Positions 1 to 64,000 of a DNA stretch of 64,000 bases are shown one piece after another. This stretch comes from a virus. Lineage: Duplodnaviria; Heunggongvirae; Uroviricota; Caudoviricetes. Within the stretch, counting starts at the first letter, position 1, and each line of letters opens with the position of its first letter. Both the position numbers and the translations under genes were made by a program. Location of the stretch: the IMG/VR virus record IMGVR_UViG_3300043395_001986, positions 1-64,000 of that record. One strand, 5' to 3'. The notes beneath the pieces were generated by a model. That model was not told where the DNA came from. It did not search any database and saw nothing but the letters and a program-made list of their open reading frames with translations.

Positions 1-2
1 AT

Positions 3-755
3 ATGATGTATCATAAGAGGTATAGAATGGGTATTCACTTTGGAAAGGTACATACAATGGAAAGACCTGATATAATGAAAAGATTTCTTAACCACAATTA
101 CGAAAAGTTATGGATAACAGCATTACAGCATCAAGATTCAAATGTATTTACAAAAGAAGAAAGGGATATAATAGAAAATAAATTTCATAACAATGATTGG
201 ATATATGAACCATTTAGAGATGTAGATAATATATTTAATAATCGTTGTTATCTATCTAATATAGAAATGTGTCTTCAATCACAAATAGAAGCAGTATATG
301 AGACATCAATGGATGGACCTCAAAGAGATGTATCAACCGGTCCACAATATCGTAAATTGAATGAGAAATCTTTAAAGCATGCTCTCCTAATGAAACCATT
401 TATACATACATCACCACATTCACATAAGATATGGAAAGATTATGGTTTCATTCCCTATAAACCTTTATATCGTAGTGACATATGGGATGTATGGGAAGGT
501 GATTCGGTTGGTTTGGGTAATTCGGGTCATTGGCAATCTGCTCAATTGATTAGTGATAATATCGAATGGTTAATGAGTATGAGTGATGAAAAGTTTAATT
601 CGATACTAATGGAGTGTGAAGATATCCTTTTAATGAATAGAAAGATAGTGGAAACGGAAGCGGAAAAGGATATAGTGAGTGATTTGGTTTCTTTGTTCAA
701 AGGGATTGATGATGATAAGATTATTCGTAAAATGGTTAAAAGAGAGCTTATTTAA
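3..755 (+). CDS. GT10-like (fucosyltransferase-motif) putative glycosyltransferase, probably 5'-truncated; C-terminal KRELI tag
   Basis: AVYETS...NEKSLKHALLMKPFI...YGF matches the E-T/S...EK...P-F-I motif also seen in 2277, 3547 and 4775; ORF begins at the window edge. Confidence 0.45.
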   Translation: MMYHKRYRMGIHFGKVHTMERPDIMKRFLNHNYEKLWITALQHQDSNVFTKEERDIIENKFHNNDWIYEPFRDVDNIFNNRCYLSNIEMCLQSQIEAVYETSMDGPQRDVSTGPQYRKLNEKSLKHALLMKPFIHTSPHSHKIWKDYGFIPYKPLYRSDIWDVWEGDSVGLGNSGHWQSAQLISDNIEWLMSMSDEKFNSILMECEDILLMNRKIVETEAEKDIVSDLVSLFKGIDDDKIIRKMVKRELI

Positions 756-767
756 TACTTATAGTAT

Positions 768-1202
768 ATGAAAAGAGAAGATGTAAATGTAAGCGACAAC
801 GATAAGAGTGAAATGTTATCGGGTATCGCTCAAATCCTACGCGGAGTAGAAGATATGGGTAATAGAAAAGAATTAGCTAAACAACAAATCATTCAATTAA
901 AGGATGAAGGTATTGAGTTCGATATTAAAGAGTTCTTACTAATGTGTGGGTTTGGTGGTGATATGGCGGGTATTGAAACCACATCCATTACTTCAGAAAT
1001 GAGTAATAACGATATACACTTCAAACAATTATTAAAGATATATAGTAGAGGAGGGATGCTTAAAAAGGCAATATCTAATTACCTATTCCCTACTAAAAAT
1101 GGTGTTTCTATCTCTGATATAGCCAAAGAACTTCGTCATATGGATTATGATGATGTTACTGAATTAGAGAAGAAGCTTCGTATTGATATACATAAGTACT
1201 AA
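768..1202 (+). CDS. hypothetical protein
   Basis: 144-aa ORF preceded by TACTTATA motif. Confidence 0.6.
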   Translation: MKREDVNVSDNDKSEMLSGIAQILRGVEDMGNRKELAKQQIIQLKDEGIEFDIKEFLLMCGFGGDMAGIETTSITSEMSNNDIHFKQLLKIYSRGGMLKKAISNYLFPTKNGVSISDIAKELRHMDYDDVTELEKKLRIDIHKY

Positions 1203-1206
1203 TCCT

Positions 1207-1467
1207 ATGATGCTCCAACTTAATCCTATGATACCCATAGTGAGAGTTTCCGATAAGATGGAAGGGTATGCGTTCATTTGCATTGATTACTCCCAAGAAC
1301 ACAATCTACTCTTTGTATGTGCTATGGATGATGGGGAGATATGGACGTTGAACAATAAGGAAATCCGCTTTTGTAAAAACATTTCAATGGAACGAACAAA
1401 GATTAACTATGAAGAAACTAAACTACACACCGAAGAAATTGATAAACGATTTGGTCCTGGTCTTTAA
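1207..1467 (+). CDS. conserved phage hypothetical protein (LQLNP...IDY..EH...GE.WT..N..IR)
   Basis: ORF track 1183..1467; ATG at 1207/1210 avoids overlap with the upstream gene. Confidence 0.6.
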   Translation: MMLQLNPMIPIVRVSDKMEGYAFICIDYSQEHNLLFVCAMDDGEIWTLNNKEIRFCKNISMERTKINYEETKLHTEEIDKRFGPGL

Positions 1468-1612
1468 TTTAATTGCCGGCTTCTTTGCTATCCTTATGGC
1501 GACACCATTACTTATCATATTTTTTATTTATGTCCTAATTACCCGTCCTATTAAAGAGTGGTGGCGAGGTGTTAAAAAAAGAAAGCGTTATGATAGTACA
1601 TCTATACAATAA
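1409..1612 (+). CDS. small membrane protein
   Basis: Long hydrophobic stretch followed by a basic tail. Confidence 0.5.
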   Translation: MKKLNYTPKKLINDLVLVFNLIAGFFAILMATPLLIIFFIYVLITRPIKEWWRGVKKRKRYDSTSIQ

Positions 1613-2204
1613 TGGTGAACTTTGTATTCCGTTAAAACACGGATCGAGATTTTTTAAATCATATTATTACGATTTGTATCCGGATTTTAAAGAGAGTTCA
1701 TTTCGAAATATAGATGAATGGATATATGATGTAAAATGGATTATTGTTAGAGACCCGATAGAGCATTTAAAATCCGCGCTCAATACCGAGATAATGACCG
1801 ATGATATGTTAGATGATACGGAAGGAGTAATTGAGTATTTAAAAAGACATTATTATAAACCTCATTTTGGAAATCATTATGATTGTGAAATGCACAAATC
1901 ATTATACGAATCCGGATGTGATTTTAAAGTCATTGAATTAAAAAAGTTTAGTAATTTTTTAGCTTCCGAAACTGGATTATATAAACCATCTAAAAAAATT
2001 AAAGATTGGATTCCTATTGGTAAAAAAAATAAACCAATTTATATTAGTAGAGAAGAATTTTGGTATGAATTTTGTAAAAGATACCCAAAACAATCATTGG
2101 AATTAGTAGAACTTGCTTTAAAAGATAAAGAATATTATGATAAATTGTTATCCGAAAAGGAATATAAAATAGATATTAATAAAAGTTTAATAAAATTAAT
2201 ATAA
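1590..2204 (+). CDS. sulfotransferase-like protein; C-terminal KSLIKLI tag
   Basis: IPLKHGSRF (5'-PAPS loop-like) and IVRDPIEHLKS (RDP..R..S-like 3'-PAPS motif). Confidence 0.55.
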   Translation: MIVHLYNNGELCIPLKHGSRFFKSYYYDLYPDFKESSFRNIDEWIYDVKWIIVRDPIEHLKSALNTEIMTDDMLDDTEGVIEYLKRHYYKPHFGNHYDCEMHKSLYESGCDFKVIELKKFSNFLASETGLYKPSKKIKDWIPIGKKNKPIYISREEFWYEFCKRYPKQSLELVELALKDKEYYDKLLSEKEYKIDINKSLIKLI

Positions 2205-2276
2205 ACTATCAATAGGTGAAACATAAAAATAAAAAAAGAAAAATCGACTAATTCCCCCCAACCCCCCGCCGAATAA

Positions 2277-3218
2277 ATGGTAACAAACATTAATAATGAA
2301 TTCATTTTTAGAGCAAATGAGCCTCATATGGCGGAATCCGCGGAAGTGGATTATATGGGAAAACATAATATGCATTTCTTTATAACAGGTAATTTATTAG
2401 CAAAAAATAAAGAAGATGACGAATTTAGGTATGTAACTTGGAACTATTTTTTAGACCATCCACCTTTTATTGAAAAAAATAAACTTGATTTAAATTTTGT
2501 AAATACTTTTGATTTTAAATACAAAGTATTATGTTATAATAGAAGGGCACACGCTCATAGAAAGATATTAGTTTATAATATATTAAAAGATGAATTATTG
2601 AAAAATAATACATTATTTAGTTTGGGATATGAACAGGAATATAATGATAAAATAACCACAGAAATAATTGCGGGTTGTACTGAAAATTTGGTCGAAGCAA
2701 ACAATATATTTGATTATTTTACAAATTTAAAAAAAGATATATCCTTTGATAAAAATATAAATTTAAATAAACCAGATCCTGGACGTAGTTTTGTAATGAA
2801 AGATTATAAAAAAACGTTTGTATCGTTGGTAACTGAAACATTAGCTACAAATGATAAATTATTTTTTTCAGAAAAAACATATAAACCAATAGTTGCTCAA
2901 CAACCATTTATTATTATGGGAAATCCAAACTCATTAAAATACTTAAAAAGTATCGGATTTAAAACATTTGATAGGTGGTGGGATGAAAGTTATGATGAAG
3001 AAACAAATTTTAAGATACGATTTGAAAAAATATTAAATATAGTAAGAAAAATATGTAGTATGTCGTATAATGAATTATATACAATAAGAAAAGAAATTGA
3101 CTCGGTGTGTATACACAACTACAAACATTATTTAAAAAGTTCAGGTGTAACAGAAGAATTAAAAAAATTAGGGTTTATCCCACAAATATATCAAAATATT
3201 AATAGGAAATTAATTTAA
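2277..3218 (+). CDS. GT10-like putative glycosyltransferase; C-terminal RKLI tag
   Basis: VSLVTET...FFSEKTYKPIVAQQPFIIMG...GFKTFDRWWDESYD, resembling the alpha-1,3-fucosyltransferase motif. Confidence 0.55.
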   Translation: MVTNINNEFIFRANEPHMAESAEVDYMGKHNMHFFITGNLLAKNKEDDEFRYVTWNYFLDHPPFIEKNKLDLNFVNTFDFKYKVLCYNRRAHAHRKILVYNILKDELLKNNTLFSLGYEQEYNDKITTEIIAGCTENLVEANNIFDYFTNLKKDISFDKNINLNKPDPGRSFVMKDYKKTFVSLVTETLATNDKLFFSEKTYKPIVAQQPFIIMGNPNSLKYLKSIGFKTFDRWWDESYDEETNFKIRFEKILNIVRKICSMSYNELYTIRKEIDSVCIHNYKHYLKSSGVTEELKKLGFIPQIYQNINRKLI

Positions 3219-3253
3219 CTATATATTTATTATTGAATTAAAAACATATAACT

Positions 3254-3460
3254 ATGGCACAATTTAATGTTAAAGCTTCGGCTTACGGAAAAGAAGTTAT
3301 TATTGCAGTAGAAGCTGAAACTTCAGTAGAAGCAGTTGAAAAAGTAAGAAATGGTGAATATTGGGAACAAACATCATCTTTGACTGAAGGTCACGAAGTT
3401 GATTTAGGTACAGAAGAAGAGCCTAAAGGACACGAATTAGTAGTATCTATTGTAGAATAA
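3254..3460 (+). CDS. small acidic protein on an apparently monocistronic transcript
   Basis: 68 aa, Glu-rich; TATTTATT upstream, terminator downstream. Confidence 0.75.
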   Translation: MAQFNVKASAYGKEVIIAVEAETSVEAVEKVRNGEYWEQTSSLTEGHEVDLGTEEEPKGHELVVSIVE

Positions 3461-3483
3461 TAAATCTAATTAAAAATAAATTT

Positions 3484-3512
3484 AGGGGATATGAATTAAT
3501 ATCCCCTTTTTT
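3484..3512 (+). terminator. rho-independent terminator
   Basis: AGGGGATAT-GAATTA-ATATCCCCT followed by a T-tract. Confidence 0.85.
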
Positions 3513-3546
3513 AGTTTGTTTCTATTTATAAGAGATAAAATTTGTT

Positions 3547-4803
3547 ATGAATTTAGATAGTATAAAAAAGGTTTTTGTTTTACCACACTTCTCACATATT
3601 GGTTCGTTTAATGCATGGACATGTATACCAATTTTATTTGGTCATACAACCTTTGATAAAGATAAAATGTTTGATTATTATTTTAATAAACAAATACTGC
3701 ATTTAAATAATGGATTAGAAATAGAAGTATTAAACCCAAATGTAAAAGAAAATTTAAATGAAATACCAAACGAAGATGGTATCGTAAGTATATTTTATTG
3801 GAATAATTATACCGATGACAATTGGAACAGATTATTAAAATTTATAGATGGACATGATAAAAACGAAATATTAGTTTTTAGTTATGTATCCGACCCAACT
3901 CTTACTGGTAATCCACATCACCACGTTAATAGTGAAACATTAGACCAATTTTTAGGTAAAAAAGTTCGCTTCATTTCTGCATTTCCACATTCTAAACATC
4001 CAAATTACATTTATTCATTAGAAGCTGCGTATCTATGGTGGGCACATCCTGATATCAGATTTACAGAAATGTGTATGTTGGCATCAAATATTTGTCAGTA
4101 CTTACATGTACCAAAAAGAATAAGTGGATATTTCGGTAAACCTAGATGGGATAGATTGGAATTTTATAGAGAGTGTAAAGATAGTTTAAACGAAAATTTT
4201 TCATTGTATTGTGCGTTTCCAGGTGAAACGAGATTGGAAGGTAGAGATATGGGTGATACTTCTGATGTATATGATATACCAAAACCTCCTGATTTTTTTG
4301 AATACATTTCTGAAAAAAATCATTATTCAAATTTATTTTATATGAAGTCCGATGTACTATATACACATATATTATTAGGAGCAAACATATCTATTTTATT
4401 TGAATCTAATAATTGCGAAAATGAACCTGAATTATTAAAAAGATGGTGTTGGAGCGAAAAGGGATTAGGACATCTATTATTGGGTAAACCATTTTTACCA
4501 ATAGAAGCATCATCATATCTTGCTCAAAAACAAATGGGAATATTACATCCAAAGGTTATTGATTATTACGAAAATGTTGCAAATATATTAGATTTTAGTA
4601 CAAAGGATTATTCAAAAACATTATATAAACACATACATAATTTTATAAAACAAATTTTAGAAATGCCCGAAATAGAGTATAATCGGTTTTATAAAGAATG
4701 GATAATGATTTGTCAGCCGGCAAAAGAAAAAATAAAACAAAATTTTAAAGACGGTATCTTAAAAAGCGTTATTGATGAAGAAAATAGTTTATATAACTCA
4801 TAG
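3547..4803 (+). CDS. GT10-like putative glycosyltransferase
   Basis: SILFESN...WSEKGLGHLLLGKPFLPI. Confidence 0.45.
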   Translation: MNLDSIKKVFVLPHFSHIGSFNAWTCIPILFGHTTFDKDKMFDYYFNKQILHLNNGLEIEVLNPNVKENLNEIPNEDGIVSIFYWNNYTDDNWNRLLKFIDGHDKNEILVFSYVSDPTLTGNPHHHVNSETLDQFLGKKVRFISAFPHSKHPNYIYSLEAAYLWWAHPDIRFTEMCMLASNICQYLHVPKRISGYFGKPRWDRLEFYRECKDSLNENFSLYCAFPGETRLEGRDMGDTSDVYDIPKPPDFFEYISEKNHYSNLFYMKSDVLYTHILLGANISILFESNNCENEPELLKRWCWSEKGLGHLLLGKPFLPIEASSYLAQKQMGILHPKVIDYYENVANILDFSTKDYSKTLYKHIHNFIKQILEMPEIEYNRFYKEWIMICQPAKEKIKQNFKDGILKSVIDEENSLYNS

Positions 4804-5965
4804 AGGAGTAGTTTCTGAATTAGATTTAGTTCCATTGATTGGTGAAAATAATTGCCCATCCGTTAGAGAGTTTCTAAACGATGCGAATAGAGAAGATACA
4901 CATTCTTATTTTAGAACGGAAGAAGGATTTGAAATAAAAATTATTAATAGTTGGGATATTTTTAACAATGATTCATTTTTGAAAATGGATGTTGATGGTT
5001 ATGATGTTGTATTTGTTGATATATCTAATGACCCACCTCAACAATTACCATTTGATATAAGAAAATTTTTAAATAGTTTAACAAAAATACAAAATATTCC
5101 AGTATATCTATTAGCATGGAATACTGAATACAATTATAATATGAATGATGAGGTATTAAATCCCGAAATTATTTCTATTGTAAGTAACAATACTAATATA
5201 AAAATAGTAGATGGTTTATATTTTCAAGAAGATACAATCAATTCTTTGTTACTTCCACTAATGTATATGTGTAGACATACATCTGATTATGCATTAACAT
5301 ATATGGGAGCAAAAGAATATTTTCAAATCGTAAATAAACCATATAGATTCGGATTTAATCCAGGTAGATTAACTAATATCCGTAAAAAATTTTTACATAA
5401 ATTAATAGATAGTGATATTATAAACCATTATAAATTTCATTTTAGCCATAATTCATATTCTAATATTGATGTATCGGATATACCGGATAATATAATAAAA
5501 AATAATGTTACTCGTTCGTTCTTACCTATAAAAAATAAAAGGGTTAGTCATTTATATATGCAAAATGAGTCAATATTTAATGCACATCTACTTTCTGATG
5601 TTATAATATATAATGATTCATACGCATCAAGACCACTAAATGAAATATTATTTACCGAAAAAACATTTCAAATGTTAATGTTAGGTAAACCAATAATTCC
5701 ATTGGATAAAAACATTTATTTGGCAATTAAAAAAATGGGATTTAATATTGTTTCGGATATAGATGAGAGAATATATGATGAATTTGAATACGAAAACAGG
5801 TTTAATTATCTCATTTCATTTATAAAAGAAAAATTAAATATGTCAGAAACAGAATATTTAATTTGGAAAGAGGAGCAATATAAAATAGCAAAAGCAAATT
5901 CAGATAGATTGGAAACAATTTATAAAGATGGATTATTAAAAGAATTAAATATTTATAAACAATAA
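4775..5965 (+). CDS. GT10-like putative glycosyltransferase
   Basis: LFTEKTFQMLMLGKPIIP...KMGF; paralog of 3547. Confidence 0.45.
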   Translation: MKKIVYITHRGVVSELDLVPLIGENNCPSVREFLNDANREDTHSYFRTEEGFEIKIINSWDIFNNDSFLKMDVDGYDVVFVDISNDPPQQLPFDIRKFLNSLTKIQNIPVYLLAWNTEYNYNMNDEVLNPEIISIVSNNTNIKIVDGLYFQEDTINSLLLPLMYMCRHTSDYALTYMGAKEYFQIVNKPYRFGFNPGRLTNIRKKFLHKLIDSDIINHYKFHFSHNSYSNIDVSDIPDNIIKNNVTRSFLPIKNKRVSHLYMQNESIFNAHLLSDVIIYNDSYASRPLNEILFTEKTFQMLMLGKPIIPLDKNIYLAIKKMGFNIVSDIDERIYDEFEYENRFNYLISFIKEKLNMSETEYLIWKEEQYKIAKANSDRLETIYKDGLLKELNIYKQ

Positions 5966-6007
5966 AGGTTACTTATTATTCACGAAACCAAAACTTAATG
6001 GACGAGG

Positions 6008-6244
6008 GTGATAAACAGAATAAAGAAACTCAAAGAGAGAGAACACCGATTGACGGTATACAAAGATACTTCGCTAATGTTAGCGATGTTCTTTCTTCCG
6101 TTTGGCTACGATGCCCTATTCAAAATGATTATGGATATTACAGATTCATATTGGATAGCAGACGTAGTTTTTTATTCTATTTCAGGATGTTTTTGGTTAT
6201 CGTATATCTTTCTTTCGAATTATATAAACAAACTAAATAAGTAA
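6008..6244 (+). CDS. small membrane protein (2 predicted TM segments)
   Basis: GTG start, two hydrophobic segments. Confidence 0.6.
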   Translation: MINRIKKLKEREHRLTVYKDTSLMLAMFFLPFGYDALFKMIMDITDSYWIADVVFYSISGCFWLSYIFLSNYINKLNK

Positions 6245-6248
6245 CACT

Positions 6249-6374
6249 ATGGCAAAAGCAAAATCAGCTAGTTCTAACAAAGTATCCTTTGGAAAAAGAA
6301 AAACAGGAAAAGCAGTAAAAAGTTATAACAAACATGATAGAAAAGAAAAAAATTACAGAGGACAAGGTAGATAA
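6249..6374 (+). CDS. small basic protein ending YRGQGR (absent from ORF track)
   Basis: Hand translation MAKAKSASSNKVSFGKRKTGKAVKSYNKHDRKEKNYRGQGR, 41 aa; resembles small basic YRGQG-terminal proteins of large phages. Confidence 0.7.
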   Translation: MAKAKSASSNKVSFGKRKTGKAVKSYNKHDRKEKNYRGQGR

Positions 6375-7440
6375 TATTGTATTAGCAGGATGCTCCTTTT
6401 CTGATACTGGAATTAGGTTTCCTAACGAACCTGTTTTAGTAAAACAAATTAATTACGATAATGAATTAATAGATGTGGGTGGATTACCTGGAGAAGCTAA
6501 AAATCAACATTTTATTGAAATTGAACTTAATAACCAAAACAAACAACATAATGTAACATTGTATAATGTTGCAAGAGGTTCGTTTGGTAATCATGTTATA
6601 ACACATAGATTTAAAGAAAAGGTAAACGATATATTAGAACAAAATCCAAACGCTAAAATAGTTGGTATCGTTCAATTAAGTGCATTATTAAGAGCAGATT
6701 CTGTTCAGGTAGAAATCAACACAAAAGATTTTCCATTTGATTATGAAAATCCTTTTTTAAAACAAAAAATATATTCATTAGAAACTTTTTACGAAAAGCA
6801 TTTAGATAATATTATTGATTTAAAACAATTTTGCGATTCAAAAAATATTGAGGTGTTAGTTTACTTTGGTTGGGCAAATCTATATAGTAATTATTTTTCT
6901 CAATATCCTAATTTAATTCCAAAATTAAATAAAGTTAAAGAAATTGTTACATTTATAGAATATGATGTACATGAAGACGAATGTGCAAATTATTGTGCTG
7001 GACCTAAAAACGTAACTTCTAAATATTTTAAAACTATTGATGAAAAAGAAATAGAAATATATAAATTAGGTGCAGATAATTTTGGCGGAATTGCAGAATA
7101 CGCTAGAGAAAAATTGGAAATAGGATATCGTTATATTTCTTGGTTTGATGCACATCCATCAACTGCTTCTCATTTTCTTTGGTACAAAGATATAGTAAGA
7201 CCATTTTTATTAAAAACGGGTGTATTAAATCCAGAATCAGAATTTCCTAAAAATGTAGAAAATAATTTAAAAGTTATATGCGATGTTCAAAAAAAAAGAT
7301 TTATTAAATGGTTTGGATTAGAATATGTGCATGAAGATGCACACGCTACATTTAAACGATATAAAGATACCTGGTATAAATCAATGTCTTACGAAATTGA
7401 ATATGTATTAGAAGAAAAAGTAAAACAATTTAGTAAGTGA
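6334..7440 (+). CDS. SGNH/GDSL-like hydrolase or acyltransferase
   Basis: Block I GCSFS, block II ARGSFGN, block V DAHP. Confidence 0.65.
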   Translation: MIEKKKITEDKVDNIVLAGCSFSDTGIRFPNEPVLVKQINYDNELIDVGGLPGEAKNQHFIEIELNNQNKQHNVTLYNVARGSFGNHVITHRFKEKVNDILEQNPNAKIVGIVQLSALLRADSVQVEINTKDFPFDYENPFLKQKIYSLETFYEKHLDNIIDLKQFCDSKNIEVLVYFGWANLYSNYFSQYPNLIPKLNKVKEIVTFIEYDVHEDECANYCAGPKNVTSKYFKTIDEKEIEIYKLGADNFGGIAEYAREKLEIGYRYISWFDAHPSTASHFLWYKDIVRPFLLKTGVLNPESEFPKNVENNLKVICDVQKKRFIKWFGLEYVHEDAHATFKRYKDTWYKSMSYEIEYVLEEKVKQFSK

Positions 7441-8147
7441 AAACATTAGCAGAAATACAAAACGATTATGGTTTTTATGAAAAAGAAACCGATACACGTT
7501 TTACTCTAAATGGTATTTATCCAGAACATCAAATAGTAAAGGATTACCCATCTTTGGATTCAAAAGAGTGGAAGTTAATACCAAATAATGAAGATGTTTA
7601 TATTCCATTCTTTATTAAGATAGGAGATACCAAATATATTTGTGAAATGTTATATAAAGAATTATATCAAAGTTATTCCGAAGGTAATATGTATTTTACA
7701 TTAGATGATATATTGGGAATAGATATAGATACAACAAAAACTTACAATTATATAGTAGAAAAATATAAAGATAAATTAAAAGATGCTGGCATAGAGGAAT
7801 TTAAATTACATTCTAACGATGGAAATAGACCAACGGATATTGATATATTAAATCAATTTTTATATCTATTCGGTAAGAATGCAGATAGAGTTCATGCAAA
7901 GTATAAACTAAAAAGATTATTTGATGCAAACGATAATCCAACTGCAGATTTTCCTGCTAATGTAGCGGCATCTAAAGCAGCAAGAGATAAAATAAGAAGT
8001 GTAGACCAATATTTAGTAGATACTACTTCTACAAGCTCTACCCAAACATCGCAAACATACAATGTATCGACTCCACAAAAACCAGCACAATCACAAACAA
8101 CCTTACAGCAACTTTGGGGAGGATTTAAATCAATATTTGGTGGTTAA
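7437..8147 (+). CDS. hypothetical protein
   Basis: 236-aa ORF, GTG start, S/T/Q-rich tail. Confidence 0.6.
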   Translation: MKTLAEIQNDYGFYEKETDTRFTLNGIYPEHQIVKDYPSLDSKEWKLIPNNEDVYIPFFIKIGDTKYICEMLYKELYQSYSEGNMYFTLDDILGIDIDTTKTYNYIVEKYKDKLKDAGIEEFKLHSNDGNRPTDIDILNQFLYLFGKNADRVHAKYKLKRLFDANDNPTADFPANVAASKAARDKIRSVDQYLVDTTSTSSTQTSQTYNVSTPQKPAQSQTTLQQLWGGFKSIFGG

Positions 8148-8163
8148 TTAATATTTATAGTAT

Positions 8164-8541
8164 ATGGATATTCGTAAACTAGATAAAATGGTTGATATGT
8201 ATGTAAAGGTAGATTGGAGAAATTACTTTGATGAGGCAGCATCTCCTGCTGTACACAACTACATTAATAATAATGCAGATACAATTTATCCTTGGTTGTT
8301 TGATGTAATAAAGCATGCAATAGAAAAAAAATTAGAAGAAGTAGCAATTGTAAAATTCATTGACTCTAAAATGTATGCTACTATAAAAAAAGAAGATTAC
8401 CCTGATTTATTAGAAAAAATAATGAATCATCATATTATAAAAGAAGAATATGAAAAATGTGCAAGCATACGAGATATGATTGCAGATTTAAAAAATCCAA
8501 AAAAATTAAAAAGAAAATATACTAAAAAAACTCCAAAATAA
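8164..8541 (+). CDS. UVR (UvrB/C) motif protein
   Basis: EEYEKCASIRD matches E.YE.AA..RD. Confidence 0.6.
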   Translation: MDIRKLDKMVDMYVKVDWRNYFDEAASPAVHNYINNNADTIYPWLFDVIKHAIEKKLEEVAIVKFIDSKMYATIKKEDYPDLLEKIMNHHIIKEEYEKCASIRDMIADLKNPKKLKRKYTKKTPK

Positions 8542-8551
8542 ATTAAATAAT

Positions 8552-9112
8552 ATGGAAAGGTTACATACATTTAAAAATTTTCTTTCAAAAGAAGAATGTT
8601 ATTCTATTTTAGAAAAATATAAAGTAGAATTAAATTTAAAACCAGCCGAGATTCAATTCAATGGCCAAAAAGTTGTTAACGATAAAAGAAAATCATCCAT
8701 AGCCTTTATAGATAATATAAATGAAATAGATGAACGATTAAAAGATACTTTAAAAAATCTCATACAATTAAAAGGATATGAACTTACTGGATTAGGTCCG
8801 TATCAATTTACTGAATATAAAACTGGAGAATACTATGCTTGGCATACGGATTCTTCAAATGAGCCGGAATATAAAGATAGATTCTGTTCTATTGTCATTC
8901 AACTAAATGATGAATATAGTGGTGGATATTTACAATTAATAGATGAAAGTGAGGATAATATATATCAATGCGATCATGGAGTCGGTACAATGTATATATT
9001 TTATTCAAACATAAAACATAGAGTTATACCAGTAACAGAAGGAGTTAGATATTCCCTAGTTAATTGGGTTTCATTGAAAAAATTAAATGATTTCAAAAAA
9101 ACATTAATATAA
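8552..9112 (+). CDS. 2OG-Fe(II) oxygenase (prolyl-hydroxylase-like); KKTLI tag
   Basis: WHTD...KHRVIPVTEGVRYSLVNW. Confidence 0.9.
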   Translation: MERLHTFKNFLSKEECYSILEKYKVELNLKPAEIQFNGQKVVNDKRKSSIAFIDNINEIDERLKDTLKNLIQLKGYELTGLGPYQFTEYKTGEYYAWHTDSSNEPEYKDRFCSIVIQLNDEYSGGYLQLIDESEDNIYQCDHGVGTMYIFYSNIKHRVIPVTEGVRYSLVNWVSLKKLNDFKKTLI

Positions 9113-9879
9113 TGCTTATTGATGATAAATTTATATTTGTTTCATTGCCAAGAAGAGCATCAACTTCATTTCATTATTCGTGTTTACTAAATGGATTGAA
9201 TGTAAAAAATATAGGCCCAGTTGATTGGAGTATAGCAAATTCTAAAATTGATTTTAAAAATATAAATGAATCAAATATAATGGATTATATAGCTCATGGA
9301 CATGAGAGAATTGTTGAAGAAAAAATGATATACGGAAACATATATCCAATCATTGCAATATATAGAAATAGACATGAATCATTTTATTCTTATTTTAAAC
9401 ATTTAATTTACGATTTAAACAGAGCAGGATTCACAAAAATAGCTAAACATCTTTCAGAATTACAAACAAAAGATTTATTTTTTTTTAAAACAAATGATTT
9501 AAAATCATCAACATCACGTAGTGAAGTAATAATAAATTATTTATATGATAATAAATTAATTGAAAAAAAAAGTTATAAAAAATCAAAAAATCAAATTTTA
9601 AATACGGACGAATATGTCATAAATGTGATAGATATACTACTGGCTCCTACATCTCATTGGCATAATAACGATACTGATATAATTTGGTTTGATATAAATA
9701 ATTTATCAAAATTAGAAGAATGGGTATCAAACATTACAAATAAGCCATTTAAATTAAAAAAATTAAATTCAAATAATAAAATTAAATGTAATTTAGAATT
9801 AAACGAAGAATTTATTTATTATTATAATAATGTTTATGATTACTATGATTTACCTAAAAATAAAAAAACATTAATATAA
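9112..9879 (+). CDS. sulfotransferase-like protein; KKTLI tag
   Basis: FIFVSLPRRASTSF (PAPS loop), RNRHESFYS. Confidence 0.65.
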   Translation: MLIDDKFIFVSLPRRASTSFHYSCLLNGLNVKNIGPVDWSIANSKIDFKNINESNIMDYIAHGHERIVEEKMIYGNIYPIIAIYRNRHESFYSYFKHLIYDLNRAGFTKIAKHLSELQTKDLFFFKTNDLKSSTSRSEVIINYLYDNKLIEKKSYKKSKNQILNTDEYVINVIDILLAPTSHWHNNDTDIIWFDINNLSKLEEWVSNITNKPFKLKKLNSNNKIKCNLELNEEFIYYYNNVYDYYDLPKNKKTLI

Positions 9880-11087
9880 TGAAAAATATTGTTATAGTAG
9901 GTGGTGGAACAGCTGGTTGGCTATCTGCATTTTTTTTAAAAAAAAATTATAAAGATTGTAATATATGTTTAATAGAAAGTTCTAAAATTGGAATATTAGG
10001 AGCAGGCGAAGGTGCAACACCAAATCTCCAATCAATGCTTATTCAAGGATTTGGGTTTAATGAGGAAGATTTTTTAAAGAAAATAAATGGAACAAAAAAA
10101 TATGGAATTAATTTTACTAATTGGAGTAGGGATTTAAATAAAAATTTTGTTCATGGGTTTGAAGAAGATGGGACTGAAAACGAAATATATTCTTATCATT
10201 TTAATGCAAGATTGTTTTCAGAATATTTAAAAAATAAAAATATAGAAAAAGGTGTTCGGCACATAGATGCAGAAATTGATAAATTTGTAAAAAAAAATAA
10301 TAAAATAAAAAAAATTATTTTAAAAAATGGAGAAGAAGTAAAAACAGATTTTGTAATAGATTGTTCCGGATTTGCAAGATTAATTATAGGAAATGAATAT
10401 AATACAAAATGGAATTCATATGAAGATGAATTATTAGTTAATTCCGCTATACCATTTTTTATAAAAGAAGAAAATAATAATATAAATCAAAAAACAACAG
10501 CAGAAGCAATAGATTGGGGCTGGATGTGGAAAATCCCACTCAAAGATAGATGGGGATGTGGCTATCTGTATAATGATAACATGATAGATGATGATTTTAT
10601 TCAAAAGGAAATTTATAGATTATATGGTGATAAAAATATACAAATCAATAAAAAAATAAAATTCAAACCGGGTTCATATGAAGATGTATGGGTAGAAAAT
10701 TGTGTAGCAATTGGATTATCTAGTGGGTTTTTAGAACCATTAGAAGCAACTTCTATAATGACAATTGTATTTCAATTAAGACAATTATCTAATAATATTT
10801 TCGATGATTCAAAAAGAAATGAATACAATTATAATGTAAAGCAATTTAATTTTCAAAATATGATGTTTATACGACATCATTATAATTGTGATAGATGTGA
10901 TACTGAATTTTGGCGAACATATAAGTCCAAAAAAATACCAAATATTTTACAAGAAATTTATGATTCATTTTATACTAAAAAAACATTATCTGATATTTTT
11001 AAAACAGAGTATTTAGCTTTTACAAAAAAACAATATATACATATATATAATAATAATTTTAGTAAAAATAAAAAAACACTAATATGA
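9879..11087 (+). CDS. flavin-dependent tryptophan halogenase family protein; KKTLI tag
   Basis: GGGTAGW, GAGEGATP, K..I.F.NW, GWMWKIP (WxWxIP), FLEPLEATSI. Confidence 0.9.
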   Translation: MKNIVIVGGGTAGWLSAFFLKKNYKDCNICLIESSKIGILGAGEGATPNLQSMLIQGFGFNEEDFLKKINGTKKYGINFTNWSRDLNKNFVHGFEEDGTENEIYSYHFNARLFSEYLKNKNIEKGVRHIDAEIDKFVKKNNKIKKIILKNGEEVKTDFVIDCSGFARLIIGNEYNTKWNSYEDELLVNSAIPFFIKEENNNINQKTTAEAIDWGWMWKIPLKDRWGCGYLYNDNMIDDDFIQKEIYRLYGDKNIQINKKIKFKPGSYEDVWVENCVAIGLSSGFLEPLEATSIMTIVFQLRQLSNNIFDDSKRNEYNYNVKQFNFQNMMFIRHHYNCDRCDTEFWRTYKSKKIPNILQEIYDSFYTKKTLSDIFKTEYLAFTKKQYIHIYNNNFSKNKKTLI

Positions 11088-11725
11088 CTTTTCTAGAAGA
11101 AATAAAATTTAGTCCTACTTTATCAATATGGAAATCGAAATTTGATTTAACAAATAGAAATAAATTAATACAAGAATGCGAAGAACATATAAAAAACTTA
11201 CCGGACGTTTGGAATGATGGATATGGTTACTATATGAATGATAGTTTAAAATATAAAGGATATGTTGATATACCAATAGAAAAAGAACTAGATTCAATTA
11301 TGTTGACAGCAATTAATGAATGTATTGAGATATACTCTGAAAAATTTAATGAAATTAAAGCAGATATATGGATAAATGTTGTTAGAGCAAAAAATCCAAT
11401 ACAAAAAAACTATAAATCAAATGGAGGTTTAATTTTTCATAATCATGTTGATTTAAATATTAAAAATAAATTAACACCACCATTATATACTTTTGTTTGT
11501 TATATACAAATGCCAGATAATCTAACCAATGATGATGGTGTATTATTTATGGAAGATGTTGATAAATCAGTTTTTTCAATATTACCAAAAGATGGTGATA
11601 TATTGATTATGAAAGGTGATTTACCGCATGTTCCAAACTATGCACCAAATTCTACAAAAGATAGAATTGTATTAGCAGGTAGTGTTAGAATGGATTTTTC
11701 TAAATTAAATAAAAGTTTAATATAA
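11084..11725 (+). CDS. 2OG-Fe(II)/DSBH oxygenase-like protein; NKSLI tag
   Basis: WIN...HNH...YIQMP...LPH...RIVLAG. Confidence 0.7.
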   Translation: MTFLEEIKFSPTLSIWKSKFDLTNRNKLIQECEEHIKNLPDVWNDGYGYYMNDSLKYKGYVDIPIEKELDSIMLTAINECIEIYSEKFNEIKADIWINVVRAKNPIQKNYKSNGGLIFHNHVDLNIKNKLTPPLYTFVCYIQMPDNLTNDDGVLFMEDVDKSVFSILPKDGDILIMKGDLPHVPNYAPNSTKDRIVLAGSVRMDFSKLNKSLI

Positions 11726-12450
11726 TGTTAGTAGAAAATAAATTTATATACCTTAATTTACCAAGATGCGCATCTACATCATTTCATATAGCATGCCTTA
11801 AATACGAATTGGATATTAAATATTATGATGATATTATTCATACATTAAATCCACCAAAATTAAATAAAAATGATAACAATGAAATAATAGCTGATAATTT
11901 ATCACATACACATGAAAAGTTAATTAATTTGCAAAAAAAATTTGGTTATGATTTACCTGTTATTGCTGTAAAAAGGAATTCATATGAAAGGTATATATCA
12001 TTATGGAAACATATAATAGATGAACTTTATAGAATAGGTGAATTTGAAACTTTTAATATATTTAAGTCTTTAAATGTTGATGAATTATTATCATATACAG
12101 AAATTGATATATCATCAAATGAGAAAAAATATGAGTTTATAAAAAAATTCTTTAAAAGATACAACATTCCCAGAACCGATGCATATGTAACCGCAATGAT
12201 ATATATGATTATGAGTCCAACTTCACATTGGCATAATCATAATAAATCAATTATATGGTTTGATATACAAAATATAAAAGAATTAGAAAATTGGGTATCT
12301 GAAAAATTAAGTTTTGATTTTAAATTGGAAAAAACAAATTCAAGTCAACACTTTGAATGTAATATAATAAATGATGAATATTTTAAAAAAAAGTATGATT
12401 CTATATATAAAAATTATGATAACCCAAAAAATATTAAATCGTTAATATAA
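11725..12450 (+). CDS. sulfotransferase-like protein, paralog of 9112; IKSLI tag
   Basis: FIYLNLPRCASTSF, RNSYERYISLW, shared PTSHWHN. Confidence 0.7.
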   Translation: MLVENKFIYLNLPRCASTSFHIACLKYELDIKYYDDIIHTLNPPKLNKNDNNEIIADNLSHTHEKLINLQKKFGYDLPVIAVKRNSYERYISLWKHIIDELYRIGEFETFNIFKSLNVDELLSYTEIDISSNEKKYEFIKKFFKRYNIPRTDAYVTAMIYMIMSPTSHWHNHNKSIIWFDIQNIKELENWVSEKLSFDFKLEKTNSSQHFECNIINDEYFKKKYDSIYKNYDNPKNIKSLI

Positions 12451-12451
12451 T

Positions 12452-12739
12452 ATGATAAATTTTAAAGAAATATTTATTGCTTGGAAAACATCATTTAATC
12501 CAAGCGAATCGGAATCAAAAATTGCAAAAGATAGATTAGAAATTTGTATAAGTTGTGAATATAAAAAAGAAGTTTTTGAAAAAAAAGAATGGTCGGCAAT
12601 ATGTGGTAAATGTGGATGTCCATTAATGAAAAAAGTATTTTCAAAAGAAATTAACCCATGTCCAATGGGATATTGGATGGAATCGGATAATAAAAATGGA
12701 TTAACTATTCAAACAAAAAATAAAAAATCGTTTTTATAA
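12452..12739 (+). CDS. small Cys-rich metal-binding protein; KKSFL tag
   Basis: RLEICISC...CGKCGCP...CPMGYW. Confidence 0.65.
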   Translation: MINFKEIFIAWKTSFNPSESESKIAKDRLEICISCEYKKEVFEKKEWSAICGKCGCPLMKKVFSKEINPCPMGYWMESDNKNGLTIQTKNKKSFL

Positions 12740-12747
12740 ACTTAACA

Positions 12748-12755
12748 TATTTATA
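12748..12755 (+). promoter_or_regulatory. putative phage late promoter TATTTATA before the Hint protein
   Basis: The same motif recurs in most intergenic gaps. Confidence 0.55.
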
Positions 12756-12773
12756 AATGTAAATAAAAAAATT

Positions 12774-14267
12774 ATGAAAGGTACAATAATAGGAAGTGAT
12801 TTATTACAAAAAGAAGATTCGGTAAAAGTCATTGAAATAAATACAAATACAACCATTTACAATGATGGTGCTGAATTTTTAGACTATACGGCACTATTTT
12901 CGGTTTTGGTAGCAAATAATATAAATGAATTACATTTTATATACACAGCTGGAAATAGTTATCTACCAACCAATGCAGCATCATTTGTATTTGAAGATAA
13001 ATTAAAAGAAAAATGTTTAGAACACAATATAGAATATTATCCTTATATAGTTCCTGCTAATTCAATTACAATACCATATGTTGAAGATGCATCAAATAAA
13101 TTTATTTTAAGACAAGCATTTGATACTACCGCATTAGTTGATGAAACATATTGTGCAGATAAATTTGAATTTTTAAATTTAATGAGTGGTTCAAATTATA
13201 TACCAAATACATTTTTTAATGATTCCGATTTAGGATTTGATACAATAAATTCTATAAATTTAGAAAATCCAAATGAACCAAATTATATTATAAAATCTAA
13301 AAGTCCAAGATACGATTCAAAAAACTATCCTGCAATATACGGAATAGAAACAGAAAATGAACTAATTGATTTAAAAAATTCTCTTCCTTCTGACCATTTA
13401 ATTCAAGAATTTATTTATGATGATTTAAATATTATAGATGGTAAATGGGCTGTTATAAGAAGTATTGATATTATATATGGAAACGAATTAGATGTTATTA
13501 ATATGGGAGGATATACCCATTCTACCAGAATACCTTTAAGTTTTGCATCAAATGAATTTGTAGAAGGTACTAAAAAATATAATCAAAAGACAAGATACAA
13601 ATATATTAATAAACAATTAGGAAATTTTGCAACAATAGATTATCACGTAGATAGTGATACAATGATATTAGATTATACAGGTTCGTTAGTAGATGTTGAT
13701 ACTATTCAATTGGGAACATTTGTAAAATCAGTAGATTTCACAGATTTAAGTGGTAGTTCAATACAACATAACATATCTGATATTACAACGTTTGGCTGGG
13801 ATGGTACTTTAGAAAAAACAATTGAAACATTAACGGATATAACATCATCATTGGTTGGATTATCTTCTGCTTCTGTTGATACTATTTTTGTAAAAATAAC
13901 ATTAGAAAATGGATTAAATTGGGATGATTCACCATCTGCAACTTACTATATTGAAGAGTCTGGCTCATTATCAACAAGATGGGAAAAGATTAATAATATG
14001 TATATTGGTGATAAATTGATTGTAAAAAACAATACCACAAATCAATTAGAAACGATAGAAATAACTAATTTAGAAATGGTATATGCACAGAAAACAATAT
14101 ATGATTTAGACTTTGAAGATTCTGATTTGTTTTTAGTTGATATTGGAGATGGATTATTTGGTATAATGCACAACAGCTGTTGGTGTTGTGGTAACCCATG
14201 CGGACACTGGTGTTGTTCACAATATTGCCCAATCTGCTACCAAAACTTACCTCCCGGATGTAAATAA
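12774..14267 (+). CDS. circularly permuted ATP-grasp-like + Hint domain + C-terminal Cys-rich peptide fusion
   Basis: N-terminal GSD...VIEINTN, later DKFEF, YIIK, LIQEFI; Hint about aa 291-467 ending IYDLDF...MHN; then SCWCCGNPCGHWCCSQYCPICYQNLPPGCK. Confidence 0.7.
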   Translation: MKGTIIGSDLLQKEDSVKVIEINTNTTIYNDGAEFLDYTALFSVLVANNINELHFIYTAGNSYLPTNAASFVFEDKLKEKCLEHNIEYYPYIVPANSITIPYVEDASNKFILRQAFDTTALVDETYCADKFEFLNLMSGSNYIPNTFFNDSDLGFDTINSINLENPNEPNYIIKSKSPRYDSKNYPAIYGIETENELIDLKNSLPSDHLIQEFIYDDLNIIDGKWAVIRSIDIIYGNELDVINMGGYTHSTRIPLSFASNEFVEGTKKYNQKTRYKYINKQLGNFATIDYHVDSDTMILDYTGSLVDVDTIQLGTFVKSVDFTDLSGSSIQHNISDITTFGWDGTLEKTIETLTDITSSLVGLSSASVDTIFVKITLENGLNWDDSPSATYYIEESGSLSTRWEKINNMYIGDKLIVKNNTTNQLETIEITNLEMVYAQKTIYDLDFEDSDLFLVDIGDGLFGIMHNSCWCCGNPCGHWCCSQYCPICYQNLPPGCK

Positions 14268-14284
14268 TTAAATTAAAAAATATT

Positions 14285-14422
14285 ATGGCAAATAAAAGAA
14301 TAGAGAGACCATCTCAAATAATCAAAGTAGATATAAAACCTATATCAAACGAATTAAAGACAAAAATAGCAACGGCATTTCAAACAATTGTATCAAAAAT
14401 TAAAGAAAAACATTTATCTTAA
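14285..14422 (+). CDS. small basic 45-aa protein (absent from ORF track)
   Basis: Hand translation MANKRIERPSQIIKVDIKPISNELKTKIATAFQTIVSKIKEKHLS; fills the gap, A-rich leader. Confidence 0.65.
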   Translation: MANKRIERPSQIIKVDIKPISNELKTKIATAFQTIVSKIKEKHLS

Positions 14423-14454
14423 TTTTGATAATATTGTATTTTTGATAAATTGTT

Positions 14455-15003
14455 ATGTTAACCAACTTTTCACACACTGCTCTTTTTACTTCCGATGAAA
14501 TAAACAAAATATTAAATCATATGGGAGAAACATCGGATACACTATATCCGGTTTATATGGATGGGAATTGGAATGATATTGGTTGTAAAATGCAAAGTAG
14601 CGATTTGGAATGGAATGATGAGATTAATTGGTTTTTTATAAAATTATCAAAATGGATTGATAGTTTACAATTAGGTATAAAATTAGTAAATCCCCCACAT
14701 GCTGTATTTAGAAAGTATGTAGTTGGGGATTTTTTTATTAAACATATAGACCAACCTCCCAACCCAAAACCAATAAGATATATGTCGGTTTGTATTCAAC
14801 TTTCAAACGAATCGGAATATGAAGGTGGAAATGTATATGTTTATGCAAAAAATAATAAACAATTAATACCAAAAACAATAGGATATACTTACGCATTTGG
14901 AATAAAAGTTCCACATGAAGTAACACCGATTACAAACGGAATACGAAAATCGCTGACTATATTTGTAAGTGAAAATCATATTAAAAGAACTAATTTATTA
15001 TAG
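14455..15003 (+). CDS. 2OG-Fe(II) oxygenase; RTNLL tag
   Basis: KHID...PHEVTPITNGIRKSL. Confidence 0.9.
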   Translation: MLTNFSHTALFTSDEINKILNHMGETSDTLYPVYMDGNWNDIGCKMQSSDLEWNDEINWFFIKLSKWIDSLQLGIKLVNPPHAVFRKYVVGDFFIKHIDQPPNPKPIRYMSVCIQLSNESEYEGGNVYVYAKNNKQLIPKTIGYTYAFGIKVPHEVTPITNGIRKSLTIFVSENHIKRTNLL

Positions 15004-16077
15004 ATGTCATTTGATTTAAAAGATTATATTTGCACAATTCCTTTTAAAAGATTAGAAATACACCCAGAAGCGTATGCATTATGTTGTCCTGAATGGTTAA
15101 AAAAACGTTTACCAAAAGGAATTGATAAACTGCCGGATGTATGGAATTCCGAGGAATCTACTGAAATAAGGAAATCAATAGTAGATGGTAGTTATAAATA
15201 CTGCAGTCACATTACGTGTCCACATTTAAGCGAATTAAAAAATTTAAAAAATAAAAATGTATCACCTATAAAACATAGAAAGGAATTAGATGATGATTTT
15301 TGGGATGTATATGATGAAGTAACTGGTAGAATGAAAATAGGCCCAAGAACTATTCACATGAGTTTTGACCTAACATGTAATTATAAATGTCCATCTTGTA
15401 GGGTTGAAATGTTTGTAGAAAATTCAGAAGGTATAAAAAGAATCAATACTACAATTGAGGAAATGGAAAAATTATTTGCAAAAGATTTAGAATTAATATA
15501 CACCATAGGTAGTGGTGACCCATTTGCATCGGTTGCATTTAGAAACTATTTAAGAAATTTTGACCCTAAAAAATATCCAAAATTAAAAACTATAATGTTG
15601 CACACAAATGCTTCTCTTTGGAATAAAAAAATGTGGGATAGTATGCCAAACATACACAAATATGTAACAACTTGTGAAATATCAATTGATGCGGGTACAA
15701 AACATACATACGAAAATGTAACAAGATTAGGTGGTAATTGGGAAAATCTAATGGATAATTTAAATTTTATATCAACAATACCTAATTTAAAAGTTATTAG
15801 AACATCCTTTGTTGTACAACAGGCAAATTATACAGAAATGGAAATATTTTTACAAAAAATGAGAAATATTTTTACAAAAAATGGAAAAGTATATTTTGGT
15901 AGAGTAACAAAATGGGGACACATTTCTGAATCTACTTTTAAATTTTTAGATGTTGCGAATCCTGAGCATCCTGAACATCAGCTATTTTTAAATGAATTAA
16001 AAAAGGTCTCACACAATCCATATGTATTACATAATATGTACGAATTATCTCAATCAAAAAATTTAAATTTGATATAA
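15004..16077 (+). CDS. radical SAM protein with N-terminal SPASM/twitch-like Cys cluster; NLNLI tag
   Basis: CNYKCPSC; N-terminal C..PF...CC...W...C....CP. Confidence 0.9.
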   Translation: MSFDLKDYICTIPFKRLEIHPEAYALCCPEWLKKRLPKGIDKLPDVWNSEESTEIRKSIVDGSYKYCSHITCPHLSELKNLKNKNVSPIKHRKELDDDFWDVYDEVTGRMKIGPRTIHMSFDLTCNYKCPSCRVEMFVENSEGIKRINTTIEEMEKLFAKDLELIYTIGSGDPFASVAFRNYLRNFDPKKYPKLKTIMLHTNASLWNKKMWDSMPNIHKYVTTCEISIDAGTKHTYENVTRLGGNWENLMDNLNFISTIPNLKVIRTSFVVQQANYTEMEIFLQKMRNIFTKNGKVYFGRVTKWGHISESTFKFLDVANPEHPEHQLFLNELKKVSHNPYVLHNMYELSQSKNLNLI

Positions 16078-16078
16078 G

Positions 16079-16603
16079 ATGATATGGATAAGTGAAAATT
16101 TTAATAGACTATCGAATAGTGAATTAGAATTTCTAAAAAATAAGTGCAAGAATTTTATTTTAACAGAATCTCCAATATTATATAATAATGGTTTAACTAA
16201 AAATTATTATCATAGATATAAATTTAATGTTGATGATTTAGAATTTAAAGAAATAATTAATAAAATAACGGAACATATAAAAAAAGAAACAAATCACAAT
16301 GAGATTGAATTATGGACTATCCAAATAAATAAAATATTCGAAGGGTCTAATGAGGAAGATGAATTGCATGTAGATAGTTGTGATTTAACTTTTATATTGT
16401 ATCTAAATAATGAGTTTGAAGGTGGTGAGTTTGAATATATAAATCAAGATAAAAAAATTATAAAAATAAAACCAAAAGAAAATTTTTCTATAATATCAAA
16501 CGATAAATTAATACACAGAGTATTACCAGTAAGTAGTGGAGAAAGATTTAGTTTGGTTATGTTTTTTAATATAGGTAAAAAAAATAAATTAACTTTAATT
16601 TAG
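16079..16603 (+). CDS. 2OG-Fe(II) oxygenase; KLTLI tag
   Basis: LHVD...YLN..FEGG...HRVLPVSSGERFSLV. Confidence 0.9.
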   Translation: MIWISENFNRLSNSELEFLKNKCKNFILTESPILYNNGLTKNYYHRYKFNVDDLEFKEIINKITEHIKKETNHNEIELWTIQINKIFEGSNEEDELHVDSCDLTFILYLNNEFEGGEFEYINQDKKIIKIKPKENFSIISNDKLIHRVLPVSSGERFSLVMFFNIGKKNKLTLI

Positions 16604-16612
16604 TTGTTTATT

Positions 16613-17131
16613 ATGAAAATTTTAATAATTTCATTACCTAGAACTGGTTCAACATCGTTAATGAAACTAACAGCAAAAAAACATAATTTAAATTATATAC
16701 ACGAGCCGTTTAATAAAATATTTTACGAAAAATATAAAAATTATGATTGGATATCTAATGATAATTATGTTATAAAATCTATTATAGACCAATTACCAGA
16801 AGGTGAGACGGACATAATATCTTACTGGGAAAAGTTTCATAAAAATTTTGATAAAATCATATTACTTTCAAGAAAAGATTTGGTTGATTGTTCCAAAAGT
16901 TTAGCATATGCAGCATACCACACCGAAAAAGCATATTGGTCAAACAAATACATATGGGAATTAACACCAAATTTAGAAGAAACTTATAGATATATTATAT
17001 TTTTGAATAAATTAATGTTTGATATAAAAAATAGATTAAATTTAGATATAATATATTATGAAGATATTTTTGATATAAATTCAGATGAAAGATTAAGAAT
17101 TAATAAAAATATAAAAAAAAAGTTATTATAA
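16613..17131 (+). CDS. sulfotransferase-like (Stf0-like) protein; KKKLL tag
   Basis: ISLPRTGSTSL, HEPF, LSRKD, IYYEDI. Confidence 0.75.
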   Translation: MKILIISLPRTGSTSLMKLTAKKHNLNYIHEPFNKIFYEKYKNYDWISNDNYVIKSIIDQLPEGETDIISYWEKFHKNFDKIILLSRKDLVDCSKSLAYAAYHTEKAYWSNKYIWELTPNLEETYRYIIFLNKLMFDIKNRLNLDIIYYEDIFDINSDERLRINKNIKKKLL

Positions 17132-17229
17132 TTTTAAATAATTTCAATCTACACTATAAGTCTCTGAAAATCAATTGATTAAATAAAAAAAAGTTAATAA
17201 AAATATTAGGAAATATGGATTTTTTTTCG

Positions 17230-17237
17230 TAACTTTG
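17230..17237 (+). promoter_or_regulatory. Bacteroidota sigma-A-type -7 element TAACTTTG
   Basis: Matches TAnnTTTG in the intergenic gap before 17265; -33 element only imperfect. Confidence 0.55.
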
Positions 17238-17264
17238 AGTATAATAAAATCTAAAACCTAAAAT

Positions 17265-17792
17265 ATGCTAAAACAAATTGTTACAATTTTAATTCTTTTT
17301 TCATTCCTTTCTTGTAAAAAAGAAGAACCAATAATAGTAAAAAAAGAAAATGTCTATAAAATAGAAATAGACGGGAGATTACCATTTGATGTAAATGGGT
17401 ATTATCATCTTAAATTGGATTCTACAAAAAACCAAACAATTCATAGAATTTCTGGATCATTAAGATTAAATGGAGAAATACCATTTCCTTCTGAAAAAAT
17501 CGAATGGAATAGTAATTTGTATTGGTATATAGTTCAAGGAGATACAATTGCTAGGATAACAAAAACATATATAAATTATTTCACAGGTAATGTTACTGTC
17601 GTATCTTTACCACCATTAGTTTCAAATAAAACCGAATTAGTACCAACAATAAATTCAGCTAGTTATAGTGGATATGGTGTTGGTGATATCAATACCGTCA
17701 TTGCACCCATATATAAAATGAAAGGTGATACAATGATAATTAAAGCATCAATCGAAAAAGAATTTAAAATAACAAAAATAGTATTAGAATGA
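17265..17792 (+). CDS. putative lipoprotein
   Basis: Signal peptide with lipobox FLSC followed by KKEE. Confidence 0.7.
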   Translation: MLKQIVTILILFSFLSCKKEEPIIVKKENVYKIEIDGRLPFDVNGYYHLKLDSTKNQTIHRISGSLRLNGEIPFPSEKIEWNSNLYWYIVQGDTIARITKTYINYFTGNVTVVSLPPLVSNKTELVPTINSASYSGYGVGDINTVIAPIYKMKGDTMIIKASIEKEFKITKIVLE

Positions 17793-18229
17793 TATATTGG
17801 TTTACAGGTCAGCCGGCGGCGGGAAAAACAACATTAGCGAACTGGTTAGCAGCATCGTTTCCTACACAAAAAGTAAAAATTGTAGATGGAGATGATATTA
17901 GAGAAATTTTTGATAACAAAGATTATTCAGAAGCCGGAAGAAGAAAGAACATAGATTTAGCACAAAAGATTGCACAATTCTTACACAAAAAAGGTGAGAT
18001 AGCAATAGTGTCATTAGTTTCTCCATACAGAGACCAAAGAGAAGAATTTAAACAAAAAATGGGAAATGATTTGGTAGAAATATATGTACATTGTTTTACG
18101 GATAGAGGTAGGACACATTTTCACGTTCCTAATTACGAACCGCCATTGGAAAATTTTATTGATGTAGATACTACCAATGATAAAGAATTTCAATCTATAC
18201 AAAAAATAAGAGAAAAATTAGGTTTATAA
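17789..18229 (+). CDS. cysC: adenylylsulfate (APS) kinase
   Basis: WFTGQPAAGKTT, DGDDIR, VSLVSPYR, YEPP. Confidence 0.9.
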   Translation: MIYWFTGQPAAGKTTLANWLAASFPTQKVKIVDGDDIREIFDNKDYSEAGRRKNIDLAQKIAQFLHKKGEIAIVSLVSPYRDQREEFKQKMGNDLVEIYVHCFTDRGRTHFHVPNYEPPLENFIDVDTTNDKEFQSIQKIREKLGL

Positions 18230-18253
18230 TAAAAAATTTAGTAAATTAGACTT

Positions 18254-18664
18254 ATGAAAAAATACGCATTATTCATCGGAAGATGGCAAACATGGCACAA
18301 AGGACATGAGTGGTTAATCAATCAACAATTAGAAAAAGGAAAGAATTGTTGGGTAGCAATTAGAGATGTGCAAGTGGATGAAAACAATCCAAAATCGGCA
18401 CAACAAGTTTTAAAAGAATTATCAAACGAACCATTCTTTACAAACAATTTTGATAAAATTTTATTATCAATAATACCAGATATTGAAAGTGTAAACTATG
18501 GTAGAGCGGTTGGATATGAGGTGATATATCACGAACCACCAAAAGAAATCGAACAAATTAGTGGAACTGCAATTAGAAAGAAATACATCGACTCTAATGG
18601 AGATGTGATTGTTTACAATATAGATACCGAAGATGATAGTAGAAAGAAAGAGACACATAGCTAA
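18254..18664 (+). CDS. HxGH (cytidylyltransferase-like) nucleotidyltransferase
   Basis: GRWQTWHKGH, ISGTAIR. Confidence 0.8.
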   Translation: MKKYALFIGRWQTWHKGHEWLINQQLEKGKNCWVAIRDVQVDENNPKSAQQVLKELSNEPFFTNNFDKILLSIIPDIESVNYGRAVGYEVIYHEPPKEIEQISGTAIRKKYIDSNGDVIVYNIDTEDDSRKKETHS

Positions 18665-18917
18665 AACCATCTCATATCGTATTTTAAGTACCATAATTGG
18701 TTTCTTATTAATGTGGTTGATAAGTGGTTCAATTAAAATAGGCGCCGCATTTGGGGTAGCAGAATTGATTTATAAACCTATTCAATACTATATTCACGAA
18801 AGAATATGGTATCGTTGGATTAAATACGGATTAAAAAATGATAACAATACCACAAACACCAATAACAGACGCATCATTCAAAAAGTGGGGAATAAAAAAA
18901 GTAAAAGAATTGGATGA
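18633..18917 (+). CDS. DUF2061-like membrane protein
   Basis: RHIAKTISYR...YYIHERIW. Confidence 0.8.
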   Translation: MIVERKRHIAKTISYRILSTIIGFLLMWLISGSIKIGAAFGVAELIYKPIQYYIHERIWYRWIKYGLKNDNNTTNTNNRRIIQKVGNKKSKRIG

Positions 18918-19155
18918 TATAACGGAATATTATTATTACATAATTCCGTTACCAAAAAATAATTATCCAAATAATGATATGAAACCATTTCTAATAACAT
19001 CTGCAAATGATGAAGCAAAAGAATTCGGAATACAATCAGGACAATTCATTGTAAGGTTATTTGAAGTGGGTGAGTTGCCACCACTAAAAACGGAAGAAGA
19101 AGTAGAATTATTATATTATTTATTAACAAAAGAAAACTTAAACTCTAAATTATGA
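18838..19155 (+). CDS. hypothetical protein
   Basis: 105-aa ORF. Confidence 0.6.
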   Translation: MITIPQTPITDASFKKWGIKKVKELDDITEYYYYIIPLPKNNYPNNDMKPFLITSANDEAKEFGIQSGQFIVRLFEVGELPPLKTEEEVELLYYLLTKENLNSKL

Positions 19156-19832
19156 AAAAAACAGAACAAGAATTAAAACAAAATTACGATAAGTTCATCG
19201 CAATTATAAAAAAGTATTTCACAGGCGAAAGATTGGAAAAACTTTTATTTATGTATTCCGAAGATGAATTGGGTGGAAACTTAATAGTATCACCGGCAAG
19301 TGGTAACAAAAATTATCACAATGCATATGAAGGTGGTTATATTGACCACATTTTTAATGTATGTAAAAACGCTTTAAAAATGAAAAAAACATTTGAGGAA
19401 GCGGGTGGTGTGTGTGATTTTACAGAAGAAGAGTTAATCTTTGTTGCCCTACATCATGATTTGGGTAAATTGGGTACAAAGGAAGAATTACATTATATAC
19501 CAAACGATAGTAAATGGCATGTTGAAAATAGAGGTGAACTATATAAAAGAAACGAAAAAAATTCTTTTATGGCAATAACCGATAGAACATTATTTACACT
19601 ATCTCAATATGGTATCGTTATAAATGAAAATGAATATTTCGGCATAAAACTTACCGATGGTTTATATGATGAAGATAATGAAAAGTATTTCAAAGTATTT
19701 GATACTTCTAAATATCTTAAATCCAACATCCAATATATTATGCATTGGGCAGACCATATGAGTACAATCATAGAAAGACAGTCGGCAATCAATGAAACTG
19801 ACAAATTTTCACTTTCTTTTGGAAAATTCTAA
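19152..19832 (+). CDS. HD-domain phosphohydrolase
   Basis: YHNAYEGGYIDH, HHDLGK, HWAD. Confidence 0.85.
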   Translation: MKKTEQELKQNYDKFIAIIKKYFTGERLEKLLFMYSEDELGGNLIVSPASGNKNYHNAYEGGYIDHIFNVCKNALKMKKTFEEAGGVCDFTEEELIFVALHHDLGKLGTKEELHYIPNDSKWHVENRGELYKRNEKNSFMAITDRTLFTLSQYGIVINENEYFGIKLTDGLYDEDNEKYFKVFDTSKYLKSNIQYIMHWADHMSTIIERQSAINETDKFSLSFGKF

Positions 19833-19905
19833 CATTTTGTCATAAATAATCTATTGGTATATGATTTGTATTATATAGATTATTATTAACTAAAAAATTA
19901 AAATT

Positions 19906-20307
19906 ATGTTTTTAACAACAAAGAAAAATTGGGAAACATTTGACAATGTATTTGATTCAATCTTTAATGATGAATTTTTTAAAAATCGTAATTACCAATA
20001 CACTAACTCTAAACTTGCCATTGAGATTTTAGATGATAAAGCGGTAATTGCACTATCTGTTTTAGGACATGATAAAGAGGATATTTCAATAGAATTGCAC
20101 GAGGATGTAATTTATGTAAAATCCGCTCAAAAAGAATTAACAAATGTTCAGAAACAACTTATTTCTAAAATTGAAGAAAGAATCAATGTAGGTGATAAAT
20201 TTGATGGAGAAAAAGCAGAAGCAAAAATCATAAATGGTATTCTTTATTTAAACATTCCTAAAAAAGAAGAAGCTAAACCAAAAAAATTAGCTATTAAAGT
20301 TGGTTAA
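19906..20307 (+). CDS. small heat shock protein (Hsp20/alpha-crystallin)
   Basis: AKIINGILYLNIPK, C-terminal IKV motif. Confidence 0.85.
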   Translation: MFLTTKKNWETFDNVFDSIFNDEFFKNRNYQYTNSKLAIEILDDKAVIALSVLGHDKEDISIELHEDVIYVKSAQKELTNVQKQLISKIEERINVGDKFDGEKAEAKIINGILYLNIPKKEEAKPKKLAIKVG

Positions 20308-20330
20308 TTCAGTTATTTTTCTTAACTTTG

Positions 20331-20358
20331 AGGGTGGTCATAAAGACTACCCTTTTTT
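20331..20358 (+). terminator. rho-independent terminator after Hsp20
   Basis: AGGGTGGTC-ATAAA-GACTACCCT followed by a T-tract. Confidence 0.8.
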
Positions 20359-20379
20359 ATTTTTAAATATTTATAGATT

Positions 20380-20565
20380 ATGAGATACAAAGAACAAATT
20401 ACACAAAAGCTCGAAGGAGCAAAAACAAGACAAGATTACGCTAGAAGAATTATAGAGGGTGTACAACCTGGTTCTAAAGAAGATGTTATTAAATATCTAA
20501 AAGAGGCTACAACTTTGGTTGAGAGAGCTCAAGAATTAATTGAACTAGAAAGAACAACTAATTAA
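20380..20565 (+). CDS. hypothetical helical protein
   Basis: 61-aa ORF directly after TATTTATA. Confidence 0.65.
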   Translation: MRYKEQITQKLEGAKTRQDYARRIIEGVQPGSKEDVIKYLKEATTLVERAQELIELERTTN

Positions 20566-20569
20566 AACT

Positions 20570-21661
20570 ATGAATTGGCTTAAATGGCTTGTTGGATTTT
20601 CCGCATTAATCATTGCAGGTTGTGCGGCATTTTTTTCAGTAACCGGATTGGGCGTACTATTTAGTGGTGCTGCCGTATCGGTTATGATAATGGCAGGTTC
20701 ATTAGAACTTGCAAAATTGGTTGCAGCAACTTATTTAAAACAAAAATGGGATGAAATCAAAGGTTTTAATAAATGGTATCTAACATCTGCAGTAATTTTA
20801 CTAATGTTAATTACTTCCGCAGGTATATTTGGTTATCTTTCTAACGCGTTTCAAGCACAATCCCTTAAATTACAAGTAGTAGATAGGGAAATCGCGGTGT
20901 GGCAAACAAAAATAGACCAAAATACTGCTCAAATTACTCAATTAAATCAACAATTAAGTGGGCTATCACAGACTCAGTCAACAATTTTAGAAAAAGGTAA
21001 AGTAAATTCTCGTTTATTGCGTAGTATTGATAATAAAGACCGTCAAACTACTCAAATTAACAAAAAAATTGATGTTTTACAAACTGAAAATGCTCAAAAT
21101 ACGGAAAAAATTAACGAAATTAAATTAAAAAATTTAGATTTAGAAAAAGAAGTAGGTGGGTTCCGATTTGTTGCAGATGCATTTGGTATGGAATTGAAAA
21201 ATGTAGTAAAATTCTTCATATTTTTAATTGTAATAGTGTTTGACCCTTTGGCGGTAGCACTTATTATCGCATTTAATGGTTTAATTGAAACAAAAAAAGA
21301 AAAACAAAGAAGAATTATTGGTGAAATGATTGAAAATAACCAAAAATTGGGATTCTATGATGATTTAGTAGAAAAAAATTACGAAATTTACGGAGATAAT
21401 GGAAAAAATTATTCAATTGAAGAAAAAAATGAAGCTATACTAGAAAATAATACACAAATTGATACAGCATATGATGATATAGTAGATAAGGATATTCCAT
21501 ACTACCTACAATCTGATTTTGATTGGAAAAATACAAGTAGATGGATAAATGATGTAAATGCAGTGAATTATTGGATGCGAAATAAAGGTGGAAACACAAA
21601 AGAACTCACTAGATTGAAAGATGAATTACCAAATAAAGATTTAACTAAACAATACATATGA
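20570..21661 (+). CDS. membrane protein with coiled coil
   Basis: N-terminal TM helices, GIFGYLS, coiled coil, VFDPLAV TM segment. Confidence 0.7.
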   Translation: MNWLKWLVGFSALIIAGCAAFFSVTGLGVLFSGAAVSVMIMAGSLELAKLVAATYLKQKWDEIKGFNKWYLTSAVILLMLITSAGIFGYLSNAFQAQSLKLQVVDREIAVWQTKIDQNTAQITQLNQQLSGLSQTQSTILEKGKVNSRLLRSIDNKDRQTTQINKKIDVLQTENAQNTEKINEIKLKNLDLEKEVGGFRFVADAFGMELKNVVKFFIFLIVIVFDPLAVALIIAFNGLIETKKEKQRRIIGEMIENNQKLGFYDDLVEKNYEIYGDNGKNYSIEEKNEAILENNTQIDTAYDDIVDKDIPYYLQSDFDWKNTSRWINDVNAVNYWMRNKGGNTKELTRLKDELPNKDLTKQYI

Positions 21662-22554
21662 GAAATTTAGGTTATGCGTGTATCAATATTAGTATGGGTA
21701 AAAAGGTCGGTACTAATAGAACAATGGTTAAGAGAACATATCAGGCGAAAGGTTTAGATTATGTTTCCGAACTTGCATTAAAAAACGCAAGTGACATAAT
21801 TAAGATATTAGAATGGAATAGATTGAATGGTATCAATTTCTTCCGTTTATCATCTGCCATTATCCCATGGGGTGATGATTTTAATGATTTTACTCTGTTA
21901 AAAGATTACAAAGAAATCAAAAGAGAATTAAAGAAAGCAGGTGATTATGCTAAGTTTTGGAATATGAGAATCACTTGTCATCCTGGTCCTTATGTAGTAT
22001 TAACATCGCCAACTGAAAGTGTAGTAGCAAACGCTATTAATAATTTAGAAATGCATGGTAAGATATTTGACCTAATGGGTTTATCACAAACCCCATACAA
22101 TAAGATTAATATTCATTGTAATGGTGTTTACGGAGATAAAAAATCTGCTATGGATAGATTTATCAAAAACTACAAACGTCTCTCTAAATCGGTGCAAAAT
22201 AGGCTGACAGTTGAGAACGATGATAAGGCATCAATGTATTCAGTAAGAGACCTAATGTATATTCATGAAAAGATTGGTATTCCAATTGTATTTGATTATC
22301 ATCATCATCAATTTTGTACAGGAGACCTTACAGAAGAACAAGCGATTAAATTAGCAGCAACAACTTGGCCCGAAGGAATTGCACCCGTTGTACATTATTC
22401 TGAATCAAAAGCATTGCATGAAAATAACTCAAAAGAAAAACCACAAGCACATTCCGATTATATTAATTCCCTTCCAAATACATATAATTTAGATGTAGAT
22501 ATTATGATTGAGGCAAAAGCAAAAGAATTAGCAATATTACCTTACTTAAAATAA
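21658..22554 (+). CDS. uvsE: UV-damage endonuclease
   Basis: LGYACIN, FFRLSS, HPG, ENDD, FDYHHH, HSD, MIEAKAKE. Confidence 0.92.
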   Translation: MRNLGYACINISMGKKVGTNRTMVKRTYQAKGLDYVSELALKNASDIIKILEWNRLNGINFFRLSSAIIPWGDDFNDFTLLKDYKEIKRELKKAGDYAKFWNMRITCHPGPYVVLTSPTESVVANAINNLEMHGKIFDLMGLSQTPYNKINIHCNGVYGDKKSAMDRFIKNYKRLSKSVQNRLTVENDDKASMYSVRDLMYIHEKIGIPIVFDYHHHQFCTGDLTEEQAIKLAATTWPEGIAPVVHYSESKALHENNSKEKPQAHSDYINSLPNTYNLDVDIMIEAKAKELAILPYLK

Positions 22555-22560
22555 AAAATT

Positions 22561-22971
22561 ATGGCATATAGTGAAAAAGTTTTAGACCATTATAGTAACC
22601 CAAAAAATGTAGGTACTCTGGATAAGAGTAAATCCAATGTGGGTACTGGTTTGGTTGGTGCACCTGAATGTGGTGACGTAATGAGACTTCAAATTGAAGT
22701 AAACGATGGGTTAATAACCGATGCTAAATTCAAAACATTTGGTTGCGGAAGTGCTATTGCGGCATCTTCATTAGCAACGGAATGGTTGAAAGGAAAGAGT
22801 TTGGATGAAGCCGTTACAATTGATAATATGGATTTAGTGGAAGAACTAAACTTACCACCTGTTAAAATACATTGTTCAGTATTGGCAGAAGACGCAATCA
22901 AATCGGCAATTAACGATTATAGAAAAAAACAAGGATTAGAAGAATTAGTATTTGAAGAAAAATTACATTAA
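22561..22971 (+). CDS. iscU: Fe-S cluster scaffold IscU
   Basis: GAPECGDVM, FGCGSAIA, LPPVKIHC. Confidence 0.95.
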   Translation: MAYSEKVLDHYSNPKNVGTLDKSKSNVGTGLVGAPECGDVMRLQIEVNDGLITDAKFKTFGCGSAIAASSLATEWLKGKSLDEAVTIDNMDLVEELNLPPVKIHCSVLAEDAIKSAINDYRKKQGLEELVFEEKLH

Positions 22972-22972
22972 A

Positions 22973-23512
22973 ATGCAGTTACAACAAATTTACGAAGAAA
23001 AATGTTTAATACCATCGGATATTAATGAACATTTACCTACATTAAAAAAATATGCAGAAGAATGTGAACACATTACCGAAATGGGAGTTAGGTGGATAGT
23101 ATCAACTTATGCATTTTTAATGGGTAAACCAAAAAGAATGATTTCCTATGATATTAATCCTGTAAATTGGGAGTGGATAAAGGATTTAGTAAAAGAAGAT
23201 ACAGATTTCCAATTTATTGTTGGAGATACAACAAAAATAGAAATAGAAGAAACTGATTTACTTTTTATAGATACGTGGCATGTTTATGAACAATTAAAAG
23301 TAGAATTAAAGTTACATGCAAATAAGGCTAGTAAATATATCATACTGCATGATACTACAACATTTGAATTTATAGGTGAAACTATAACAAGTGATGTAGT
23401 TTATGACGGATTGTGGCCGGCAATTGAAGAATTTTTAGAAGAAAATCCACATTGGGAACTATTGGAGAGATATTATAACAATAATGGTTTAACAATCTTA
23501 AAAAGAAAATAA
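22973..23512 (+). CDS. class I SAM methyltransferase (Methyltransf_24-like)
   Basis: EMGVR, LFIDTWH, ILHDT, NNNGL. Confidence 0.75.
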   Translation: MQLQQIYEEKCLIPSDINEHLPTLKKYAEECEHITEMGVRWIVSTYAFLMGKPKRMISYDINPVNWEWIKDLVKEDTDFQFIVGDTTKIEIEETDLLFIDTWHVYEQLKVELKLHANKASKYIILHDTTTFEFIGETITSDVVYDGLWPAIEEFLEENPHWELLERYYNNNGLTILKRK

Positions 23513-24504
23513 TGAAAGTTTTAATTACAGGTGTAGCTGGTTTATTAGGTAGTAGATTGGCAGAATACATCGTAAACAATGTACCAAACGCAGAAATTAT
23601 TGGTATAGATGATTTAAGTGGTGGTTATAAAGAAAATGTACCAAATGGAGTGACATTATGGCAAATGGATTTGGTAAAACACCCAATTGAGAATTGTTTT
23701 GAAACTCATAAGTTTGATTATGTGTTTCATTTAGCTGCATATGCAGCAGAAGGGTTATCACCATTTATCCGTCAGTACAATTACGAAAACAATTTAGTTG
23801 CAACGGCAAGAGTAGTAAATCAATGCATTAAACATAATGTTAAACGATTAATATTCACATCTACATTAGCAGTATACGGACATGGTGAAGGTGGCGTCTT
23901 TGATGAGAAGCAACAACCTGCTCCGATTGACCCTTATGGTGTTGCAAAGTATGGTTGTGAAATGGATATCCAAATTGCAGGTGACCAACATGATTTAGAT
24001 TGGTGTATTATTCGTCCTCACAATGTTTATGGTAGAAATCAAAACATTTGGGATAAATATCGTAATGTATTAGGTATTTGGATGTACCAACATTTAAATA
24101 ATCAACCAATGACTATATTTGGTGATGGTGAACAAACTAGAGCATTTAGTTGTATTGATGATATTGTTGAACCCTTATGGAAATCAGCAATCTTACCGGA
24201 AGCGTCTAAACAAATTATCAATTTAGGTGGTGTAGAAGAGTGGACAGTTAATAAAGCAAGTGAAGTATTGAGAAAAGTAATTGGTAGTGGTGAAGTAGTT
24301 TATAAAGAAGGTAGACACGAAGTTAAACATGCTATTCCAACTTGGCAGAAATCTATTGATATATTAGGATTTGAACATAAAACTGATTTTGAACATGGAT
24401 TGAGTGATATGTGGGAATGGGTACAAAAACAACCTAAAAGAGAACAATTTGTTTGGGACTCGTATGAATTAGATAATGGAATTTATTCATTTTGGAAAAA
24501 ATAG
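23512..24504 (+). CDS. NAD-dependent nucleotide-sugar epimerase/dehydratase
   Basis: TGVAGLLG, YGVAK, RPHNVYG. Confidence 0.92.
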   Translation: MKVLITGVAGLLGSRLAEYIVNNVPNAEIIGIDDLSGGYKENVPNGVTLWQMDLVKHPIENCFETHKFDYVFHLAAYAAEGLSPFIRQYNYENNLVATARVVNQCIKHNVKRLIFTSTLAVYGHGEGGVFDEKQQPAPIDPYGVAKYGCEMDIQIAGDQHDLDWCIIRPHNVYGRNQNIWDKYRNVLGIWMYQHLNNQPMTIFGDGEQTRAFSCIDDIVEPLWKSAILPEASKQIINLGGVEEWTVNKASEVLRKVIGSGEVVYKEGRHEVKHAIPTWQKSIDILGFEHKTDFEHGLSDMWEWVQKQPKREQFVWDSYELDNGIYSFWKK

Positions 24505-24506
24505 TT

Positions 24507-25244
24507 ATGATTAAAAATCTAGTATATTATTGTTATTTTGAAAATTCAGAAATAAACGAATATGCAAAATATAATTTAAAATTATTATTAGGTTATTTAC
24601 ATATTTTTGATGGACAAAGAATTATTAAAATTGCAGTAGATGATTTATCAAAAAACAATAGTCATTTAGAATCATTATTTCCAAACTGCGAAATAGAAAT
24701 AGTGCAAAATAATAAAGAAACAAGAGAATCTGAATATTTTATAGAATCACTTAAACAAATTAAAGATAAAAACTCACTTACTTTTTTTGCACATAATAAA
24801 GGTAGTAAAAGTGGAGGTGATGGTAATAATGTAGTAAAAGTTTGGTTACTATCAATGTATTTTTTTAATTTAGAAAATATTTTTTTCAAAAATATTGAGA
24901 AGAATCTAATAGATGATAAAACATTTAGTGGTATTATGCAAATAACCACACCATGTCCACCTTGGGTAGAAAGTGATTGGCATTATAGTGGAACATTTTT
25001 TTGGTTTAATACACAAAAATTATTTAGTATAAATGGATGGGATAAGTTTGAAAAAGGAAGATTTTCAGTAGAAGGGTATCCTGGTAAAATGGTAAATGTT
25101 TCACAATCACATGTCACATTATGTACTAGAAATTATAATTTTAATTCTTATATGAGTACAATATGGAATCAAATTATAAACGAAAAAAGTCTGGGGTCAC
25201 ACATATATTCATTATATTTACAACTATATAAACAAATATTTTAA
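24507..25244 (+). CDS. putative glycosyltransferase-related protein
   Basis: FAHNKG...HYSGTFFW pattern; lies in a sugar cassette. Confidence 0.4.
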   Translation: MIKNLVYYCYFENSEINEYAKYNLKLLLGYLHIFDGQRIIKIAVDDLSKNNSHLESLFPNCEIEIVQNNKETRESEYFIESLKQIKDKNSLTFFAHNKGSKSGGDGNNVVKVWLLSMYFFNLENIFFKNIEKNLIDDKTFSGIMQITTPCPPWVESDWHYSGTFFWFNTQKLFSINGWDKFEKGRFSVEGYPGKMVNVSQSHVTLCTRNYNFNSYMSTIWNQIINEKSLGSHIYSLYLQLYKQIF

Positions 25245-25248
25245 AAAA

Positions 25249-25881
25249 ATGTATTCAGTTATTATACCTACGATGTGGAAATGTGATAGATTTCAACAAA
25301 CATTAAGAGAATTAAGTGCACATGAATTAGTTGGAGAAATTATTTTAATAGATAATACAACAAATGATTTAAAAATAGAATTACCTAAATTAATTCATAT
25401 TTTAGAAGGAAAAAACACATATGTTACTGCACCTTGGAATAAAGGAGCTAAAATGGCACAATATGATAAACTTTTAATCCTAAATGATGATATATGGATG
25501 GATTGGAACATTCTTAATATATTAGAGCCACATATAACAGAACAAATTGGATTAATAGGATTAGATGAAATAGAATACAATGTAAAACCAATTAAATCAT
25601 TTGGGCTAGAGCCAATTGAAAGAAGAAATGGTGGATGGGGATGTGCAATATTTGTACATAAAGAAAATTACACCCTAATACCAGAAGAAATGAAATTATG
25701 GGGACAAGATGATTGGTTATTTGTTAAAGCACGAAATAGAAGAAAACAAAACTATAAATTAGTAGGATATACTATTAACGGAGAACTATCAGTAACTAAT
25801 AATATTTTAGATGCGGATCCTGATATTCACTCGATAAGAGAAAACGATTTAAGATTAAAACAACAATATAATTTATTTTAA
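25249..25881 (+). CDS. GT2 glycosyltransferase
   Basis: SVIIPT, ILIDN, WNKG, LNDD. Confidence 0.85.
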   Translation: MYSVIIPTMWKCDRFQQTLRELSAHELVGEIILIDNTTNDLKIELPKLIHILEGKNTYVTAPWNKGAKMAQYDKLLILNDDIWMDWNILNILEPHITEQIGLIGLDEIEYNVKPIKSFGLEPIERRNGGWGCAIFVHKENYTLIPEEMKLWGQDDWLFVKARNRRKQNYKLVGYTINGELSVTNNILDADPDIHSIRENDLRLKQQYNLF

Positions 25882-25882
25882 T

Positions 25883-26539
25883 ATGTACTTACAAACACCT
25901 TATAAAATTAGTTACGATACACAAAAATATCCATTTAGAGAAATTGTTTCAAAAATGTTGGAAGTATGGGAAGGAGACACTATTCCATTGGAAGAATTGC
26001 ATAAATTGCAACATTATGATTTATTAGTAAGAGAAAAAGACCAATCTACAATTTGGCATAAAAGATATTACGAAAAATATAAAACGGATTTCTTACCTAC
26101 CTATTTAGAATTTGTAAAAGAACTTAAAGAAAGGTTTGGATATGATGAAGTTATTTATCAGGCTATCCCTACATTTAGAGTTCAATTAGCAGAAGGTAAT
26201 TTGGGTGTAGGTGAGTGGCATAAGGATAGAACTTACAACCATGGAACTACCGAAGTGAATTTTTGGATGCCATTCGTAAATACTAACGAACAAAACACAA
26301 TATGGATGGAGAGTGTAGAGGATAAAGGTGATTATAAACCTTATACTGTCAATTATGGTGAAATATTGGTATTTAGTGGTGCTAATTTATATCATGGTAA
26401 TAAAAACAATGATAGTAACCAAACCAGAGTATCGGTTGATTTTCGTTTAGTAGACCCGGCTAAATTTATACCAAACGAAGCAGGTTCAATTAATATGAAA
26501 GCAAAATTTAATGTAGGCGGTTATTTTGAAAAATTATAA
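25883..26539 (+). CDS. StrG-like / 2OG-Fe(II) dioxygenase
   Basis: QAIPTFRV, WHKD, VNFWMP, YHGN, TRVSVDFR. Confidence 0.7.
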   Translation: MYLQTPYKISYDTQKYPFREIVSKMLEVWEGDTIPLEELHKLQHYDLLVREKDQSTIWHKRYYEKYKTDFLPTYLEFVKELKERFGYDEVIYQAIPTFRVQLAEGNLGVGEWHKDRTYNHGTTEVNFWMPFVNTNEQNTIWMESVEDKGDYKPYTVNYGEILVFSGANLYHGNKNNDSNQTRVSVDFRLVDPAKFIPNEAGSINMKAKFNVGGYFEKL

Positions 26540-26548
26540 ATAAAAAAT

Positions 26549-27106
26549 ATGAAAACATTAACAGAAATAATAGATTTTCATGGAAGTGATAAAAATTTAA
26601 GTGGATATACTAAAAAATATGAAGAACTTTTTGAAAGTATTAGAAATGAAAAATTTTCTATGTTAGAAATTGGAATAGGTACAATAAAACCTGGTGTAAA
26701 TAGTTCAATGGAAGCAACTAAAATCAAAAATTATAAGCCAGGTGCAAGCTTGAGAAGCTGGAAAGAATATTTTTCAAATGCCATGATTTATGGAGGGGAT
26801 GTACAAGATGATACTCAATTTGAAGAAGAAAGAATAAAAACTTTTTTATTTGATTCAACAAATAAAGAAGAATGTGATAATACATTGGGAAATATGACTT
26901 TCAAAATCATAATTGATGATGGATTACATACAGCAGATGCGCAGATTGCAACATATAACAATTTATATAAAAGAGTAGAGAATGGTGGTATTTATGTTAT
27001 AGAAGATATAAATCAAGGTAAAATAAGAGAATATATTTATAATATATTTGGAAGTGATAATGTTTATACATCTCAACCTGGAAATTTAATTATTATAAAA
27101 AAATGA
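26549..27106 (+). CDS. class I SAM methyltransferase (sugar O-methyltransferase-like)
   Basis: LEIGIG, GASLRSWKEYF, IIDDGLH, GIYVIED. Confidence 0.8.
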   Translation: MKTLTEIIDFHGSDKNLSGYTKKYEELFESIRNEKFSMLEIGIGTIKPGVNSSMEATKIKNYKPGASLRSWKEYFSNAMIYGGDVQDDTQFEEERIKTFLFDSTNKEECDNTLGNMTFKIIIDDGLHTADAQIATYNNLYKRVENGGIYVIEDINQGKIREYIYNIFGSDNVYTSQPGNLIIIKK

Positions 27107-27435
27107 TAACACTTAGCCCAAAAGCATTAGATAAAGTATTAAACCTAATGATAGAAGGTGGAATAAGTCCAGATACACATCATTTAAGAGTTGGTGTAAA
27201 AGGAGGAGGCTGCTCCGGTCTATCATATATGATGGATTTTGATGATAAGATTGAAGATACCGATGAAGTAGTAGAAGTTGAAGCGGGATTAAAAGTAGTT
27301 ATAGACCGAAAATCGGTATTATATTTATTTGGTACACAATTAACATATTCGGATGGATTAAATGGCAAGGGTTTTGCATGGGAGAACCCAAACGCCAGTA
27401 GAACATGCGGATGTGGAGAAAGTTTTGCATTATGA
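27103..27435 (+). CDS. iscA: A-type Fe-S carrier (IscA/HesB)
   Basis: GGGCSG, CGCGESF. Confidence 0.93.
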   Translation: MITLSPKALDKVLNLMIEGGISPDTHHLRVGVKGGGCSGLSYMMDFDDKIEDTDEVVEVEAGLKVVIDRKSVLYLFGTQLTYSDGLNGKGFAWENPNASRTCGCGESFAL

Positions 27436-27845
27436 TATTAAAACCACAAAAAGTAGAAAAATTATGGGGATATGAATTATGGATTCATAATGACCCACAA
27501 TATTGCGGAAAGTTATTAGTGTTCCCATTAAAAGGAAATCATTTTTCTATGCATTACCATATGATTAAAAATGAAACATGGTATGTACAGGATGGTAAAT
27601 TTCAATTTGATTGGATTGATACTGAAAATGCTAAACTAATGAGAACAATAATAAACAAAGGAGATGTTGTTTATATAGAAAAAGGAAAACCACACCAATT
27701 AACAGCATTGGAAGATGATTCGGTAATATTTGAAGTATCTACTGAACATTTTGATTATGATTCATACAGAGTTTACAGAGGTACTCCTTCTGAATTAGAA
27801 GAAAATATAAAATATGTTGAAAATATTTTGAATAAAACAAAATAA
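27432..27845 (+). CDS. cupin (sugar isomerase-like)
   Basis: KLWGYE, SMHYHMIKNETW, PHQL, EVST. Confidence 0.8.
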   Translation: MILKPQKVEKLWGYELWIHNDPQYCGKLLVFPLKGNHFSMHYHMIKNETWYVQDGKFQFDWIDTENAKLMRTIINKGDVVYIEKGKPHQLTALEDDSVIFEVSTEHFDYDSYRVYRGTPSELEENIKYVENILNKTK

Positions 27846-27857
27846 ATTGTATATTTG
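27827..27857 (+). promoter_or_regulatory. Bacteroidota sigma-A-type promoter
   Basis: TTTG(27827-30)-N19-TATATTTG(27850-57) upstream of def. Confidence 0.7.
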
Positions 27858-27874
27858 TAATAGAAATTTAAAAT

Positions 27875-28483
27875 ATGAAAATAGTTACTGATTTAACACT
27901 CTTAAAGAAAAGAGTAGAAAAGACAACATTCACAACGGAAGAACAAAATTTATGTGCAGCAGCATTATTAACTGCGGTCGCAAAACACAAAGGATTGGGA
28001 TTGGGTGCAAATCAAATAGGTCTAACCAAAAGAATGTGTGTTGTTAATGTTAAAGATAATCCATTGATATTAGTAAATCCAGAAATCAAAATGATTGTTG
28101 GTGAACCGATAATTTATATCGAAGGGTGTTTATCAATACCAAAAACTTTAAAAAAACCAATAAAGACAGTTAGAACTTCTAAACTCATTGTTTCAACAGA
28201 TAATTTAGGAGAATTGACATTTGGTATAGATAATGTTACTGATTTAAAGGGAGATGATTATTGGAATAATTTAGATTTATTAGAAGCAGTTTGTGTTCAA
28301 CATGAAATTGACCATTTAGATGGATTTACTATTAAAGATAGACAATATAATCCACAAGTAATAAAACAAAATGATTTTGGAAGAAATGAAAAAGTTATGG
28401 TAAAAAATCCTAATGGAGAAATTGAAACAATTAAATTTAAACATTTTCCTAAATATGCAGATTTAGGATATGAACTCGTATAA
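27875..28483 (+). CDS. def: peptide deformylase
   Basis: GLGANQIG, EGCLS, QHEIDHLDG. Confidence 0.93.
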   Translation: MKIVTDLTLLKKRVEKTTFTTEEQNLCAAALLTAVAKHKGLGLGANQIGLTKRMCVVNVKDNPLILVNPEIKMIVGEPIIYIEGCLSIPKTLKKPIKTVRTSKLIVSTDNLGELTFGIDNVTDLKGDDYWNNLDLLEAVCVQHEIDHLDGFTIKDRQYNPQVIKQNDFGRNEKVMVKNPNGEIETIKFKHFPKYADLGYELV

Positions 28484-28742
28484 GATGAACGAAGCAGAAT
28501 TAGTAGAACATCTTAATACAATTAGTAAAAATATTTTGAAATTAGAAATACTTTTATTAACTTTAACAGATGAATTAGAAAAACAAGGATTTGTAGTAAC
28601 AAAAGAGATTTTAGAAAAAGCAGATGAAGAATATGAGGATGCAATCTTTAAAGTTAAAGCTCAAGTTGAAACTAAAATAGAAGAAATAAAAAAAGATTTA
28701 CTTATGTCTAACATATTTTATGGGGCAAAAGGAGAAGCATAA
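28470..28742 (+). CDS. hypothetical protein
   Basis: 90-aa helical ORF. Confidence 0.6.
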   Translation: MNSYKMNEAELVEHLNTISKNILKLEILLLTLTDELEKQGFVVTKEILEKADEEYEDAIFKVKAQVETKIEEIKKDLLMSNIFYGAKGEA

Positions 28743-28760
28743 AACTTAAAACTTAAAACT

Positions 28761-29051
28761 ATGACAACAATATTACTAACATTATCAATTATTATCAATA
28801 TCGGACTAGCATACGCAGTTTACAACTTACTAAAAAAATATGAATTATTAGAAGATGAAGTAGATACATCTATCAATAATATTGAATATTTAGAAAGTTT
28901 GTTTACAACTTCATATGAAAAAATGAAAGAAATTGATGAAAGAGGTGCGTTTGCAACCGATGATGAAGTTGGTAGTGTTTTTGATGATTTAAAAAGTATA
29001 ATCTATCAAACACAAAACATCTTAAATAATGGGAAGAAAAAAGAAGGATAA
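28761..29051 (+). CDS. membrane-anchored coiled-coil protein
   Basis: N-terminal TM segment; DERGAFATDDEVG. Confidence 0.6.
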   Translation: MTTILLTLSIIINIGLAYAVYNLLKKYELLEDEVDTSINNIEYLESLFTTSYEKMKEIDERGAFATDDEVGSVFDDLKSIIYQTQNILNNGKKKEG

Positions 29052-29754
29052 AAACTACTTTACACTAGACACGGAAGCTGCAATTATTGAATATAATAAG
29101 TGTGCAAATTCAATAGAAAGAGAAAAAATTTATAGAGATAGAATACAATATTCATTTCATAAACTTGCTGAAAATGTATTAAATACTTTTAAATTTTCAT
29201 ATTTTGATGATGATAAGCAAGATATAATGCATGAAGTTGTTACCTTTTTAATTGAAAAAATGCATATGTTTAAAGAAGGTAAAGGCAAAGCCTTTTCGTA
29301 TTTTACAATTATAGCAAAGAACTATCTTATATTAAATAATAATGCAAATTACAAAAGATTTAAAGCAACATCACAACTATCGGAACTACCAGAATCATTT
29401 GATTTAGAAAATGATTTTAAACAAACAACCCATAATGAAGAATTTAAAACATTTAATGATAGAATGTTAGAATATTGGGATGTAAATCTTTCTAGAATTT
29501 TTACAAAGAAACGAGATATACAAATTGCAGATTCTGTTTTAGAATTATTTAGAAGAGCGGAATACATAGAAAATTTTAATAAAAAGAATTTATACCTACT
29601 TATTAGAGAAATGACGGGTCATAAAACACACTATATAACAAAAGTGGTTTCTCAAATGAAAGAAACTCAAATGAAGTTATATTATAAATTTTTAGATGAA
29701 GGCGATATAAGAGAAAAAGATGACCCATTTTGGGAAAAATCAATAAACATTTAG
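29029..29754 (+). CDS. phage RNA polymerase sigma factor (gp55-like, probably late)
   Basis: YFT, KLAEN, region-2-like F...KGKAFSYFTIIAKNYLI. Confidence 0.7.
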   Translation: MGRKKKDKNYFTLDTEAAIIEYNKCANSIEREKIYRDRIQYSFHKLAENVLNTFKFSYFDDDKQDIMHEVVTFLIEKMHMFKEGKGKAFSYFTIIAKNYLILNNNANYKRFKATSQLSELPESFDLENDFKQTTHNEEFKTFNDRMLEYWDVNLSRIFTKKRDIQIADSVLELFRRAEYIENFNKKNLYLLIREMTGHKTHYITKVVSQMKETQMKLYYKFLDEGDIREKDDPFWEKSINI

Positions 29755-29758
29755 TTAT

Positions 29759-31483
29759 ATGAAAATTTTAGGGATTTCTGCTTTTTATCACGATTCTGCA
29801 GCTGCTTTAATTGTAGACGGTAAAATAGTAGCAGCAGTAGAAGAAGAACGATTTAGTGGTAAAAAACACGATCCTTCATTCCCATATAAATCCATAGATT
29901 GGATTTTAAAATCAAATAATTTAAAAATATCAGATATTGATAAAATAGCCTGGTACGAATGCCCAACTCTTAAAAAAGATAGAATACGAAAAACTTTTTG
30001 GAAAAGATTTCCAAAATCTTTAGGTATTATTTTTGATTTTTTAACTTGGAAAAAACGAACAGACCCAATCCCTCATTTAAAAAAAATAGGATGGGATAAA
30101 AATGTACATTTTGTAGAGCATCATATTTCACATTTGGCATATTCTTTTTTAACATCTAATTTTGAAAAAGCAGTTTTAATATCAGTTGATGGTGTTGGTG
30201 AATGGGATACTGCTGTATATGGAGTTGGTGTAAATAATACATATGTTCAACCATTAGAAAGGGTATCATATCCAAATTCATTGGGCATGTTTTACGCAAC
30301 ACTTACTTCTTTTTTGGGTTTTAAACCAAATAGTGGTGAGTATAAAGTAATGGGGTTAGCGGCATTTGGTAGTACAAAGGATAAATTTAAAAAAGAAATG
30401 GAAAAATTGATATGGTGGAATAATAAAACCAATCAATTCGAAATGAATATGAAATATTTTTCATATGAGTACTCAAATAAAAAAATGTATACATTTGAAT
30501 TAGCAAAATTATTTAATATATCACCAAGAGTGCCTGAAAGTGAGTTAGAACAAATACATAAAGATATTGCATTTTCTCTTCAATCTCACTATGAAAGAAT
30601 ATTTTTTAAATTTTTGAATTATGCATATTCAAAAACACCATATGATAATTTATGTTTAAGTGGTGGTTGTGCATACAACGGAACTGCTAATGGAAAAATT
30701 TTAGAAAAAACAAAATTTAAAAATGTTTATATCCCACCAGCACCATCTGATTCTGGAAGTGCAATTGGTGCGGCATTGAGTATCTATTACAAATATAAAA
30801 ATGTAAAAATTAGAGATTACAATAATGTAAGTGCATATTTAGGACCAAAATACACAGATGCAGATTACGAACTTTCTATTTTCTACCATCATCATAATAA
30901 TGTACAAAAAATAGATAGAAAAAAAGTAAAAAAATATTTAAAAGAATCTGACTTAATAGAAGATGTATCAACTTATTTAAAAGAAGGAAAGATTATAGGC
31001 TGGTTTCAGGGTAGAACTGAATTTGGTGCGAGAGCATTGGGTAATCGTTCTATATTGGCAAATCCTTGTATTCCTGATATAAAACCAAAAGTTAATAAAG
31101 TAATTAAAAAGAGAGAAGGATTTAGACCATTTGCACCGATGGTTACATCGCAAGATGCGGATAAATATTTCCAAATGAATGGACAAAAAGTTCCATATAT
31201 GAATCAGGTTGTTAAAGTAAAAGATTCTTTCATAGCTAATTTACCTTCAATTACTCACGTAGATGGAACAGCAAGAGTACAAACATTAGAAGAAAAAATA
31301 AATCCATTAATGCATTCTTTATTGAAAAAATTTGAATACAAAAGTGGATATCCAATATTATTAAATACCTCATTTAATCTCCGAGGTCAAACAATGGTAA
31401 ACACACCAAATGAAGCAATTTGGACATTCCAGAATTGCGAAATGGATTATTTAGTTATTGGTAACTATATCATATCTAAATAA
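29759..31483 (+). CDS. carbamoyltransferase (NodU/CmcH family)
   Basis: HDSAAAL, EEERF, EHHISH, DGVGE, EYKVMGLA, EFGARALGNRS, RPFAP, LNTSFN. Confidence 0.93.
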   Translation: MKILGISAFYHDSAAALIVDGKIVAAVEEERFSGKKHDPSFPYKSIDWILKSNNLKISDIDKIAWYECPTLKKDRIRKTFWKRFPKSLGIIFDFLTWKKRTDPIPHLKKIGWDKNVHFVEHHISHLAYSFLTSNFEKAVLISVDGVGEWDTAVYGVGVNNTYVQPLERVSYPNSLGMFYATLTSFLGFKPNSGEYKVMGLAAFGSTKDKFKKEMEKLIWWNNKTNQFEMNMKYFSYEYSNKKMYTFELAKLFNISPRVPESELEQIHKDIAFSLQSHYERIFFKFLNYAYSKTPYDNLCLSGGCAYNGTANGKILEKTKFKNVYIPPAPSDSGSAIGAALSIYYKYKNVKIRDYNNVSAYLGPKYTDADYELSIFYHHHNNVQKIDRKKVKKYLKESDLIEDVSTYLKEGKIIGWFQGRTEFGARALGNRSILANPCIPDIKPKVNKVIKKREGFRPFAPMVTSQDADKYFQMNGQKVPYMNQVVKVKDSFIANLPSITHVDGTARVQTLEEKINPLMHSLLKKFEYKSGYPILLNTSFNLRGQTMVNTPNEAIWTFQNCEMDYLVIGNYIISK

Positions 31484-31500
31484 CATTTTTTTGTTAGGAA

Positions 31501-31508
31501 TATTTATA
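31501..31508 (+). promoter_or_regulatory. putative phage late promoter TATTTATA at the start of the structural block
   Basis: Intergenic, 11 nt before ATG. Confidence 0.55.
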
Positions 31509-31519
31509 AAAAACTTATT

Positions 31520-31942
31520 ATGCCAATAGACTTGGAATTTCAATTGTTTAAAGGAAAGACATTTTCCGGATTGATGCAAGATATATACGAAAATCAACAA
31601 AATAAAAAGAAAAATATATCTGCTATGATTGAGGATATGCGTAAATTAATTACGAATCAGCAATCTGCAGTTGTTATAGGTCCTATAATTAAAGACCTTA
31701 TAGATGTTTCTGTTTTTAATGATGAACATTTAGTAAAGTTAGCAACAATAGCACAAAGAATAATGTTGGCACAGGGTAAATCAAAATCCGATGATGGCTT
31801 TTTATCAGAAGAAGAAAAAAGACAATTATTAGGAGAGATAGATAGAGTTGCTGAACAAATAGAGGATTCGCATACAAAACAGGTATCTAAATTAGAAGAT
31901 ATTGAATTTGAATTAGAAGATTTAAAAAAGGGAATTAAGTAA
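31520..31942 (+). CDS. conserved phage hypothetical protein
   Basis: First gene of the structural block, after TATTTATA. Confidence 0.6.
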   Translation: MPIDLEFQLFKGKTFSGLMQDIYENQQNKKKNISAMIEDMRKLITNQQSAVVIGPIIKDLIDVSVFNDEHLVKLATIAQRIMLAQGKSKSDDGFLSEEEKRQLLGEIDRVAEQIEDSHTKQVSKLEDIEFELEDLKKGIK

Positions 31943-33330
31943 TGGCAGATTTTCCAACAGAAAAAACGGGTGGTAGTGCCGGCAAAGGCACAGAACTTGT
32001 ATTGGCTATTGTTGAAGAAGTAATATTAGATACATCTGCAATAACTTTTGATGCCGAAACAAATGATTATTTGTATTCGGAATTTAATAATATAATACCA
32101 TCGGGAGATATAAGAGACCTACAAGAAAGAGCAGTAGACCAAAAAGCAGTAGATGCTCAAAATTATATAAAAGAAAACAAACTTAAAAATCAAAGATACA
32201 TAGGGGCAATTAGATATCGTTTATCAACTCAAGCTGGACAAGATACAACTCAATTACCAATTGCCTTTCCATTAAATCCAAATTTTTTTACTATACCTTT
32301 ATTAAAAGAAATAGTAGAAATTACAAAAACTGAAAGTGGACATTATTATGAAAGAGTAAAATCAAATAATTCTCCAAACTATTCAACAAATGTGGGTATT
32401 TTATTATCATCAGAAACACAGAATGGTAATAATAGTTTTTTACAACAAAAAGGATTGGATTCAATTAAGAGTGCAGAAGCCGGGATACCACAATCTTCTA
32501 TAAAAAAAAGGCCAAATAATATACCATCTTCCGAAGTTGGACAATATTTTAAAAGAGATTTGAGATATCATTCATTAACCCCGTATGAGGGTGATACTAT
32601 TTTACAAGGAAGATTTGGACAATCAATAAGATTTAGTGGATTTATAAATGAAAATAGAAAAAATGCAAAAAAAGCAAGTCCATCAATAATAATAAGAAAT
32701 GGTGAAAATGCAGAATCTCTTAATAATATAAAAATATATGAGACAGTAAAGGAAGATGTTAATAAAGATGGAACATCAATTCATATAACAAGTGGTGATT
32801 ATTTAACACCATATACACCAACAACTTCTGTAAAAAAAGAAGCAAATGATGTGTTTCCACCACAAAATAAACTTATAGGTGACCAGGTAGTAGTTAATAC
32901 TGGACGATTAATTTTATCTACAAAAGCAAATGAAATATATATATTTTCTAAACTATCTACATCATTTTATTCGGATGATTTCTTTACAATAGATACTGCA
33001 AATGGATATAGAGCCGTAGTTCAAGATGGTGATTATTTTACAAAAATTAATGGACAATCAAACAACTATGTTGTAGAAATAAATGATACGGGCAAAATAT
33101 GTTTAGGAGCAGAACCATCAGAAGTTTCTGCTACATCTAAAGTACAACAAGCTGTAAAAGGAAATGCATTAGCTGAAATTTTAGATAGGTTGGTTATGAT
33201 TTTAACGGATACATATCAAATGAAAACACCATCTGGTATTACTGATTTTGGTCCCGTTGATAAGAGTGAATTAAACGCAATCAAATCGGACCTAAAAAAG
33301 ATTTTATCTAATAATAATTTCCTTATATAA
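31942..33330 (+). CDS. baseplate hub/spike (gp5-like) protein
   Basis: EGDTILQGRFGQSIRF, beta-repeat C-terminus, VKGNAL; context. Confidence 0.55.
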   Translation: MADFPTEKTGGSAGKGTELVLAIVEEVILDTSAITFDAETNDYLYSEFNNIIPSGDIRDLQERAVDQKAVDAQNYIKENKLKNQRYIGAIRYRLSTQAGQDTTQLPIAFPLNPNFFTIPLLKEIVEITKTESGHYYERVKSNNSPNYSTNVGILLSSETQNGNNSFLQQKGLDSIKSAEAGIPQSSIKKRPNNIPSSEVGQYFKRDLRYHSLTPYEGDTILQGRFGQSIRFSGFINENRKNAKKASPSIIIRNGENAESLNNIKIYETVKEDVNKDGTSIHITSGDYLTPYTPTTSVKKEANDVFPPQNKLIGDQVVVNTGRLILSTKANEIYIFSKLSTSFYSDDFFTIDTANGYRAVVQDGDYFTKINGQSNNYVVEINDTGKICLGAEPSEVSATSKVQQAVKGNALAEILDRLVMILTDTYQMKTPSGITDFGPVDKSELNAIKSDLKKILSNNNFLI

Positions 33331-34631
33331 TGAGCTGGTCTAGATTCCGAAATAATATGATTGAGAAAATGAACAATTATCCGTATGAGGATAATAATGG
33401 ATTTGCTCAAGCACTTGCGGACGAATACGATAAATGTATGAAAAGTGGGTCTGATATTGTAAATAAAAACAGACTAAAAGTAGGAAATAAATCCGCATTT
33501 CAAGCAATAATAGAAGCACAGCAAGCAGAAGGAGTTGCATCAACAACCGAAGCATTTTATAGTTTACTTTTTCTTAAAATGGGAAATGCAGCTAAAGCAT
33601 ATTGGGCAGGTGCCAAATTAATGGAAACAAACCCACCAATATTAGTAACACCACCTGCTATAAAAAATTTATATATAATACCGGAAGGAAATGTTGTAAC
33701 AAACCCAGGTCAGTTTGCTACGGCACCTGTTGCACCAATTGATAATGCATTAACATTTCTAAATTCATTTATTTCTTTAGCAAAAGCACATTTGGTTACA
33801 ATTAGTGGTATATGCAATACAATGGCACAATATCCACCACCGGCGCCGCCGGCACCTTCGATAGTACAATGGACAGGATTTAGTGTACCTGACCAGGATG
33901 ATGGAGATAATGATGAACTCACAATGACAGAAAACGAACTATCAGGTGCAAAAGAGGATTTAAAATCAGCACAAGTAGCAGCTAAACAGGCTAAAACAGA
34001 CCCTGCTAAACAGGCAGCATTGGATGCGATAAAATTTTTTAGAAACAAAATAGCGGCAAAGAAAAATAATGCATTAACTGCGGATTCTCAAATAGAAGAA
34101 AATCCACCACCACCTCCACCACCATCTGATGCTGCTATTGGAAATAAAATAGTATATTATGCTAAATTGGATATTGGTAAAACCGAAGACCCATTGCCAC
34201 CTGGTAAACCTGAAAACTGGGGTCCCTTTGTGCAATCGTGTTTAAAATCAACAGGTATAAATGAACCTGCGTTTTGGTGTGCCGCATTTGTAACGAAGAT
34301 TTATAAATCAGCAGGTGCAGCAAATCCAAGTTCAGCAGGTTGTGATGAGTGGAGAGCATGGGCAAAGAAAAAAGGATTATGGAGTAGAACACCAACAATC
34401 GGTGCAGCGATACTATATGGCTCAGAAGCAGATGCACACCATATTGGTATAGTTGAACAAGTAAGTGGTACAAAATTAGTATCTACAATTGAAGGAAACA
34501 CAACCGGTGGAAGGGGATTTAATAGAAATGGATGTGGGTGTTTTAGAAAAACTGGTCCTTTTAGAAATGTATTAGGATATGTATCACCTGTTGATGCAAA
34601 GAGTTTAAAAACAACAAAAAAGAAAAGTTAA
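33330..34631 (+). CDS. virion-associated protein with C-terminal CHAP amidase domain
   Basis: WCAAFV, HIGIV, TIEGNT; Pro-rich linkers. Confidence 0.8.
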   Translation: MSWSRFRNNMIEKMNNYPYEDNNGFAQALADEYDKCMKSGSDIVNKNRLKVGNKSAFQAIIEAQQAEGVASTTEAFYSLLFLKMGNAAKAYWAGAKLMETNPPILVTPPAIKNLYIIPEGNVVTNPGQFATAPVAPIDNALTFLNSFISLAKAHLVTISGICNTMAQYPPPAPPAPSIVQWTGFSVPDQDDGDNDELTMTENELSGAKEDLKSAQVAAKQAKTDPAKQAALDAIKFFRNKIAAKKNNALTADSQIEENPPPPPPPSDAAIGNKIVYYAKLDIGKTEDPLPPGKPENWGPFVQSCLKSTGINEPAFWCAAFVTKIYKSAGAANPSSAGCDEWRAWAKKKGLWSRTPTIGAAILYGSEADAHHIGIVEQVSGTKLVSTIEGNTTGGRGFNRNGCGCFRKTGPFRNVLGYVSPVDAKSLKTTKKKS

Positions 34632-34658
34632 ATAATTATATATAACAAATAAATTAGT

Positions 34659-35129
34659 ATGGACAATAAAAAATTTATTCAATTAATTAGAGCAGTTATT
34701 CGTGAAGAAGTGAAAACTGCTGTTAAAGAGGTTTTATTAGAACAAAAACAAACACAAACTAAACAAATATCTAAACCATCTTTAAAAGAAATGGTTGAAG
34801 ACCCATTTGAAAAAGCAAATAGAATTTTACAACAAAGTAGAAAAGATGAGCCTGTTCAAAATAAAAGATTAAGTAAAAATCCAATTTTGAATGAAGTTTT
34901 AAATCAAACAATGCCGTTCCAACCGGGTATGAGTAGAGATGATGGTGGATATGGAACAATGAATTTTACGGCAGATATGATTGGGTATGGTGGAATGAAT
35001 ACAGGATTACCAACTACAAATCCAGATGGTCAACCATTGGCTGCAAATCCAGCTAATAAAGAAGTTGCAGCTGTTGCGAAAGCAATGACAAGAGATTATA
35101 GTGAATTAGTGAAAAGATTTAAAAAATAA
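34659..35129 (+). CDS. hypothetical protein
   Basis: IRAVIREEV, NPILNEVLNQT, RDYSELVK. Confidence 0.6.
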   Translation: MDNKKFIQLIRAVIREEVKTAVKEVLLEQKQTQTKQISKPSLKEMVEDPFEKANRILQQSRKDEPVQNKRLSKNPILNEVLNQTMPFQPGMSRDDGGYGTMNFTADMIGYGGMNTGLPTTNPDGQPLAANPANKEVAAVAKAMTRDYSELVKRFKK

Positions 35130-35545
35130 TGGCAATTGTAATAAATAATAAATTTAAAGCAGAAATTGCTCAAAAAGCAATTGGATTATCTTTACCAATT
35201 AGAAAAGGTAATGGTGGTTATTTTGAATCTAATTATGAAACAAGAAAACAAATCCAATCTAATTTAAGAAATTTATTACTAACACAAAAAGGAGAAAGAA
35301 TAGGAAATACTGACTTTGGTTGCAATTTAAAAAAGGTTTTGTTTGAACCACTAATACAAGAAGATTTGGAATCGTTTATTCAATCCGATATTGAGTTAGC
35401 AGTTGCAACATATCTTCCTTATGTTACAATAGAATCAATTGATTATTCTCAAAATGAGGATGAACATAGAATAGAATTAAACATAAATTATTCTTTAAAT
35501 TTTGATACAATTAAAGATATAGAAACAATAAATTTGGTAATATAA
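35129..35545 (+). CDS. baseplate wedge subunit gp25-like
   Basis: NLLLTQKGER...FGCNL...LFEP. Confidence 0.88.
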   Translation: MAIVINNKFKAEIAQKAIGLSLPIRKGNGGYFESNYETRKQIQSNLRNLLLTQKGERIGNTDFGCNLKKVLFEPLIQEDLESFIQSDIELAVATYLPYVTIESIDYSQNEDEHRIELNINYSLNFDTIKDIETINLVI

Positions 35546-35546
35546 A

Positions 35547-37571
35547 ATGGCACTGAAACCAATAGATAAAACATTTACAGGAAATAAAAAAGATGTAAGA
35601 TATCTTAATAGAGATTTTTCATCATTTAAGCAGGCATTAACAGATTTTGCCAAAACATATTTTCCAAATACAGCAAACGATTTTAGTGATGCTTCACCTG
35701 GTACTATGTTTATAGAACTTGCATCATATGTTGGGGATGTATTATCTTTTTATACTGATGCTCAATTAAAAGAATCATTTATTAATTTAGCATCGAATAA
35801 AACAAATCTAATAACCCACGCACAAAATTTAGGATATAAACCAAAAATTTCAACACCATCAATTGTTAATTTATCATTATACCAAATATTACCTGCAATA
35901 AAAACCGATGGAGTAGTAGGAACACCTGATTTTAGATATGCATTGAGAATAGAAGCAGGTATGGAAGCGGAAACTGCTGATGGTATTGTATTTAGAACAA
36001 TGGATGTTTGTGATTTCAACGATGAAACGGATAGAGATATAACTCTTTATAATAAAGATAATGGAGAATTTTTAGTTAAAAAAAGAGTTAAGGCTATGAG
36101 TGCGGATGAATTGGAAATGGAAATCAATTGGAGCAATAAAGAATTTGAAGAAAACCCATCGTTTACAATAACAGATAATGAATTTTTAGGAATCACATCA
36201 ATATATGATGATGAAAACAATAGATACTATGAAGTAGATTTCTTAGCTCAAGACTTTGTATATATTCAGGAACCAAATATAAGCATAAACGGAAATAAAT
36301 CATCCGAAGCAACTACAACTCCATATCTACTAAAACAATTAAAAACAAATAGAAGATTTGTTACTAGAGTAATAAATGAAAATACAATTGAAGTTAGATT
36401 TGGAAGTGGAAATGAAGATTTACCTGATGAAATATTAATACCAAATACTAAAAATGTAGGATTAGGATTGAATAATTCAATCGAAAGATTGAATCATGGA
36501 TATGACCCTTCTAATTTTTTATTTACAAATGCATATGGAATTGCACCTCAAAAAACAAAATTAAAAGTTAAATATTTAAGTGGTGGTGGATTAAAATCAA
36601 ACATATCGTCAGATTCTATTACAAAAATTAGAAGCATAACTTTTAATGAAGATGCGAATACATTTAGTAGTACTGAACAAAATACCTATGCATATTATAG
36701 ACAACAATTACAGGTAACAAATGATGAACCTGCTGTTGGTGGTTCTGGTTTTGAATCTTTGGAATTAATAAGAGAAAATTCTATTGCAAATTTTGCATCT
36801 CAAAACAGAGCAGTTACTAAACAGGATTATGAGGTAAGAGTTTTATCATTACCACCAAAATTCGGCAATATAGCAAAAGTATATGTTGAAGCAGATGGTA
36901 ATATTGATGATTTTGGAGCAAGAGCAATATTAAAAGATGCAAATCTTCAAAAAGAATTTTTATCATTTATTAAAAGTTCAAAATCTTTAAACGATAAAGA
37001 AATTGAAGTTGAGCTTAAAAAGTTTTTAAAAAATAAAAAAGATACACCAAATCCGGAAATAAACAATCCATTTGCAATTAATATGTATCTTTTGGCATAT
37101 GATATTAATAAAAATTTAATTCCAATAAATGAGAGTTTAAAACAAAATTTAAAAATATATTTAAATGAACATAGAATGTTGACAGACGCTGTTAATATTT
37201 TAAAAGCATTTATTATTAATATTGGAGTTAACTTTGAAGTTACTGTCTTTAACAATTATAACAAAAGAGAAGTTGTTTTAAATTGTATACAAACGATAAC
37301 TAATTTCTTTGATATAGATAAATGGAAAATAAACCAACCAATTAATTTAAGTGAATTAGAATTAGAAATCGCAAATGTAGATGGTGTATCATCTGTCCCA
37401 TTAGTTGAAATATATAACATATGTAAAAGTTCATCAAATGGAGGAGACTATGCAACTAATTCATATAATATTAAAGAAGCAACTAAAAATAAAATAATTT
37501 ACCCATCATTAGACCCATCTATTTTTGAACTTAAATTTCCAAACGTAGATATAAAAGGAAGAGCTTTATAA
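35547..37571 (+). CDS. baseplate wedge subunit gp6-like
   Basis: RDF, SYVGDVLSFYTD, FGSG, QNRAVTKQDY. Confidence 0.85.
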   Translation: MALKPIDKTFTGNKKDVRYLNRDFSSFKQALTDFAKTYFPNTANDFSDASPGTMFIELASYVGDVLSFYTDAQLKESFINLASNKTNLITHAQNLGYKPKISTPSIVNLSLYQILPAIKTDGVVGTPDFRYALRIEAGMEAETADGIVFRTMDVCDFNDETDRDITLYNKDNGEFLVKKRVKAMSADELEMEINWSNKEFEENPSFTITDNEFLGITSIYDDENNRYYEVDFLAQDFVYIQEPNISINGNKSSEATTTPYLLKQLKTNRRFVTRVINENTIEVRFGSGNEDLPDEILIPNTKNVGLGLNNSIERLNHGYDPSNFLFTNAYGIAPQKTKLKVKYLSGGGLKSNISSDSITKIRSITFNEDANTFSSTEQNTYAYYRQQLQVTNDEPAVGGSGFESLELIRENSIANFASQNRAVTKQDYEVRVLSLPPKFGNIAKVYVEADGNIDDFGARAILKDANLQKEFLSFIKSSKSLNDKEIEVELKKFLKNKKDTPNPEINNPFAINMYLLAYDINKNLIPINESLKQNLKIYLNEHRMLTDAVNILKAFIINIGVNFEVTVFNNYNKREVVLNCIQTITNFFDIDKWKINQPINLSELELEIANVDGVSSVPLVEIYNICKSSSNGGDYATNSYNIKEATKNKIIYPSLDPSIFELKFPNVDIKGRAL

Positions 37572-37572
37572 T

Positions 37573-38661
37573 ATGTACACATTCATTACAGCATCTAAAG
37601 ATGCAGCTATATATAACGAAGAATCATACCAAAATACAGGATATGATGAAATATTAGAAGTTGGTGCATACATTGTAGATGTTACTAAATATAAAACTCG
37701 TTCTTTAATTAAGTTTGAAACATCACATATATCACAATCATTAGCAATATATAATGCACAATCTGCATCATCATTATTTACCGCATCTTTATTATTAAGA
37801 GCAATTGAATTTAATGAAATACCTGCTACATCTACAATATACGCATATCCCGTTTCTCAAAGTTGGGAAGAAGGTGTTGGTACATTGGTAGATAAGATTT
37901 CCACAAAAGGTGTATCTTGGTGGTATAGAAATGGTGAATCGCAAACACTTTGGCACACGGATGCAGATGATAATATCGGACAAGAATTAACAGGTTCTAT
38001 TGGAACAAGTTTAGATACAGATGGAAGAGGTGGTACCTGGTATACATCATCTTTATCAAAAACATATAGCTATAAAGTAGAAGATTTAGAAATAGATATA
38101 ACTTCATTTGTAAAAAATTGGTTAAGTGGTAGTGTTGCAAACGAAGGAATTGTACTAAAACTATTATCTGATTTAGAATCAGATGATAACGATTATGGTA
38201 AATTTAAATTCTTTTCAAAACAAACAAACACAATATATCAACCTAAATTAATATTAAAATGGGATGAAACTTTCAATGAAGGAACTGGTAGCGTTTTAGG
38301 ACAAAATTATAGAACTTTTACTTCTAATTTAAATTCAGAATACAAATTAGGACAGAGAGTAAAAATAGAAGTAAAAACAAGAGAAAAATACCCAACTACA
38401 ACATATTCTACATTTGGATATGATACATATTATAATTTACCATCTTCAAGTTACTACGAAATTATAGATAGTAAAACCGGAGATGTTATTATTCCATTTT
38501 CATCACAGTCAAAATTAAATAGAGATTCATCTTCTGCTAAAAATTATTTTTACTTAAATTTAAGTAATTTTGAAAAAGGTAGAAATTATACTATAAATGT
38601 AAAAATTGAAGAAGATTTTTCGCAACAAATATTTAATATAGGAAACTTTGATATTGTATAA
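37573..38661 (+). CDS. virion structural protein (DNRLRE-like beta domain)
   Basis: KDA.IY, RSLIKF, W.EG.G, DIT..VK.W, KFFS..T.TIY.PKL. Confidence 0.55.
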   Translation: MYTFITASKDAAIYNEESYQNTGYDEILEVGAYIVDVTKYKTRSLIKFETSHISQSLAIYNAQSASSLFTASLLLRAIEFNEIPATSTIYAYPVSQSWEEGVGTLVDKISTKGVSWWYRNGESQTLWHTDADDNIGQELTGSIGTSLDTDGRGGTWYTSSLSKTYSYKVEDLEIDITSFVKNWLSGSVANEGIVLKLLSDLESDDNDYGKFKFFSKQTNTIYQPKLILKWDETFNEGTGSVLGQNYRTFTSNLNSEYKLGQRVKIEVKTREKYPTTTYSTFGYDTYYNLPSSSYYEIIDSKTGDVIIPFSSQSKLNRDSSSAKNYFYLNLSNFEKGRNYTINVKIEEDFSQQIFNIGNFDIV

Positions 38662-38663
38662 AA

Positions 38664-39731
38664 TTGGAAGAGATTAAAAAAATAAACATTACAGATTCTA
38701 GTTCATCTACACTAGATGCTAAACTTATCGTTGATACATATAATGTAAACGAATTGGTTAAATCCGTTGATGTAGGTGTAAGGGAGTTAATAAAACCTTT
38801 ACCTACACCAAATTTAGAATTAATACCAAAGCCATTATATGATGAGGCATTATTAGAGATACAGGACCTAACACAAATTATAGCAACACAACAAATAGAA
38901 ATTGACAACTTAAATTCAGAAATTACAATTTTAGAAGATAAGGTTAGAACATTAGAATTTGATATAGATGATAATAAATTACAAAAAGCATTTATTGAAA
39001 ATCAGTTTCAACAAAGTGGTCTTACAATAATAGAAGTAAGACAACAAATTCAAGAATCTTTTTCCAAAGCTATAAATGAAAATATTGAAAGAGGTGCGTT
39101 GGAGGCAGAAAATGAAGGATTAATTGCACAAAAAAATGCATTAATCAAACAAATAGATACTCTAAATAATTTATTAAATCAACAAAATAGTCAAATACAA
39201 AGATTAGAAGGTCAACTATCCGCAAAAGAACAAGCGATATCAGCGGGAGGTGTTGCAACAGGACAATTATCTACATTAGTATTTGATGGAGGAGACCCTA
39301 CAAAAACTACAAATGAAGGTTTTAATATTTGCCAAGATTATGGAGATGGGTATGGTTCTACGGCTAAATATAAGAGTTTTGCACCATCAAATCCACCATG
39401 GAAAGGTTTATATAAATCGTGGGTAGATATTGTAGCTGGTCCAAAGGATATACAAGTTGATTTTGCATTTAAAGACGGTTTAAAAAATTCTCCTTGGGAT
39501 TTTGGAGTACAATTACCCGCAACAATAAAAGCAAATGAAACTTTAAGATTTAAAATGGATGCACCTTCTGGTTATTTAGGAACAATAACAGGTCAACATG
39601 GGGGTGGGTTGTTTTCACATTCACGTGCGACTGTATATGATTATGTAATGACAATTATTGCAAAAGATATTGACCAAAATGGAAAAACAGAAACAAAAGA
39701 TTTTAGGGGAAGATTATATCATCATGGATAA
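38664..39731 (+). CDS. coiled-coil virion protein
   Basis: Long heptad region; structural block; TTG start. Confidence 0.55.
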   Translation: MEEIKKINITDSSSSTLDAKLIVDTYNVNELVKSVDVGVRELIKPLPTPNLELIPKPLYDEALLEIQDLTQIIATQQIEIDNLNSEITILEDKVRTLEFDIDDNKLQKAFIENQFQQSGLTIIEVRQQIQESFSKAINENIERGALEAENEGLIAQKNALIKQIDTLNNLLNQQNSQIQRLEGQLSAKEQAISAGGVATGQLSTLVFDGGDPTKTTNEGFNICQDYGDGYGSTAKYKSFAPSNPPWKGLYKSWVDIVAGPKDIQVDFAFKDGLKNSPWDFGVQLPATIKANETLRFKMDAPSGYLGTITGQHGGGLFSHSRATVYDYVMTIIAKDIDQNGKTETKDFRGRLYHHG

Positions 39732-39743
39732 TTATATTAAGTA

Positions 39744-41255
39744 ATGGCAATAACAGATTTAAAAAATATAGAAAATATAAATCTACGAACTGAAACAAAA
39801 GGTCAGTTAATAGAATCAAAAGATTTGAATATCTTTAAGAGTTCCGCTGCTGTTATTAGTCAATTTGGGCAAAGTAAAAACGATGTTATTGAATTTAGAT
39901 TATACGATAAAGCAAATAACTTACTTACTCAAAAAGATAATAAAAAAGTAAAATATATAAAATATATTGAATTTAATAACTATTTAAAAACAGGAATAGA
40001 TTCAAATGGTGAAAAAGTATATTCTGTTGATATAGAAAAATTAATATTAGATTCTGGAAATGGAAATGGAGAATATAGAGTATCTCTTAATTTTGTTAAA
40101 AACAAATTAGGAACAGATAATGAAACTGAAAAAGTATGGATTGAAGAAATATCTCCATCTAGAAAAGAAATAAGAGTTTTACCTTTATTAAAAGATGGTT
40201 CTAATTATAATTCTATAATAGAAAAAAGATACAAAAGTTTTGGAAATAATACAGCAGAGTTAAGAAGTAGTGTATCAAAGGTAACACAAAAAATTGATTC
40301 AATACAATTACAGATTACTAAAATAATAGATGATTATTTTACTTCTAAATATGGATTGAATTATGTTGACACAATTAAAAAAGATTTTGGAATAAATAAT
40401 AATTGGGATTTTGTAAAAACAAAAATACTAACAGACTTTAAAGAATCTTTATTAAATCAAATAAATGGAAAAGAATACAAATTAGGCGCACCCTCATTTG
40501 GTTCACCAATTAATCAAAAACTTGATTTTGATGAATATGAAGAATTTACTCCATATATCCAACAAAGATTAACAGAAGCAATTGATTATAATTTAAAATA
40601 TTTTGTAGAAACCAAATTCCCACCTTCTGTTCAAGAAGAAATTAATAATAGTGATGAGGTTAAGTTATTGGAAAGCTTAATTGAAAAACCATTGGTATCA
40701 AAATCTATTATAGAAGGAAAACCTGCGGTAAGAAAATTACCACCTGATACATTAATGGAATTACTAAAAGGAGTAAAAAAAGTTGATGGAGGGTTAACAA
40801 TAGATGTTACTGACCCTGCAACAGGAAAACAAATAACAATTAAAGCAACTACACCGGAAGAATTAGCATCAAAAATATCGGATATTAAACCATATAAAGC
40901 AAGTCCAAATGACCCTGCTTTACCAACAACAAATCCTGCAAGAAAAAGCATTCAGGATACAATATCTGCTGTTAATAATAAAATAGATGAAACCAAACAA
41001 CAAATCAATGATGCTATTAATAAGGCAAATGAATTAAAAGAGAAAGGTACAAAGGCAATTGCAGATGCACAAGCAGCAGCAAATAAAATAGCAGGATTAA
41101 AAGATGAAGCTTTAGGTAAGATTGGTGATTTAAAAGGAAAAGCAGATGAATTAAAAGGAAAAGCAACCGAAGGATTAAATAAAGTGAAGGGATTGTTAAA
41201 AAAACCAAAGAAAAAAATTGGTCAATCTAAATTTAAAATTCCTAAAATATTTTAA
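39744..41255 (+). CDS. virion structural protein with C-terminal amphipathic repeats
   Basis: EISPSRKEIR; LKGKA repeats. Confidence 0.55.
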   Translation: MAITDLKNIENINLRTETKGQLIESKDLNIFKSSAAVISQFGQSKNDVIEFRLYDKANNLLTQKDNKKVKYIKYIEFNNYLKTGIDSNGEKVYSVDIEKLILDSGNGNGEYRVSLNFVKNKLGTDNETEKVWIEEISPSRKEIRVLPLLKDGSNYNSIIEKRYKSFGNNTAELRSSVSKVTQKIDSIQLQITKIIDDYFTSKYGLNYVDTIKKDFGINNNWDFVKTKILTDFKESLLNQINGKEYKLGAPSFGSPINQKLDFDEYEEFTPYIQQRLTEAIDYNLKYFVETKFPPSVQEEINNSDEVKLLESLIEKPLVSKSIIEGKPAVRKLPPDTLMELLKGVKKVDGGLTIDVTDPATGKQITIKATTPEELASKISDIKPYKASPNDPALPTTNPARKSIQDTISAVNNKIDETKQQINDAINKANELKEKGTKAIADAQAAANKIAGLKDEALGKIGDLKGKADELKGKATEGLNKVKGLLKKPKKKIGQSKFKIPKIF

Positions 41256-41257
41256 AG

Positions 41258-41836
41258 ATGAGAACAACTGATGCATTAGACCAATTATATAATCCAACCG
41301 CTGATTTTTTAATCAGTCAATATCCATGGGTTTCTAGTTTAGAAATGGGAGCACCTTCTGCGGGTGGCTCTACTTTTGGTGGTGGAGGTGGTGGAGGTAA
41401 TATATCAATTGTACCTTCCGTGGAGCCACCATTTTACACAACACCAATAATCACACCAGAATTACCAATAACACAACTTCCAAAAATTAATCTAAAACTA
41501 ACTGGATTAAAAAATGGATTCATAAAGTATGATAATAAAGTATATTATGATGATAATACAATAGAGTTTAATGTTTTATCATCATTAGATTCTGTTACAT
41601 TAAAAGGAGAGGGAGCTAAATATGGAGAGTATTATGTTATTTCATTTGAAAACGTTTCAATAGAAGCACCTGTTAAGGATGCAATCGTATCACCACCAAC
41701 AATGGGCGGGGTAAGTAGTGGTGGAGGAGGAAGAACCGGCGGATATGTATATACTGGAGGACAGTATAATCCTGGATCACCTGGATTTAATTCAAATTTA
41801 GCAGAAAGACCTATTGACCAAAATGCACAAAAATAA
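41258..41836 (+). CDS. Gly/Pro-rich hypothetical structural protein
   Basis: Poly-Gly tracts. Confidence 0.5.
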   Translation: MRTTDALDQLYNPTADFLISQYPWVSSLEMGAPSAGGSTFGGGGGGGNISIVPSVEPPFYTTPIITPELPITQLPKINLKLTGLKNGFIKYDNKVYYDDNTIEFNVLSSLDSVTLKGEGAKYGEYYVISFENVSIEAPVKDAIVSPPTMGGVSSGGGGRTGGYVYTGGQYNPGSPGFNSNLAERPIDQNAQK

Positions 41837-41838
41837 AG

Positions 41839-41850
41839 TATTTATAAATA
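41839..41850 (+). promoter_or_regulatory. putative late promoter, palindromic TATTTATAAATA
   Basis: Fills the gap immediately before ATG 41851. Confidence 0.5.
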
Positions 41851-44800
41851 ATGCCAACATATCAAGACATATTAAATTCAATAAAATTAACCAACAACCC
41901 ACAGGGTTCATTGGATGCTTTTAATAAACAATTTGGAACTAATTTGTCTCTAACAGATTTTAATAATCCAACATTAATTAATACATATTTTTCTAGTTCA
42001 GATACATTGGCAAATCCTGACTTATTAAAAACAATACAAACAACAAATACCCAAGTTGAAAAAAAGATAGTAATTAGAAGATTTTCTAAAGATGATACTT
42101 TATTAGAATCAACTACCCATAATATTGGTGATACTATAACTTTATCTTTTAATAAATTAGCAGACCCCCCTCCTATACCTGTAAGAAAGGATATAACAAT
42201 AACATTTAATTCTACATTAGATTATAAAAAAATACCAAACTCTATTGTAAAATTAAATTCAAAAAATATAGATGGAGATTATCAACAAGTAAAATTAGAA
42301 AAAGAAAAAACTGTCAAATTAAGCACATTTGCTAATTCTTTTGAAAATATAAAAATAGAAGTTGATGGTCTTGGCGATTATATTGTAAATTCTATAAAGT
42401 ATCAAAAGGTCGATAGATATGATTTAAACAATTATACAGAATCCGAATTTAATATTATAAAATCAAATTCTTTAGAACTAACCCCCAACAGTCTTTCAGA
42501 AGATTATATAGTAACATTTGATATAATTTATAATCCAGAATTATTACCTAAAATAGTATTAGATTCTCCAACAATTTCAGTTGATGTTGACGAAACATAT
42601 TTGAATAGTGGAGTTGGTGAAGATTTTTTAGCTATATTTTCTACAAAATACGCAGAAAGTTTTAAAGTAGAAACTCCAAATGGAACAAATGAATACTTGG
42701 TTAATGAAGTAACAACTACATTAAAACAACAAATTTTACAATTAAACTCACTATCCGATTTTCAAAACAAATTCGGTACAGCAAATATAATATTAACTCC
42801 ATATTCGGAAAAAGCAGGTTATGGTGCACCGGTAACATTATTAGTTACTATTGGTAAAGAATACGAATACCCTAGATTAAAACAAATTGAGTATGAAGAT
42901 TATATTTACATACCTTCTTATTCCAATAGAGATGTAAATACAACAATAACATATGAATATGTTTTAACTGATTATGTTTATGTTTATGTTTCAAACGAAG
43001 ATGATAATGGATTGGTCTATAAAGGTGGTTCAAAAGGGTCTGTAACACTTAATTATAAAGAGTTATATCAAAATGGTAAATTAAAATTCAATTCTCCAGG
43101 TAAAGCAGAAATTATAATCGTACCATACAACGTAAGAGATAGTAGAGTTATAAAAGGAGATAGAGAAAAATTTACAATAACATTTGATGAAGCAGAATAT
43201 ACAATATCAAAAGAATCATTAAAAAATGATTTATTTGCTGCCATTGCAAAAGAATTAACATTAGATTATTCAGATGACCCTAGATATTTAAATCATATTG
43301 TAGAAATAGGTGATGATAAACAATTATTAATTGCCAATTGGGATGTAGACCCTTCAAAATTCACAAATTTTAAAATAGATGAATTAGGAAATACAATACC
43401 TGATGGTGAAATTAATAATTCAATTGTAATAAGATTATATGAAGAATTGGATGGACAAATAGAAGTTCACACACCTGTATGGATTTCTAAATTAATGTCT
43501 TTGCCAATCATAACAGATGTTGTGGTTACTGGATACCAATCAATGCAGTGCCCTCCTTTACGAGCACCAAATTTTACAGCAGATGTTGATTTTGTAAAAT
43601 CAAATAGTTTAGGGTATGAGTCGTATGATGAAATAATTTTAAGTGGGTCTCAAACATCTGAACAAATAGTTCAAAAATATTTATCAAATAACAATGTAGA
43701 TGCTTCTAAAATAAATGTAGATTATAAGAGTGGTTCATTATATCTTTGGGATAATTTTGTAAAATATAGTTCGGCAAAAGAAAGAATAATTAATTTTAGA
43801 TATAAACAGGAACTAACCGAATACTACTCACATAGTGTATTTGTTTTAGATAATCATCCGAGTTCATCTCTTTTAGAATATAAATTAGAAAGAGAAACAA
43901 ATCAAAAAAAGAAAGATAATTTAGTTTCTGGATATGATGGATTTGAAAGATTTTTGACAACAGAATTATCATCTAGTGTTAGTGGTGGTAAATTTGTATC
44001 AAATTGGAGTAGTAGTGGGAGTATTTTATCATACAACCCAACCGCAACAAATTGGTATGATTTATTAGTTAATGATGCATATTTGTTTGATAAAGAAAAT
44101 AGAAACTCATTAAAAAATAATTTACCACAATATATTCAAGAAGATTCTAATTACGAAGAATTCTTATTATTCTGTGATATGATAGGTCAACATTTTGATA
44201 CAATTCATTTGTATATCAAAAATATGACACAAATAAGAAACATAAGTGAAAGATATGGTGATGGTGTACATGATGATTATTTATATGTTTACTTAAAACA
44301 ATTCGGATGGGATACTAAAAATTTAGGAAACACAAATGAATTGTGGAAATATTTCTTTGGTATAGATAAAGATGGTAATAATCCAGGAAGAACACTCGAA
44401 AATGGAGAATCATTATCGGATGGAAACGGATTTTTAAGTGGAGAAAAAGCTACTAAAAGAGTCTGGAGAAGAATTGCAAATAATATACCTTATCTATTAA
44501 AACACAAAGGTTCTAGTAGAGGTATTAAAGCATTATTAAGTTGTTATGGTGTTCCTGAATCACAATTATCTATTGTAGAATTCGGTGGACCAAATGACAT
44601 ATCAACAGAAACAACAAAATTTACATATGAAAATGTAACAGCTGCTTTGAAATTTGATACAAATACACATTTTTCAATGAGTTGGAATGGTGATGTAAAA
44701 GCAATTGAAACAAGATTTAGATTAAATGAGTTTGATGAATATGATATAATAAATGGTAATACATTTACAATAAGTTTATTAAATAGTAGTTCATTCTCAA

Positions 44801-46656
44801 CATCATCTGCTCAATATGAAAAATGGGGATGTTTGGTATTTAGTGGAAGCGGTGTTTCAGTAACATCATCACAATATCCTATATATGATGGGAAATGGCA
44901 TACATTATTAGTTCAAAACAATAATAATACAACAGAACTATATTTAGAGCATTCGGATAATGAATTTATAACACAAACCGCATCACTTAATTTTACATAT
45001 CCAACTTCGGATTGGAATAGTGGAACTTCAATTGAATTAGGATATTTTAATGGTGAATTGGATGAGGTTAAAATATGGGATGAACCATTATCTCATTCTG
45101 TATTTGAATCACATGTAATCGGACCAGAAATGATAAATGGTAACAATTACAATTCATCTACTGAAAATTTATTATTAAGACTTGATTTTGAAAGACCTCA
45201 AAATTTTAATAATGATATAACAATCAATAACATTGCACCAATAGATGTATTTCAAGATTATGTAACAATATTTGGAGCAACGCCGGTTTCATCATATCCA
45301 TATAATTTTAGTGTATATGATAGGAAACTTGTTATAGAAATACCAAATTCTGGAGCAAGTAGATTTGTAAATAATAAAGTTAGATTTGAAGAACAAACAT
45401 TAATAAATGACCTTTCTCCTTTAAAAAGAGCAACTGCTAAACAATACGACCAAGCAGCAGCCGATTCAAATAAATTAGGAATATTCTTTTCACCAAATAA
45501 AGATTTGGATTTAAGTATAGCACAATCGTTTGGTGGGATTCAATTTGATGATTATATAGGAGACCCATCAGATGATAATGAGTATGAATATAAAACATTA
45601 AAATCAATAAGAAACTATTGGTTCAAACGTATTGATTTAAATAAACGCAACATATACGATTACATAAGATTAATACGTTCATATGATAAATCATTATTTG
45701 AAAATATAAAACAAATGTTACCAGCGAGAGTAGCAACCAATATAGGATTGTTGATTGCTCCGCATATGCTAGAACGTTCAAAAGTTGATATAAATACAAA
45801 ACCACAAATAGAAAATTTATATTATAGTGGTACATATGAATACCATAATGATTATAATGTAACAATGGATGCTGATTTGTATAAGGAAGCATTGATTGGT
45901 GCTAAACAATTATTACCAACCTTCAACGCATCAGATGAAACAATAAGTGGTACTATTAATTTAGAAATAAATAAAAGTTTAGAAACTTATATTTCAAGCC
46001 TAGAAGGGACGATAACGGAAACCCAAAAAATAGATACATTTTATGCATCAAATGAATATTACACAGCAAGTATAGATGCCGGATTAAGGCAACCAACATT
46101 GTTGGGTTCTATTGGTTATCAAGATGCACAAAAAATAGTTGGAGTTGGAAGTAATTTTATAGATTATGGATTTGGAAACTATTTTACAAATGGATATTTT
46201 GATTACAAATATTATGAAAATGGAAAACTTAATCATAAAAGATATAAAGGTTCGTTAGTAACAACAACATCAAAAACATTTACAGGATTATACACCGGTT
46301 CGGAAGGTAAAACAACATTTAAGTATGGTGGTGCAAAACCTATATTTATATCTGGTTCGGTTACTGAATTGATATTACAAGAAAGTGGCTCTAATTCATT
46401 AAATGTTGGTGATGAATTTAACAAACAGATAATATCTAATGTTAAAACAATCAATGGATATTTACCAACGCATTATAAAAATGTTGGTGACTTAACAACC
46501 GGTTTAAAAAATAGTTATTATAAAGGTTCAAAACAAACAAGTAATACAACTATTGATGGAAAATCACCGGTTGAAATATTCATATCTAATCCGACTGTAT
46601 TAAGAGTTAATAAGCAAGGTAGAGTTAGTGGTGAACCAATTTTAGAAGTTGATTAA
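41851..46656 (+). CDS. large baseplate/tail structural protein with LamG-like domain
   Basis: MIGQHFD, YLLKHKGS.RGI..L..CYG, DGKWH...GELDEVKIW. Confidence 0.65.
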   Translation: MPTYQDILNSIKLTNNPQGSLDAFNKQFGTNLSLTDFNNPTLINTYFSSSDTLANPDLLKTIQTTNTQVEKKIVIRRFSKDDTLLESTTHNIGDTITLSFNKLADPPPIPVRKDITITFNSTLDYKKIPNSIVKLNSKNIDGDYQQVKLEKEKTVKLSTFANSFENIKIEVDGLGDYIVNSIKYQKVDRYDLNNYTESEFNIIKSNSLELTPNSLSEDYIVTFDIIYNPELLPKIVLDSPTISVDVDETYLNSGVGEDFLAIFSTKYAESFKVETPNGTNEYLVNEVTTTLKQQILQLNSLSDFQNKFGTANIILTPYSEKAGYGAPVTLLVTIGKEYEYPRLKQIEYEDYIYIPSYSNRDVNTTITYEYVLTDYVYVYVSNEDDNGLVYKGGSKGSVTLNYKELYQNGKLKFNSPGKAEIIIVPYNVRDSRVIKGDREKFTITFDEAEYTISKESLKNDLFAAIAKELTLDYSDDPRYLNHIVEIGDDKQLLIANWDVDPSKFTNFKIDELGNTIPDGEINNSIVIRLYEELDGQIEVHTPVWISKLMSLPIITDVVVTGYQSMQCPPLRAPNFTADVDFVKSNSLGYESYDEIILSGSQTSEQIVQKYLSNNNVDASKINVDYKSGSLYLWDNFVKYSSAKERIINFRYKQELTEYYSHSVFVLDNHPSSSLLEYKLERETNQKKKDNLVSGYDGFERFLTTELSSSVSGGKFVSNWSSSGSILSYNPTATNWYDLLVNDAYLFDKENRNSLKNNLPQYIQEDSNYEEFLLFCDMIGQHFDTIHLYIKNMTQIRNISERYGDGVHDDYLYVYLKQFGWDTKNLGNTNELWKYFFGIDKDGNNPGRTLENGESLSDGNGFLSGEKATKRVWRRIANNIPYLLKHKGSSRGIKALLSCYGVPESQLSIVEFGGPNDISTETTKFTYENVTAALKFDTNTHFSMSWNGDVKAIETRFRLNEFDEYDIINGNTFTISLLNSSSFSTSSAQYEKWGCLVFSGSGVSVTSSQYPIYDGKWHTLLVQNNNNTTELYLEHSDNEFITQTASLNFTYPTSDWNSGTSIELGYFNGELDEVKIWDEPLSHSVFESHVIGPEMINGNNYNSSTENLLLRLDFERPQNFNNDITINNIAPIDVFQDYVTIFGATPVSSYPYNFSVYDRKLVIEIPNSGASRFVNNKVRFEEQTLINDLSPLKRATAKQYDQAAADSNKLGIFFSPNKDLDLSIAQSFGGIQFDDYIGDPSDDNEYEYKTLKSIRNYWFKRIDLNKRNIYDYIRLIRSYDKSLFENIKQMLPARVATNIGLLIAPHMLERSKVDINTKPQIENLYYSGTYEYHNDYNVTMDADLYKEALIGAKQLLPTFNASDETISGTINLEINKSLETYISSLEGTITETQKIDTFYASNEYYTASIDAGLRQPTLLGSIGYQDAQKIVGVGSNFIDYGFGNYFTNGYFDYKYYENGKLNHKRYKGSLVTTTSKTFTGLYTGSEGKTTFKYGGAKPIFISGSVTELILQESGSNSLNVGDEFNKQIISNVKTINGYLPTHYKNVGDLTTGLKNSYYKGSKQTSNTTIDGKSPVEIFISNPTVLRVNKQGRVSGEPILEVD

Positions 46657-46678
46657 TAAAATAAAAATATTTTTTGAA

Positions 46679-46692
46679 TACTTATATTTATA
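46679..46692 (+). promoter_or_regulatory. overlapping TACTTATA/TATTTATA putative late promoter
   Basis: Intergenic, before 46714. Confidence 0.55.
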
Positions 46693-46713
46693 ATTTAGAA
46701 ATATATACACAAT

Positions 46714-47334
46714 ATGGCATATTTAGATAACACATCATTGACAGTAGATGCAATTCTTACTAAAAAAGGTAGAGAAAAATTAGCAGCAGGACAACCATTA
46801 GGTATTACTCAATTCGCATTGGGTGATGATGAAATTGATTATTCATTATACGAACCAGCACACCCATTGGGGTCTGCGTATTATGATTCTGCAATATTAG
46901 CAACTCCAGTATTAGAAGCATCTCCAGATGAAACACAAGTTTTAAAATACAAATTAGTTACATTACCAAAAGGTAGTACAAAGATACCTGTGGTATCATT
47001 AAATGTAACAGCAATTACAGGAAATACAAATTCTGGTAATTTCCCAATAAACCCATCAACATCTCCAGCCGGAAATAGAACAGCTGGTTACACTGCTATT
47101 TTATCAAATAAAAATGCAGGTTCGTTAATAGGTGAGGGTATTACTGGTAATGTAGGAACTATTTCAACATTCTTGGGTGATAGTACAACTGCAACTGCGG
47201 AAGTAGCGAAAGGATTAACATTTACATTCATACCTAACCTATCATTAACATCAACTATTAGAACTACAATTACAATATATGGTAATGAAACAGGAGGTTC
47301 GGTAACTATTCCAGTAACAATATCAAAAGTTTAA
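46714..47334 (+). CDS. conserved virion structural protein
   Basis: DAILTKKGRE..A...ITQFALGDDEIDY. Confidence 0.6.
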   Translation: MAYLDNTSLTVDAILTKKGREKLAAGQPLGITQFALGDDEIDYSLYEPAHPLGSAYYDSAILATPVLEASPDETQVLKYKLVTLPKGSTKIPVVSLNVTAITGNTNSGNFPINPSTSPAGNRTAGYTAILSNKNAGSLIGEGITGNVGTISTFLGDSTTATAEVAKGLTFTFIPNLSLTSTIRTTITIYGNETGGSVTIPVTISKV

Positions 47335-47343
47335 TAAAAATAT

Positions 47344-48561
47344 ATGGCACAATTAGGACAAAATACGGGTACCCAACTTACAACTGATTTATCAGCGTAC
47401 CTTTTGCAACAAAAAACAAATGCAAACGGAGCAGTAGATACAACAGAGTTGGCAAGTATTATCAATAGATACTTAACAACAGGTGAACAATTAATAAGTG
47501 AGACAGTTGCCTTAACAAATCAAATTTATAAAAGATTTAATACATCTGATATTGTAACTGCAAAAACTGAAATAGTAACAACTGGATTATGGAGTAATGG
47601 AAGTGGTAGTTTAGTATCATTTTATACAGGCTCGGATTCAGATATTGCAGGACATAGTGGCTCAGCAGCATCTAAATTTTATTTTAATGTATATGGAAGT
47701 ACAAATACCGGTTCAGCAGATGTAGAATTTGCTATTGCATATGGACATTTTAATGGTAGTGGTTCTCCTGATTTAGCAGATGATGACCAATCTAAACAAG
47801 AATCAAAAGTAACATATTCTCAATATAGATTAGCACTATTAGGAACTGCAGATGCCAAATTCAGCGTTTACAGCGGTTCTACTGCAGGTGGATGGGATAC
47901 TAATGATATCTATGTAATAAACATTGCTCGTTCAAATTATAGAGAAAAATTGGATGCTGGTAATTTACAATTAACATTATCTGGTTCTAATGGAATTTAT
48001 AAATTTATTGATGATAGCGGAATGGCAGATGCAGATACAGCAAATGGCCAAAGAGTATTCAATATTATTAGTGGTTCTATAAATTTAGGAAGTGGAGTTG
48101 GCTCAACAGAATTAACACCAACTGCATCTAATCAACAAGGATTTGGATTATTCTATCCAGATGCAGGTATTATAGTATTAAACCCAGCAGCGTTATCTTC
48201 AATGGTAGGTAGTGAATTATCACCATCAGATAGTGGTGTTTCTGAATATAATCACAAAAAATTATTAAAAGCTATTCAAGGCGGAGGTGATTTCCAGGCA
48301 AGAAGAACTGAAAATGTTTCTACATCTCATTATTTTGTAAGAGTTCAAAATAGAGAATTTAATTTCTCAAATAACCCTACATTTGCAGATTCAACTGGTT
48401 CTTTCTCTCAAGATACATTCAAAACAGACCCTAAAGTTTATATTACAACAATAGGATTATATAACGATTCAAACGAACTTTTAGCAGTAGCTAAAACATC
48501 ACAACCAATCAGAAAAACTTTTGATTCAGAAGCTCTGATTAAAGTTAAATTAGATTTCTAA
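47344..48561 (+). CDS. virion structural (tail/baseplate) protein
   Basis: C-terminal YITTIGLYND..ELLAVAK...KLDF. Confidence 0.6.
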   Translation: MAQLGQNTGTQLTTDLSAYLLQQKTNANGAVDTTELASIINRYLTTGEQLISETVALTNQIYKRFNTSDIVTAKTEIVTTGLWSNGSGSLVSFYTGSDSDIAGHSGSAASKFYFNVYGSTNTGSADVEFAIAYGHFNGSGSPDLADDDQSKQESKVTYSQYRLALLGTADAKFSVYSGSTAGGWDTNDIYVINIARSNYREKLDAGNLQLTLSGSNGIYKFIDDSGMADADTANGQRVFNIISGSINLGSGVGSTELTPTASNQQGFGLFYPDAGIIVLNPAALSSMVGSELSPSDSGVSEYNHKKLLKAIQGGGDFQARRTENVSTSHYFVRVQNREFNFSNNPTFADSTGSFSQDTFKTDPKVYITTIGLYNDSNELLAVAKTSQPIRKTFDSEALIKVKLDF

Positions 48562-48581
48562 AAATCGTATTGGTATGTGAT

Positions 48582-48610
48582 AAACCCAACCCCGTAAGGT
48601 TGGGTTTTTT
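48582..48610 (+). terminator. rho-independent terminator
   Basis: AAACCCAACC-CCGTAA-GGTTGGGTTT followed by a T-tract. Confidence 0.85.
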
Positions 48611-48631
48611 ATTTCAATATATTTATTTTAT

Positions 48632-50086
48632 ATGATAAAAACTATTCCACAAAGCGATATTAGAATTAGGCCGTTTAAAGTATATAAACGATTTCAACTA
48701 ACACAAGATAATTTAAGCACCGGTTCTTTATCTGGACATCAAAAATTAATTGCAAAGAAAAATGAAGTTGTTGGGGATTTACTAACACCTTCTGCTTCGT
48801 TATGGGCATCAATACATAGAATGTATTACGATGATATTTACAATCCAATAACAACTTTTGGTACTATATCAAAAAATGTAAATAATTCACCATTATTACA
48901 ATTTAGAAAATTAGAAGATAATGCAATTGTATTTACAATACCTCAAGTAAAATTTGGAGAAAAAATAAAACCAGGTTCTTTTACAATTTATGATTCGGAT
49001 AGAAATAATACATTTACGGATAGTTACAACGCCGATGGTGTTTTGTATAGTGATATAGTAGATACAACATGGTCATTATTTAATGCAGAAACTAATAAAT
49101 TCATATTTGTAGATGCTGCATTGGTTGAATATGAATTAGAATTAATTAGTTTTAATGCAGATACCGGCCTTTTAGATTTAAAATATAATGGTAATCCAGG
49201 TACATTGAAAATAAAATATTTAAATACAAACACAGGTGGTATTGTTATATTTGATGTTACACAATATACATTTGATTTTATTACAGGATTTCAAATTGCA
49301 CCAGCAGGTAATATTTTTTATGAGCATGGTATAGCAGTAGTTACTCAATTAGAAGATGTTAATACGGATTTCTTAAATTATCAAATTGATTATAAATCAA
49401 CAAAAACAATTTATGAAAATGAATATTTTATAAGCGTTGATTCGGATGAATTTAATTATTCCACAAATCCAACAGCTTATTATGAGGTAGGTGCTATAAC
49501 TGATTCATTTATTACTGGAGATAAAATAAAATATAGAATTAATGCAGGCTCTACTGCCGGTGGTTTTGTTAACTATTTGGATGATAAAGGAAGTGAACAG
49601 ACTATTTTTATTGAACCAAATAATGTATATACAATTAGAGTATCCAAATTTTATGATTATGAACCAATAAATTGGTCATTCGAAGAAATACCAGATGGTG
49701 GTTCAAATGTATTATATAAAATTCCTGGCGAACAGCGCATGATTCAAAAAGGAACATTACCGGATGGAACGGAATACGATTACAGAAGACCTTTTTCTAG
49801 AACATTTAATTCAGGTTCCAAATACATGGGTATTAATTTAACTGGCTCATTAGAAGTTAGTGGTAAATATGGATATGGTCAATGTGAAATAACAAAATCA
49901 TTTGATGGTGGTAATAGATTTGAATATACATCATCTATTGAAATTGAAAACTCTTTAACACCTTATGTAACAACAATTGGTTTATATGATGAAAACTATG
50001 ATATGATTGCTGTTGCTAAATTACCAACACCAATAAAAGTATATCCAGATTATCCTGTAAACTTTTTAGTAAGAATTGACACTTAA
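48632..50086 (+). CDS. virion structural protein, paralog of 47344
   Basis: EFNYSTNPT; PYVTTIGLYD...IAVAKL..P. Confidence 0.6.
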   Translation: MIKTIPQSDIRIRPFKVYKRFQLTQDNLSTGSLSGHQKLIAKKNEVVGDLLTPSASLWASIHRMYYDDIYNPITTFGTISKNVNNSPLLQFRKLEDNAIVFTIPQVKFGEKIKPGSFTIYDSDRNNTFTDSYNADGVLYSDIVDTTWSLFNAETNKFIFVDAALVEYELELISFNADTGLLDLKYNGNPGTLKIKYLNTNTGGIVIFDVTQYTFDFITGFQIAPAGNIFYEHGIAVVTQLEDVNTDFLNYQIDYKSTKTIYENEYFISVDSDEFNYSTNPTAYYEVGAITDSFITGDKIKYRINAGSTAGGFVNYLDDKGSEQTIFIEPNNVYTIRVSKFYDYEPINWSFEEIPDGGSNVLYKIPGEQRMIQKGTLPDGTEYDYRRPFSRTFNSGSKYMGINLTGSLEVSGKYGYGQCEITKSFDGGNRFEYTSSIEIENSLTPYVTTIGLYDENYDMIAVAKLPTPIKVYPDYPVNFLVRIDT

Positions 50087-50113
50087 CATATATTTATATA
50101 AAATAAACGAATT

Positions 50114-50365
50114 ATGGCAATTAGTTGGAAAGGAAATATAGCAGATACATACGAAAGTAATAAATTCAACGAAAAAGATGCAAACAAACAAACATCAGAT
50201 GTAATTAAACCAAAAATTGATGGTAAAATTGCAGTTGAAGGATTTACTCAATTTCAAACAAAAGATAAATCTGGATTTAATTTAGATGATAAAATTTTAG
50301 ATTTAGTTAAAGGCCCAGGCCAAAACAAATACTCTGCTAATAAGAGATACGAAGGCGGTAAATAA
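50114..50365 (+). CDS. hypothetical protein
   Basis: 83-aa ORF after TATTTATA. Confidence 0.6.
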   Translation: MAISWKGNIADTYESNKFNEKDANKQTSDVIKPKIDGKIAVEGFTQFQTKDKSGFNLDDKILDLVKGPGQNKYSANKRYEGGK

Positions 50366-50370
50366 TTTTA

Positions 50371-50784
50371 ATGGCTAAAAAAGTTACAAAAAAGAACAAC
50401 TCTAAATGGGTTGCAAAAAAGCATGGATTTAAGTCAGGTCTTGAAGAATGTATATCTCAACAAATCGAAGGTAGAGGAATTAAGGTTGAATATGAGACCG
50501 AAGAGGTATCTTATATTATACCTGCTTCTGAACATAATTACCATCCTGATTTTAAGTTACCAAATGGTATTAGGGTAGAAACAAAAGGTAGATTTGTTTT
50601 AGCAGATAGAAAGAAACATCTTTTAGTGAAACAACAACATCCCGAATTGGATATTAGATTTGTTTTCACAAATTCCAAAAATAAAATAAATAAAAAATCC
50701 AAAACTACTTACGCAGATTGGTGTGATAAGAACGGATTTAAGTATGCTGATAAGGTAATACCAGATGAATGGTTTGGTGAATAA
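50371..50784 (+). CDS. T7 gp3-like endonuclease I (Holliday junction resolvase)
   Basis: FKSGLE, YHPDF.LPNG, ETKGRF, DIRFVF, TYADWC. Confidence 0.92.
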   Translation: MAKKVTKKNNSKWVAKKHGFKSGLEECISQQIEGRGIKVEYETEEVSYIIPASEHNYHPDFKLPNGIRVETKGRFVLADRKKHLLVKQQHPELDIRFVFTNSKNKINKKSKTTYADWCDKNGFKYADKVIPDEWFGE

Positions 50785-50786
50785 TT

Positions 50787-50818
50787 TTTGGTAATTTCAC
50801 GATTTTGTTGTATATTTG
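50787..50818 (+). promoter_or_regulatory. Bacteroidota sigma-A-type promoter
   Basis: TTTG(50787-90)-N20-TATATTTG(50811-18), 6 nt before ATG 50825. Confidence 0.7.
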
Positions 50819-50824
50819 TTATCT

Positions 50825-51844
50825 ATGACTAAATCTATAAATTTAGAACTCGCAAAAGGTATTATTACAAACTATTTAGGTAGTTCACACACATTAAAAG
50901 GAGGTGAAGAAGCATATCATTGCCCATTTTGTAATCATCACAAACCAAAATTACAGGTAAATTTTAGTTCTCAAAAATGGCATTGTTGGGTATGTAATAG
51001 TGGTGGTAGAAGTATTTTATCACTTGCTAAAAAATTAGATATATCCAAAAAAGAATTAGAAGAAATTGGTGGAATATATTTTGAAGAAGCTAAAAAGAAA
51101 TTTAGAAAAAACGGAGTAATAACAGAAGAAACATTTGGAGATACATTAAAAGCATTGTGGGAAGGATTAGAGGAAGAATTGGATAAAGAAACTCAAATTA
51201 ATTTTAGACTACCAGAAGGATTTAAATCTGCGTTAGAACTAACACATAGTCAAGAAAACCCAATAGAAGGGCATGCAATACAATATCTGAAAGAAAGGGG
51301 TATTGACAAAAAAACAATAATAAAATATAATATAGGATTTTGTGCAGATGGACCATATCAAGGAAGAATAATAATTCCATCATATGATACAAATGGTATG
51401 CTTAATTATTTTGTAGGAAGGTCAATATTTGCAGATTCTACAATGAAATATAAAAATCCACCAATATCAAAAGATGTTTTGGCATTAGATTCAACAATAG
51501 ACTGGAGTGAACCAATCATACTCTGTGAAGGTATGTTTGATGCAATTGCTATAAAGAGACAGGCGATACCACTTTTGGGCAAGTTCATACCCACCAAATT
51601 ATTCAATAAAATACTGGACAATTCATCAGAAATATACATAGCATTAGATAATGATGCAAAAGAAGATGCTATAAAATTAGTAGAAAAATTAGAAAAATAC
51701 GATAAGTCAGTGAAAATCATTGAGTTAGATGATAAAGACCCATCGGAAATAGGGTATCAAAATTTTTGGAAATATCAGAAAAATTCCGTAACTTTGAGTT
51801 GGGATAAAAAGCTTAAAGAGAAGTTAAATTCTCTTTTTAATTAA
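50825..51844 (+). CDS. DNA primase (zinc finger + TOPRIM)
   Basis: CPFC...CWVC, YLKERGI, EGMFDA, ALDND. Confidence 0.9.
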   Translation: MTKSINLELAKGIITNYLGSSHTLKGGEEAYHCPFCNHHKPKLQVNFSSQKWHCWVCNSGGRSILSLAKKLDISKKELEEIGGIYFEEAKKKFRKNGVITEETFGDTLKALWEGLEEELDKETQINFRLPEGFKSALELTHSQENPIEGHAIQYLKERGIDKKTIIKYNIGFCADGPYQGRIIIPSYDTNGMLNYFVGRSIFADSTMKYKNPPISKDVLALDSTIDWSEPIILCEGMFDAIAIKRQAIPLLGKFIPTKLFNKILDNSSEIYIALDNDAKEDAIKLVEKLEKYDKSVKIIELDDKDPSEIGYQNFWKYQKNSVTLSWDKKLKEKLNSLFN

Positions 51845-51853
51845 AATGTATAT

Positions 51854-54800
51854 ATGGTAGTAAAAAAGATTTTACACATAGCTGACGTACATATTCGTAA
51901 TATTAAAAGACACGAAGAGTATCGTCAGGTATTTAACAAATTGTATAAATCATTAAAAGAACAAACTGATGATAATACAATTATTTATTTGGGTGGAGAT
52001 ATTGCGCATGCAAAATTAGAAATGTCTCCTGAATTAGTTAAGGAAATTGCAGATTTTTTAACTAATTGTGCAAATATTGCTCCAACATATTTAATTACAG
52101 GTAATCACGATTGTAATATGAATAATGTTGGTAGATTAGATGCATTAACACCAATTGTTAATTCATTAAAATTACCAAATTTAGTTTACCTAAAGGATAC
52201 CGAAATAGCGGAATTTGAGAATGCTAGATTAGTATGTTTTAGCATATTTGACCAAAAAGAAAACTGGCCAAAAGCAGAAACATTAGGAAATGATAAATTA
52301 AATATTGCATTATTTCATGGTGCAGTAGATAAATCACAAACTGACATAGGATATAAAGTTTCTTCAAAGAATTTTCCTATTGAAATTTTTGATGGATATG
52401 ATTATGCTTTGTTAGGTGATATTCATAAAAGACAAATTATGCAAGAGAAAGCAGATGGTAAACCATTTGTTGCATATTGTGGCTCATTAATTCAACAAAA
52501 CCATGGAGAAACTTTAGATAAACATGGATATATGGTATGGGATTTGGAAAACCATACTTATACTTCAATAGATATTCCAAATGATTATGGTTACTATACT
52601 TTACATATCGACAACGGAATCGTACCAGATGTGGATGATATACCTAAAATTCCTCGTCTTCGTGTTTTTGTGTCTAATACTGATAGTTCTCAAATTAAAA
52701 GAGTTACTACCGAAATTAAAAAGAAATATAAGGTTGATGATTTTACAATTACAAGAACAGATACTTTATCTAAACTCAAAAGTGGTAATAGGGATGGGCA
52801 ATTGGATATCGGGAATATTACGGATGTTGAATTCCAAAATGGGTTAATAATAGATTATCTTAAACGAAATTATCCAATAGATGATGAAATGCTGGATAAA
52901 GTTGCATCTTTAAATAGAGAAACAAATAAGAAACTTAAAGATGAAGATTTGGCTAGAAATATACACTGGAAGCCAATCCGTTTTGAGTTTTCTAATATGT
53001 TTAGTTATGGTGAAGATAATATAGTTGATTTTGATAAAATGAAAGGTATTATGGGATTGTTTGCAGCTAACGCTCAAGGTAAATCTTCATTATTTGATGC
53101 CCTTTCATTTTGTATATTTGATAAATGTAGTAGAGCATTTAAAGCATCTGCTATCCTAAATAATAGAAAATCAGCATTTCGTTGTAAATTACATTTTCAG
53201 ATAAACGGAGAAAATTTCTTTATAGAAAGAATAGCAAAGACAGTTAAGAAAGGAGAAGCAGTAAAGGTTGATGTACAATTTTGGAAAGAAGATAGCGGTG
53301 AAGTTGTTGTCCTAAACGGAACAGAACGCAGAGATACTGATACTATTATTTCGCAATATCTGGGAACATACGAAGATTTCGTTTTAACTGCATTATCTTT
53401 ACAGGGTAATAACTCATTGTTTATTGATAAATCACAATCGGAGAGAAAAGATTTATTGGCTCAGTTTATGGGCATTAATATATTTGATAAATTATATAAT
53501 ATAGCAATTGAAGATACAAAAGAAGTTTCTACTTTATTAAGAAGATTTAAAAGTGAAGATTTCACATCTGAACTTGCTCAAAATGAAAAGGATTTAGAAA
53601 AATTAGAAGATGATTTTGAAGAATTGGAAATTGAGAAAGAAGGATATGAAGACAGGCAAGAAGAATTAAATGAAGAAATAGCAGAACTTGCCGCTCAATT
53701 AACACCAATTGATGGAAATCTCAATCTTAATTCTTTAACAAAATCTAAAAGTAAATTAGAAGATGAAATAGAAAATATAATTTCATTGATTTCTACAAAA
53801 GAAAATAATATTTCTATATTAGAAGGAAAGGTTCAAGAAATTTCACAATCAATAGATGATAAGAAATCATTTGGTGGAACTATTGAGATAGAAACAGCAT
53901 ATTCAAATTATCAGAAAAAACAAAAAGAATTAATCGAAGCAACAAAAGTTTATGATAATGCAAAATTACATTTAAGTTCTGCAGAAGAAAAGATTAAACA
54001 TTTGGATAATCATAAATACGACCCAAATTGTAAATTTTGTTGTGATAATGAATTTGTTAAAGATGCAATGAGAGCAAAAGAAGCATTGCCTCAATTAGAA
54101 GGAATTGTTAAGCAAGCAATGATTGATTGTGTTGGTATTCAACAAAACATAGATACAATGGAAGGTGTTGAAGAACAATATAATGAATGGAATGAACTTA
54201 AATTAAAATTTTTAAAAGGAAATTCATTAATAGATACTGCAAAAATTGAATTAGGTAGTCAAAGAACATCTTTACAACTTAAACAAAATCAATTATCTAC
54301 AATAGAAAGTGATATTGAAAGATATCATACTAATGAAGTAAGTATTCAAACCAATGAAAGATTAAATTATGAAATAGAAGTTAAAAGGGGTGAACTTGCA
54401 AATATAACAAAAGATGTAAGAGAAGTAAGTAGTAAATTAATGGAAGCAAATGGAACAATTGGCTCATTAAAATCAAAAATACAATCCATATATACAAGAA
54501 TGGAAGAGGTATCCACTTTGGAAGATAAGTTCAAAACATATGAATATTATATCGACTCGATTAAGAGAGATGGTGTTTCATATGAACTTATCTCCAAAGC
54601 TCTTCCTGTAATTGAAGGTGAGGTAAATAATATTCTACAACAAATTGTAGATTTTGGTGTTACACTTCAAATGGATGGTAAAAGTATAAATGGAAAAATT
54701 GTCTACGAAGACCAAGAGTGGCCATTGGAAATGTGTAGTGGCATGGAAAAGTTTATTAGTGGATTGGCAATTAGGGTTGCACTCATTAATGTTTGTCACC

Positions 54801-55009
54801 TTCCTCGTCCAAACTTTTTAGTAATTGATGAGGGATTTGGTACATTAGATAGTGAGAATTTAACATCTATGTTTATGTTATTTGATTATCTTAAAACTCA
54901 ATTTGATTATATAATTGTTATTTCACATTTAGACCAAATGAGAGATATTGTTGATAATTTAATTGAAATTAAGAAAACAGATGGCTTCTCCTCTATAATT
55001 TATAAGTAA
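51854..55009 (+). CDS. fused Mre11/SbcD nuclease - Rad50/SbcC ATPase (gp47-gp46-like)
   Basis: ADVH, GDIAH, GNHD, GDIH; Walker A ANAQGKSS, hook CKFC, signature CSGME, Walker B IDEGFG. Confidence 0.9.
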   Translation: MVVKKILHIADVHIRNIKRHEEYRQVFNKLYKSLKEQTDDNTIIYLGGDIAHAKLEMSPELVKEIADFLTNCANIAPTYLITGNHDCNMNNVGRLDALTPIVNSLKLPNLVYLKDTEIAEFENARLVCFSIFDQKENWPKAETLGNDKLNIALFHGAVDKSQTDIGYKVSSKNFPIEIFDGYDYALLGDIHKRQIMQEKADGKPFVAYCGSLIQQNHGETLDKHGYMVWDLENHTYTSIDIPNDYGYYTLHIDNGIVPDVDDIPKIPRLRVFVSNTDSSQIKRVTTEIKKKYKVDDFTITRTDTLSKLKSGNRDGQLDIGNITDVEFQNGLIIDYLKRNYPIDDEMLDKVASLNRETNKKLKDEDLARNIHWKPIRFEFSNMFSYGEDNIVDFDKMKGIMGLFAANAQGKSSLFDALSFCIFDKCSRAFKASAILNNRKSAFRCKLHFQINGENFFIERIAKTVKKGEAVKVDVQFWKEDSGEVVVLNGTERRDTDTIISQYLGTYEDFVLTALSLQGNNSLFIDKSQSERKDLLAQFMGINIFDKLYNIAIEDTKEVSTLLRRFKSEDFTSELAQNEKDLEKLEDDFEELEIEKEGYEDRQEELNEEIAELAAQLTPIDGNLNLNSLTKSKSKLEDEIENIISLISTKENNISILEGKVQEISQSIDDKKSFGGTIEIETAYSNYQKKQKELIEATKVYDNAKLHLSSAEEKIKHLDNHKYDPNCKFCCDNEFVKDAMRAKEALPQLEGIVKQAMIDCVGIQQNIDTMEGVEEQYNEWNELKLKFLKGNSLIDTAKIELGSQRTSLQLKQNQLSTIESDIERYHTNEVSIQTNERLNYEIEVKRGELANITKDVREVSSKLMEANGTIGSLKSKIQSIYTRMEEVSTLEDKFKTYEYYIDSIKRDGVSYELISKALPVIEGEVNNILQQIVDFGVTLQMDGKSINGKIVYEDQEWPLEMCSGMEKFISGLAIRVALINVCHLPRPNFLVIDEGFGTLDSENLTSMFMLFDYLKTQFDYIIVISHLDQMRDIVDNLIEIKKTDGFSSIIYK

Positions 55010-55011
55010 AA

Positions 55012-55019
55012 TACTTATA
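55012..55019 (+). promoter_or_regulatory. putative late promoter TACTTATA before the tail fibre
   Basis: Intergenic. Confidence 0.5.
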
Positions 55020-55038
55020 TTAAAGTATTTACCAAAAT

Positions 55039-58000
55039 ATGGCAGTAGAGAAAAAACAGGTTTTTAAACAGAATTTAAAAAGCTATAGCACATTCATCCA
55101 AGATACGGCTGCAAATTCTACCTATTTTAAAGTAACAGAATTACCAGATACATTAACAGGTGGTAAAAATGCATTCTTAATAGAAGGTTCTGATTTACTA
55201 CAATTGGGTAGTGAAATTAAAATTGAAATTTTAGATTCAACGGGTGTACCTGTTTATATAGAAGCAGCAGACGGTTATGCTACATCATCATTTGATTCAA
55301 ATGGTAATCCAATAATTACCGAATATTACGAAGGTACTTCTAAAATAGTATCAATGTATGTTTATACCGATACATCATACGGTCCTGCTCAAATTACAAT
55401 ATTAGGTGAAGCAAAATATTATTTAGACCAAAATAATATTAAACAAGAAATACCTGCAGATTGGAAAGGTGTTTATAATGTTAAATGGCAACGAAATTTA
55501 ACAATAAATCCGTCATTAGCTAATACAACAAAGGTAAGATTTTATAAAAGGCCAACTGCTAATATTACTGAAATACTTTCACCAATTTATAGAATTGAAA
55601 GTGGTTCAAAAGTAGCATCAAACGTTACGGCTTCTTTTGCAAATATTATTTTATCTCAATTAGATACCTTTGCAGGAGATGTAAAAAGAGTAAAAGTATT
55701 TAGAACATCAGCGGGCGATATATCCGATTACGATTTGATACAAGATATATATGTCGAATCAAAGGAATTATTAACTACACTTAATATAAGTGGAAGTGTT
55801 AAAGGAGAAGCGGGTTTATTGACGGCCGATACATTAAAAAATACATGGAATACTGGCTCATTAAACACATATTTAACGAGTAGTAGAATTGATAATGGAT
55901 GTAGACTTACAGGTAGTGGATATTTTACATTTACAGGTTCATTGAACATCAGTTCTACAAATGTTTATGAATTAACATTAGATGCATTTTATTCATCATC
56001 AACCGCTAGTAATTTGGGAATTTATATTAGTGGTTCTAATAATGGTGAAATTTTATTAGCATCACTAAATGGAATAACTCCTGTTAAGAATTTAGAAAAT
56101 CAATTGATATCATTTACACTATCAAATGATGAACCAAGTGCTAGTCTATATTTATCTCAATCACAAGGTGAATGGCATATAGGTAATTTAAGTTTAAAAC
56201 TAACAGAAGATACTGCATTTTCTCCAACTGAAATAAGTTTTGTTACATCAATGCCAACTGTCATTGGTAATGAGACGTATAATTTCAAATTTGAGTTTTA
56301 TGATGTAAATAATAACTATGTTCCAATATCAGTTACACAATCGGCAACATTTACTGGTGGTAATAATAATATTGGTGGCACAATTACATTAATTAGTGGT
56401 TCAACGAGTGCATTATCACAATCAGTATCTTATGATTTATGGTTCAATCCAACTGGTAGTTTAACAGCATCGGTTTCACATTCATATTCATCATCATTAG
56501 GATATACCGCAGCAGCCAGTGCGTCATTACAAAGTTCATCTTTATATATAAGTTCATCTGTTAGTGGGACAATTTCAAATGTAAGTTCATCATTAAGTAG
56601 TAGTATATCAACATCACTTTCACAATCATACGCATACACGGACGAAATTTCAGCATCTAATTTTTTAGAATTTACAGATGTTAATAGTAGAATATTCACC
56701 GATTCAACTGGATTGGTAAGTAGAACACCTTCAACCGGTGTTTCTGGTTTATATTTAGGTCAGAGTTATTTAGGTTATCACAACGGAAATGGGCTAGTTA
56801 CCGGTTGGAAAACATATATGTCTAATACTGGTAATTTCTTTTTAACATCATCACAAACAAATGGAGGATATTTAGTTTGGGATAGTGCAGCAGCAACCTT
56901 ACAAATAAAAGGTGCAATTGATATAACAGGTGGTTCAGCAAGAACTGATATAGATAACGCAGCCCTATCTGCTTCAAATGCATTTGATTCTGCAAGTTCG
57001 TATAGTGCATCAATATCCGCATCAACATTCTTTACAACAAATTTATTAGATGGTAGAATATTCACAGATTCAACGGGTAAAATAGTAAAACCACCAGTAA
57101 ATACTGCATCTAATTATGGATTATATTTAGGTTCTTCATATATGGGGTTTTATAGTGGAAGTGGTTGGAGAACCTATATGGATAATTTAGGAAAATTCTA
57201 TTTAACAGGCTCTCTAACAGATGGATATTCAAATTATTTAACGTGGGATGGTGCAGGAACATTGACTGTAGCGGGTGCAATTAATATAACAGGTGGAACG
57301 GCAAATGATAGAATTAATGGAGTAGCAGATTCCGCATCAGCAGCAAGTGCAAGTGCTTTTAATGCAAGTGGAAGTGCATTTGCAGCAGATTCAAAAATAT
57401 TCACAGATGCAAATGGTAGAATAGTAAAAGCACCTTCAACTGGTGTAGCCGGCTTATTTTTAGGAAGTTCTTATTTAGGTTATCACAACGGAGATGGTAC
57501 AGCATTAGGTTGGAAAACCTATATGGCTAATAATGGTAATTTCTTTTTAACAGGTTCAACGGGTGGTTGGTTAAAATGGGATTCAAGCGCAGGAACATTG
57601 GATATAAAAGGTTCTATTAATATCACAGGTGGAAACGCAGCAACTCAAGATTATGTAAATACTGCAACATCTTCATTATCGGGTTCAGTAGCAACATCTG
57701 TAAACGCTGCACAAACAACTGCAAATTCAGCAAATTCAGCAGCAGCTTATGCATTACAGAATGCAAACACATCTTCAATTAATTCATTAGATGATAGAAT
57801 TTTTAATGATGCTGTTGGTAAAATAAATAAAACGGCAACTCCTGGAACCGGTACTGGATTATTTTTAGACCAAAAAAAGTTAGGGTTTTATGATGGTGCA
57901 GATTGGAAAACATTTATGAGTTCTTCTGGTTTGTTTTATTTAACAGGAAGTGCAGGTGGAAACGCTTTACTATGGGATGGTGCAAACTTAATAATAAGAG

Positions 58001-59355
58001 GACAAATCAAAGTATCAGATGGAAGTGAAGTTACATCAACAACTATATCAAACGCAGCAAGTGCATTACAAAATGGTCAAACAAATAAATCTTTAGGATT
58101 AAGTGGTGGTAGTATAGGTGGGGTAACAATCGCACCATCTAGTATATATATTGGAAACGGAAATTGGGCGAATTCTGATACTGGTTTTTTCGTTAATAGT
58201 GGTGGATATTTTTCTTTAAAAGATAAACTAACATGGGATACAAATAACCTTAAAGTACAAGGTGAAATAACCGCAGATAGTGGTATAATTGGGGGATGGA
58301 CAATTGGTGGAAATAAATTATATAGAACAAATAAATTAGAATTAGATGCAGGTGCAACATACCCAGCAATTAATGTATATGGTTCAGATAACATACCAAG
58401 AGTAATTATAAATAACAGCCCAACTCTTTCATCATTAACTGGTGGTGGAGCTGGAAGTGCAAACGTAGCTCAATATTCAATTGGAAATAGTACATCTGGA
58501 GTACAAAGATATGCTCCACCAATAAGTATACCGACAGTAGCAGGAGCAGTATATAATCTTACAATTACATTTATAGAACCAGATGGTAATGAGATTTGTA
58601 ATTTTAGTCTTGATACTTCAACCGGTAATATTATTACACGAATGGATATATGGGATACTGCATTATCTACTCAATTGCAAAATATTTGGTACGATACATC
58701 AGATACCATATATAACGATTCGTCCTGGACATGGACAGATGCGGGTGGAATTTATAATAGGACAATAACAACATCTGTGGTAGGAGATGGTACTATCTTA
58801 AAATTAAGACCAGGAATAATGTATAATGGTAGTAGACAGACAGCAAGAAGCCTTGTATTCCCTGCATATTCATATAGTTACCAACAGACGGTTTCTAAAA
58901 CGGAAATTATTCCAGGCGGGATGCAAATTGTAAATAGTACAGCAGCATATTTAAAAGCAGATAGAACTGTCACCGATAGTGCAGCAACACCTTGGATGAC
59001 ATCAGCGGGAAACTGGTCACATAATGGAACATTAATAACAACATCTGATAGAAATATTAAAAATAATATAATACCAATTGATTTTGATTTGACAAAATTA
59101 AATGAAATAGATGGATATTCATATAATAAGGCAATTGATTATGATGAAGATGGTAATCCTGATACAATTATTTCTACATATGGTGTGATAGCACAAGAAA
59201 TAGAAACTATATTACCAAATGCAGTATCAACAAATACTAATACTGGAATTAAAGGAGTTGATTACAACGCGGTAACCGGTATGTTAGTATCCGCAATAAA
59301 AAAGCTATACTTAAAAGTAAATCAATTAGAAGCACAAATTAGTGGCTCAAAATAA
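55039..59355 (+). CDS. long tail fibre with internal repeats and C-terminal peptidase S74 chaperone
   Basis: TSDRNIKNNI...GVIAQE...VDY; GxIGGWTI. Confidence 0.85.
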   Translation: MAVEKKQVFKQNLKSYSTFIQDTAANSTYFKVTELPDTLTGGKNAFLIEGSDLLQLGSEIKIEILDSTGVPVYIEAADGYATSSFDSNGNPIITEYYEGTSKIVSMYVYTDTSYGPAQITILGEAKYYLDQNNIKQEIPADWKGVYNVKWQRNLTINPSLANTTKVRFYKRPTANITEILSPIYRIESGSKVASNVTASFANIILSQLDTFAGDVKRVKVFRTSAGDISDYDLIQDIYVESKELLTTLNISGSVKGEAGLLTADTLKNTWNTGSLNTYLTSSRIDNGCRLTGSGYFTFTGSLNISSTNVYELTLDAFYSSSTASNLGIYISGSNNGEILLASLNGITPVKNLENQLISFTLSNDEPSASLYLSQSQGEWHIGNLSLKLTEDTAFSPTEISFVTSMPTVIGNETYNFKFEFYDVNNNYVPISVTQSATFTGGNNNIGGTITLISGSTSALSQSVSYDLWFNPTGSLTASVSHSYSSSLGYTAAASASLQSSSLYISSSVSGTISNVSSSLSSSISTSLSQSYAYTDEISASNFLEFTDVNSRIFTDSTGLVSRTPSTGVSGLYLGQSYLGYHNGNGLVTGWKTYMSNTGNFFLTSSQTNGGYLVWDSAAATLQIKGAIDITGGSARTDIDNAALSASNAFDSASSYSASISASTFFTTNLLDGRIFTDSTGKIVKPPVNTASNYGLYLGSSYMGFYSGSGWRTYMDNLGKFYLTGSLTDGYSNYLTWDGAGTLTVAGAINITGGTANDRINGVADSASAASASAFNASGSAFAADSKIFTDANGRIVKAPSTGVAGLFLGSSYLGYHNGDGTALGWKTYMANNGNFFLTGSTGGWLKWDSSAGTLDIKGSINITGGNAATQDYVNTATSSLSGSVATSVNAAQTTANSANSAAAYALQNANTSSINSLDDRIFNDAVGKINKTATPGTGTGLFLDQKKLGFYDGADWKTFMSSSGLFYLTGSAGGNALLWDGANLIIRGQIKVSDGSEVTSTTISNAASALQNGQTNKSLGLSGGSIGGVTIAPSSIYIGNGNWANSDTGFFVNSGGYFSLKDKLTWDTNNLKVQGEITADSGIIGGWTIGGNKLYRTNKLELDAGATYPAINVYGSDNIPRVIINNSPTLSSLTGGGAGSANVAQYSIGNSTSGVQRYAPPISIPTVAGAVYNLTITFIEPDGNEICNFSLDTSTGNIITRMDIWDTALSTQLQNIWYDTSDTIYNDSSWTWTDAGGIYNRTITTSVVGDGTILKLRPGIMYNGSRQTARSLVFPAYSYSYQQTVSKTEIIPGGMQIVNSTAAYLKADRTVTDSAATPWMTSAGNWSHNGTLITTSDRNIKNNIIPIDFDLTKLNEIDGYSYNKAIDYDEDGNPDTIISTYGVIAQEIETILPNAVSTNTNTGIKGVDYNAVTGMLVSAIKKLYLKVNQLEAQISGSK
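56684..58020 (+). repeat. four imperfect repeats within the tail fibre
   Basis: RIFTDSTG/RIFTDSTG/KIFTDANG/RIFNDAVG, each followed by GL(Y/F)L...W(K/R)T(Y/F)M...F(F/Y)LT...WD. Confidence 0.85.
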
Positions 59356-59361
59356 TCAGTT

Positions 59362-60375
59362 ATGCTAGATGTTTTAGTTACAACAGGTGCCGGAAATGTA
59401 CCAATCGGTGGAAGTGATATATGGGTTAATATGTTCTTAAACGAAGTGTTACCATATTTACAAAGTAATGTTGTATTGTATATAGATAACAAACTACCAG
59501 TAGGATTTGATATTAAAAGTTTACCTGTACGCTATGTTGTAACAAATGAAGATGAAAGAATAGTTGATTTAGTTTTAAACAAAGCAGATAGAATACATTT
59601 TCTTCATAACAATTATTTTGAAAGACCTAAATTGTGGAAATATAAACAAAAATTTCACACATATTTTTGTCACGCATATATTCAAGAAATTATAAACACA
59701 AATATAGAATTAGGGCTTGATAAAATTTATTTACCAACAAAAATGGATTTAAATTGGGAACAAAATGTAATTAAAGAATGTAAGAAAGTTGTATGGATTG
59801 GGTGTAATGATGGATTGGTTGAAAAACAACACAAAGATAAATGTATTAGAATACCAAACTACTACCAATTCACAGAAAATAAACCATTTGAATATAAGAA
59901 CGATAAAATAGGATATGCAGCAAGAATTGAAACAAGAAAAGCACCACATTATTTAAGTGGCAAACAGGCTTTAATTTGTTCAAATGCAATGGATTGGGAA
60001 AATTACAAAGAGTATTTTAAAATAAATGATAGGAAAATAAAATTTTACCATTATAATTTGGAAAATCACAAAAATTTCTTTAATTTAGACTTCTCTGTAT
60101 TCCACGCTTGCTACTTAAATGAGCCGTTTGGATATTCTATATTTAACGCAGTAGATTATGGAAAATTACCAATATTACATTCCGATTGGTGTCCAGAATT
60201 AGAGTACAAATATAGAGCAAGTACGAAAGAAGAATTTGATAATGTTTATGAAATTATTAAATTAGATTCGTTTGAAGAAAAAGAAAAAGAGTTTTATAAT
60301 TTAAAATTCTTTTTACAAAGATTCACCAGCAGAGAAAAATGGATTGGAAAAATAGTAAGTGTTTTAAATAAATGA
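59362..60375 (+). CDS. GT-B (GT4-like) glycosyltransferase
   Basis: GGSDIWV, AARIETRK, EPFGYSIFNAV..GKLP. Confidence 0.7.
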   Translation: MLDVLVTTGAGNVPIGGSDIWVNMFLNEVLPYLQSNVVLYIDNKLPVGFDIKSLPVRYVVTNEDERIVDLVLNKADRIHFLHNNYFERPKLWKYKQKFHTYFCHAYIQEIINTNIELGLDKIYLPTKMDLNWEQNVIKECKKVVWIGCNDGLVEKQHKDKCIRIPNYYQFTENKPFEYKNDKIGYAARIETRKAPHYLSGKQALICSNAMDWENYKEYFKINDRKIKFYHYNLENHKNFFNLDFSVFHACYLNEPFGYSIFNAVDYGKLPILHSDWCPELEYKYRASTKEEFDNVYEIIKLDSFEEKEKEFYNLKFFLQRFTSREKWIGKIVSVLNK

Positions 60376-61127
60376 TAACAAATAAAGATTACATTAAAAA
60401 TTATATCACCAATAATTTAGAATTTAATGAGGTTGGTGAAGAAGTGTTAAAAGATGTCCCATATCGTTGGTCACATGGTGCAACAGATGAACATTTAGGC
60501 GATGGACTAATTATATACTCTATTATTCAGTATATGAGAGCAAAAGTATGTGTATGTTTAGGCAGTGGTGGCGGATTTATACCTAGAATTATGACACAGG
60601 CTAGAATTGATTTACATTCTCAAAATATATTAGAAGGTAATAGAGATTATAATTGGGGTGATATTGGAACAACATATGTAGTAGATGCAATGAATGGAAT
60701 TGGTGGTAATGTAAATTGGTTTAAAGAAGAATCTTTCTTTAGAAGAACATTTTATCCAAGAATTATTAATGATACAACTGCAAATGCATTTCATAATTTT
60801 TTTGTATTAAATGATATTAAGATTGATTATTTGCATATTGATGCAGGTCATTCATACGAAAACGTAAAAGAAGATTTTGAATTATATTCTCAATTAATGA
60901 GTGAGAATGGTATTATATCAATTCACGATACAGACCCGAATTACGCGGATAAATACATAGTTACAAATGAAGTAAAAGATAGAGGAGACCACGATGATTG
61001 GAGTGGACCAATTAAATTAGCAAAAGAAATAGATACTGAAAAATGGCAAGTTTTTGACCTATTTAATTTTGGCATTATAAAAAACAAACCAGCTTCAACC
61101 GGATTAACTTTAGTAAGAAAAAAATAA
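60372..61127 (+). CDS. class I SAM methyltransferase (Methyltransf_24-like)
   Basis: LGSGGG, LHIDAGHSYE, ISIHDT. Confidence 0.8.
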   Translation: MITNKDYIKNYITNNLEFNEVGEEVLKDVPYRWSHGATDEHLGDGLIIYSIIQYMRAKVCVCLGSGGGFIPRIMTQARIDLHSQNILEGNRDYNWGDIGTTYVVDAMNGIGGNVNWFKEESFFRRTFYPRIINDTTANAFHNFFVLNDIKIDYLHIDAGHSYENVKEDFELYSQLMSENGIISIHDTDPNYADKYIVTNEVKDRGDHDDWSGPIKLAKEIDTEKWQVFDLFNFGIIKNKPASTGLTLVRKK

Positions 61128-61981
61128 TGAAACCAAAATTAGTTACTGTCACAGGGCATAGAACAAATACATTATGGCATCAACTAAACCATTATAAAGA
61201 TATGGTTAGTGATATTTTTGTTATTACATATGAAAACGAAGATTCTCCAAAAAATATAAAAGGAGAAGTTGAATATATTTGCAAACAATTTGGAATTACA
61301 CCACATACTGTCAGAACACATAGACCTTTTGATTGGGAATATGTAACACAATTATATAATGAAACAAAAATGTTACACCCAAATGATTGGTGGATTGTAT
61401 CAGATGATGACGAGTTTCAAATATATAATGATTTAGTTGAAAACATAATTGATGAGTGTGAAGAATTTGGATATAAATTTGTAACGGGTGGATTTATAGA
61501 TAGAATTGGGTTTAATGGTGATTTTCCAAAAATAAAAGAGAAAGAAGACATTTGGAAGCAATTTCCAATGGCTGGATTTTTTCGATATCCAATGAGTGGA
61601 GCGTGTCCAAATAAAGTTACCTTAATGAAAGGATGGATAGAACTTACACCTGGACAGCATTATGCAAAAATAGATGGTCAAACAACTTGGAGATGGCAAG
61701 GTTGGAACCACCCACTTCGATATCCAGTAGATAGAAACTTTACGCAAGTGCATCATTTTAAATGGGATTCAACCGTCGTAGATAGATTGCAAGATGTTGC
61801 AAATATTGGTAAAGTTTATGCATTTTCAAAAGAATATAAAGAAATGTATGAAGCATTAAAAGAAAATAATTTTATGCTTGATATTTATGATAAGAAATAT
61901 ATGTTTGAAGAAGTAAATAAAATTGGATATCACTACTATAAAAGTTGGGGTAAACTTTCTAAAATAATTCAATCAATATAA
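61127..61981 (+). CDS. GT-A (GT2/GT92-like) glycosyltransferase
   Basis: WWIVSDDDEF, GQH, VHHFKW. Confidence 0.7.
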   Translation: MKPKLVTVTGHRTNTLWHQLNHYKDMVSDIFVITYENEDSPKNIKGEVEYICKQFGITPHTVRTHRPFDWEYVTQLYNETKMLHPNDWWIVSDDDEFQIYNDLVENIIDECEEFGYKFVTGGFIDRIGFNGDFPKIKEKEDIWKQFPMAGFFRYPMSGACPNKVTLMKGWIELTPGQHYAKIDGQTTWRWQGWNHPLRYPVDRNFTQVHHFKWDSTVVDRLQDVANIGKVYAFSKEYKEMYEALKENNFMLDIYDKKYMFEEVNKIGYHYYKSWGKLSKIIQSI

Positions 61982-62013
61982 TTTGTTTATTTGAAATAAA
62001 TTCGTTACATTTG
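61982..62013 (+). promoter_or_regulatory. Bacteroidota sigma-A-type promoter
   Basis: TTTG(61982-85)-N20-TACATTTG(62006-13), 4 nt before ATG 62018. Confidence 0.7.
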
Positions 62014-62017
62014 TAAA

Positions 62018-63508
62018 ATGGAAAATAAAAGATTAGGTCTAATAGTTCCGTGGAGAGGAGATTACCAAGACCTTCATAAGTTTTTAGGTCATATAGAATA
62101 TTTCTTAAATAATAAAGAGATAAATTATAAATTCTATATAATTGAACAGGTTGATAAAAAACCTTTCAATTATGGTGCGTTGTGCAATACTGGCTATGAA
62201 TTGGCAAAAGATGAATGTGATTATTTTATTTTCCACAGCCCTTATTTTATTCCAGTTGATGATACATGTGATTATTCTTATTCCACAAAAGTTCAACATC
62301 TATCATCGGTAGTAGATGCATTTGGATATAAAAAACCATATGCAGAATGGATAGGTGGTGCAATAAAATTTACACACGAAACATTTGAAGAAGTAAACGG
62401 ATATTCTGATGAATATTGGGGAATAGGTATGGAAGATGTTGATATGTTGTATAGATTAAATCGTAAAAAATTAGTAAGAAATAAAAAATATTTTAATATT
62501 GATATGCTTAAAGAGCATGATTTATTTGATATAAATGAAATTTCAAATCTAAAAAAAGTAAGTTTAACATATTTTGATTTTGATAAAAAATATAAATCAT
62601 GTATGATTAAATCAACAAAAAATACAAAATATGTTTTTCAAGATAGTTTTACTATTGATATGTTTTTGTATGTAGATAGAAATAAAAACTACGATAGTTT
62701 TATTTTTGGAAAACAAGGTTATAACGCCGGCATCTTTTTTAAAGATAACAAAGCATTGAATTTACAATTATGGAATAGTGATGGTAAGGTATGTGAAGTT
62801 TGGTATGAGAATTTTAATTTATTAGAAAGGTGGATGAAAATAACTATGAAATTTGATTTTGATGCACAACATCTTTGGTTATATGTCGATGGTCTACCAG
62901 TAGCAAGTAATTCATTTAATGGTGAAGTATTTGATTATACAGATAAAGATATTTGGATTGGTAGTTTAGCATTCAATCATCAATTTTCTGGTAAAGTTTC
63001 AAACATATTGGTATTTGACTACGCATTATCGGATTCGGAAATATTAAACTTATATAAACAAAATTATATAAACGAAACCGGTAATATTGTAACGAGAGAA
63101 AAGGCAATTATTGATATTCCATTTTCTAAAAAATATAAAGATTTTTATATTGATATGGGATTATATGAATCGCATGTAAGAGATTTATCCGCAACAAAAG
63201 AAGATAATACAAAAACAGAATTAATATCATTAAATTATGATTATAATTTTCCAGAAGAAACACCTGGAAAATACAAATGTTTAGATGTAGATAGAATGAA
63301 TGACTTCAAAAATATTTGGAGATGGTCTGGTAATGTGGATTTAGAAGAAAACAAACATATATTTTTTAATGATGTACTACCATCAAAAACTTATTTTAAA
63401 AAAGTTGGATTATCATCATTGGAATTTAAAAAAGAAAACGAATTTTATCCAAAAGGAGAAGATGGGATGGATAGAAAAAATGTAGAAATATATCAAATTA
63501 AACTATAA
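62018..63508 (+). CDS. GT7 (beta-1,4-galactosyltransferase-like) protein with inserted LamG domain
   Basis: IVPWR, EQ..KPFN, NGYSDEYWGIGMED; LYVDG...IGS...FSG...FDYALS. Confidence 0.8.
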   Translation: MENKRLGLIVPWRGDYQDLHKFLGHIEYFLNNKEINYKFYIIEQVDKKPFNYGALCNTGYELAKDECDYFIFHSPYFIPVDDTCDYSYSTKVQHLSSVVDAFGYKKPYAEWIGGAIKFTHETFEEVNGYSDEYWGIGMEDVDMLYRLNRKKLVRNKKYFNIDMLKEHDLFDINEISNLKKVSLTYFDFDKKYKSCMIKSTKNTKYVFQDSFTIDMFLYVDRNKNYDSFIFGKQGYNAGIFFKDNKALNLQLWNSDGKVCEVWYENFNLLERWMKITMKFDFDAQHLWLYVDGLPVASNSFNGEVFDYTDKDIWIGSLAFNHQFSGKVSNILVFDYALSDSEILNLYKQNYINETGNIVTREKAIIDIPFSKKYKDFYIDMGLYESHVRDLSATKEDNTKTELISLNYDYNFPEETPGKYKCLDVDRMNDFKNIWRWSGNVDLEENKHIFFNDVLPSKTYFKKVGLSSLEFKKENEFYPKGEDGMDRKNVEIYQIKL

Positions 63509-63512
63509 AATT

Positions 63513-63806
63513 ATGGCAACATCAAAAAAAGAAACTGAAAAAAATGTAGAATCTACATCAGTAGCATTATTAGAAGAAAGAAAAGTTAAAGCATTGGAAA
63601 AAATAGCCAAATCACTGGATGCATTAACATCTTGGGTTGAAGATATAGATAAGGCAGAATGGAGCGAAAGAATCCAGTATTATTTATATGAGTTCTTAAA
63701 TAAAGACCAATCCAAATCGTATAGACAAGATAAGAATACTAAAACACAAGAAGAAGATACAGAAGAAGCAGAATTTGTAAGACCAACTCGTAGAATAGTT
63801 GAATAA
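63513..63806 (+). CDS. hypothetical protein
   Basis: 97-aa ORF. Confidence 0.6.
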   Translation: MATSKKETEKNVESTSVALLEERKVKALEKIAKSLDALTSWVEDIDKAEWSERIQYYLYEFLNKDQSKSYRQDKNTKTQEEDTEEAEFVRPTRRIVE

Positions 63807-64000
63807 TGAAATTAGGAGTAATCGTACCATATAGAGATAGAGAAGAACATCTTAATATTTTTAAGAAAGAGTTTTGTGCTTTTTTAGAGCAAAAATCTAT
63901 TCCGTTTGAACTTATCATTGTAGAACAATATGATGATAAACCATTTAATAGAGGAAAGCTTTTAAATATAGGTGCTATGAAGGCATCTGAAATCGGATGT
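63806..64000 (+). CDS. GT7 galactosyltransferase-like, 3'-truncated by the window end
   Basis: Hand translation MKLGVIVPYRDREEHL...IVEQYDDKPFNRGKLLNIG. Confidence 0.85.
   Translation, partial: MKLGVIVPYRDREEHLNIFKKEFCAFLEQKSIPFELIIVEQYDDKPFNRGKLLNIGAMKASEIGC

Follow-up and report, generated by a model that had tools for sequence, protein, structure and literature searches.

Gene Block and Its Conservation

The window analyzed here, a stretch of 64,000 nucleotides from a large uncultured freshwater phage, holds a conserved block of tightly packed plus-strand genes between positions 8552 and 17131. The block encodes four 2OG-Fe(II) oxygenases, three sulfotransferase-like proteins, a flavin halogenase, a radical SAM enzyme, a 95-residue Cys protein, a 45-residue ORF, and a 497-residue fusion protein. 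An original prediction had described this content, and every ORF was confirmed in position and strand.

Upstream of the fusion gene lie a P4H-like 2OG-Fe(II) oxygenase (8552–9112; PF13640, 4.7e-16), a sulfotransferase-like protein of the Sulfotransfer_2 type (9112–9879), a 402-residue flavin-dependent halogenase of the Trp-halogenase family (9879–11087; PF04820, 5e-94), a divergent 2OG oxygenase-like protein (11084–11725), and a second Sulfotransfer_2-like protein (11725–12450). Downstream are two further 2OG-Fe(II) oxygenases (14455–15003, PF13640, 7.9e-07; and 16079–16603, PF13640, 1.9e-09, and PF03171, 2.9e-05), separated by a radical SAM enzyme of the twitch-domain type (15004–16077), and a small Stf0/Sulfotransfer_3-like protein (16604–17131). 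The divergent oxygenase matched only the 2OG oxygenase family PHROG 81 (phrog_81, 5.1e-08), whereas the other three pass the Pfam cut-off. The radical SAM enzyme carries a CxxxCxxC motif, with matches to the NCBIfam model N_Twi_rSAM (6.8e-18) and to Pfam (5.5e-05) that both fall below cut-off. The halogenase matches PrnA (1.1e-58) and VirX1 (1.4e-41) and retains the catalytic set (GGGTAGW, the equivalents of Lys79 and Glu346, WxWxIP, and FLEPLE); it is short, the Trp-halogenase scaffold being trimmed by about 130 residues. The three sulfotransferase-like proteins had no match of their own in the Pfam search and are assigned indirectly, through a PSB-like motif of the form LPRxASTSF (LPRRASTSF and LPRCASTSF) or LPRTGSTS, through Atlas neighbors (Sulfotransfer_2 clusters at 0.96 for the first; Stf0/Sulfotransfer_3 structures at TM 0.63–0.68 for the third), and through a weak PF03567 match of a homolog of the second (locus L001). 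These are peptide- and protein-tailoring families, as had been proposed, and many loci combine them with the fusion gene.

The block is no chance neighborhood, since some 85 loci in other samples repeat its order. The loci are mutually related, so that this and the other locus-based counts exaggerate independence. The recurrent order is APS kinase, small adenylyltransferase, 2OG oxygenase, halogenase, 2OG oxygenase, sulfotransferase, Cys95 (the 95-residue protein), and fusion gene, followed by the small ORF, a 2OG oxygenase, a sulfotransferase, and the radical SAM gene. In the window, the block extends rightward past 17131 to an untagged plus-strand APS kinase (17789–18229; PF01583, 2.6e-20; TIGR00455, 7.3e-21), syntenic in about 30 loci, and to a 136-residue HxGH protein of the adenylyltransferase superfamily (18254–18664, plus strand), which by synteny is always paired with the kinase. 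The latter shows weak NMNAT-type and cytidylyltransferase-type matches, from 1.9e-04 and all below cut-off, and is a possible minimal sulfate adenylyltransferase; together, the two would supply PAPS. The window also contains sugar epimerase, glycosyltransferase-like, and carbamoyltransferase genes.

Further protein-directed enzymes, SET methyltransferases among them, join the enzyme set in distant loci. One fusion-protein homolog (L088, 41% identity) lies among replication genes, close to thymidylate-synthase-like and Mom-like genes, and of the block only a Cys95-like protein and the small ORF accompany it; the 4.5 kb upstream and the 10 kb downstream hold neither an oxygenase nor a halogenase. 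Homologs devoid of tailoring enzymes had been named in advance as evidence against a tailoring system; L088 is one such case, while the enzymes are present at many other loci.

A Ligase–Hint Fusion Protein and Its Small Neighbors

The AF2 model of the fusion protein (pLDDT 90.1, pTM 0.85) has three parts, and we regard an architecture of ATP-grasp domain, Hint domain, and Cys/Trp/Pro/Tyr-rich tail as close to certain; structure prediction and fold searches thus bear out the layout first proposed. Residues 1–282 (12774–13619, plus strand) form a predicted circularly permuted ATP-grasp ligase domain of the GspS/YgiC type, with fold matches to YgiC (7uka, Z 9.8) and GspS (2io7, Z 9.1) within a range of Z 8.8–9.8 for the GspS/YgiC/GSH-synthetase type. 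A search for sequence-level matches between the fusion protein and ATP-grasp families found none, and the assignment draws on the predicted structure, at middling Z, together with motif conservation. Among 130 relatives, with identity down to about 22%, residues D9, E21, N23, R113, D123, K174, and R229 are retained in 127–129 (D9 in 127; E21, N23, K174, and R229 in 129 each), and D9/E21/N23 align at equal spacing with D318/E330/N332 of GspS. Computation therefore strongly supports a catalytically plausible GspS-type amide ligase, with predicted Mg and ATP residues invariant.

Residues 289–467 (13638–14174, plus strand) adopt a predicted Hint fold that packs against the ligase domain in the model. 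Its closest folds include BIL2 (6tmm, Z 16.3), the NpuDnaB intein (Z 16.0), and hedgehog (Z 15.5), with a Foldseek E of 1e-8; a profile of the family hits the KlbA intein (1.4e-08), and the Pfam Hint models did not detect the domain in the window protein. The domain ends in His466-Asn467, conserved in 124 and 129 of the 130 relatives, respectively, whereas the column equivalent to Cys1 holds Cys in none. The block B Thr-x-x-His is lost, A, S, P, or V occupies the +1 column, and at least five residues follow the Asn in every family member. As judged from these alignments, it is strongly supported that the domain has lost all residues for splicing or N-terminal cleavage and has kept the C-terminal His-Asn. 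Because the N-terminal Cys is always absent, C-terminal cleavage would be the sole remaining canonical Hint chemistry, and we think it likely that this cleavage occurs. The earlier notion of a self-cleaving Hint domain would hold in this narrower form, with a C-terminal cut and no N-terminal nucleophile.

A conserved 45-residue protein is encoded directly downstream (14285–14422, plus strand), as it is after the fusion gene in every related locus. Its predicted complex with the ligase–Hint protein reached an ipSAE of 0.84, compared with 0.04 for the best control, a mark that 58 of 80 solved complexes and 2 of 110 mismatched pairs also attained; contacts agreed between runs at 75%, and the pLDDT of the partner was at least 73. 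The small protein is predicted to sit against the rear face of the ligase sheet, touching the Hint domain, a geometry that fits a small subunit rather than a substrate, and it probably is a subunit of the ligase–Hint protein. We refer to the two proteins together as the hub, and to the fusion gene as the hub gene. Upstream of it, Cys95 (12452–12739, plus strand; phrog_13558, 8.5e-10) is a DUF6171-like protein with six Cys invariant in the alignment and a weak DUF6171 match in 14 of 32 members; its place next to the fusion gene is kept even at L088 and L090, two distant loci.

A Shared C-Terminal Tag and a Variable Cys-Rich Tail

The tailoring enzymes around the fusion gene share a C-terminal tag with the consensus K-x-[TS]-L-[IL]. 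The first oxygenase, the first sulfotransferase-like protein, and the halogenase end in KKTLI, the divergent oxygenase in NKSLI, the second sulfotransferase-like protein in IKSLI, the two downstream oxygenases in RTNLL and KLTLI, the radical SAM enzyme in NLNLI, the small sulfotransferase-like protein in KKKLL, and Cys95 in KKSFL. Orthologs keep the tag in 109 of 112 cases for the first oxygenase, 71 of 72 for the divergent one, and 66 of 67, 20 of 20, and 61 of 67 for the three sulfotransferase-like proteins in gene order. Tagged ORFs make up 44% (690/1554) in loci with the fusion gene versus 0.7% (9/1226) in 80 halogenase loci without it, and in HTVC008M and P-SSM2 neither the halogenase nor the 2OG genes carry it. 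Genome-wide, the pattern is matched by 17 of the 285 ORFs of this phage, 11 of them within 3–17131; three plus-strand ORFs of unknown family in 3–3218, which end in RELI, IKLI, and RKLI and had zero matches in the Pfam search, may be extra members. The enzymes are very probably tied functionally to the hub.

The tail comprises residues 468–497 (14175–14264, plus strand), contains nine Cys, and is a putative released peptide. Residues 471–497 have pLDDT below 50, and the model predicts disorder for the tail, with no docking on the body. Its framework, C-W-C...C-G...C...C-x2-C, is conserved; the number of Cys is 6, 8, 10, 12, or 16 in 58 of 65 representative tails, most of which end in K-[LIV], similar to the enzyme tag. 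The original prediction had called for enzymes that co-occur while the peptide varies. Across many loci this is what is seen, with tails wholly different in length and sequence between clades whose bodies can still be aligned, but among members of the close clade, tail and body are equally well conserved (1.08 versus about 1.0 bits), which fits a folded or metal-binding module equally as well as a product. A sign that the peptide may be excised comes from distant members, in which the Cys segment is followed by a Hint domain of canonical type that begins with Cys, by a self-cleaving Peptidase_S74 chaperone domain (directly after the segment in 7 of 55 sampled members), or by nothing; in the former two cases, autoprocessing could free both ends.

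We propose the following mechanism, to which, taken as a whole, we assign a probability of about 0.4: the block would be a conserved, virus-only, hub-centered module for peptide or protein tailoring. The tags would recruit the tailoring enzymes to the hub, where they would modify the tail while it is still tethered, hydroxylating Pro or other residues, halogenating Trp, sulfating Tyr or newly introduced hydroxyls, and subjecting Cys to radical SAM chemistry. Cyclization of Asn467 would then free the 30-mer with a free N-terminus, and the peptide would take up a disulfide-paired or cross-linked fold, as the even Cys numbers suggest. The ATP-grasp domain may then ligate or cyclize the peptide at a free carboxylate, for which the K-[LIV]-COOH end of the tail is the simplest candidate. 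The individual steps differ in strength. That the tail is a substrate of the tailoring enzymes falls somewhat short of an even chance, and that the ligase acts on it is doubtful. Homologs in L092 and L180 have only five to seven residues and zero Cys after His-Asn, and these loci keep tagged APS kinase, 2OG, sulfotransferase-like, and SET genes, so that the Cys tail cannot be the sole or universal substrate. The RiPP-like reading first advanced is therefore upheld in the co-occurrence of enzymes and hub, and weakened by these tail-less relatives and by L088. Also against it, six loci in which the tail retains Trp have no halogenase.

Rather unlikely is a reading in which the hub is a tag-directed ligase or dock to which the Cys tail is accessory. 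The ATP-grasp domain or another hub surface, with the 45-residue partner, would recognize K-x-[TS]-L-I-COOH and build the enzymes into one complex acting on another protein, for example a virion protein, or alternatively would ligate something onto their C-terminal carboxylates; Hint cleavage would mature or activate the hub or provide the amine partner. The tag tracks the hub gene, as the 44% and 0.7% attest, and not the Cys tail, with at least ten tagged neighbors in tail-less lineages, in which His-Asn is retained before a mere five to seven residues. All structural neighbors of the ligase domain activate a terminal carboxylate, RimK, TTL, LysX, and GspS act on C-terminal carboxylates, and the end of the tail itself usually resembles the tag. 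However, a single-use ligase that gives its own amine would work stoichiometrically, a wasteful design, and most members have a Cys-rich tail with a conserved framework.

We consider it improbable that the block forms a small-molecule pathway of secondary metabolism, in which the ATP-grasp domain would do the assembly and the oxygenases, halogenase, and sulfotransferases would decorate either a free amino acid or a non-ribosomal amide of small size, with the Hint domain and tail being regulatory. The halogenase keeps the catalytic residues of free-Trp halogenases, and the nearest folds of the ligase domain include the small-molecule ligases GspS, YgiC, and Cp1B, the last from E-64 biosynthesis (PMC12568646). 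There is also a precedent, in that Iyer et al. (2010) proposed metabolite synthesis by cyanophage dioxygenase–halogenase arrays (PMC2938197). Yet the halogenase lacks part of the Trp-halogenase scaffold, the P4H-like PF13640 enzymes, together with the SET enzymes of relatives, indicate protein substrates, and the shared protein tag and the invariant terminal Asn would be left unexplained.

We give similarly little credence to a Hint fold that is a structural remnant, with the tail serving as a permanent metal-binding or disulfide mini-domain. The loss of Cys1 and of block B is in keeping with such a remnant, as is the purifying selection on the tail framework in the close clade, and the tail's C-x-C, CC, and C-x2-C spacings are also found in metallothionein-like metal sites. 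Against permanent attachment stand the persistence of His466 and Asn467 down to about 22% identity while tail length varies from 5 residues to over 150, the self-cleaving domains placed after the Cys segment in some members, and a tail predicted to be disordered and undocked. Finally, it is very improbable that the enzymes act on DNA or virion glycans as mere neighbors of the fusion gene: Sulfotransfer_2 enzymes are classically carbohydrate sulfotransferases, sugar genes occur in the same window, and the L088 hub lies near thymidylate-synthase-like and Mom-like genes, but the tag is common to the tailoring enzymes, a tag-like end was seen in a single one of the glycan genes checked (GT2-like, 25249–25881, ending in YNLF), and the hub, Cys95, and the small ORF move with tagged enzymes across very different genomic settings.

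Relation to Known Systems

How does the proposed tailoring module compare with known systems? As in PT-HINT and BIL proteins, a Hint fold stands just before a variable C-terminal module thought to be freed by autoproteolysis rather than splicing, and the top structural matches include, besides BIL2, a BIL domain of Clostridium thermocellum (2lwy, Z 15.5). Unlike in those proteins, the phage domain lacks the N-terminal Cys/Ser and the block B His, is fused to and packed on an enzyme, belongs to a virus-confined family, and carries a Cys-rich peptide of about 30 residues instead of a toxin domain. The ligase domain shares with GspS, YgiC, YjfC, and eukaryotic glutathione synthetase the circularly permuted order, which opens with the D...E-x-N metal motif, but it spans only about 280 residues, has no detectable sequence similarity to them, and appears to require a separate 45-residue protein. 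Peptidase S74 domains usually stand at the end of trimeric phage fibers, not enzymes; the family members in which one follows the Cys-rich segment recall that arrangement, and the window protein has none.

The RiPP clusters used for comparison were graspetides with ATP-grasp maturases, Cys-rich ranthipeptide/SCIFF systems with radical SAM enzymes, and peptide halogenases. Like them, the phage block places an encoded peptide, strongly divergent between clades while the remainder is conserved, beside hydroxylase, halogenase, sulfotransferase, and radical SAM genes. In contrast, its "leader" would be a 467-residue enzyme and self-protease, neither an RRE nor a leader peptidase is present, the enzymes share a C-terminal tag, and tail-less members retain them. 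Tandem 2OG oxygenases with a Trp-halogenase-type enzyme also occur in cyanophage and pelagiphage arrays (PMC2938197; VirX1), and the block halogenase is 30–35% identical to those of HTVC008M, P-SSM2, and S-PM2. In these phages, however, the ligase–Hint gene is absent and the enzymes are untagged, whereas the window phage adds sulfotransferases and a PAPS supply.

The fusion-protein family is large and known from viruses only, with no member among 50,697 deposited phages. The original prediction was of a layout not known from any described phage pathway, and our searches of the literature and of family libraries likewise found no description of it. The block looks like a so far undescribed way for these viruses to decorate a peptide or protein.

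The hub protein and its probable small partner

The 497-aa product of the gene at 12774–14267, here called the hub, is well supported as a fusion of an ATP-grasp domain, a Hint domain and a cysteine-rich tail, the layout proposed in the original prediction and upheld by an AF2 model and fold searches. An alignment of 24 close homologues gave a model with a pLDDT of 48.6, and one of 130 diverse sequences gave a pLDDT of 90.1 and a pTM of 0.85, with only residues 471–497 disordered. Searches of Pfam, PHROG and NCBIfam returned nothing meaningful; matches to Imm26 (0.002) and NusB (0.005) were dismissed as chance-level. Residues 1–282 match circularly permuted ATP-grasp enzymes, namely YgiC (7uka, Z 9.8), GspS (2io7, Z 9.1) and glutathione synthetases (Z 8.8), with 2wyo among the matches at Z 8.8; these scores, over 199–226 aligned residues at rmsd 4.2–4.6, are middling and derive from a predicted model. 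D9, E21, N23, R113, D123, K174 and R229 are conserved in 127–129 of 130 relatives, at identities down to ~22%. D9, E21 and N23 align with GspS residues 318, 330 and 332 in an hhalign comparison with E. coli GspS that is not significant (E 0.14, 21 columns) and served for motif register only. D9, E21 and N23, with K174 and R229, presumably take the roles of the Mg-binding Asp...Glu-x-Asn and the phosphate-binding Lys/Arg of GspS.

The Hint domain (residues 289–468) superimposes on BIL2 (6tmm; Z 16.3, rmsd 2.3, 143 residues), the NpuDnaB intein (4o1r; Z 16.0, rmsd 2.0, 139 residues) and hedgehog (Z 15.5); Foldseek recovers the fold at E 1e-8, and the family profile matches the KlbA intein by sequence (1.4e-08). 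The C-terminal His-Asn of block G is retained (of 130 relatives, 124 have H466 and 129 have N467). The N-terminal Cys/Ser nucleophile of block A position 1 is not: the column of residue 291, the structural equivalent of Cys1, never holds Cys among the 130 relatives (H 51, K 20, G 16, S 10, I 8). Block B lacks its Thr-x-x-His, the KlbA T-H-D-H aligning with family t-p-s-s-s-y, which has no His and includes P387, S388 and Y391 of the window protein, and the +1 Cys/Ser/Thr nucleophile is not conserved (A 25, S 20, P 13, V 9, Y 9, G 6). The absence of Cys1 and of the block B His, with Ala, Ser, Pro or Val at +1, excludes splicing and N-terminal cleavage, and Asn cyclisation at the C-terminal junction is well supported as the sole canonical Hint reaction remaining. 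The invariance of Asn467 argues that this reaction is used.

What is the role of the 45-aa protein encoded directly downstream (14285–14422)? Its predicted complex with the hub, modeled with ATP and Mg, scored 0.84 (three runs) versus 0.04 for the best of three controls, with contact agreement of at least 75% and a partner pLDDT of at least 73. Of 80 solved complexes, 58 score as well as this, as do 2 of 110 mismatched pairs, a calibration roughly valid for a prediction made with its own alignments and ligands. In the predicted complex the small protein lies along hub residues 6–35, 121–142 and 221–253 and contacts Hint residues 371–435. The contacts involve even-numbered residues around D9, E21 and N23, which would place it on the back of the metal-binding sheet, and from this model we read it as a probable subunit completing a minimal ligase rather than as a substrate.

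More than 620 family proteins were recognized among 8,000 scored candidates. The family has 264 clusters at 50% identity and 241 IMG/VR stretches, and it occurs widely in viromes from fresh and marine waters. A tblastn search of 50,697 GenBank phages with the window protein and two distant members found no full-length relative, the matches being inteins against the second Hint domain only. A scan of 185,579 prokaryote genomes, using close-clade patterns only and hence able to miss distant cellular relatives, also returned none, and we found no cultured or annotated family member. What follows His-Asn is mostly a Cys-rich tail of 20–116 residues that diverges among members; 58 of 65 representative tails contain 6, 8, 10, 12 or 16 Cys, and a few members end 5–7 residues past His-Asn, with no Cys. 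In some members the Cys-rich segment leads into a canonical Hint domain with an initial Cys and a terminal VHNK, in others a second Hint domain directly adjoins, and in 7 of 55 sampled members a Peptidase_S74 self-cleaving chaperone domain comes after the Cys segment. The bracketing of the Cys segment by autoprocessing junctions on both sides, seen in several lineages, we take as the best comparative sign of intended excision. The Hint(HN)-peptide-(Cys)Hint order presumably resembles the engineered split-intein cyclisation layout, and we take it as a lead only. Within the close clade the tail (a C-W-C...C-G...C...C-x2-C framework with a K-[LIV] end) is as conserved as the body, its variability no higher.

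The tailoring cassette and its genomic setting

The cassette ORFs (8552–17131) proved real and closely packed. Four products are 2OG-Fe(II) oxygenases, as predicted, three above Pfam's own threshold and the fourth via PHROG 81. The Trp-halogenase-family protein (9879–11087) is a flavoenzyme with a family match of 5e-94, and the radical SAM protein (15004–16077) is of the twitch-domain kind, although it scores under curated cut-offs. With numbering derived from the PrnA alignment as printed, the halogenase retains GGGTAGW, the Lys79 equivalent, WxWxIP, FLEPLE and the Glu346 equivalent. At 402 aa versus ~530 for PrnA it does not possess the full-length substrate module (about 500–540 aa); its residue 96 pairs with PrnA residue 150, and its C-terminus is short. 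The assignment of the three sulfotransferase-like proteins is tentative: they have PSB-like motifs, sulfotransferases as Atlas neighbours and a homologue with a weak family match, but no Pfam, NCBIfam or PHROG match of their own. A family profile of Cys95, the 95-aa Cys-rich protein at 12452–12739, found nothing significant in the PDB.

Just beyond the originally predicted range, at 17789–18664, lie genes for an APS kinase (2.6e-20) and a 136-aa protein of the HxGH adenylyltransferase superfamily that carries HxGH and ISGTAIR. The pair recurs in ~30 related loci and in the distant loci L092 and L179, which fits a phage-supplied PAPS pool for sulfation. We infer that the 136-aa protein may be a sulfate adenylyltransferase, one of unusually small size, in which case the pair could be a minimal two-gene PAPS synthase. 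The ORF at 17265–17792, flanked by the last sulfotransferase-like gene and the gene for APS kinase, encodes a 175-aa protein with a lipoprotein-like N-terminus, a hydrophobic stretch ending LSC; it has no family match, and its homologues occur in six related loci only.

Gene order is kept in ~85 loci at 53–86% identity, and this synteny bears out the clustering of the enzyme families with a gene-encoded peptide. APS kinase, small adenylyltransferase, 2OG, halogenase, 2OG (a further 2OG in some loci), sulfotransferase and Cys95 genes precede the hub gene, which is followed by the small ORF, a 2OG gene in some loci, a sulfotransferase gene and, in some loci, a radical SAM gene. For distant members, seven further contexts were sampled; six have a small ORF ending K-H-[LST] 3' of the hub gene, and that of L090 encodes 33 residues with another ending. 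The enzyme set shifts among these distant lineages to include SET methyltransferases, another methyltransferase and more radical SAM genes. At L092 (1–7559, minus strand) a tail-less hub relative adjoins a run of five radical SAM genes plus a PhyH dioxygenase gene on the opposite strand, with SET-domain and biotin/lipoyl-like proteins encoded downstream, an enzyme set much larger than that of the window.

Three observations weaken the dependence of the enzymes on the peptide that a RiPP-like pathway implies: two tail-less members still have APS kinase, 2OG, sulfotransferase-like and SET genes as neighbours, neither an oxygenase nor a halogenase gene lies near the hub gene of L088, and six loci without the halogenase have tails that retain Trp. 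A link between halogenase presence and tail Trp was rejected; there is no correlation, and the Trp residues are retained regardless.

The window makes up the opening 64 kb of one contig of 237,307 bases; its G+C content is ~27%, and the + strand holds almost every gene. The baseplate wedge protein shares 41% identity with that of Microcystis phage Mel-JY01 and 38% with those of Flavobacterium 'immuto' phages, and the virus is therefore taken to be an uncultured large myovirus. Near-identical DNA occurs in freshwater and riverine metagenomes. Short riverine metatranscriptome contigs from four libraries match 13.1–14.7 kb with 0–4 differences; we did not count them as expression evidence, as DNA carry-over is possible and the contigs give neither strand nor level. 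In contigs from two riverine RNA libraries (X12 and X17), position 9693 is joined to 12281; the first sulfotransferase-like gene there runs into the second, and 2587 intervening bases with the halogenase and the 2OG-like gene are missing. The join would be a strain variant from recombination between two sulfotransferase-like paralogues, although with a flank of 24 letters an artefact is possible; it agrees with related loci without the halogenase. The T4 late-promoter motif TATAAATA occurs 20 times against an expected 27.8, hence without enrichment. The octamer TATTTATA occurs on the + strand at 3523, 8152, 12748, 41839 and 46685, lying 12–29 bases 5' of several start codons, that of the hub gene included; it shows no overall enrichment and could be part of a phage promoter. 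Downstream of the cassette, 21658–31483 encodes a UvdE UV endonuclease (5.4e-66), an NDP-sugar epimerase/dehydratase (2.2e-40), a GT2-like protein and a Nol-type carbamoyltransferase (4.5e-126).

A C-terminal tag on the enzymes

The C-terminus of nearly every tailoring enzyme reads K-x-[TS]-L-[IL]. This tag is found in 109 of 112 orthologues of the 2OG oxygenase encoded from 8552 and in 71 of 72 of the 2OG-like protein from 11084; among the sulfotransferase-like proteins it occurs in 66 of 67 (9112 type), 20 of 20 (11725 type) and 61 of 67 (16604 type), and it is carried by 74 of 80 Cys95 and 20 of 23 radical SAM orthologues. It is missing from the hub, the small-ORF product and the small adenylyltransferase, and mostly from APS kinase (8 of 30 orthologues fit). 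Genome-wide the pattern ends 17 of 285 ORFs, 11 of them within 3–17131. In hub-gene loci 690 of 1554 ORFs are tagged, versus 9 of 1226 in 80 viral halogenase loci without a hub; the relatedness of the loci deprives a p-value of meaning, but not the contrast itself. In HTVC008M and P-SSM2, the halogenase and 2OG genes carry no tag. The tag tracks the hub gene, not the Cys tail.

A DNA-level origin, through overlapping starts or a junction motif, was rejected, as codons differ, tags occur before intergenic gaps and they are absent in equally AT-rich hub-less loci; the varying codon choice and downstream sequence indicate that the tag acts at the protein level. Tag-like endings also occur in unknown-family ORFs at 3–3218 (RELI, IKLI, RKLI) and near the other end of the source contig, 223684–233493 (KPKLL, NNLL, NIEII). 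In a circular or circularly permuted genome, the tagged set may run on over the contig ends.

Proposed decoration of the tail or use of the tag

There is good support for a functional unit that comprises the hub, the partner protein and the tagged enzymes and has a PAPS supply of its own. We propose that the tagged enzymes would decorate the tail while it is tethered to the hub, that the decorated tail would then be released, and that the ligase would act on it. Because the tail-less lineages and L088 weaken the decoration step, we put the probability of this RiPP-like mechanism as a whole at about 0.4. Its strong rival is that the hub, or its ligase, is directed at the tag: the hub and the 45-aa partner would read or chemically use K-x-[TS]-L-I-COOH on a changing set of 5–15 unrelated enzymes. 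Tracking of the tag with the hub gene, not the Cys tail, is in line with this account, which we nevertheless hold to be rather unlikely as formulated.

Cyanophage dioxygenase-halogenase arrays have been described, as have bacterial hydroxylase-sulfotransferase-PAPS operons acting on proteins (Iyer et al. 2010, PMC2938197), but no ligase-Hint gene is described there. The literature covered on phage ATP-grasp plus Hint proteins, intein-like Cys-rich peptides and phage RiPP clusters, which included few subscription journals, yielded no description of this layout, in agreement with the original view that no such phage pathway had been reported.

If the tag is read, this would be a new principle, in which an enzyme line is assembled on a tethered substrate; alternatively, it would represent a new ATP-dependent C-terminal protein ligation, with Hint cleavage supplying the attached peptide. 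The halogenases and 2OG oxygenases that abound in phages have, to our knowledge, not been assigned natural substrates since they were first noticed in cyanophage genomes. Release and decoration of the peptide would give them a substrate and would make this the first virus-encoded ribosomal-peptide pathway in which an enzyme, together with its own protease, serves as the leader. If instead the tag is the key, the system would be an undescribed viral way to recruit or ligate an enzyme toolbox.

Follow-up and report, generated by a model that had tools for sequence, protein, structure and literature searches.

A Phage ATP-grasp-Hint Protein Predicted to Free a Cysteine-rich Peptide by Asparagine Cyclization

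Introduction

Natural Hint domains splice (inteins), transfer the domain upstream of them (Hedgehog, BIL2), or free toxins (pretoxin-Hint). To our knowledge, the N-terminal nucleophile is kept in every kind named here, that is, in inteins, Hedgehog, BIL2, and pretoxin-Hint. The locus described in this work raises the question of what such a domain might still do once that residue is gone. By the ORF list and its translation, the gene (nt 12774–14267, plus strand) encodes a protein of 497 residues, made up of an ATP-grasp domain, a Hint domain, and a cysteine-rich tail before the stop codon. It is situated in a 64-kb stretch of DNA, which is called the window below. The window comes from a large marine phage, belongs to a complete virus record of 237 kb, has a G+C content of ∼27%, contains T4-type baseplate genes, and carries its genes all on one strand.

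In the literature, we found no description of the family, of a Hint domain combined with an ATP-grasp domain, or of a Hint domain combined with a RiPP precursor, and every source name among the relatives is "hypothetical protein." The original prediction for this gene, made from the sequence alone, was that the protein does not splice and that its Hint domain cuts only behind itself, releasing a short C-terminal peptide.

Results

Fold and Boundaries of the Hint Domain

Searches of Pfam, PHROGs, and NCBIfam with the whole protein gave no meaningful match. No Pfam Hint family, PF07591 included, matched the 497-residue protein even at E values up to 10, and a sequence profile search of the PDB returned a single weak and irrelevant match. 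When 1.8 billion representatives were searched with a profile, 317 relatives (representatives of clusters at 50% identity) were identified, down to ∼21% identity; full-length relatives number more than 620, each of ∼495 residues. An earlier model, built with 32 close relatives, had a pLDDT of 50 and was unusable. The AlphaFold2 model built with 107 diverse relatives, which are 21–75% identical, has a pLDDT of 90.2 and a pTM of 0.86, and disorder is confined to the tail (residues 470–497).

The best Foldseek matches to the model are inteins and mini-inteins, Hedgehog HhC, and BIL domains, with E values of 3e-8 to 1e-5 and target TM scores of up to 0.80. Superposition on the same three groups with VIA-align gives Z scores of 15–16 and an rmsd of ∼2 Å over 135–145 residues. 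Residues 291–467 of the model (nt 13644–14174, plus strand) superpose on residues 1–440 of the Mtu RecA intein with a Z score of 15.5 and an rmsd of 2.0 Å, so that His291 takes the place of intein residue 1 and Asn467 that of the terminal asparagine. At the profile level, hhalign aligns the same segment with the canonical Hint domains present in longer relatives (98.9% probability, E 1.1e-17); the alignment spans 136 columns and keeps blocks A and F/G in register. Structure prediction, Foldseek, VIA-align, and hhalign thus agree on a Hint fold with exactly the boundaries first proposed. The resemblance is far beyond chance, and it is confirmed that residues 291–467 belong to the Hint (Hedgehog/intein) superfamily.

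The ATP-grasp Domain and the Distribution of the Family

Upstream of the Hint domain, residues 1–285 (nt 12774–13628, plus strand) are modeled as a circularly permuted ATP-grasp fold of the glutathione synthetase/GspS/YgiC/YjfC type. The Foldseek matches are YgiC (Protein Data Bank code 7uk8, E 2.7e-5), YjfC (7uk6), and a glutathione synthetase-like structure (5oeu), with E values up to 6e-5. In the Atlas structure comparison, a glutathione synthetase cluster matches residues 1–270 with a TM score of 0.64, and matches to RimK and Ddl clusters are weaker. Together, these matches support the ATP-grasp assignment that had been made from the translation. Glu21, Asn23, Arg113, Asp123, and Arg229 are invariant among the 107 relatives, and Lys174 is nearly so. 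These residues are candidates for the metal-binding E-x-N motif and for the Arg, Lys, and Asp of an ATP-grasp active site.

The family was found solely on viral contigs. The IMG/VR viral contigs, some of them 288–334 kb long, contain 144 relatives. A pattern-limited scan of prokaryotes, in which each species was represented by one genome, revealed no relative, and none was found by tblastn against the deposited genomes of cultured phages. One relative (P0158, locus L093) matches its database protein only when TAG is read as Gln, which suggests that some of the phages carrying the family use a recoded stop codon.

Catalytic Residues of the Hint Domain

Residue frequencies were counted in the 107 diverse relatives, and the tails and positions +1 and +2 were scored in 216 family members. 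The equivalent of block A is HVDSDTMILDYTGSLVDVDTIQLG (nt 13644–13715, plus strand), which begins with His291 (nt 13644–13646) in place of Cys1 or Ser1. In the relatives, position 291 is occupied by His (34), Lys (18), Gly (15), Ile (8), Ser (6), Thr (4), Asn (4), and Leu (4), and cysteine is absent from these eight commonest residues. The missing nucleophile that was pointed out for this copy is therefore a property of the whole family.

The TxxH motif of block B was likewise said to be lacking, and the relatives bear this out. When the profiles are aligned in the register of the canonical T..HP motif, its position is taken by Ser386-Pro387-Ser388-Ala389 (nt 13929–13940, plus strand). Position 389 is Ser, Thr, Ala, Cys, Asn, Glu, Gly, or Gln in 100 of the 107 relatives, with histidine not among these common residues, and the Thr position is Ser, Thr, Val, or Ala.

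Blocks F and G, IYDLDFEDSDLFLVDIGDGLFGIMHN (nt 14097–14174, plus strand), are intact, as first described. The stretch IYDLDFEDSDLFLVDIGDGLFGIM leads into His466-Asn467 (nt 14169–14174; Asn467 is nt 14172–14174), and the next residue is Ser468; the putative scissile bond follows Asn467. Of the 107 relatives, 102 retain His466 and 106 retain Asn467. The few members without the penultimate histidine still have the asparagine, as is the case in true inteins, and we count this as support for C-terminal cleavage. Glu448 is present in 82 relatives, Phe453 is conserved, and position 451 (F:13) is Asp in 74 and His in 23; in this copy it is Asp, not His. Position 444 (F:4) is Glu, Ser, Thr, Asn, Asp, Leu, or Val, and no cysteine is listed there. 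An Asp at F:4 helps to coordinate catalysis in class 1 inteins; in this family it is not conserved.

Behind the His-Asn pair, the +1 residue varies (Ala in 19 of the 107 relatives, Pro in 13, Ser in 12, Tyr in 11, Val in 9, and others). Cysteine is found at +1 in 6 of the 216 scored members and at +2 in 144. In engineered inteins, cleavage at the C terminus is slow or fails when +1 is proline, a residue that ∼6% of relatives have at this position.

Splicing by class 1 inteins requires nucleophiles at residue 1 and at +1, class 2 relies on a Cys at +1, and class 3 relies on a Cys at F:4 (PMC4031507). The absence of a conserved nucleophile at residue 1 or +1, together with the absence of Cys at F:4, excludes all three. 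A class 1 intein was rejected because His291 is not Cys, Ser, or Thr, block B has no TxxH, and +1 is not a conserved nucleophile. A class 2 intein of the KlbA type was rejected on the rarity of Cys at +1, and a class 3 intein with its WCT triplet on position F:4. As far as sequence can tell, the protein would not splice, in agreement with the original prediction. With these routes excluded, asparagine cyclization, the third step of the intein reaction, remains. Inteins mutated at residue 1 still perform Asn-dependent cleavage at their C terminus, and BIL domains yield mainly cleavage products (PMC4031507). The Hint domain thus appears to have lost the residues for splicing and to have retained the two that are needed for cutting behind itself.

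A mobile intein was also considered and rejected; there is no homing endonuclease, no empty allele among the representatives listed, and all full-length members have the domain at the same place. No fusion of ATP-grasp domain and tail that leaves out the Hint domain was seen among the representatives listed. In a single case, a stand-alone ATP-grasp protein of 291 residues is present without both the Hint domain and the tail. In some relatives (P0184 and P0196), an insert of ∼160 residues (approximately residues 335–497) separates blocks A and B of the Hint domain, and the insert of P0196 matches the carbohydrate-binding module CBM_4_9 and not a homing endonuclease.

The Cysteine-rich Tail and Additional Self-cleaving Domains

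The tail (residues 468–497; nt 14175–14264, plus strand), which is the predicted released peptide, has 30 residues, nine of them cysteines, and a mass of 3355 Da. It has pLDDT values below 50 in the model. Of the 216 scored members, 172 have a cysteine-rich tail. The tails of the family have a median length of 30 residues and a cysteine content of 22%, whereas the remainder of the protein has 0.5%. Gly, Ser, Pro, Tyr, and Trp are also abundant in the tails, most of which end with Lys or with Lys and a hydrophobic residue. They are hypervariable in length and sequence and differ wholly between distant relatives, but among close relatives the cysteine framework is invariant. The tail has a dN/dS ratio of 0.26, the Hint domain one of 0.19, and the ATP-grasp domain one of 0.21. 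The tails are thus polymorphic and yet under purifying selection. In seven relatives, only a stub of 3–7 residues follows the His-Asn pair. Peptide release cannot be the sole reason why the junction is kept, and freeing a cargo may not be the only purpose of the family.

In many longer relatives, one or two canonical Hint domains are found downstream of the family His-Asn. These have Cys1, the T..HP motif, and NHNFFANGILVHN, and they exceed the Pfam cut-offs for PT-HINT or Intein_splicing. In one subfamily, a canonical Hint domain with Cys1 comes right behind the cysteine-rich piece, and behind this domain are only 1–5 residues, such as K, KK, or KKF. In a second subfamily, the cysteine-rich piece, which ends with CNGSK or CNNQK, is followed by a Peptidase_S74 domain starting with SD..LK.NI, and three members score above the cut-off for this domain. 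Peptidase_S74 is a self-cleaving intramolecular chaperone domain. In both subfamilies, therefore, the cysteine-rich piece is bracketed by two self-cleaving junctions, an arrangement that is hard to explain unless the segment is excised.

Terminal motifs ending in a hydrophobic residue are not limited to the tails. Many unrelated cassette genes at nt 8552–17131 of the window end with K-x-L-I or a similar sequence (KKTLI, NKSLI, IKSLI, KKSFL, NLNLI, KLTLI, and KKKLL). Many of the cysteine-rich tails end with Lys followed by Leu, Ile, Val, or Phe, and the stand-alone ATP-grasp protein of a distant relative (locus L091) ends with SSKLI. Such endings may be a tag on the protein or a signal in the DNA that overlaps the start of the following gene.

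The same phage encodes a second Hint-bearing protein of 553 residues outside the window (G000:C1:117851-119512; nt 1012–2673 of locus L008). It contains an internal canonical BIL-like Hint domain, which starts with CVSTDTQI, has TETHP, and ends with GFISHN followed by Lys. This domain is located between an N-terminal region and a C-terminal Laminin_G_3/ConA-like domain.

Partner Genes and Neighborhood

A gene for a protein of 45 residues (nt 14285–14422, plus strand), which ends with IKEKHLS in this phage, lies directly downstream of the precursor gene. It has this position in 75 of 76 IMG/VR loci and is also present in distant relatives, including one in which it follows a stand-alone ATP-grasp gene. 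Across the family, the C terminus of the small protein reads IKxKHL(S/G), and Lys40 and His43 are invariant. Complex prediction of the 45-residue protein with the precursor gives an ipSAE of 0.82, compared with 0.00 for the best control. Of 80 solved complexes, 58 reached the mark for this score, as did 2 of 110 mismatched pairs; these counts are approximate here because we supplied our own alignments. The contacts agree by at least 86% between prediction runs, and the pLDDT of the small partner is at least 80. The predicted contacts adjoin the invariant ATP-grasp residues as well as residues 371–435 of the Hint domain. In the predicted complex, the 45-residue protein binds across the active-site face of the ATP-grasp domain. 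It could be a substrate that is ligated at its C terminus, or it could be a small subunit.

Directly upstream, in 69 of 72 loci, is a gene for a cysteine-rich, zinc ribbon-like protein of 95 residues (nt 12452–12739, plus strand); a distant relative, L007, has it on the downstream side. Cys32, Cys35, Cys51, Cys54, Cys56, and Cys70 are invariant in the four sequences compared and follow the pattern CxxC...CxxCxC...C. The only match of this protein is phrog_13558 (E 8.5e-10), a group of unknown function.

The wider neighborhood contains a Trp halogenase-like gene, several 2OG-Fe(II) oxygenase genes, and a radical SAM gene, which are conserved in relatives of ∼60% identity. Enzyme arrays of this kind are a general trait of the variable regions of large marine phages (PMC2938197), and the neighborhood was therefore not counted as evidence for peptide tailoring. 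The radical SAM protein (nt 15004–16077) has the motif CNYKCPSC and an N-terminal cysteine-rich stretch, and its gene stays 2–4 genes downstream in the relatives of ∼60% identity. It resembles the twitch-domain radical SAM proteins of NF033640 (E 7e-18, below the cut-off). As a candidate maturase for cysteine-rich peptides, it gave no match to a known peptide maturase family.

Discussion

A Self-processing Precursor Is the Favored Reading

The combination found here is a permuted ATP-grasp ligase fused to a Hint domain without the residue 1 nucleophile, the block B histidine, or a conserved +1 nucleophile. The set associated with C-terminal cleavage is kept, namely His466, Asn467, and an acidic or histidine residue at F:13. 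Judged from this pattern, we consider the gene to be a self-processing precursor, in which the ATP-grasp-Hint part frees the 30-residue cysteine-rich peptide by cyclization of Asn467 and no splicing takes place; we assign this reading a probability of roughly 0.68. After folding, the side chain amide of Asn467 would attack its own peptide carbonyl. Succinimide formation would break the Asn467-Ser468 bond, with no ligation of the flanking parts. One product would be a 52.8-kDa ATP-grasp-Hint protein ending in an aminosuccinimide, which would later become Asn or isoAsn. The other would be a free peptide of 3.35 kDa with a new α-amino group. It is probable that the ATP-grasp domain and its 45-residue partner work on the tethered peptide, or together with it, either before or after its release. 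The fold, its boundaries, the residue pattern of the family, and the architectures of its members are results of this analysis; from them we infer that cleavage occurs and that the peptide is the functional product. Several observations speak against this reading: the Asp at F:4 is variable, F:13 is Asp and not His in this copy and in 74 of the 107 relatives, Pro occupies +1 in ∼6% of relatives, and seven relatives have no more than a stub behind the junction.

In a more elaborate version of the precursor reading, the enzyme would serve as the leader of a peptide factory. The ATP-grasp domain, with the 45-residue protein bound to it, would modify or ligate the cysteine-rich peptide, for instance at the conserved Lys near its end or at the carboxylate, during the time that the Hint domain tethers it in cis. 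The Hint domain would then act as a built-in, single-turnover leader protease. The peptides released at lysis might be toxins, metal binders, or signals, and variants with a second Hint domain could pass the peptide on as a thioester. We offer this version tentatively, at well below even odds.

Alternative Explanations

It is unlikely that the Hint domain serves as a scaffold without catalytic activity, with His-Asn playing a structural part and the tail staying attached as a metal-binding or redox-sensing module. In favor of such a scaffold, the catalytic apparatus lacks its N-terminal half, the Asp at F:4 is not conserved, and the composition of the tails, with much Cys, Gly, and Pro, recalls metal-binding sequences. 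The presence of Hint residues 371–435 in the predicted interface with the 45-residue protein also points to at least a structural role. However, a near-invariant terminal asparagine at 21–30% identity is hard to explain structurally, being the last residue of the fold. In two separate subfamilies, moreover, a further self-cleaving domain comes after the cysteine-rich piece, which would not be expected of an attached metal module, and neither would replacement by stubs of 3–7 residues.

These stubs are in line with a reading in which the asparagine does cyclize, but mainly for the maturation or timing of the ATP-grasp enzyme, for example through removal of a C-terminal plug or through a reactive succinimide, with the tail a secondary or disposable passenger. 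The terminal canonical Hint domains of the long relatives, which precede just 1–5 residues, are in keeping with this, as is the conservation of the ATP-grasp domain and its 45-residue partner as a core even where the Hint domain and the tail are missing. A disposable tail is difficult to reconcile with a cysteine framework conserved among close relatives at a dN/dS of 0.26, or with cysteine-rich tails in 172 of 216 members, and the bracketing by a second self-cleaving module points to the segment itself as the product. We regard this reading as quite improbable.

A non-canonical intein that joins the ATP-grasp domain to the tail, by a class 2-like attack of the +2 Cys (present in 144 of 216 relatives) or by BIL-type aminolysis, is hardly credible, since +1 is not a conserved nucleophile, F:4 has no Cys listed, no thioester for BIL-type ligation can form without Cys1, no homing endonuclease is present (the insert of one relative being CBM_4_9-like), no allele without the Hint domain was seen among the representatives listed, and the position is fixed in every full-length member, unlike that of a mobile intein.

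Significance

If the self-processing reading is true, these proteins represent a natural Hint lineage that is reduced to an asparagine lyase, or C-terminal cleavage, activity in hundreds of large environmental phages. The Hint domain would be fused to a ligase-type enzyme and would feed out hypervariable cysteine-rich peptides. If cleavage takes place, this would be an undescribed, self-contained, and protease-free route from a gene to a small peptide. It would open a large unexplored pool of phage peptides and provide a compact natural C-terminal cleavage tag.

Comparison with Known Systems

The original prediction likened the domain to pretoxin-Hint and BIL domains. The likeness is apt for the proposed mode of working but does not extend to membership, because both families keep Cys1. 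The pretoxin-HINT domain (PF07591) of bacterial polymorphic toxins is predicted to free a C-terminal cargo by autoproteolysis (Zhang et al. 2012, PMC3482391). Like the phage domain, it is situated directly before a polymorphic C-terminal module and ends with His-Asn, but it keeps Cys1 and TxxH, neither of which is present in the phage Hint. Its cargo is a toxin domain, whereas the phage cargo is a cysteine-rich peptide of 20–70 residues, and the phage carrier is an ATP-grasp enzyme without secretion or filament modules. PF07591 matches the extra Hint domains of the long relatives and not the 497-residue protein.

BIL domains of type A are among the best structural matches (Tetrahymena BIL2, 6y75, Z 15.9; 2lwy, Z 15.4). 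They share with the phage Hint the C-terminal His-Asn and the lack of a +1 nucleophile, and in BIL domains cleavage dominates over splicing (PMC4031507). BIL-A domains start with Cys and form an N-terminal thioester, which the phage Hint cannot do; by way of this thioester, BIL-A domains can perform ligation or, in the case of BIL2, isopeptide conjugation (PMC8616854).

The chemistry expected of the phage domain, asparagine cyclization without steps 1 and 2, is the same as that of engineered mini-inteins mutated at residue 1 (such as Ssp DnaB and Mtu RecA), and the superposition on mini-inteins is very close (2in0, Z 15.5; 1mi8, Z 15.2). Those proteins are splicing inteins mutated in the laboratory, whereas in the phages this state occurs in nature, is ancient, and has been maintained by selection in hundreds of lineages.

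A large folded N-terminal part with a short, variable, cysteine-rich C-terminal core is likewise a feature of RiPP precursors whose leaders are large and protein-like, such as the nitrile hydratase-like ones (PMC12537861), and candidate tailoring enzymes (the halogenase, the 2OG oxygenases, and the radical SAM protein) are encoded nearby here. Unlike the leaders of those precursors, the phage leader would itself be an enzyme joined to a self-cleaving domain, so that no leader protease would be needed.

Follow-up and report, generated by a model that had tools for sequence, protein, structure and literature searches.

An ATP-grasp-like protein of tailed phages that carries a Hint domain and a cysteine-rich C-terminal tail

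Hint domains are known from protein splicing, from hedgehog-type processing, and from toxin release in bacterial polymorphic toxin systems. In the toxin systems, the PT-HINT domain (PF07591) lies directly before a variable C-terminal module that is presumed to be released, and a conserved body is followed by a diversifying C-terminus. BIL domains belong to the Hint domains but cleave and do not splice; they are found in variable proteins, and the A-type BILs retain an N-terminal Cys. Finally, engineered C-terminal-cleaving mini-inteins are position-1 mutants that release tag-free proteins.

Here we describe a phage gene of comparable architecture. The window, i.e. the whole 64-kb stretch of tailed-phage DNA that was analysed, contains at 12774..14267 (+ strand) an ORF of 497 aa (P0001), in which an ATP-grasp ligase domain, a Hint domain, and a Cys-rich tail follow one another in the translation. 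The tail was considered a cargo in the preliminary description, and this is a fair word, since it follows the intein-type His-Asn that closes a true Hint fold. The likeness to PT-HINT proteins lies in this layout. The differences are that P0001 itself has no Hint-family match in Pfam at E <= 1, PF07591 matching only the additional second Hint domain of the relatives P0121, P0222, and P0229; that its Hint domain lacks the position-1 nucleophile; that its cargo is a Cys-rich peptide of 30 aa and not an enzyme toxin; and that its carrier is a phage ligase and not a secreted toxin stalk.

Metagenomes yielded more than 620 homologs with a length of about 495 aa, and the family is confined to Uroviricota. 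A tblastn search of 50,697 phage records, a set from which those close to this genome may be missing, gave no match, and no cultured relative was seen; PHROGs, Pfam, and NCBIfam returned only sub-threshold noise (Imm26, NusB) for the whole protein. Moreover, the combination of a ligase, a one-sided Hint domain, and a Cys-rich tail was not described in the papers and family libraries searched. P0001 joins a one-sided Hint domain to a putative amide ligase and to a small peptide of apparent disulfide type, and its family has several hundred members, all of them from tailed phages. No paralog was found in the 64-kb window, and no canonical intein family in the phage genome.

Ligase domain, Hint domain and neighbouring genes

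The N-terminal domain (aa 1-282; 12774..13619, + strand) fits the circularly permuted ATP-grasp fold, with its Mg-binding D...E-x-N motif, that is common to GspS (2io7) and E. coli YgiC/YjfC (7uka/7uk8). VIA-align superimposes it on YgiC 7uka with Z 10.2 (rmsd 4.0, 202 residues aligned, model 1-281) and on GspS 2io7 with Z 9.4 (rmsd 4.3, 206 aligned), and Foldseek finds 7uk8 at E 1e-5. The N-terminal D-x11-E-x-N motif is invariant or nearly so: across 120 sequences, the most distant of which have 22% identity, E21, N23, R113, and D123 never vary, and conservation of D9 is at least 90%. Residues D9, E21, and N23 are predicted to bind Mg2+, and the domain is an active-looking amide ligase of the GspS/YgiC type. 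In contrast to these enzymes, it has no family match at the sequence level (neither Pfam nor NCBIfam returned ATP-grasp or GSP_synth, and the family profile found no GspS/YgiC chain at E <= 10), it is fused to a Hint domain, and it is predicted to need a separate small subunit.

The candidate subunit is encoded by an ORF of 45 aa ending in KHLS (14285..14422, + strand), which starts 17 nt past the stop codon of P0001. Of 80 homolog loci, 78 have such an ORF at 12-51 nt downstream, and it persists in distant relatives without a Cys-rich tail; its His43 is invariant in 52 sequences. Binding of the 45-aa protein to the ligase domain is predicted by the complex model, where ipSAE is 0.81, compared to 0.00 for the best of three controls. 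Of 80 solved complexes, 58 attained the mark applied to this score, as did two of 110 mismatched pairs; this calibration is rough, since our own alignments were used here. Three runs share at least 89% of contacts, the pLDDT of the partner is at least 78, and the predicted interface lies on the ATP-grasp sheet beside E21/N23. The ORF is conserved alongside Cys-rich tails, Hint-only ones, and tails of 5-7 aa, and is therefore unlike a matching immunity gene.

Another companion is a 95-aa Cys-containing, zinc-ribbon-like protein (12452..12739, + strand) that travels with the gene: its homologs adjoin it in the loci L001, L005, and L006, as well as in L087, L088, and L090, where the relatives of P0001 have 31-33% identity, and in L092. 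Pfam gave only sub-cut-off similarity to DUF6171 and FtrD-like families for this protein and four homologs. Both the 95-aa protein and a radical-SAM-like neighbour are rich in Cys.

The Hint domain (aa 288-467; 13635..14174, + strand) is supported by several structural comparisons. VIA-align matches it to the NpuDnaB intein 4o1r with Z 15.9 (rmsd 2.1, 139 residues aligned) and to the hedgehog domain 1at0 with Z 15.4. Some of the best matches (Z 15.5-15.8) are with BIL domains, namely Tetrahymena BUBL BIL2 (6tmm/6y75; Z 15.8 for 6tmm) and the C. thermocellum BIL (2lwy, Z 15.5). Foldseek gives TM 0.78-0.79 with hedgehog and RecA mini-intein chains and E 1.8e-8 to 1e-5 with many inteins, and the family profile finds the KlbA intein 2jmz at E 1.3e-8. 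In the structural alignment, residue 291 of the model falls on intein residue 1, and residue 467 on the terminal Asn.

The splicing residues are retained at only one end of the domain. The Cys, Ser, or Thr nucleophile of position 1 is absent, being replaced by His291; in 120 family members His and Lys predominate in this column, some members having Ile or Gly and at least four having Ser. The block B Thr-x-x-His is also absent, its counterpart being SPSATY (residues 386-391), and in the KlbA profile alignment the His falls on Ser, Ala, or Cys. Since the N-terminal Cys of A-type BILs corresponds to His291, the Hint domain of this family would cut at most at its C-terminal end. There, His466-Asn467 is invariant in 118 close homologs and is present in 114 of the 120 members, down to 22% identity. 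The +1 residue is Ser468 in the window, and it is Ser, Thr, or Cys in only 26 of the 120 members, the others having Ala, Pro, Tyr, Val, Ile, Leu, Gly, etc. Asp451 takes the place of the block F His, and the block F Asp position (D444) varies; thus the chemistry assisting Asn cyclisation would be non-canonical. By analogy with the engineered mini-inteins, where the first nucleophile is also gone, Asn cyclisation alone would free the downstream part. Those proteins are laboratory mutants, whereas the one-sided state described here occurs in nature, in hundreds of phage genes that have conserved it.

Sequence and variation of the tail

The tail (residues 468-497, 30 aa, 3355 Da; 14175..14264, + strand) reads SCWCCGNPCGHWCCSQYCPICYQNLPPGCK and is followed by a TAA stop at 14265-14267. 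A separate gene is excluded, as this segment is the C-terminal end of the 12774-14267 ORF. Re-reading of the sequence bears out the nine Cys and two WCC units noticed in the preliminary description, both units being spelled TGGTGTTGT (14181-14189 and 14208-14216). Cys makes up 30% of the tail, in C-x-C, CC, and C-x-x-C motifs, together with two Trp, two Tyr, and one His. The single Lys is Lys497; Lys occurs in every tail, and exactly one is present in 107 of 109 close homologs and 48 of 68 representatives.

Six of the Cys (469, 471, 476, 480, 485, 488) are invariant in the family. C472 and C481 covary, both being Cys in 56 close homologs and neither in 59, and C496 is lineage-specific. Among 60 representatives with tails of 10-100 aa, the number of Cys is even in all 60 (binomial p = 1.7e-18), taking the values 4, 6, 8, 10, or 12, most commonly 6 and 10. 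The counts are also even in Cys segments upstream of a second Hint or S74 domain. The window's own tail has an odd number of Cys, which counts against a disulfide reading; the ninth, C496, is an exception to the even rule that is common to two close relatives.

The full-length AF2 model of P0001 is confident (pLDDT 90.8, pTM 0.87), and within it the tail is disordered, with pLDDT < 50 and no confident contact with the body. Folded alone from an alignment of 109 tails, it reached a mean pLDDT of 51 and pTM of 0.17; there was thus no usable model, and no fold search was run on the tail. Its best matches among PDB sequences (fibronectin modules and TAX1BP1, E 1.5-3) are at chance level.

The preliminary description proposed to look for a conservation break after His-Asn and suggested that the tail may be swapped between phages. 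Neither is seen in the 118 close homologs (57-86% identity). The mean majority fraction is 0.69 for residues 468-488 and 0.66-0.75 for the body, and it falls to a mean of 0.36 only in the last nine residues. The Cys scaffold of the tail is invariant in this set, and the loops between the Cys evolve fast with the spacing preserved. Moreover, tail identity follows body identity (r = 0.68), and thus there is no sign of swapping between related phages. The part after His-Asn is truly modular only at deep divergence: in the wider family (22-48% identity) all sequence following it varies, with tails of 3 to 273 aa, some of which bear an extra Hint or Peptidase_S74 module. In such relatives, the Cys segment is bounded C-terminally either by a canonical Hint domain starting with Cys (PT-HINT / Intein_splicing) or by Peptidase_S74. 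Eight members have Cys-free tails of 3-7 aa; thus the Cys-rich peptide is dispensable to the family.

Possible fates of the tail

The explanation that we favour, and whose chances we judge to be about even, is that cyclisation of Asn467 frees a 3.4-kDa disulfide peptide, possibly after modification by the ligase. The Hint domain has lost its N-terminal splicing machinery, with His at position 1 and no block B His, and has kept His-Asn; Asn467 would cyclise to a succinimide, and the Asn467-Ser468 bond would break. The freed peptide could then form a knot with three or four disulfides under oxidising conditions, e.g. after lysis. Modification of the single Lys of the tail, or of its C-terminal carboxylate, by the ligase and the 45-aa protein may precede release. 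Conservation of the His-Asn motif is in line with release. It was lost in three of the eight members with tails of 3-7 aa, compared to three of the 112 with longer ones (Fisher p = 0.0036), and this concentration ties the motif to having something to release. In addition, the second self-cutting module found beyond the Cys segment in relatives would allow excision on both sides. Points against this explanation are the non-canonical residues at the block F positions, the eight Cys-free tails, where removal of a pentapeptide would serve no evident end, the odd Cys number of the window's own tail, the lack of a confident fold for the tail in either AF2 model, and the absence of a signal peptide in a protein that is made in a reducing cytoplasm. 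If release does occur, large aquatic phages have a way of making small, stable Cys-rich peptides that evolve fast, one that needs neither a protease nor a secretion signal, and this raises the question of what phages shed into the water at lysis. The protein would also be a natural self-cleaving scaffold for the production of disulfide peptides. The even-Cys rule and the single conserved Lys lead to concrete predictions that are cheap to test.

We consider it somewhat unlikely that the tail instead stays attached, serving as a structural, redox-sensing, or docking knob, or as a plug that regulates the ligase, with His-Asn having a structural role in a degenerate Hint domain. The partial degeneration of the splicing machinery (His291, no block B His, Asp451 for the block F His) and the short Cys-free tails agree with retention. 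Moreover, the S74-bearing relatives resemble trimeric fibre proteins that keep a mature C-terminal tip, and relatives have large S74 fibre genes a few kb downstream. However, an attached tail does not readily account for His-Asn being conserved in at least 95% of members at 22% identity despite a variable surrounding loop, nor for the preference of its decay for members with very short tails. The second self-cutting module of the relatives and the lack of confident contact between the disordered tail and the body also argue against it.

The release of the tail by Asn cyclisation may also be only the last step of a longer pathway. Around the gene lies a block of enzymes, conserved in the window as well as in relatives with as little as about 30% identity, that includes a Trp halogenase, 2OG oxygenases, sulfotransferase-like proteins, and a radical-SAM-like enzyme. 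The tail could accordingly be viewed as a RiPP-like core tailored by these neighbours, with the 467-aa body as leader and the Hint domain as built-in leader peptidase; this reading, which extends release and does not exclude it, seems to us clearly unlikely. It finds support in the conserved block itself, in Trp470, which is conserved in 97% of close homologs, and in an earlier proposal that the dioxygenase, halogenase, and sulfotransferase arrays of cyanophages act on peptides or metabolites (PMC2938197). On the other hand, adjacency is weak evidence, since these related phages keep the same gene order throughout, and the set of enzymes differs between relatives. The radical-SAM-like neighbour (15004-16077) scores 23.8 bits against Radical_SAM, under the Pfam cut-off of 29.5, and has no SPASM match. 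Finally, the use of Cys in thioethers would not predict even counts, and unlike ranthipeptide and sactipeptide precursors, where a short leader-core lies beside a radical SAM-SPASM maturase, this 'precursor' is fused to a 467-aa enzyme.

A bolder reading, tentative and rather doubtful in our view, is a peptide factory in one polypeptide: the body would act as leader, tailoring enzyme, and leader peptidase, and a disulfide-knotted peptide freed by Asn cyclisation would act outside the cell after lysis. Here the ligase-Hint body and the 45-aa subunit would modify the single Lys or the C-terminus of the tail, and the body may also recruit those neighbouring enzymes that have in common a C-terminal tag of the K-x-L-I type. 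The product could be a toxin, a receptor blocker, or a signal. If true, ribosomal peptide natural products could be made by a route not described before, and Hint domains would gain a further function.

That the tail binds metal, as a zinc cluster, an iron-sulfur ligand, or a metallothionein-like segment, appears very unlikely. Its 30% Cys with the C-x-C, CC, and C-x-x-C motifs and one His, the Cys-rich neighbours mentioned above, and synthesis in the cytoplasm, where thiols remain reduced, speak for a metal binder. However, the Cys counts are even in 60 of 60 cases, with commonest values that are not multiples of four, and to our knowledge metal sites and clusters carry no even-Cys rule. The loops between Cys evolve fast while their spacing is preserved. 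Metallothioneins are Cys-rich and nearly free of aromatic residues, whereas this tail is rich in Trp and Tyr. Thus, of the three guesses made earlier, the knottin-like one fits best, in view of the even counts and the covariation of C472 with C481, and both the even-Cys rule and the aromatic content speak against a metallothionein or a ranthipeptide.

On its sequence pattern, the tail is more readily seen as a disulfide-rich peptide than as one that binds metal or forms thioethers. The family tails have the even set of at least six conserved Cys with varying loops that marks knottin-type peptides, and share with knottins and defensins six to eight Cys in about 25 residues. In contrast to those peptides, the tail gave no sequence or fold match, P0001 has no signal peptide, and release, which in knottins and defensins is the work of separate proteases, would be due to a built-in Hint domain. 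An Erv1/ALR thiol oxidase was not matched in the phage genome, a search in which the control genomes gave none either.

Codon usage of the tail

The DNA encoding the tail is compositionally unusual. An earlier hand count for 14169-14264 agrees exactly with ours (46.9% GC, with 12 of 32 codons ending in C). Over the 30 tail codons GC is 46.7%, compared to 26.3% in the remainder of the gene, and resampling of the window's own codon usage gives an expected 40.1 +/- 2.1% (p = 0.005); thus amino acid composition explains most of the rise and not all of it. Ten of the 30 codons end in C where 2.9 are expected (p = 2e-4). Among 18,198 segments of 30 codons from all 62 ORFs of the 64 kb, the tail (14166-14255) shows the greatest excess, with 12 C-ending codons where 3.2 are expected (z = 5.36; runner-up 4.69). 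The identical spelling of the two WCC units is no evidence for a DNA duplication: TGT accounts for 84% of the Cys codons in the window, so the units would share their spelling with a chance of about 0.5. RNA structure was rejected as a cause of the C-ending codons (MFE -24.5 kcal/mol, shuffle mean -27.6, z = +0.92), and no Rfam family was significant in 13500-15000.

The anomaly is confined to the lineage of the window. The excess of C at third positions has p < 0.05 in only 16% of 79 homolog tails, and in the pooled non-redundant tails only AAC (46% vs 24%) and CAC (72% vs 34%) are biased, TGC and TAC showing no bias. The nearest relatives (86% identity) have nearly the same tail with ordinary codon usage (C3 of 0.13 observed and 0.11 expected), and therefore the C-ending codons are no mark of an imported segment. 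The suggestion that the tail is cargo recently acquired from a GC-richer phage is highly improbable: it can draw on the strongest C3 excess of the window (z 5.36) and on the first 21 tail codons, where L007 (76% identity) has 78% nucleotide identity compared to 70% for the closest relative L001, but the protein sequence, including the NLPPGCK ending, is common to the closest relatives with their ordinary codons, and tail identity follows body identity. Moreover, inheritance accounts for AAC474 and CAC478, which are family-wide, and for CCC494, which is common to the closest relatives L001-L003; with these three of the ten codons set aside, the rest of the excess reduces to five synonymous changes within 30 codons.

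The ligase-Hint protein and its one-sided Hint domain

The Cys-rich stretch at 14175-14264 translates to SCWCCGNPCGHWCCSQYCPICYQNLPPGCK and is followed directly by a TAA stop. It is not a separate gene, forming residues 468-497 of the 497-aa product of an ORF at 12774-14267 on the + strand, here called the ligase-Hint protein. The window covers the initial 64 kb of a source record of 237,307 bp with the completeness rating "complete" (CheckV), and all window ORFs of at least 110 aa but one lie on the + strand. Curated family libraries gave no name for the protein, cultured phage records no homolog, and a literature search no paper describing the family. Metagenomes contain more than 620 such proteins of about 495 aa (E <= 1e-3), forming 264 clusters at 50% identity; IMG/VR contains 241 loci, the longest of their contigs measuring 333 kb, and Uroviricota is the sole assignment of all Atlas clusters.

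A confident AF2 model, which drew on 120 homologs (pLDDT 90.8, pTM 0.87; residues 472-497 below 50), predicts an ATP-grasp ligase of the glutathionylspermidine-synthetase type at residues 1-282 and a Hint domain at residues 288-467. In VIA-align the latter matches the NpuDnaB intein (Z 15.9, rmsd 2.1, 139 aligned), Tetrahymena BIL2 (Z 15.8), a C. thermocellum BIL (15.5) and the hedgehog autoprocessing domain (15.4); Foldseek concurs on the Hint fold, and the family profile matches the KlbA intein at the sequence level (E 1.3e-8). This fold, ending in His466-Asn467, supports the proposal of the preliminary description that the tail is a cargo. The best matches of the ligase domain are YgiC (Z 10.2, rmsd 4.0, 202 aligned) and GspS (Z 9.4, rmsd 4.3, 206 aligned), with glutathione synthetases and the E-64 ligase Cp1B next in rank. 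It looks catalytically active, since E21, N23, R113 and D123 are invariant in the family down to 22% identity.

When the structures are superposed, His291 falls on intein residue 1 and Asn467 coincides with the terminal Asn. Most family members carry His, Lys, Ile or Gly at position 1, and the block-B His position holds Ser, Ala or Cys instead, so that the machinery of the first splicing step is gone; this loss, together with a variable +1 residue (Ser in the window; Ala, Pro, Tyr, Val and others in relatives), excludes splicing. The His466-Asn467 pair is invariant in 118 of 118 close homologs and kept in 114 of 120 members across the family. Judging from these residues, the only intein-type reaction left would be Asn cyclisation with C-terminal cleavage, and it is a reaction that we infer, because the block-F His is replaced by Asp451 and the block-F Asp position is variable.

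The cysteine-rich tail and its possible release

The tail had been proposed to be exchangeable, a break in conservation at HN|S being named as the check. No such break is seen among 118 homologs of 57-86% identity: the mean majority fraction is 0.69 for residues 468-488 against 0.66-0.75 for the body, C469, C471, C476, G477 and C485 do not vary at all, C480 and C488 reach 97-99%, and the last nine residues alone are loose (0.36). Tail identity tracks body identity (r = 0.68), which, together with the body-like conservation, gives no support to swapping among close phages. At deep divergence, from 3 to 273 aa follow His-Asn. In a census of 120 family members, 83 have a plain tail, nearly always Cys-rich; a Cys segment is followed by a canonical Hint domain with a Cys start in 6 and by the self-cleaving chaperone Peptidase_S74 in 9; 14 have one or two Hint domains without a Cys segment, and 8 have a short Cys-free tail. 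Tail type seems to be mostly inherited, with 17 changes on the core tree versus 35.7 with shuffled labels. The second Hint domain was gained or lost between the sister sequences P0129/P0130, P0122/P0124 and P0131/P0133, and it behaves as a mobile insertion, since one member only of these three well-supported pairs has it.

In P0121, P0122, P0127-P0129 and P0131 (e.g. L006:3394-5274) the second Hint domain is canonical, with a Cys start and an HN-K end, and as an insertion separates the Cys segment from the terminal Lys-containing residues; Lys, Ala or Val at its +1 position excludes ordinary splicing. In P0150, P0154-P0156, P0162, P0169, P0170, P0173 and P0189 (e.g. L088:1423-3366), a Cys segment of 40-87 aa precedes Peptidase_S74, an intramolecular-chaperone module that elsewhere characterises trimeric tail fibres and spikes, and most of these relatives would end in ...K-S or similar once S74 is cleaved.

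The reported nine cysteines and two WCC units, identically encoded as TGGTGTTGT, are indeed present. Their common spelling is uninformative, 84% of the Cys codons in this DNA being TGT, and the supposed duplication most plausibly amounts to a single additional pair of cysteines: C472 and C481, the second Cys of each unit, are both found in 56 members and neither in 59, a covariation that weighs less than family-wide parity because it perhaps reflects a single evolutionary event. As to parity, the Cys count is even (4, 6, 8, 10 or 12) in 60 of 60 representatives at 50% identity with tails of 10-100 aa (p = 1.7e-18), and Cys segments upstream of a second Hint or S74 domain have even counts as well. 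The close family has 6 cysteines in 62 members, 8 in 53 and 9 in 3, the last being the window's own lineage with an extra C496. Fully paired disulfides need even Cys counts; we know of no such rule for metal clusters or thioether cross-links, and 6 and 10 are no multiples of 4. The even counts therefore favour a disulfide peptide, probably with three disulfides and four in the window's clade. Among the earlier guesses they support the knottin-like one and disfavour both a metallothionein and a ranthipeptide. Every tail, including 8 of 8 short ones, also has a Lys, as a rule no more than two residues from the C-terminus; it is the tail's only Lys in 107 of 109 close homologs and 48 of 68 representatives.

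Our best reading, at about even odds, is a self-releasing peptide, in which the Hint domain would cut the tail free to yield the disulfide-rich product, perhaps after its modification by the fused ligase. In favour of release, His-Asn is retained in the family, and it is missing in 3 of 8 short-tail members versus 3 of 112 others (Fisher p = 0.0036), suggesting that it decays where little remains to release. In addition, many relatives have a second self-cutting module at the distal edge of the Cys segment, which would be sensible for a segment that is a product in its own right. Against it, the assisting residues of the Hint domain are non-canonical, short Cys-free tails occur, and the protein lacks a signal peptide and is made in the reducing cytoplasm.

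Codon usage of the tail

The hand count of 46.9% GC and 12 C-ending codons of 32 at 14169-14264 was exact, and the tail has 46.7% GC versus 26.3% in the remainder of the gene. If the amino acids are kept and their codons redrawn according to usage in the window, 40.1 +/- 2.1% GC is expected; thus Cys, Trp, Gly and Pro account for most of the rise. C-ending codons number 10 of 30 against 2.9 expected in this resampling (p = 2e-4), and in a thirty-codon scan the tail stretch tops all 18,198 windows in 62 ORFs (z = 5.36; second 4.69). The claim of atypical usage thus holds for the C-ending excess and fails for most of the GC rise; the anomaly is real and small. It is specific to the window's lineage, and a foreign origin finds no support in the closest relatives (86% identity), which have the NLPPGCK ending in common and ordinary codons (C-ending share 0.13 versus 0.11 expected). 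Between the window and L001, its closest relative, synonymous changes in the tail number 5 toward C and 1 in the opposite direction, and those in the gene body are even (17 toward C and 17 away).

Across the family, the bias is confined to the codons of Asn474 (AAC, 14193-14195) and His478 (CAC, 14205-14207). With this window left out, 60 non-redundant tails of homologs use AAC for 46% of Asn codons against a background of 24% and CAC for 72% of His codons against 34%, while Cys and Tyr codons are ordinary, a pattern that looks like site-specific retention. No RNA structure was detected as a source of the C-ending codons (z = +0.92), and no Rfam family was significant at the tail region.

Neighbouring genes

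A conserved 45-aa ORF ending in KHLS (14285-14422), found 12-51 nt past the ligase-Hint stop in 78 of 80 loci, encodes a predicted binder of the ligase domain with an invariant His43 (52 sequences). It also occurs in distant relatives without a Cys tail, being conserved more widely in the family than that tail. The model of its complex with the ligase-Hint protein has an ipSAE of 0.81 versus 0.00 for the best of 3 controls, a value that, in a rough benchmark using own alignments, 58 of 80 solved complexes attained, as did 2 of 110 mismatched pairs. The runs have at least 89% of contacts in common, with a partner pLDDT of at least 78, and place the interface on the ATP-grasp sheet beside the metal-binding residues E21/N23. 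The model supports binding to the ATP-grasp domain, and, given this predicted interface and conservation regardless of the tail, the 45-aa protein looks like a ligase subunit or substrate. It does not look like a tail-matched immunity protein, since it is present without the Cys tail and predicted on the ATP-grasp domain.

On the other side, a 95-aa protein (12452-12739) with the pattern C-x2-C ... C-x2-C-G-C ... C travels with the ligase-Hint gene, adjoining it even in relatives of 31-33% identity; a family search gave nothing significant, with weak matches to DUF6171 and FtrD-like proteins only.

The surrounding enzyme block encodes a Trp halogenase, 2OG oxygenases, sulfotransferase-like proteins and a radical-SAM-like protein. 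Iyer et al. 2010 (PMC2938197) discussed similar enzyme arrays of cyanophages, with no mention of the ligase-Hint protein. Thirteen otherwise unrelated proteins of the block (3-17131) share a C-terminal basic-x-[L/S/T/F]-[L/I]-[L/I] motif, e.g. KKTLI, NKSLI, KKSFL and KLTLI, and 95-aa homologs in distant phages end alike (KNKLL, KKSIL and KKSLI; L087:1832-2119, L088:3538-3864, L090:125-388). As the ending is kept despite a different downstream gene arrangement, the motif is more likely a protein-level tag than a by-product of overlapping starts. A 175-aa ORF (17265-17792; no match in Pfam) starts with MLKQIVTILILFSFLSCKKEE, which resembles the signal peptide of a lipoprotein, lipobox Cys included; such a start is uncommon within a phage enzyme block. 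Finally, in two relatives very large genes (more than 1350 aa; L004:13961-17488, L005:14301-17491) follow the ligase-Hint gene at a distance of about 4.5 kb, one with a Peptidase_S74 domain, suggesting that the enzyme block borders probable tail-fibre genes.
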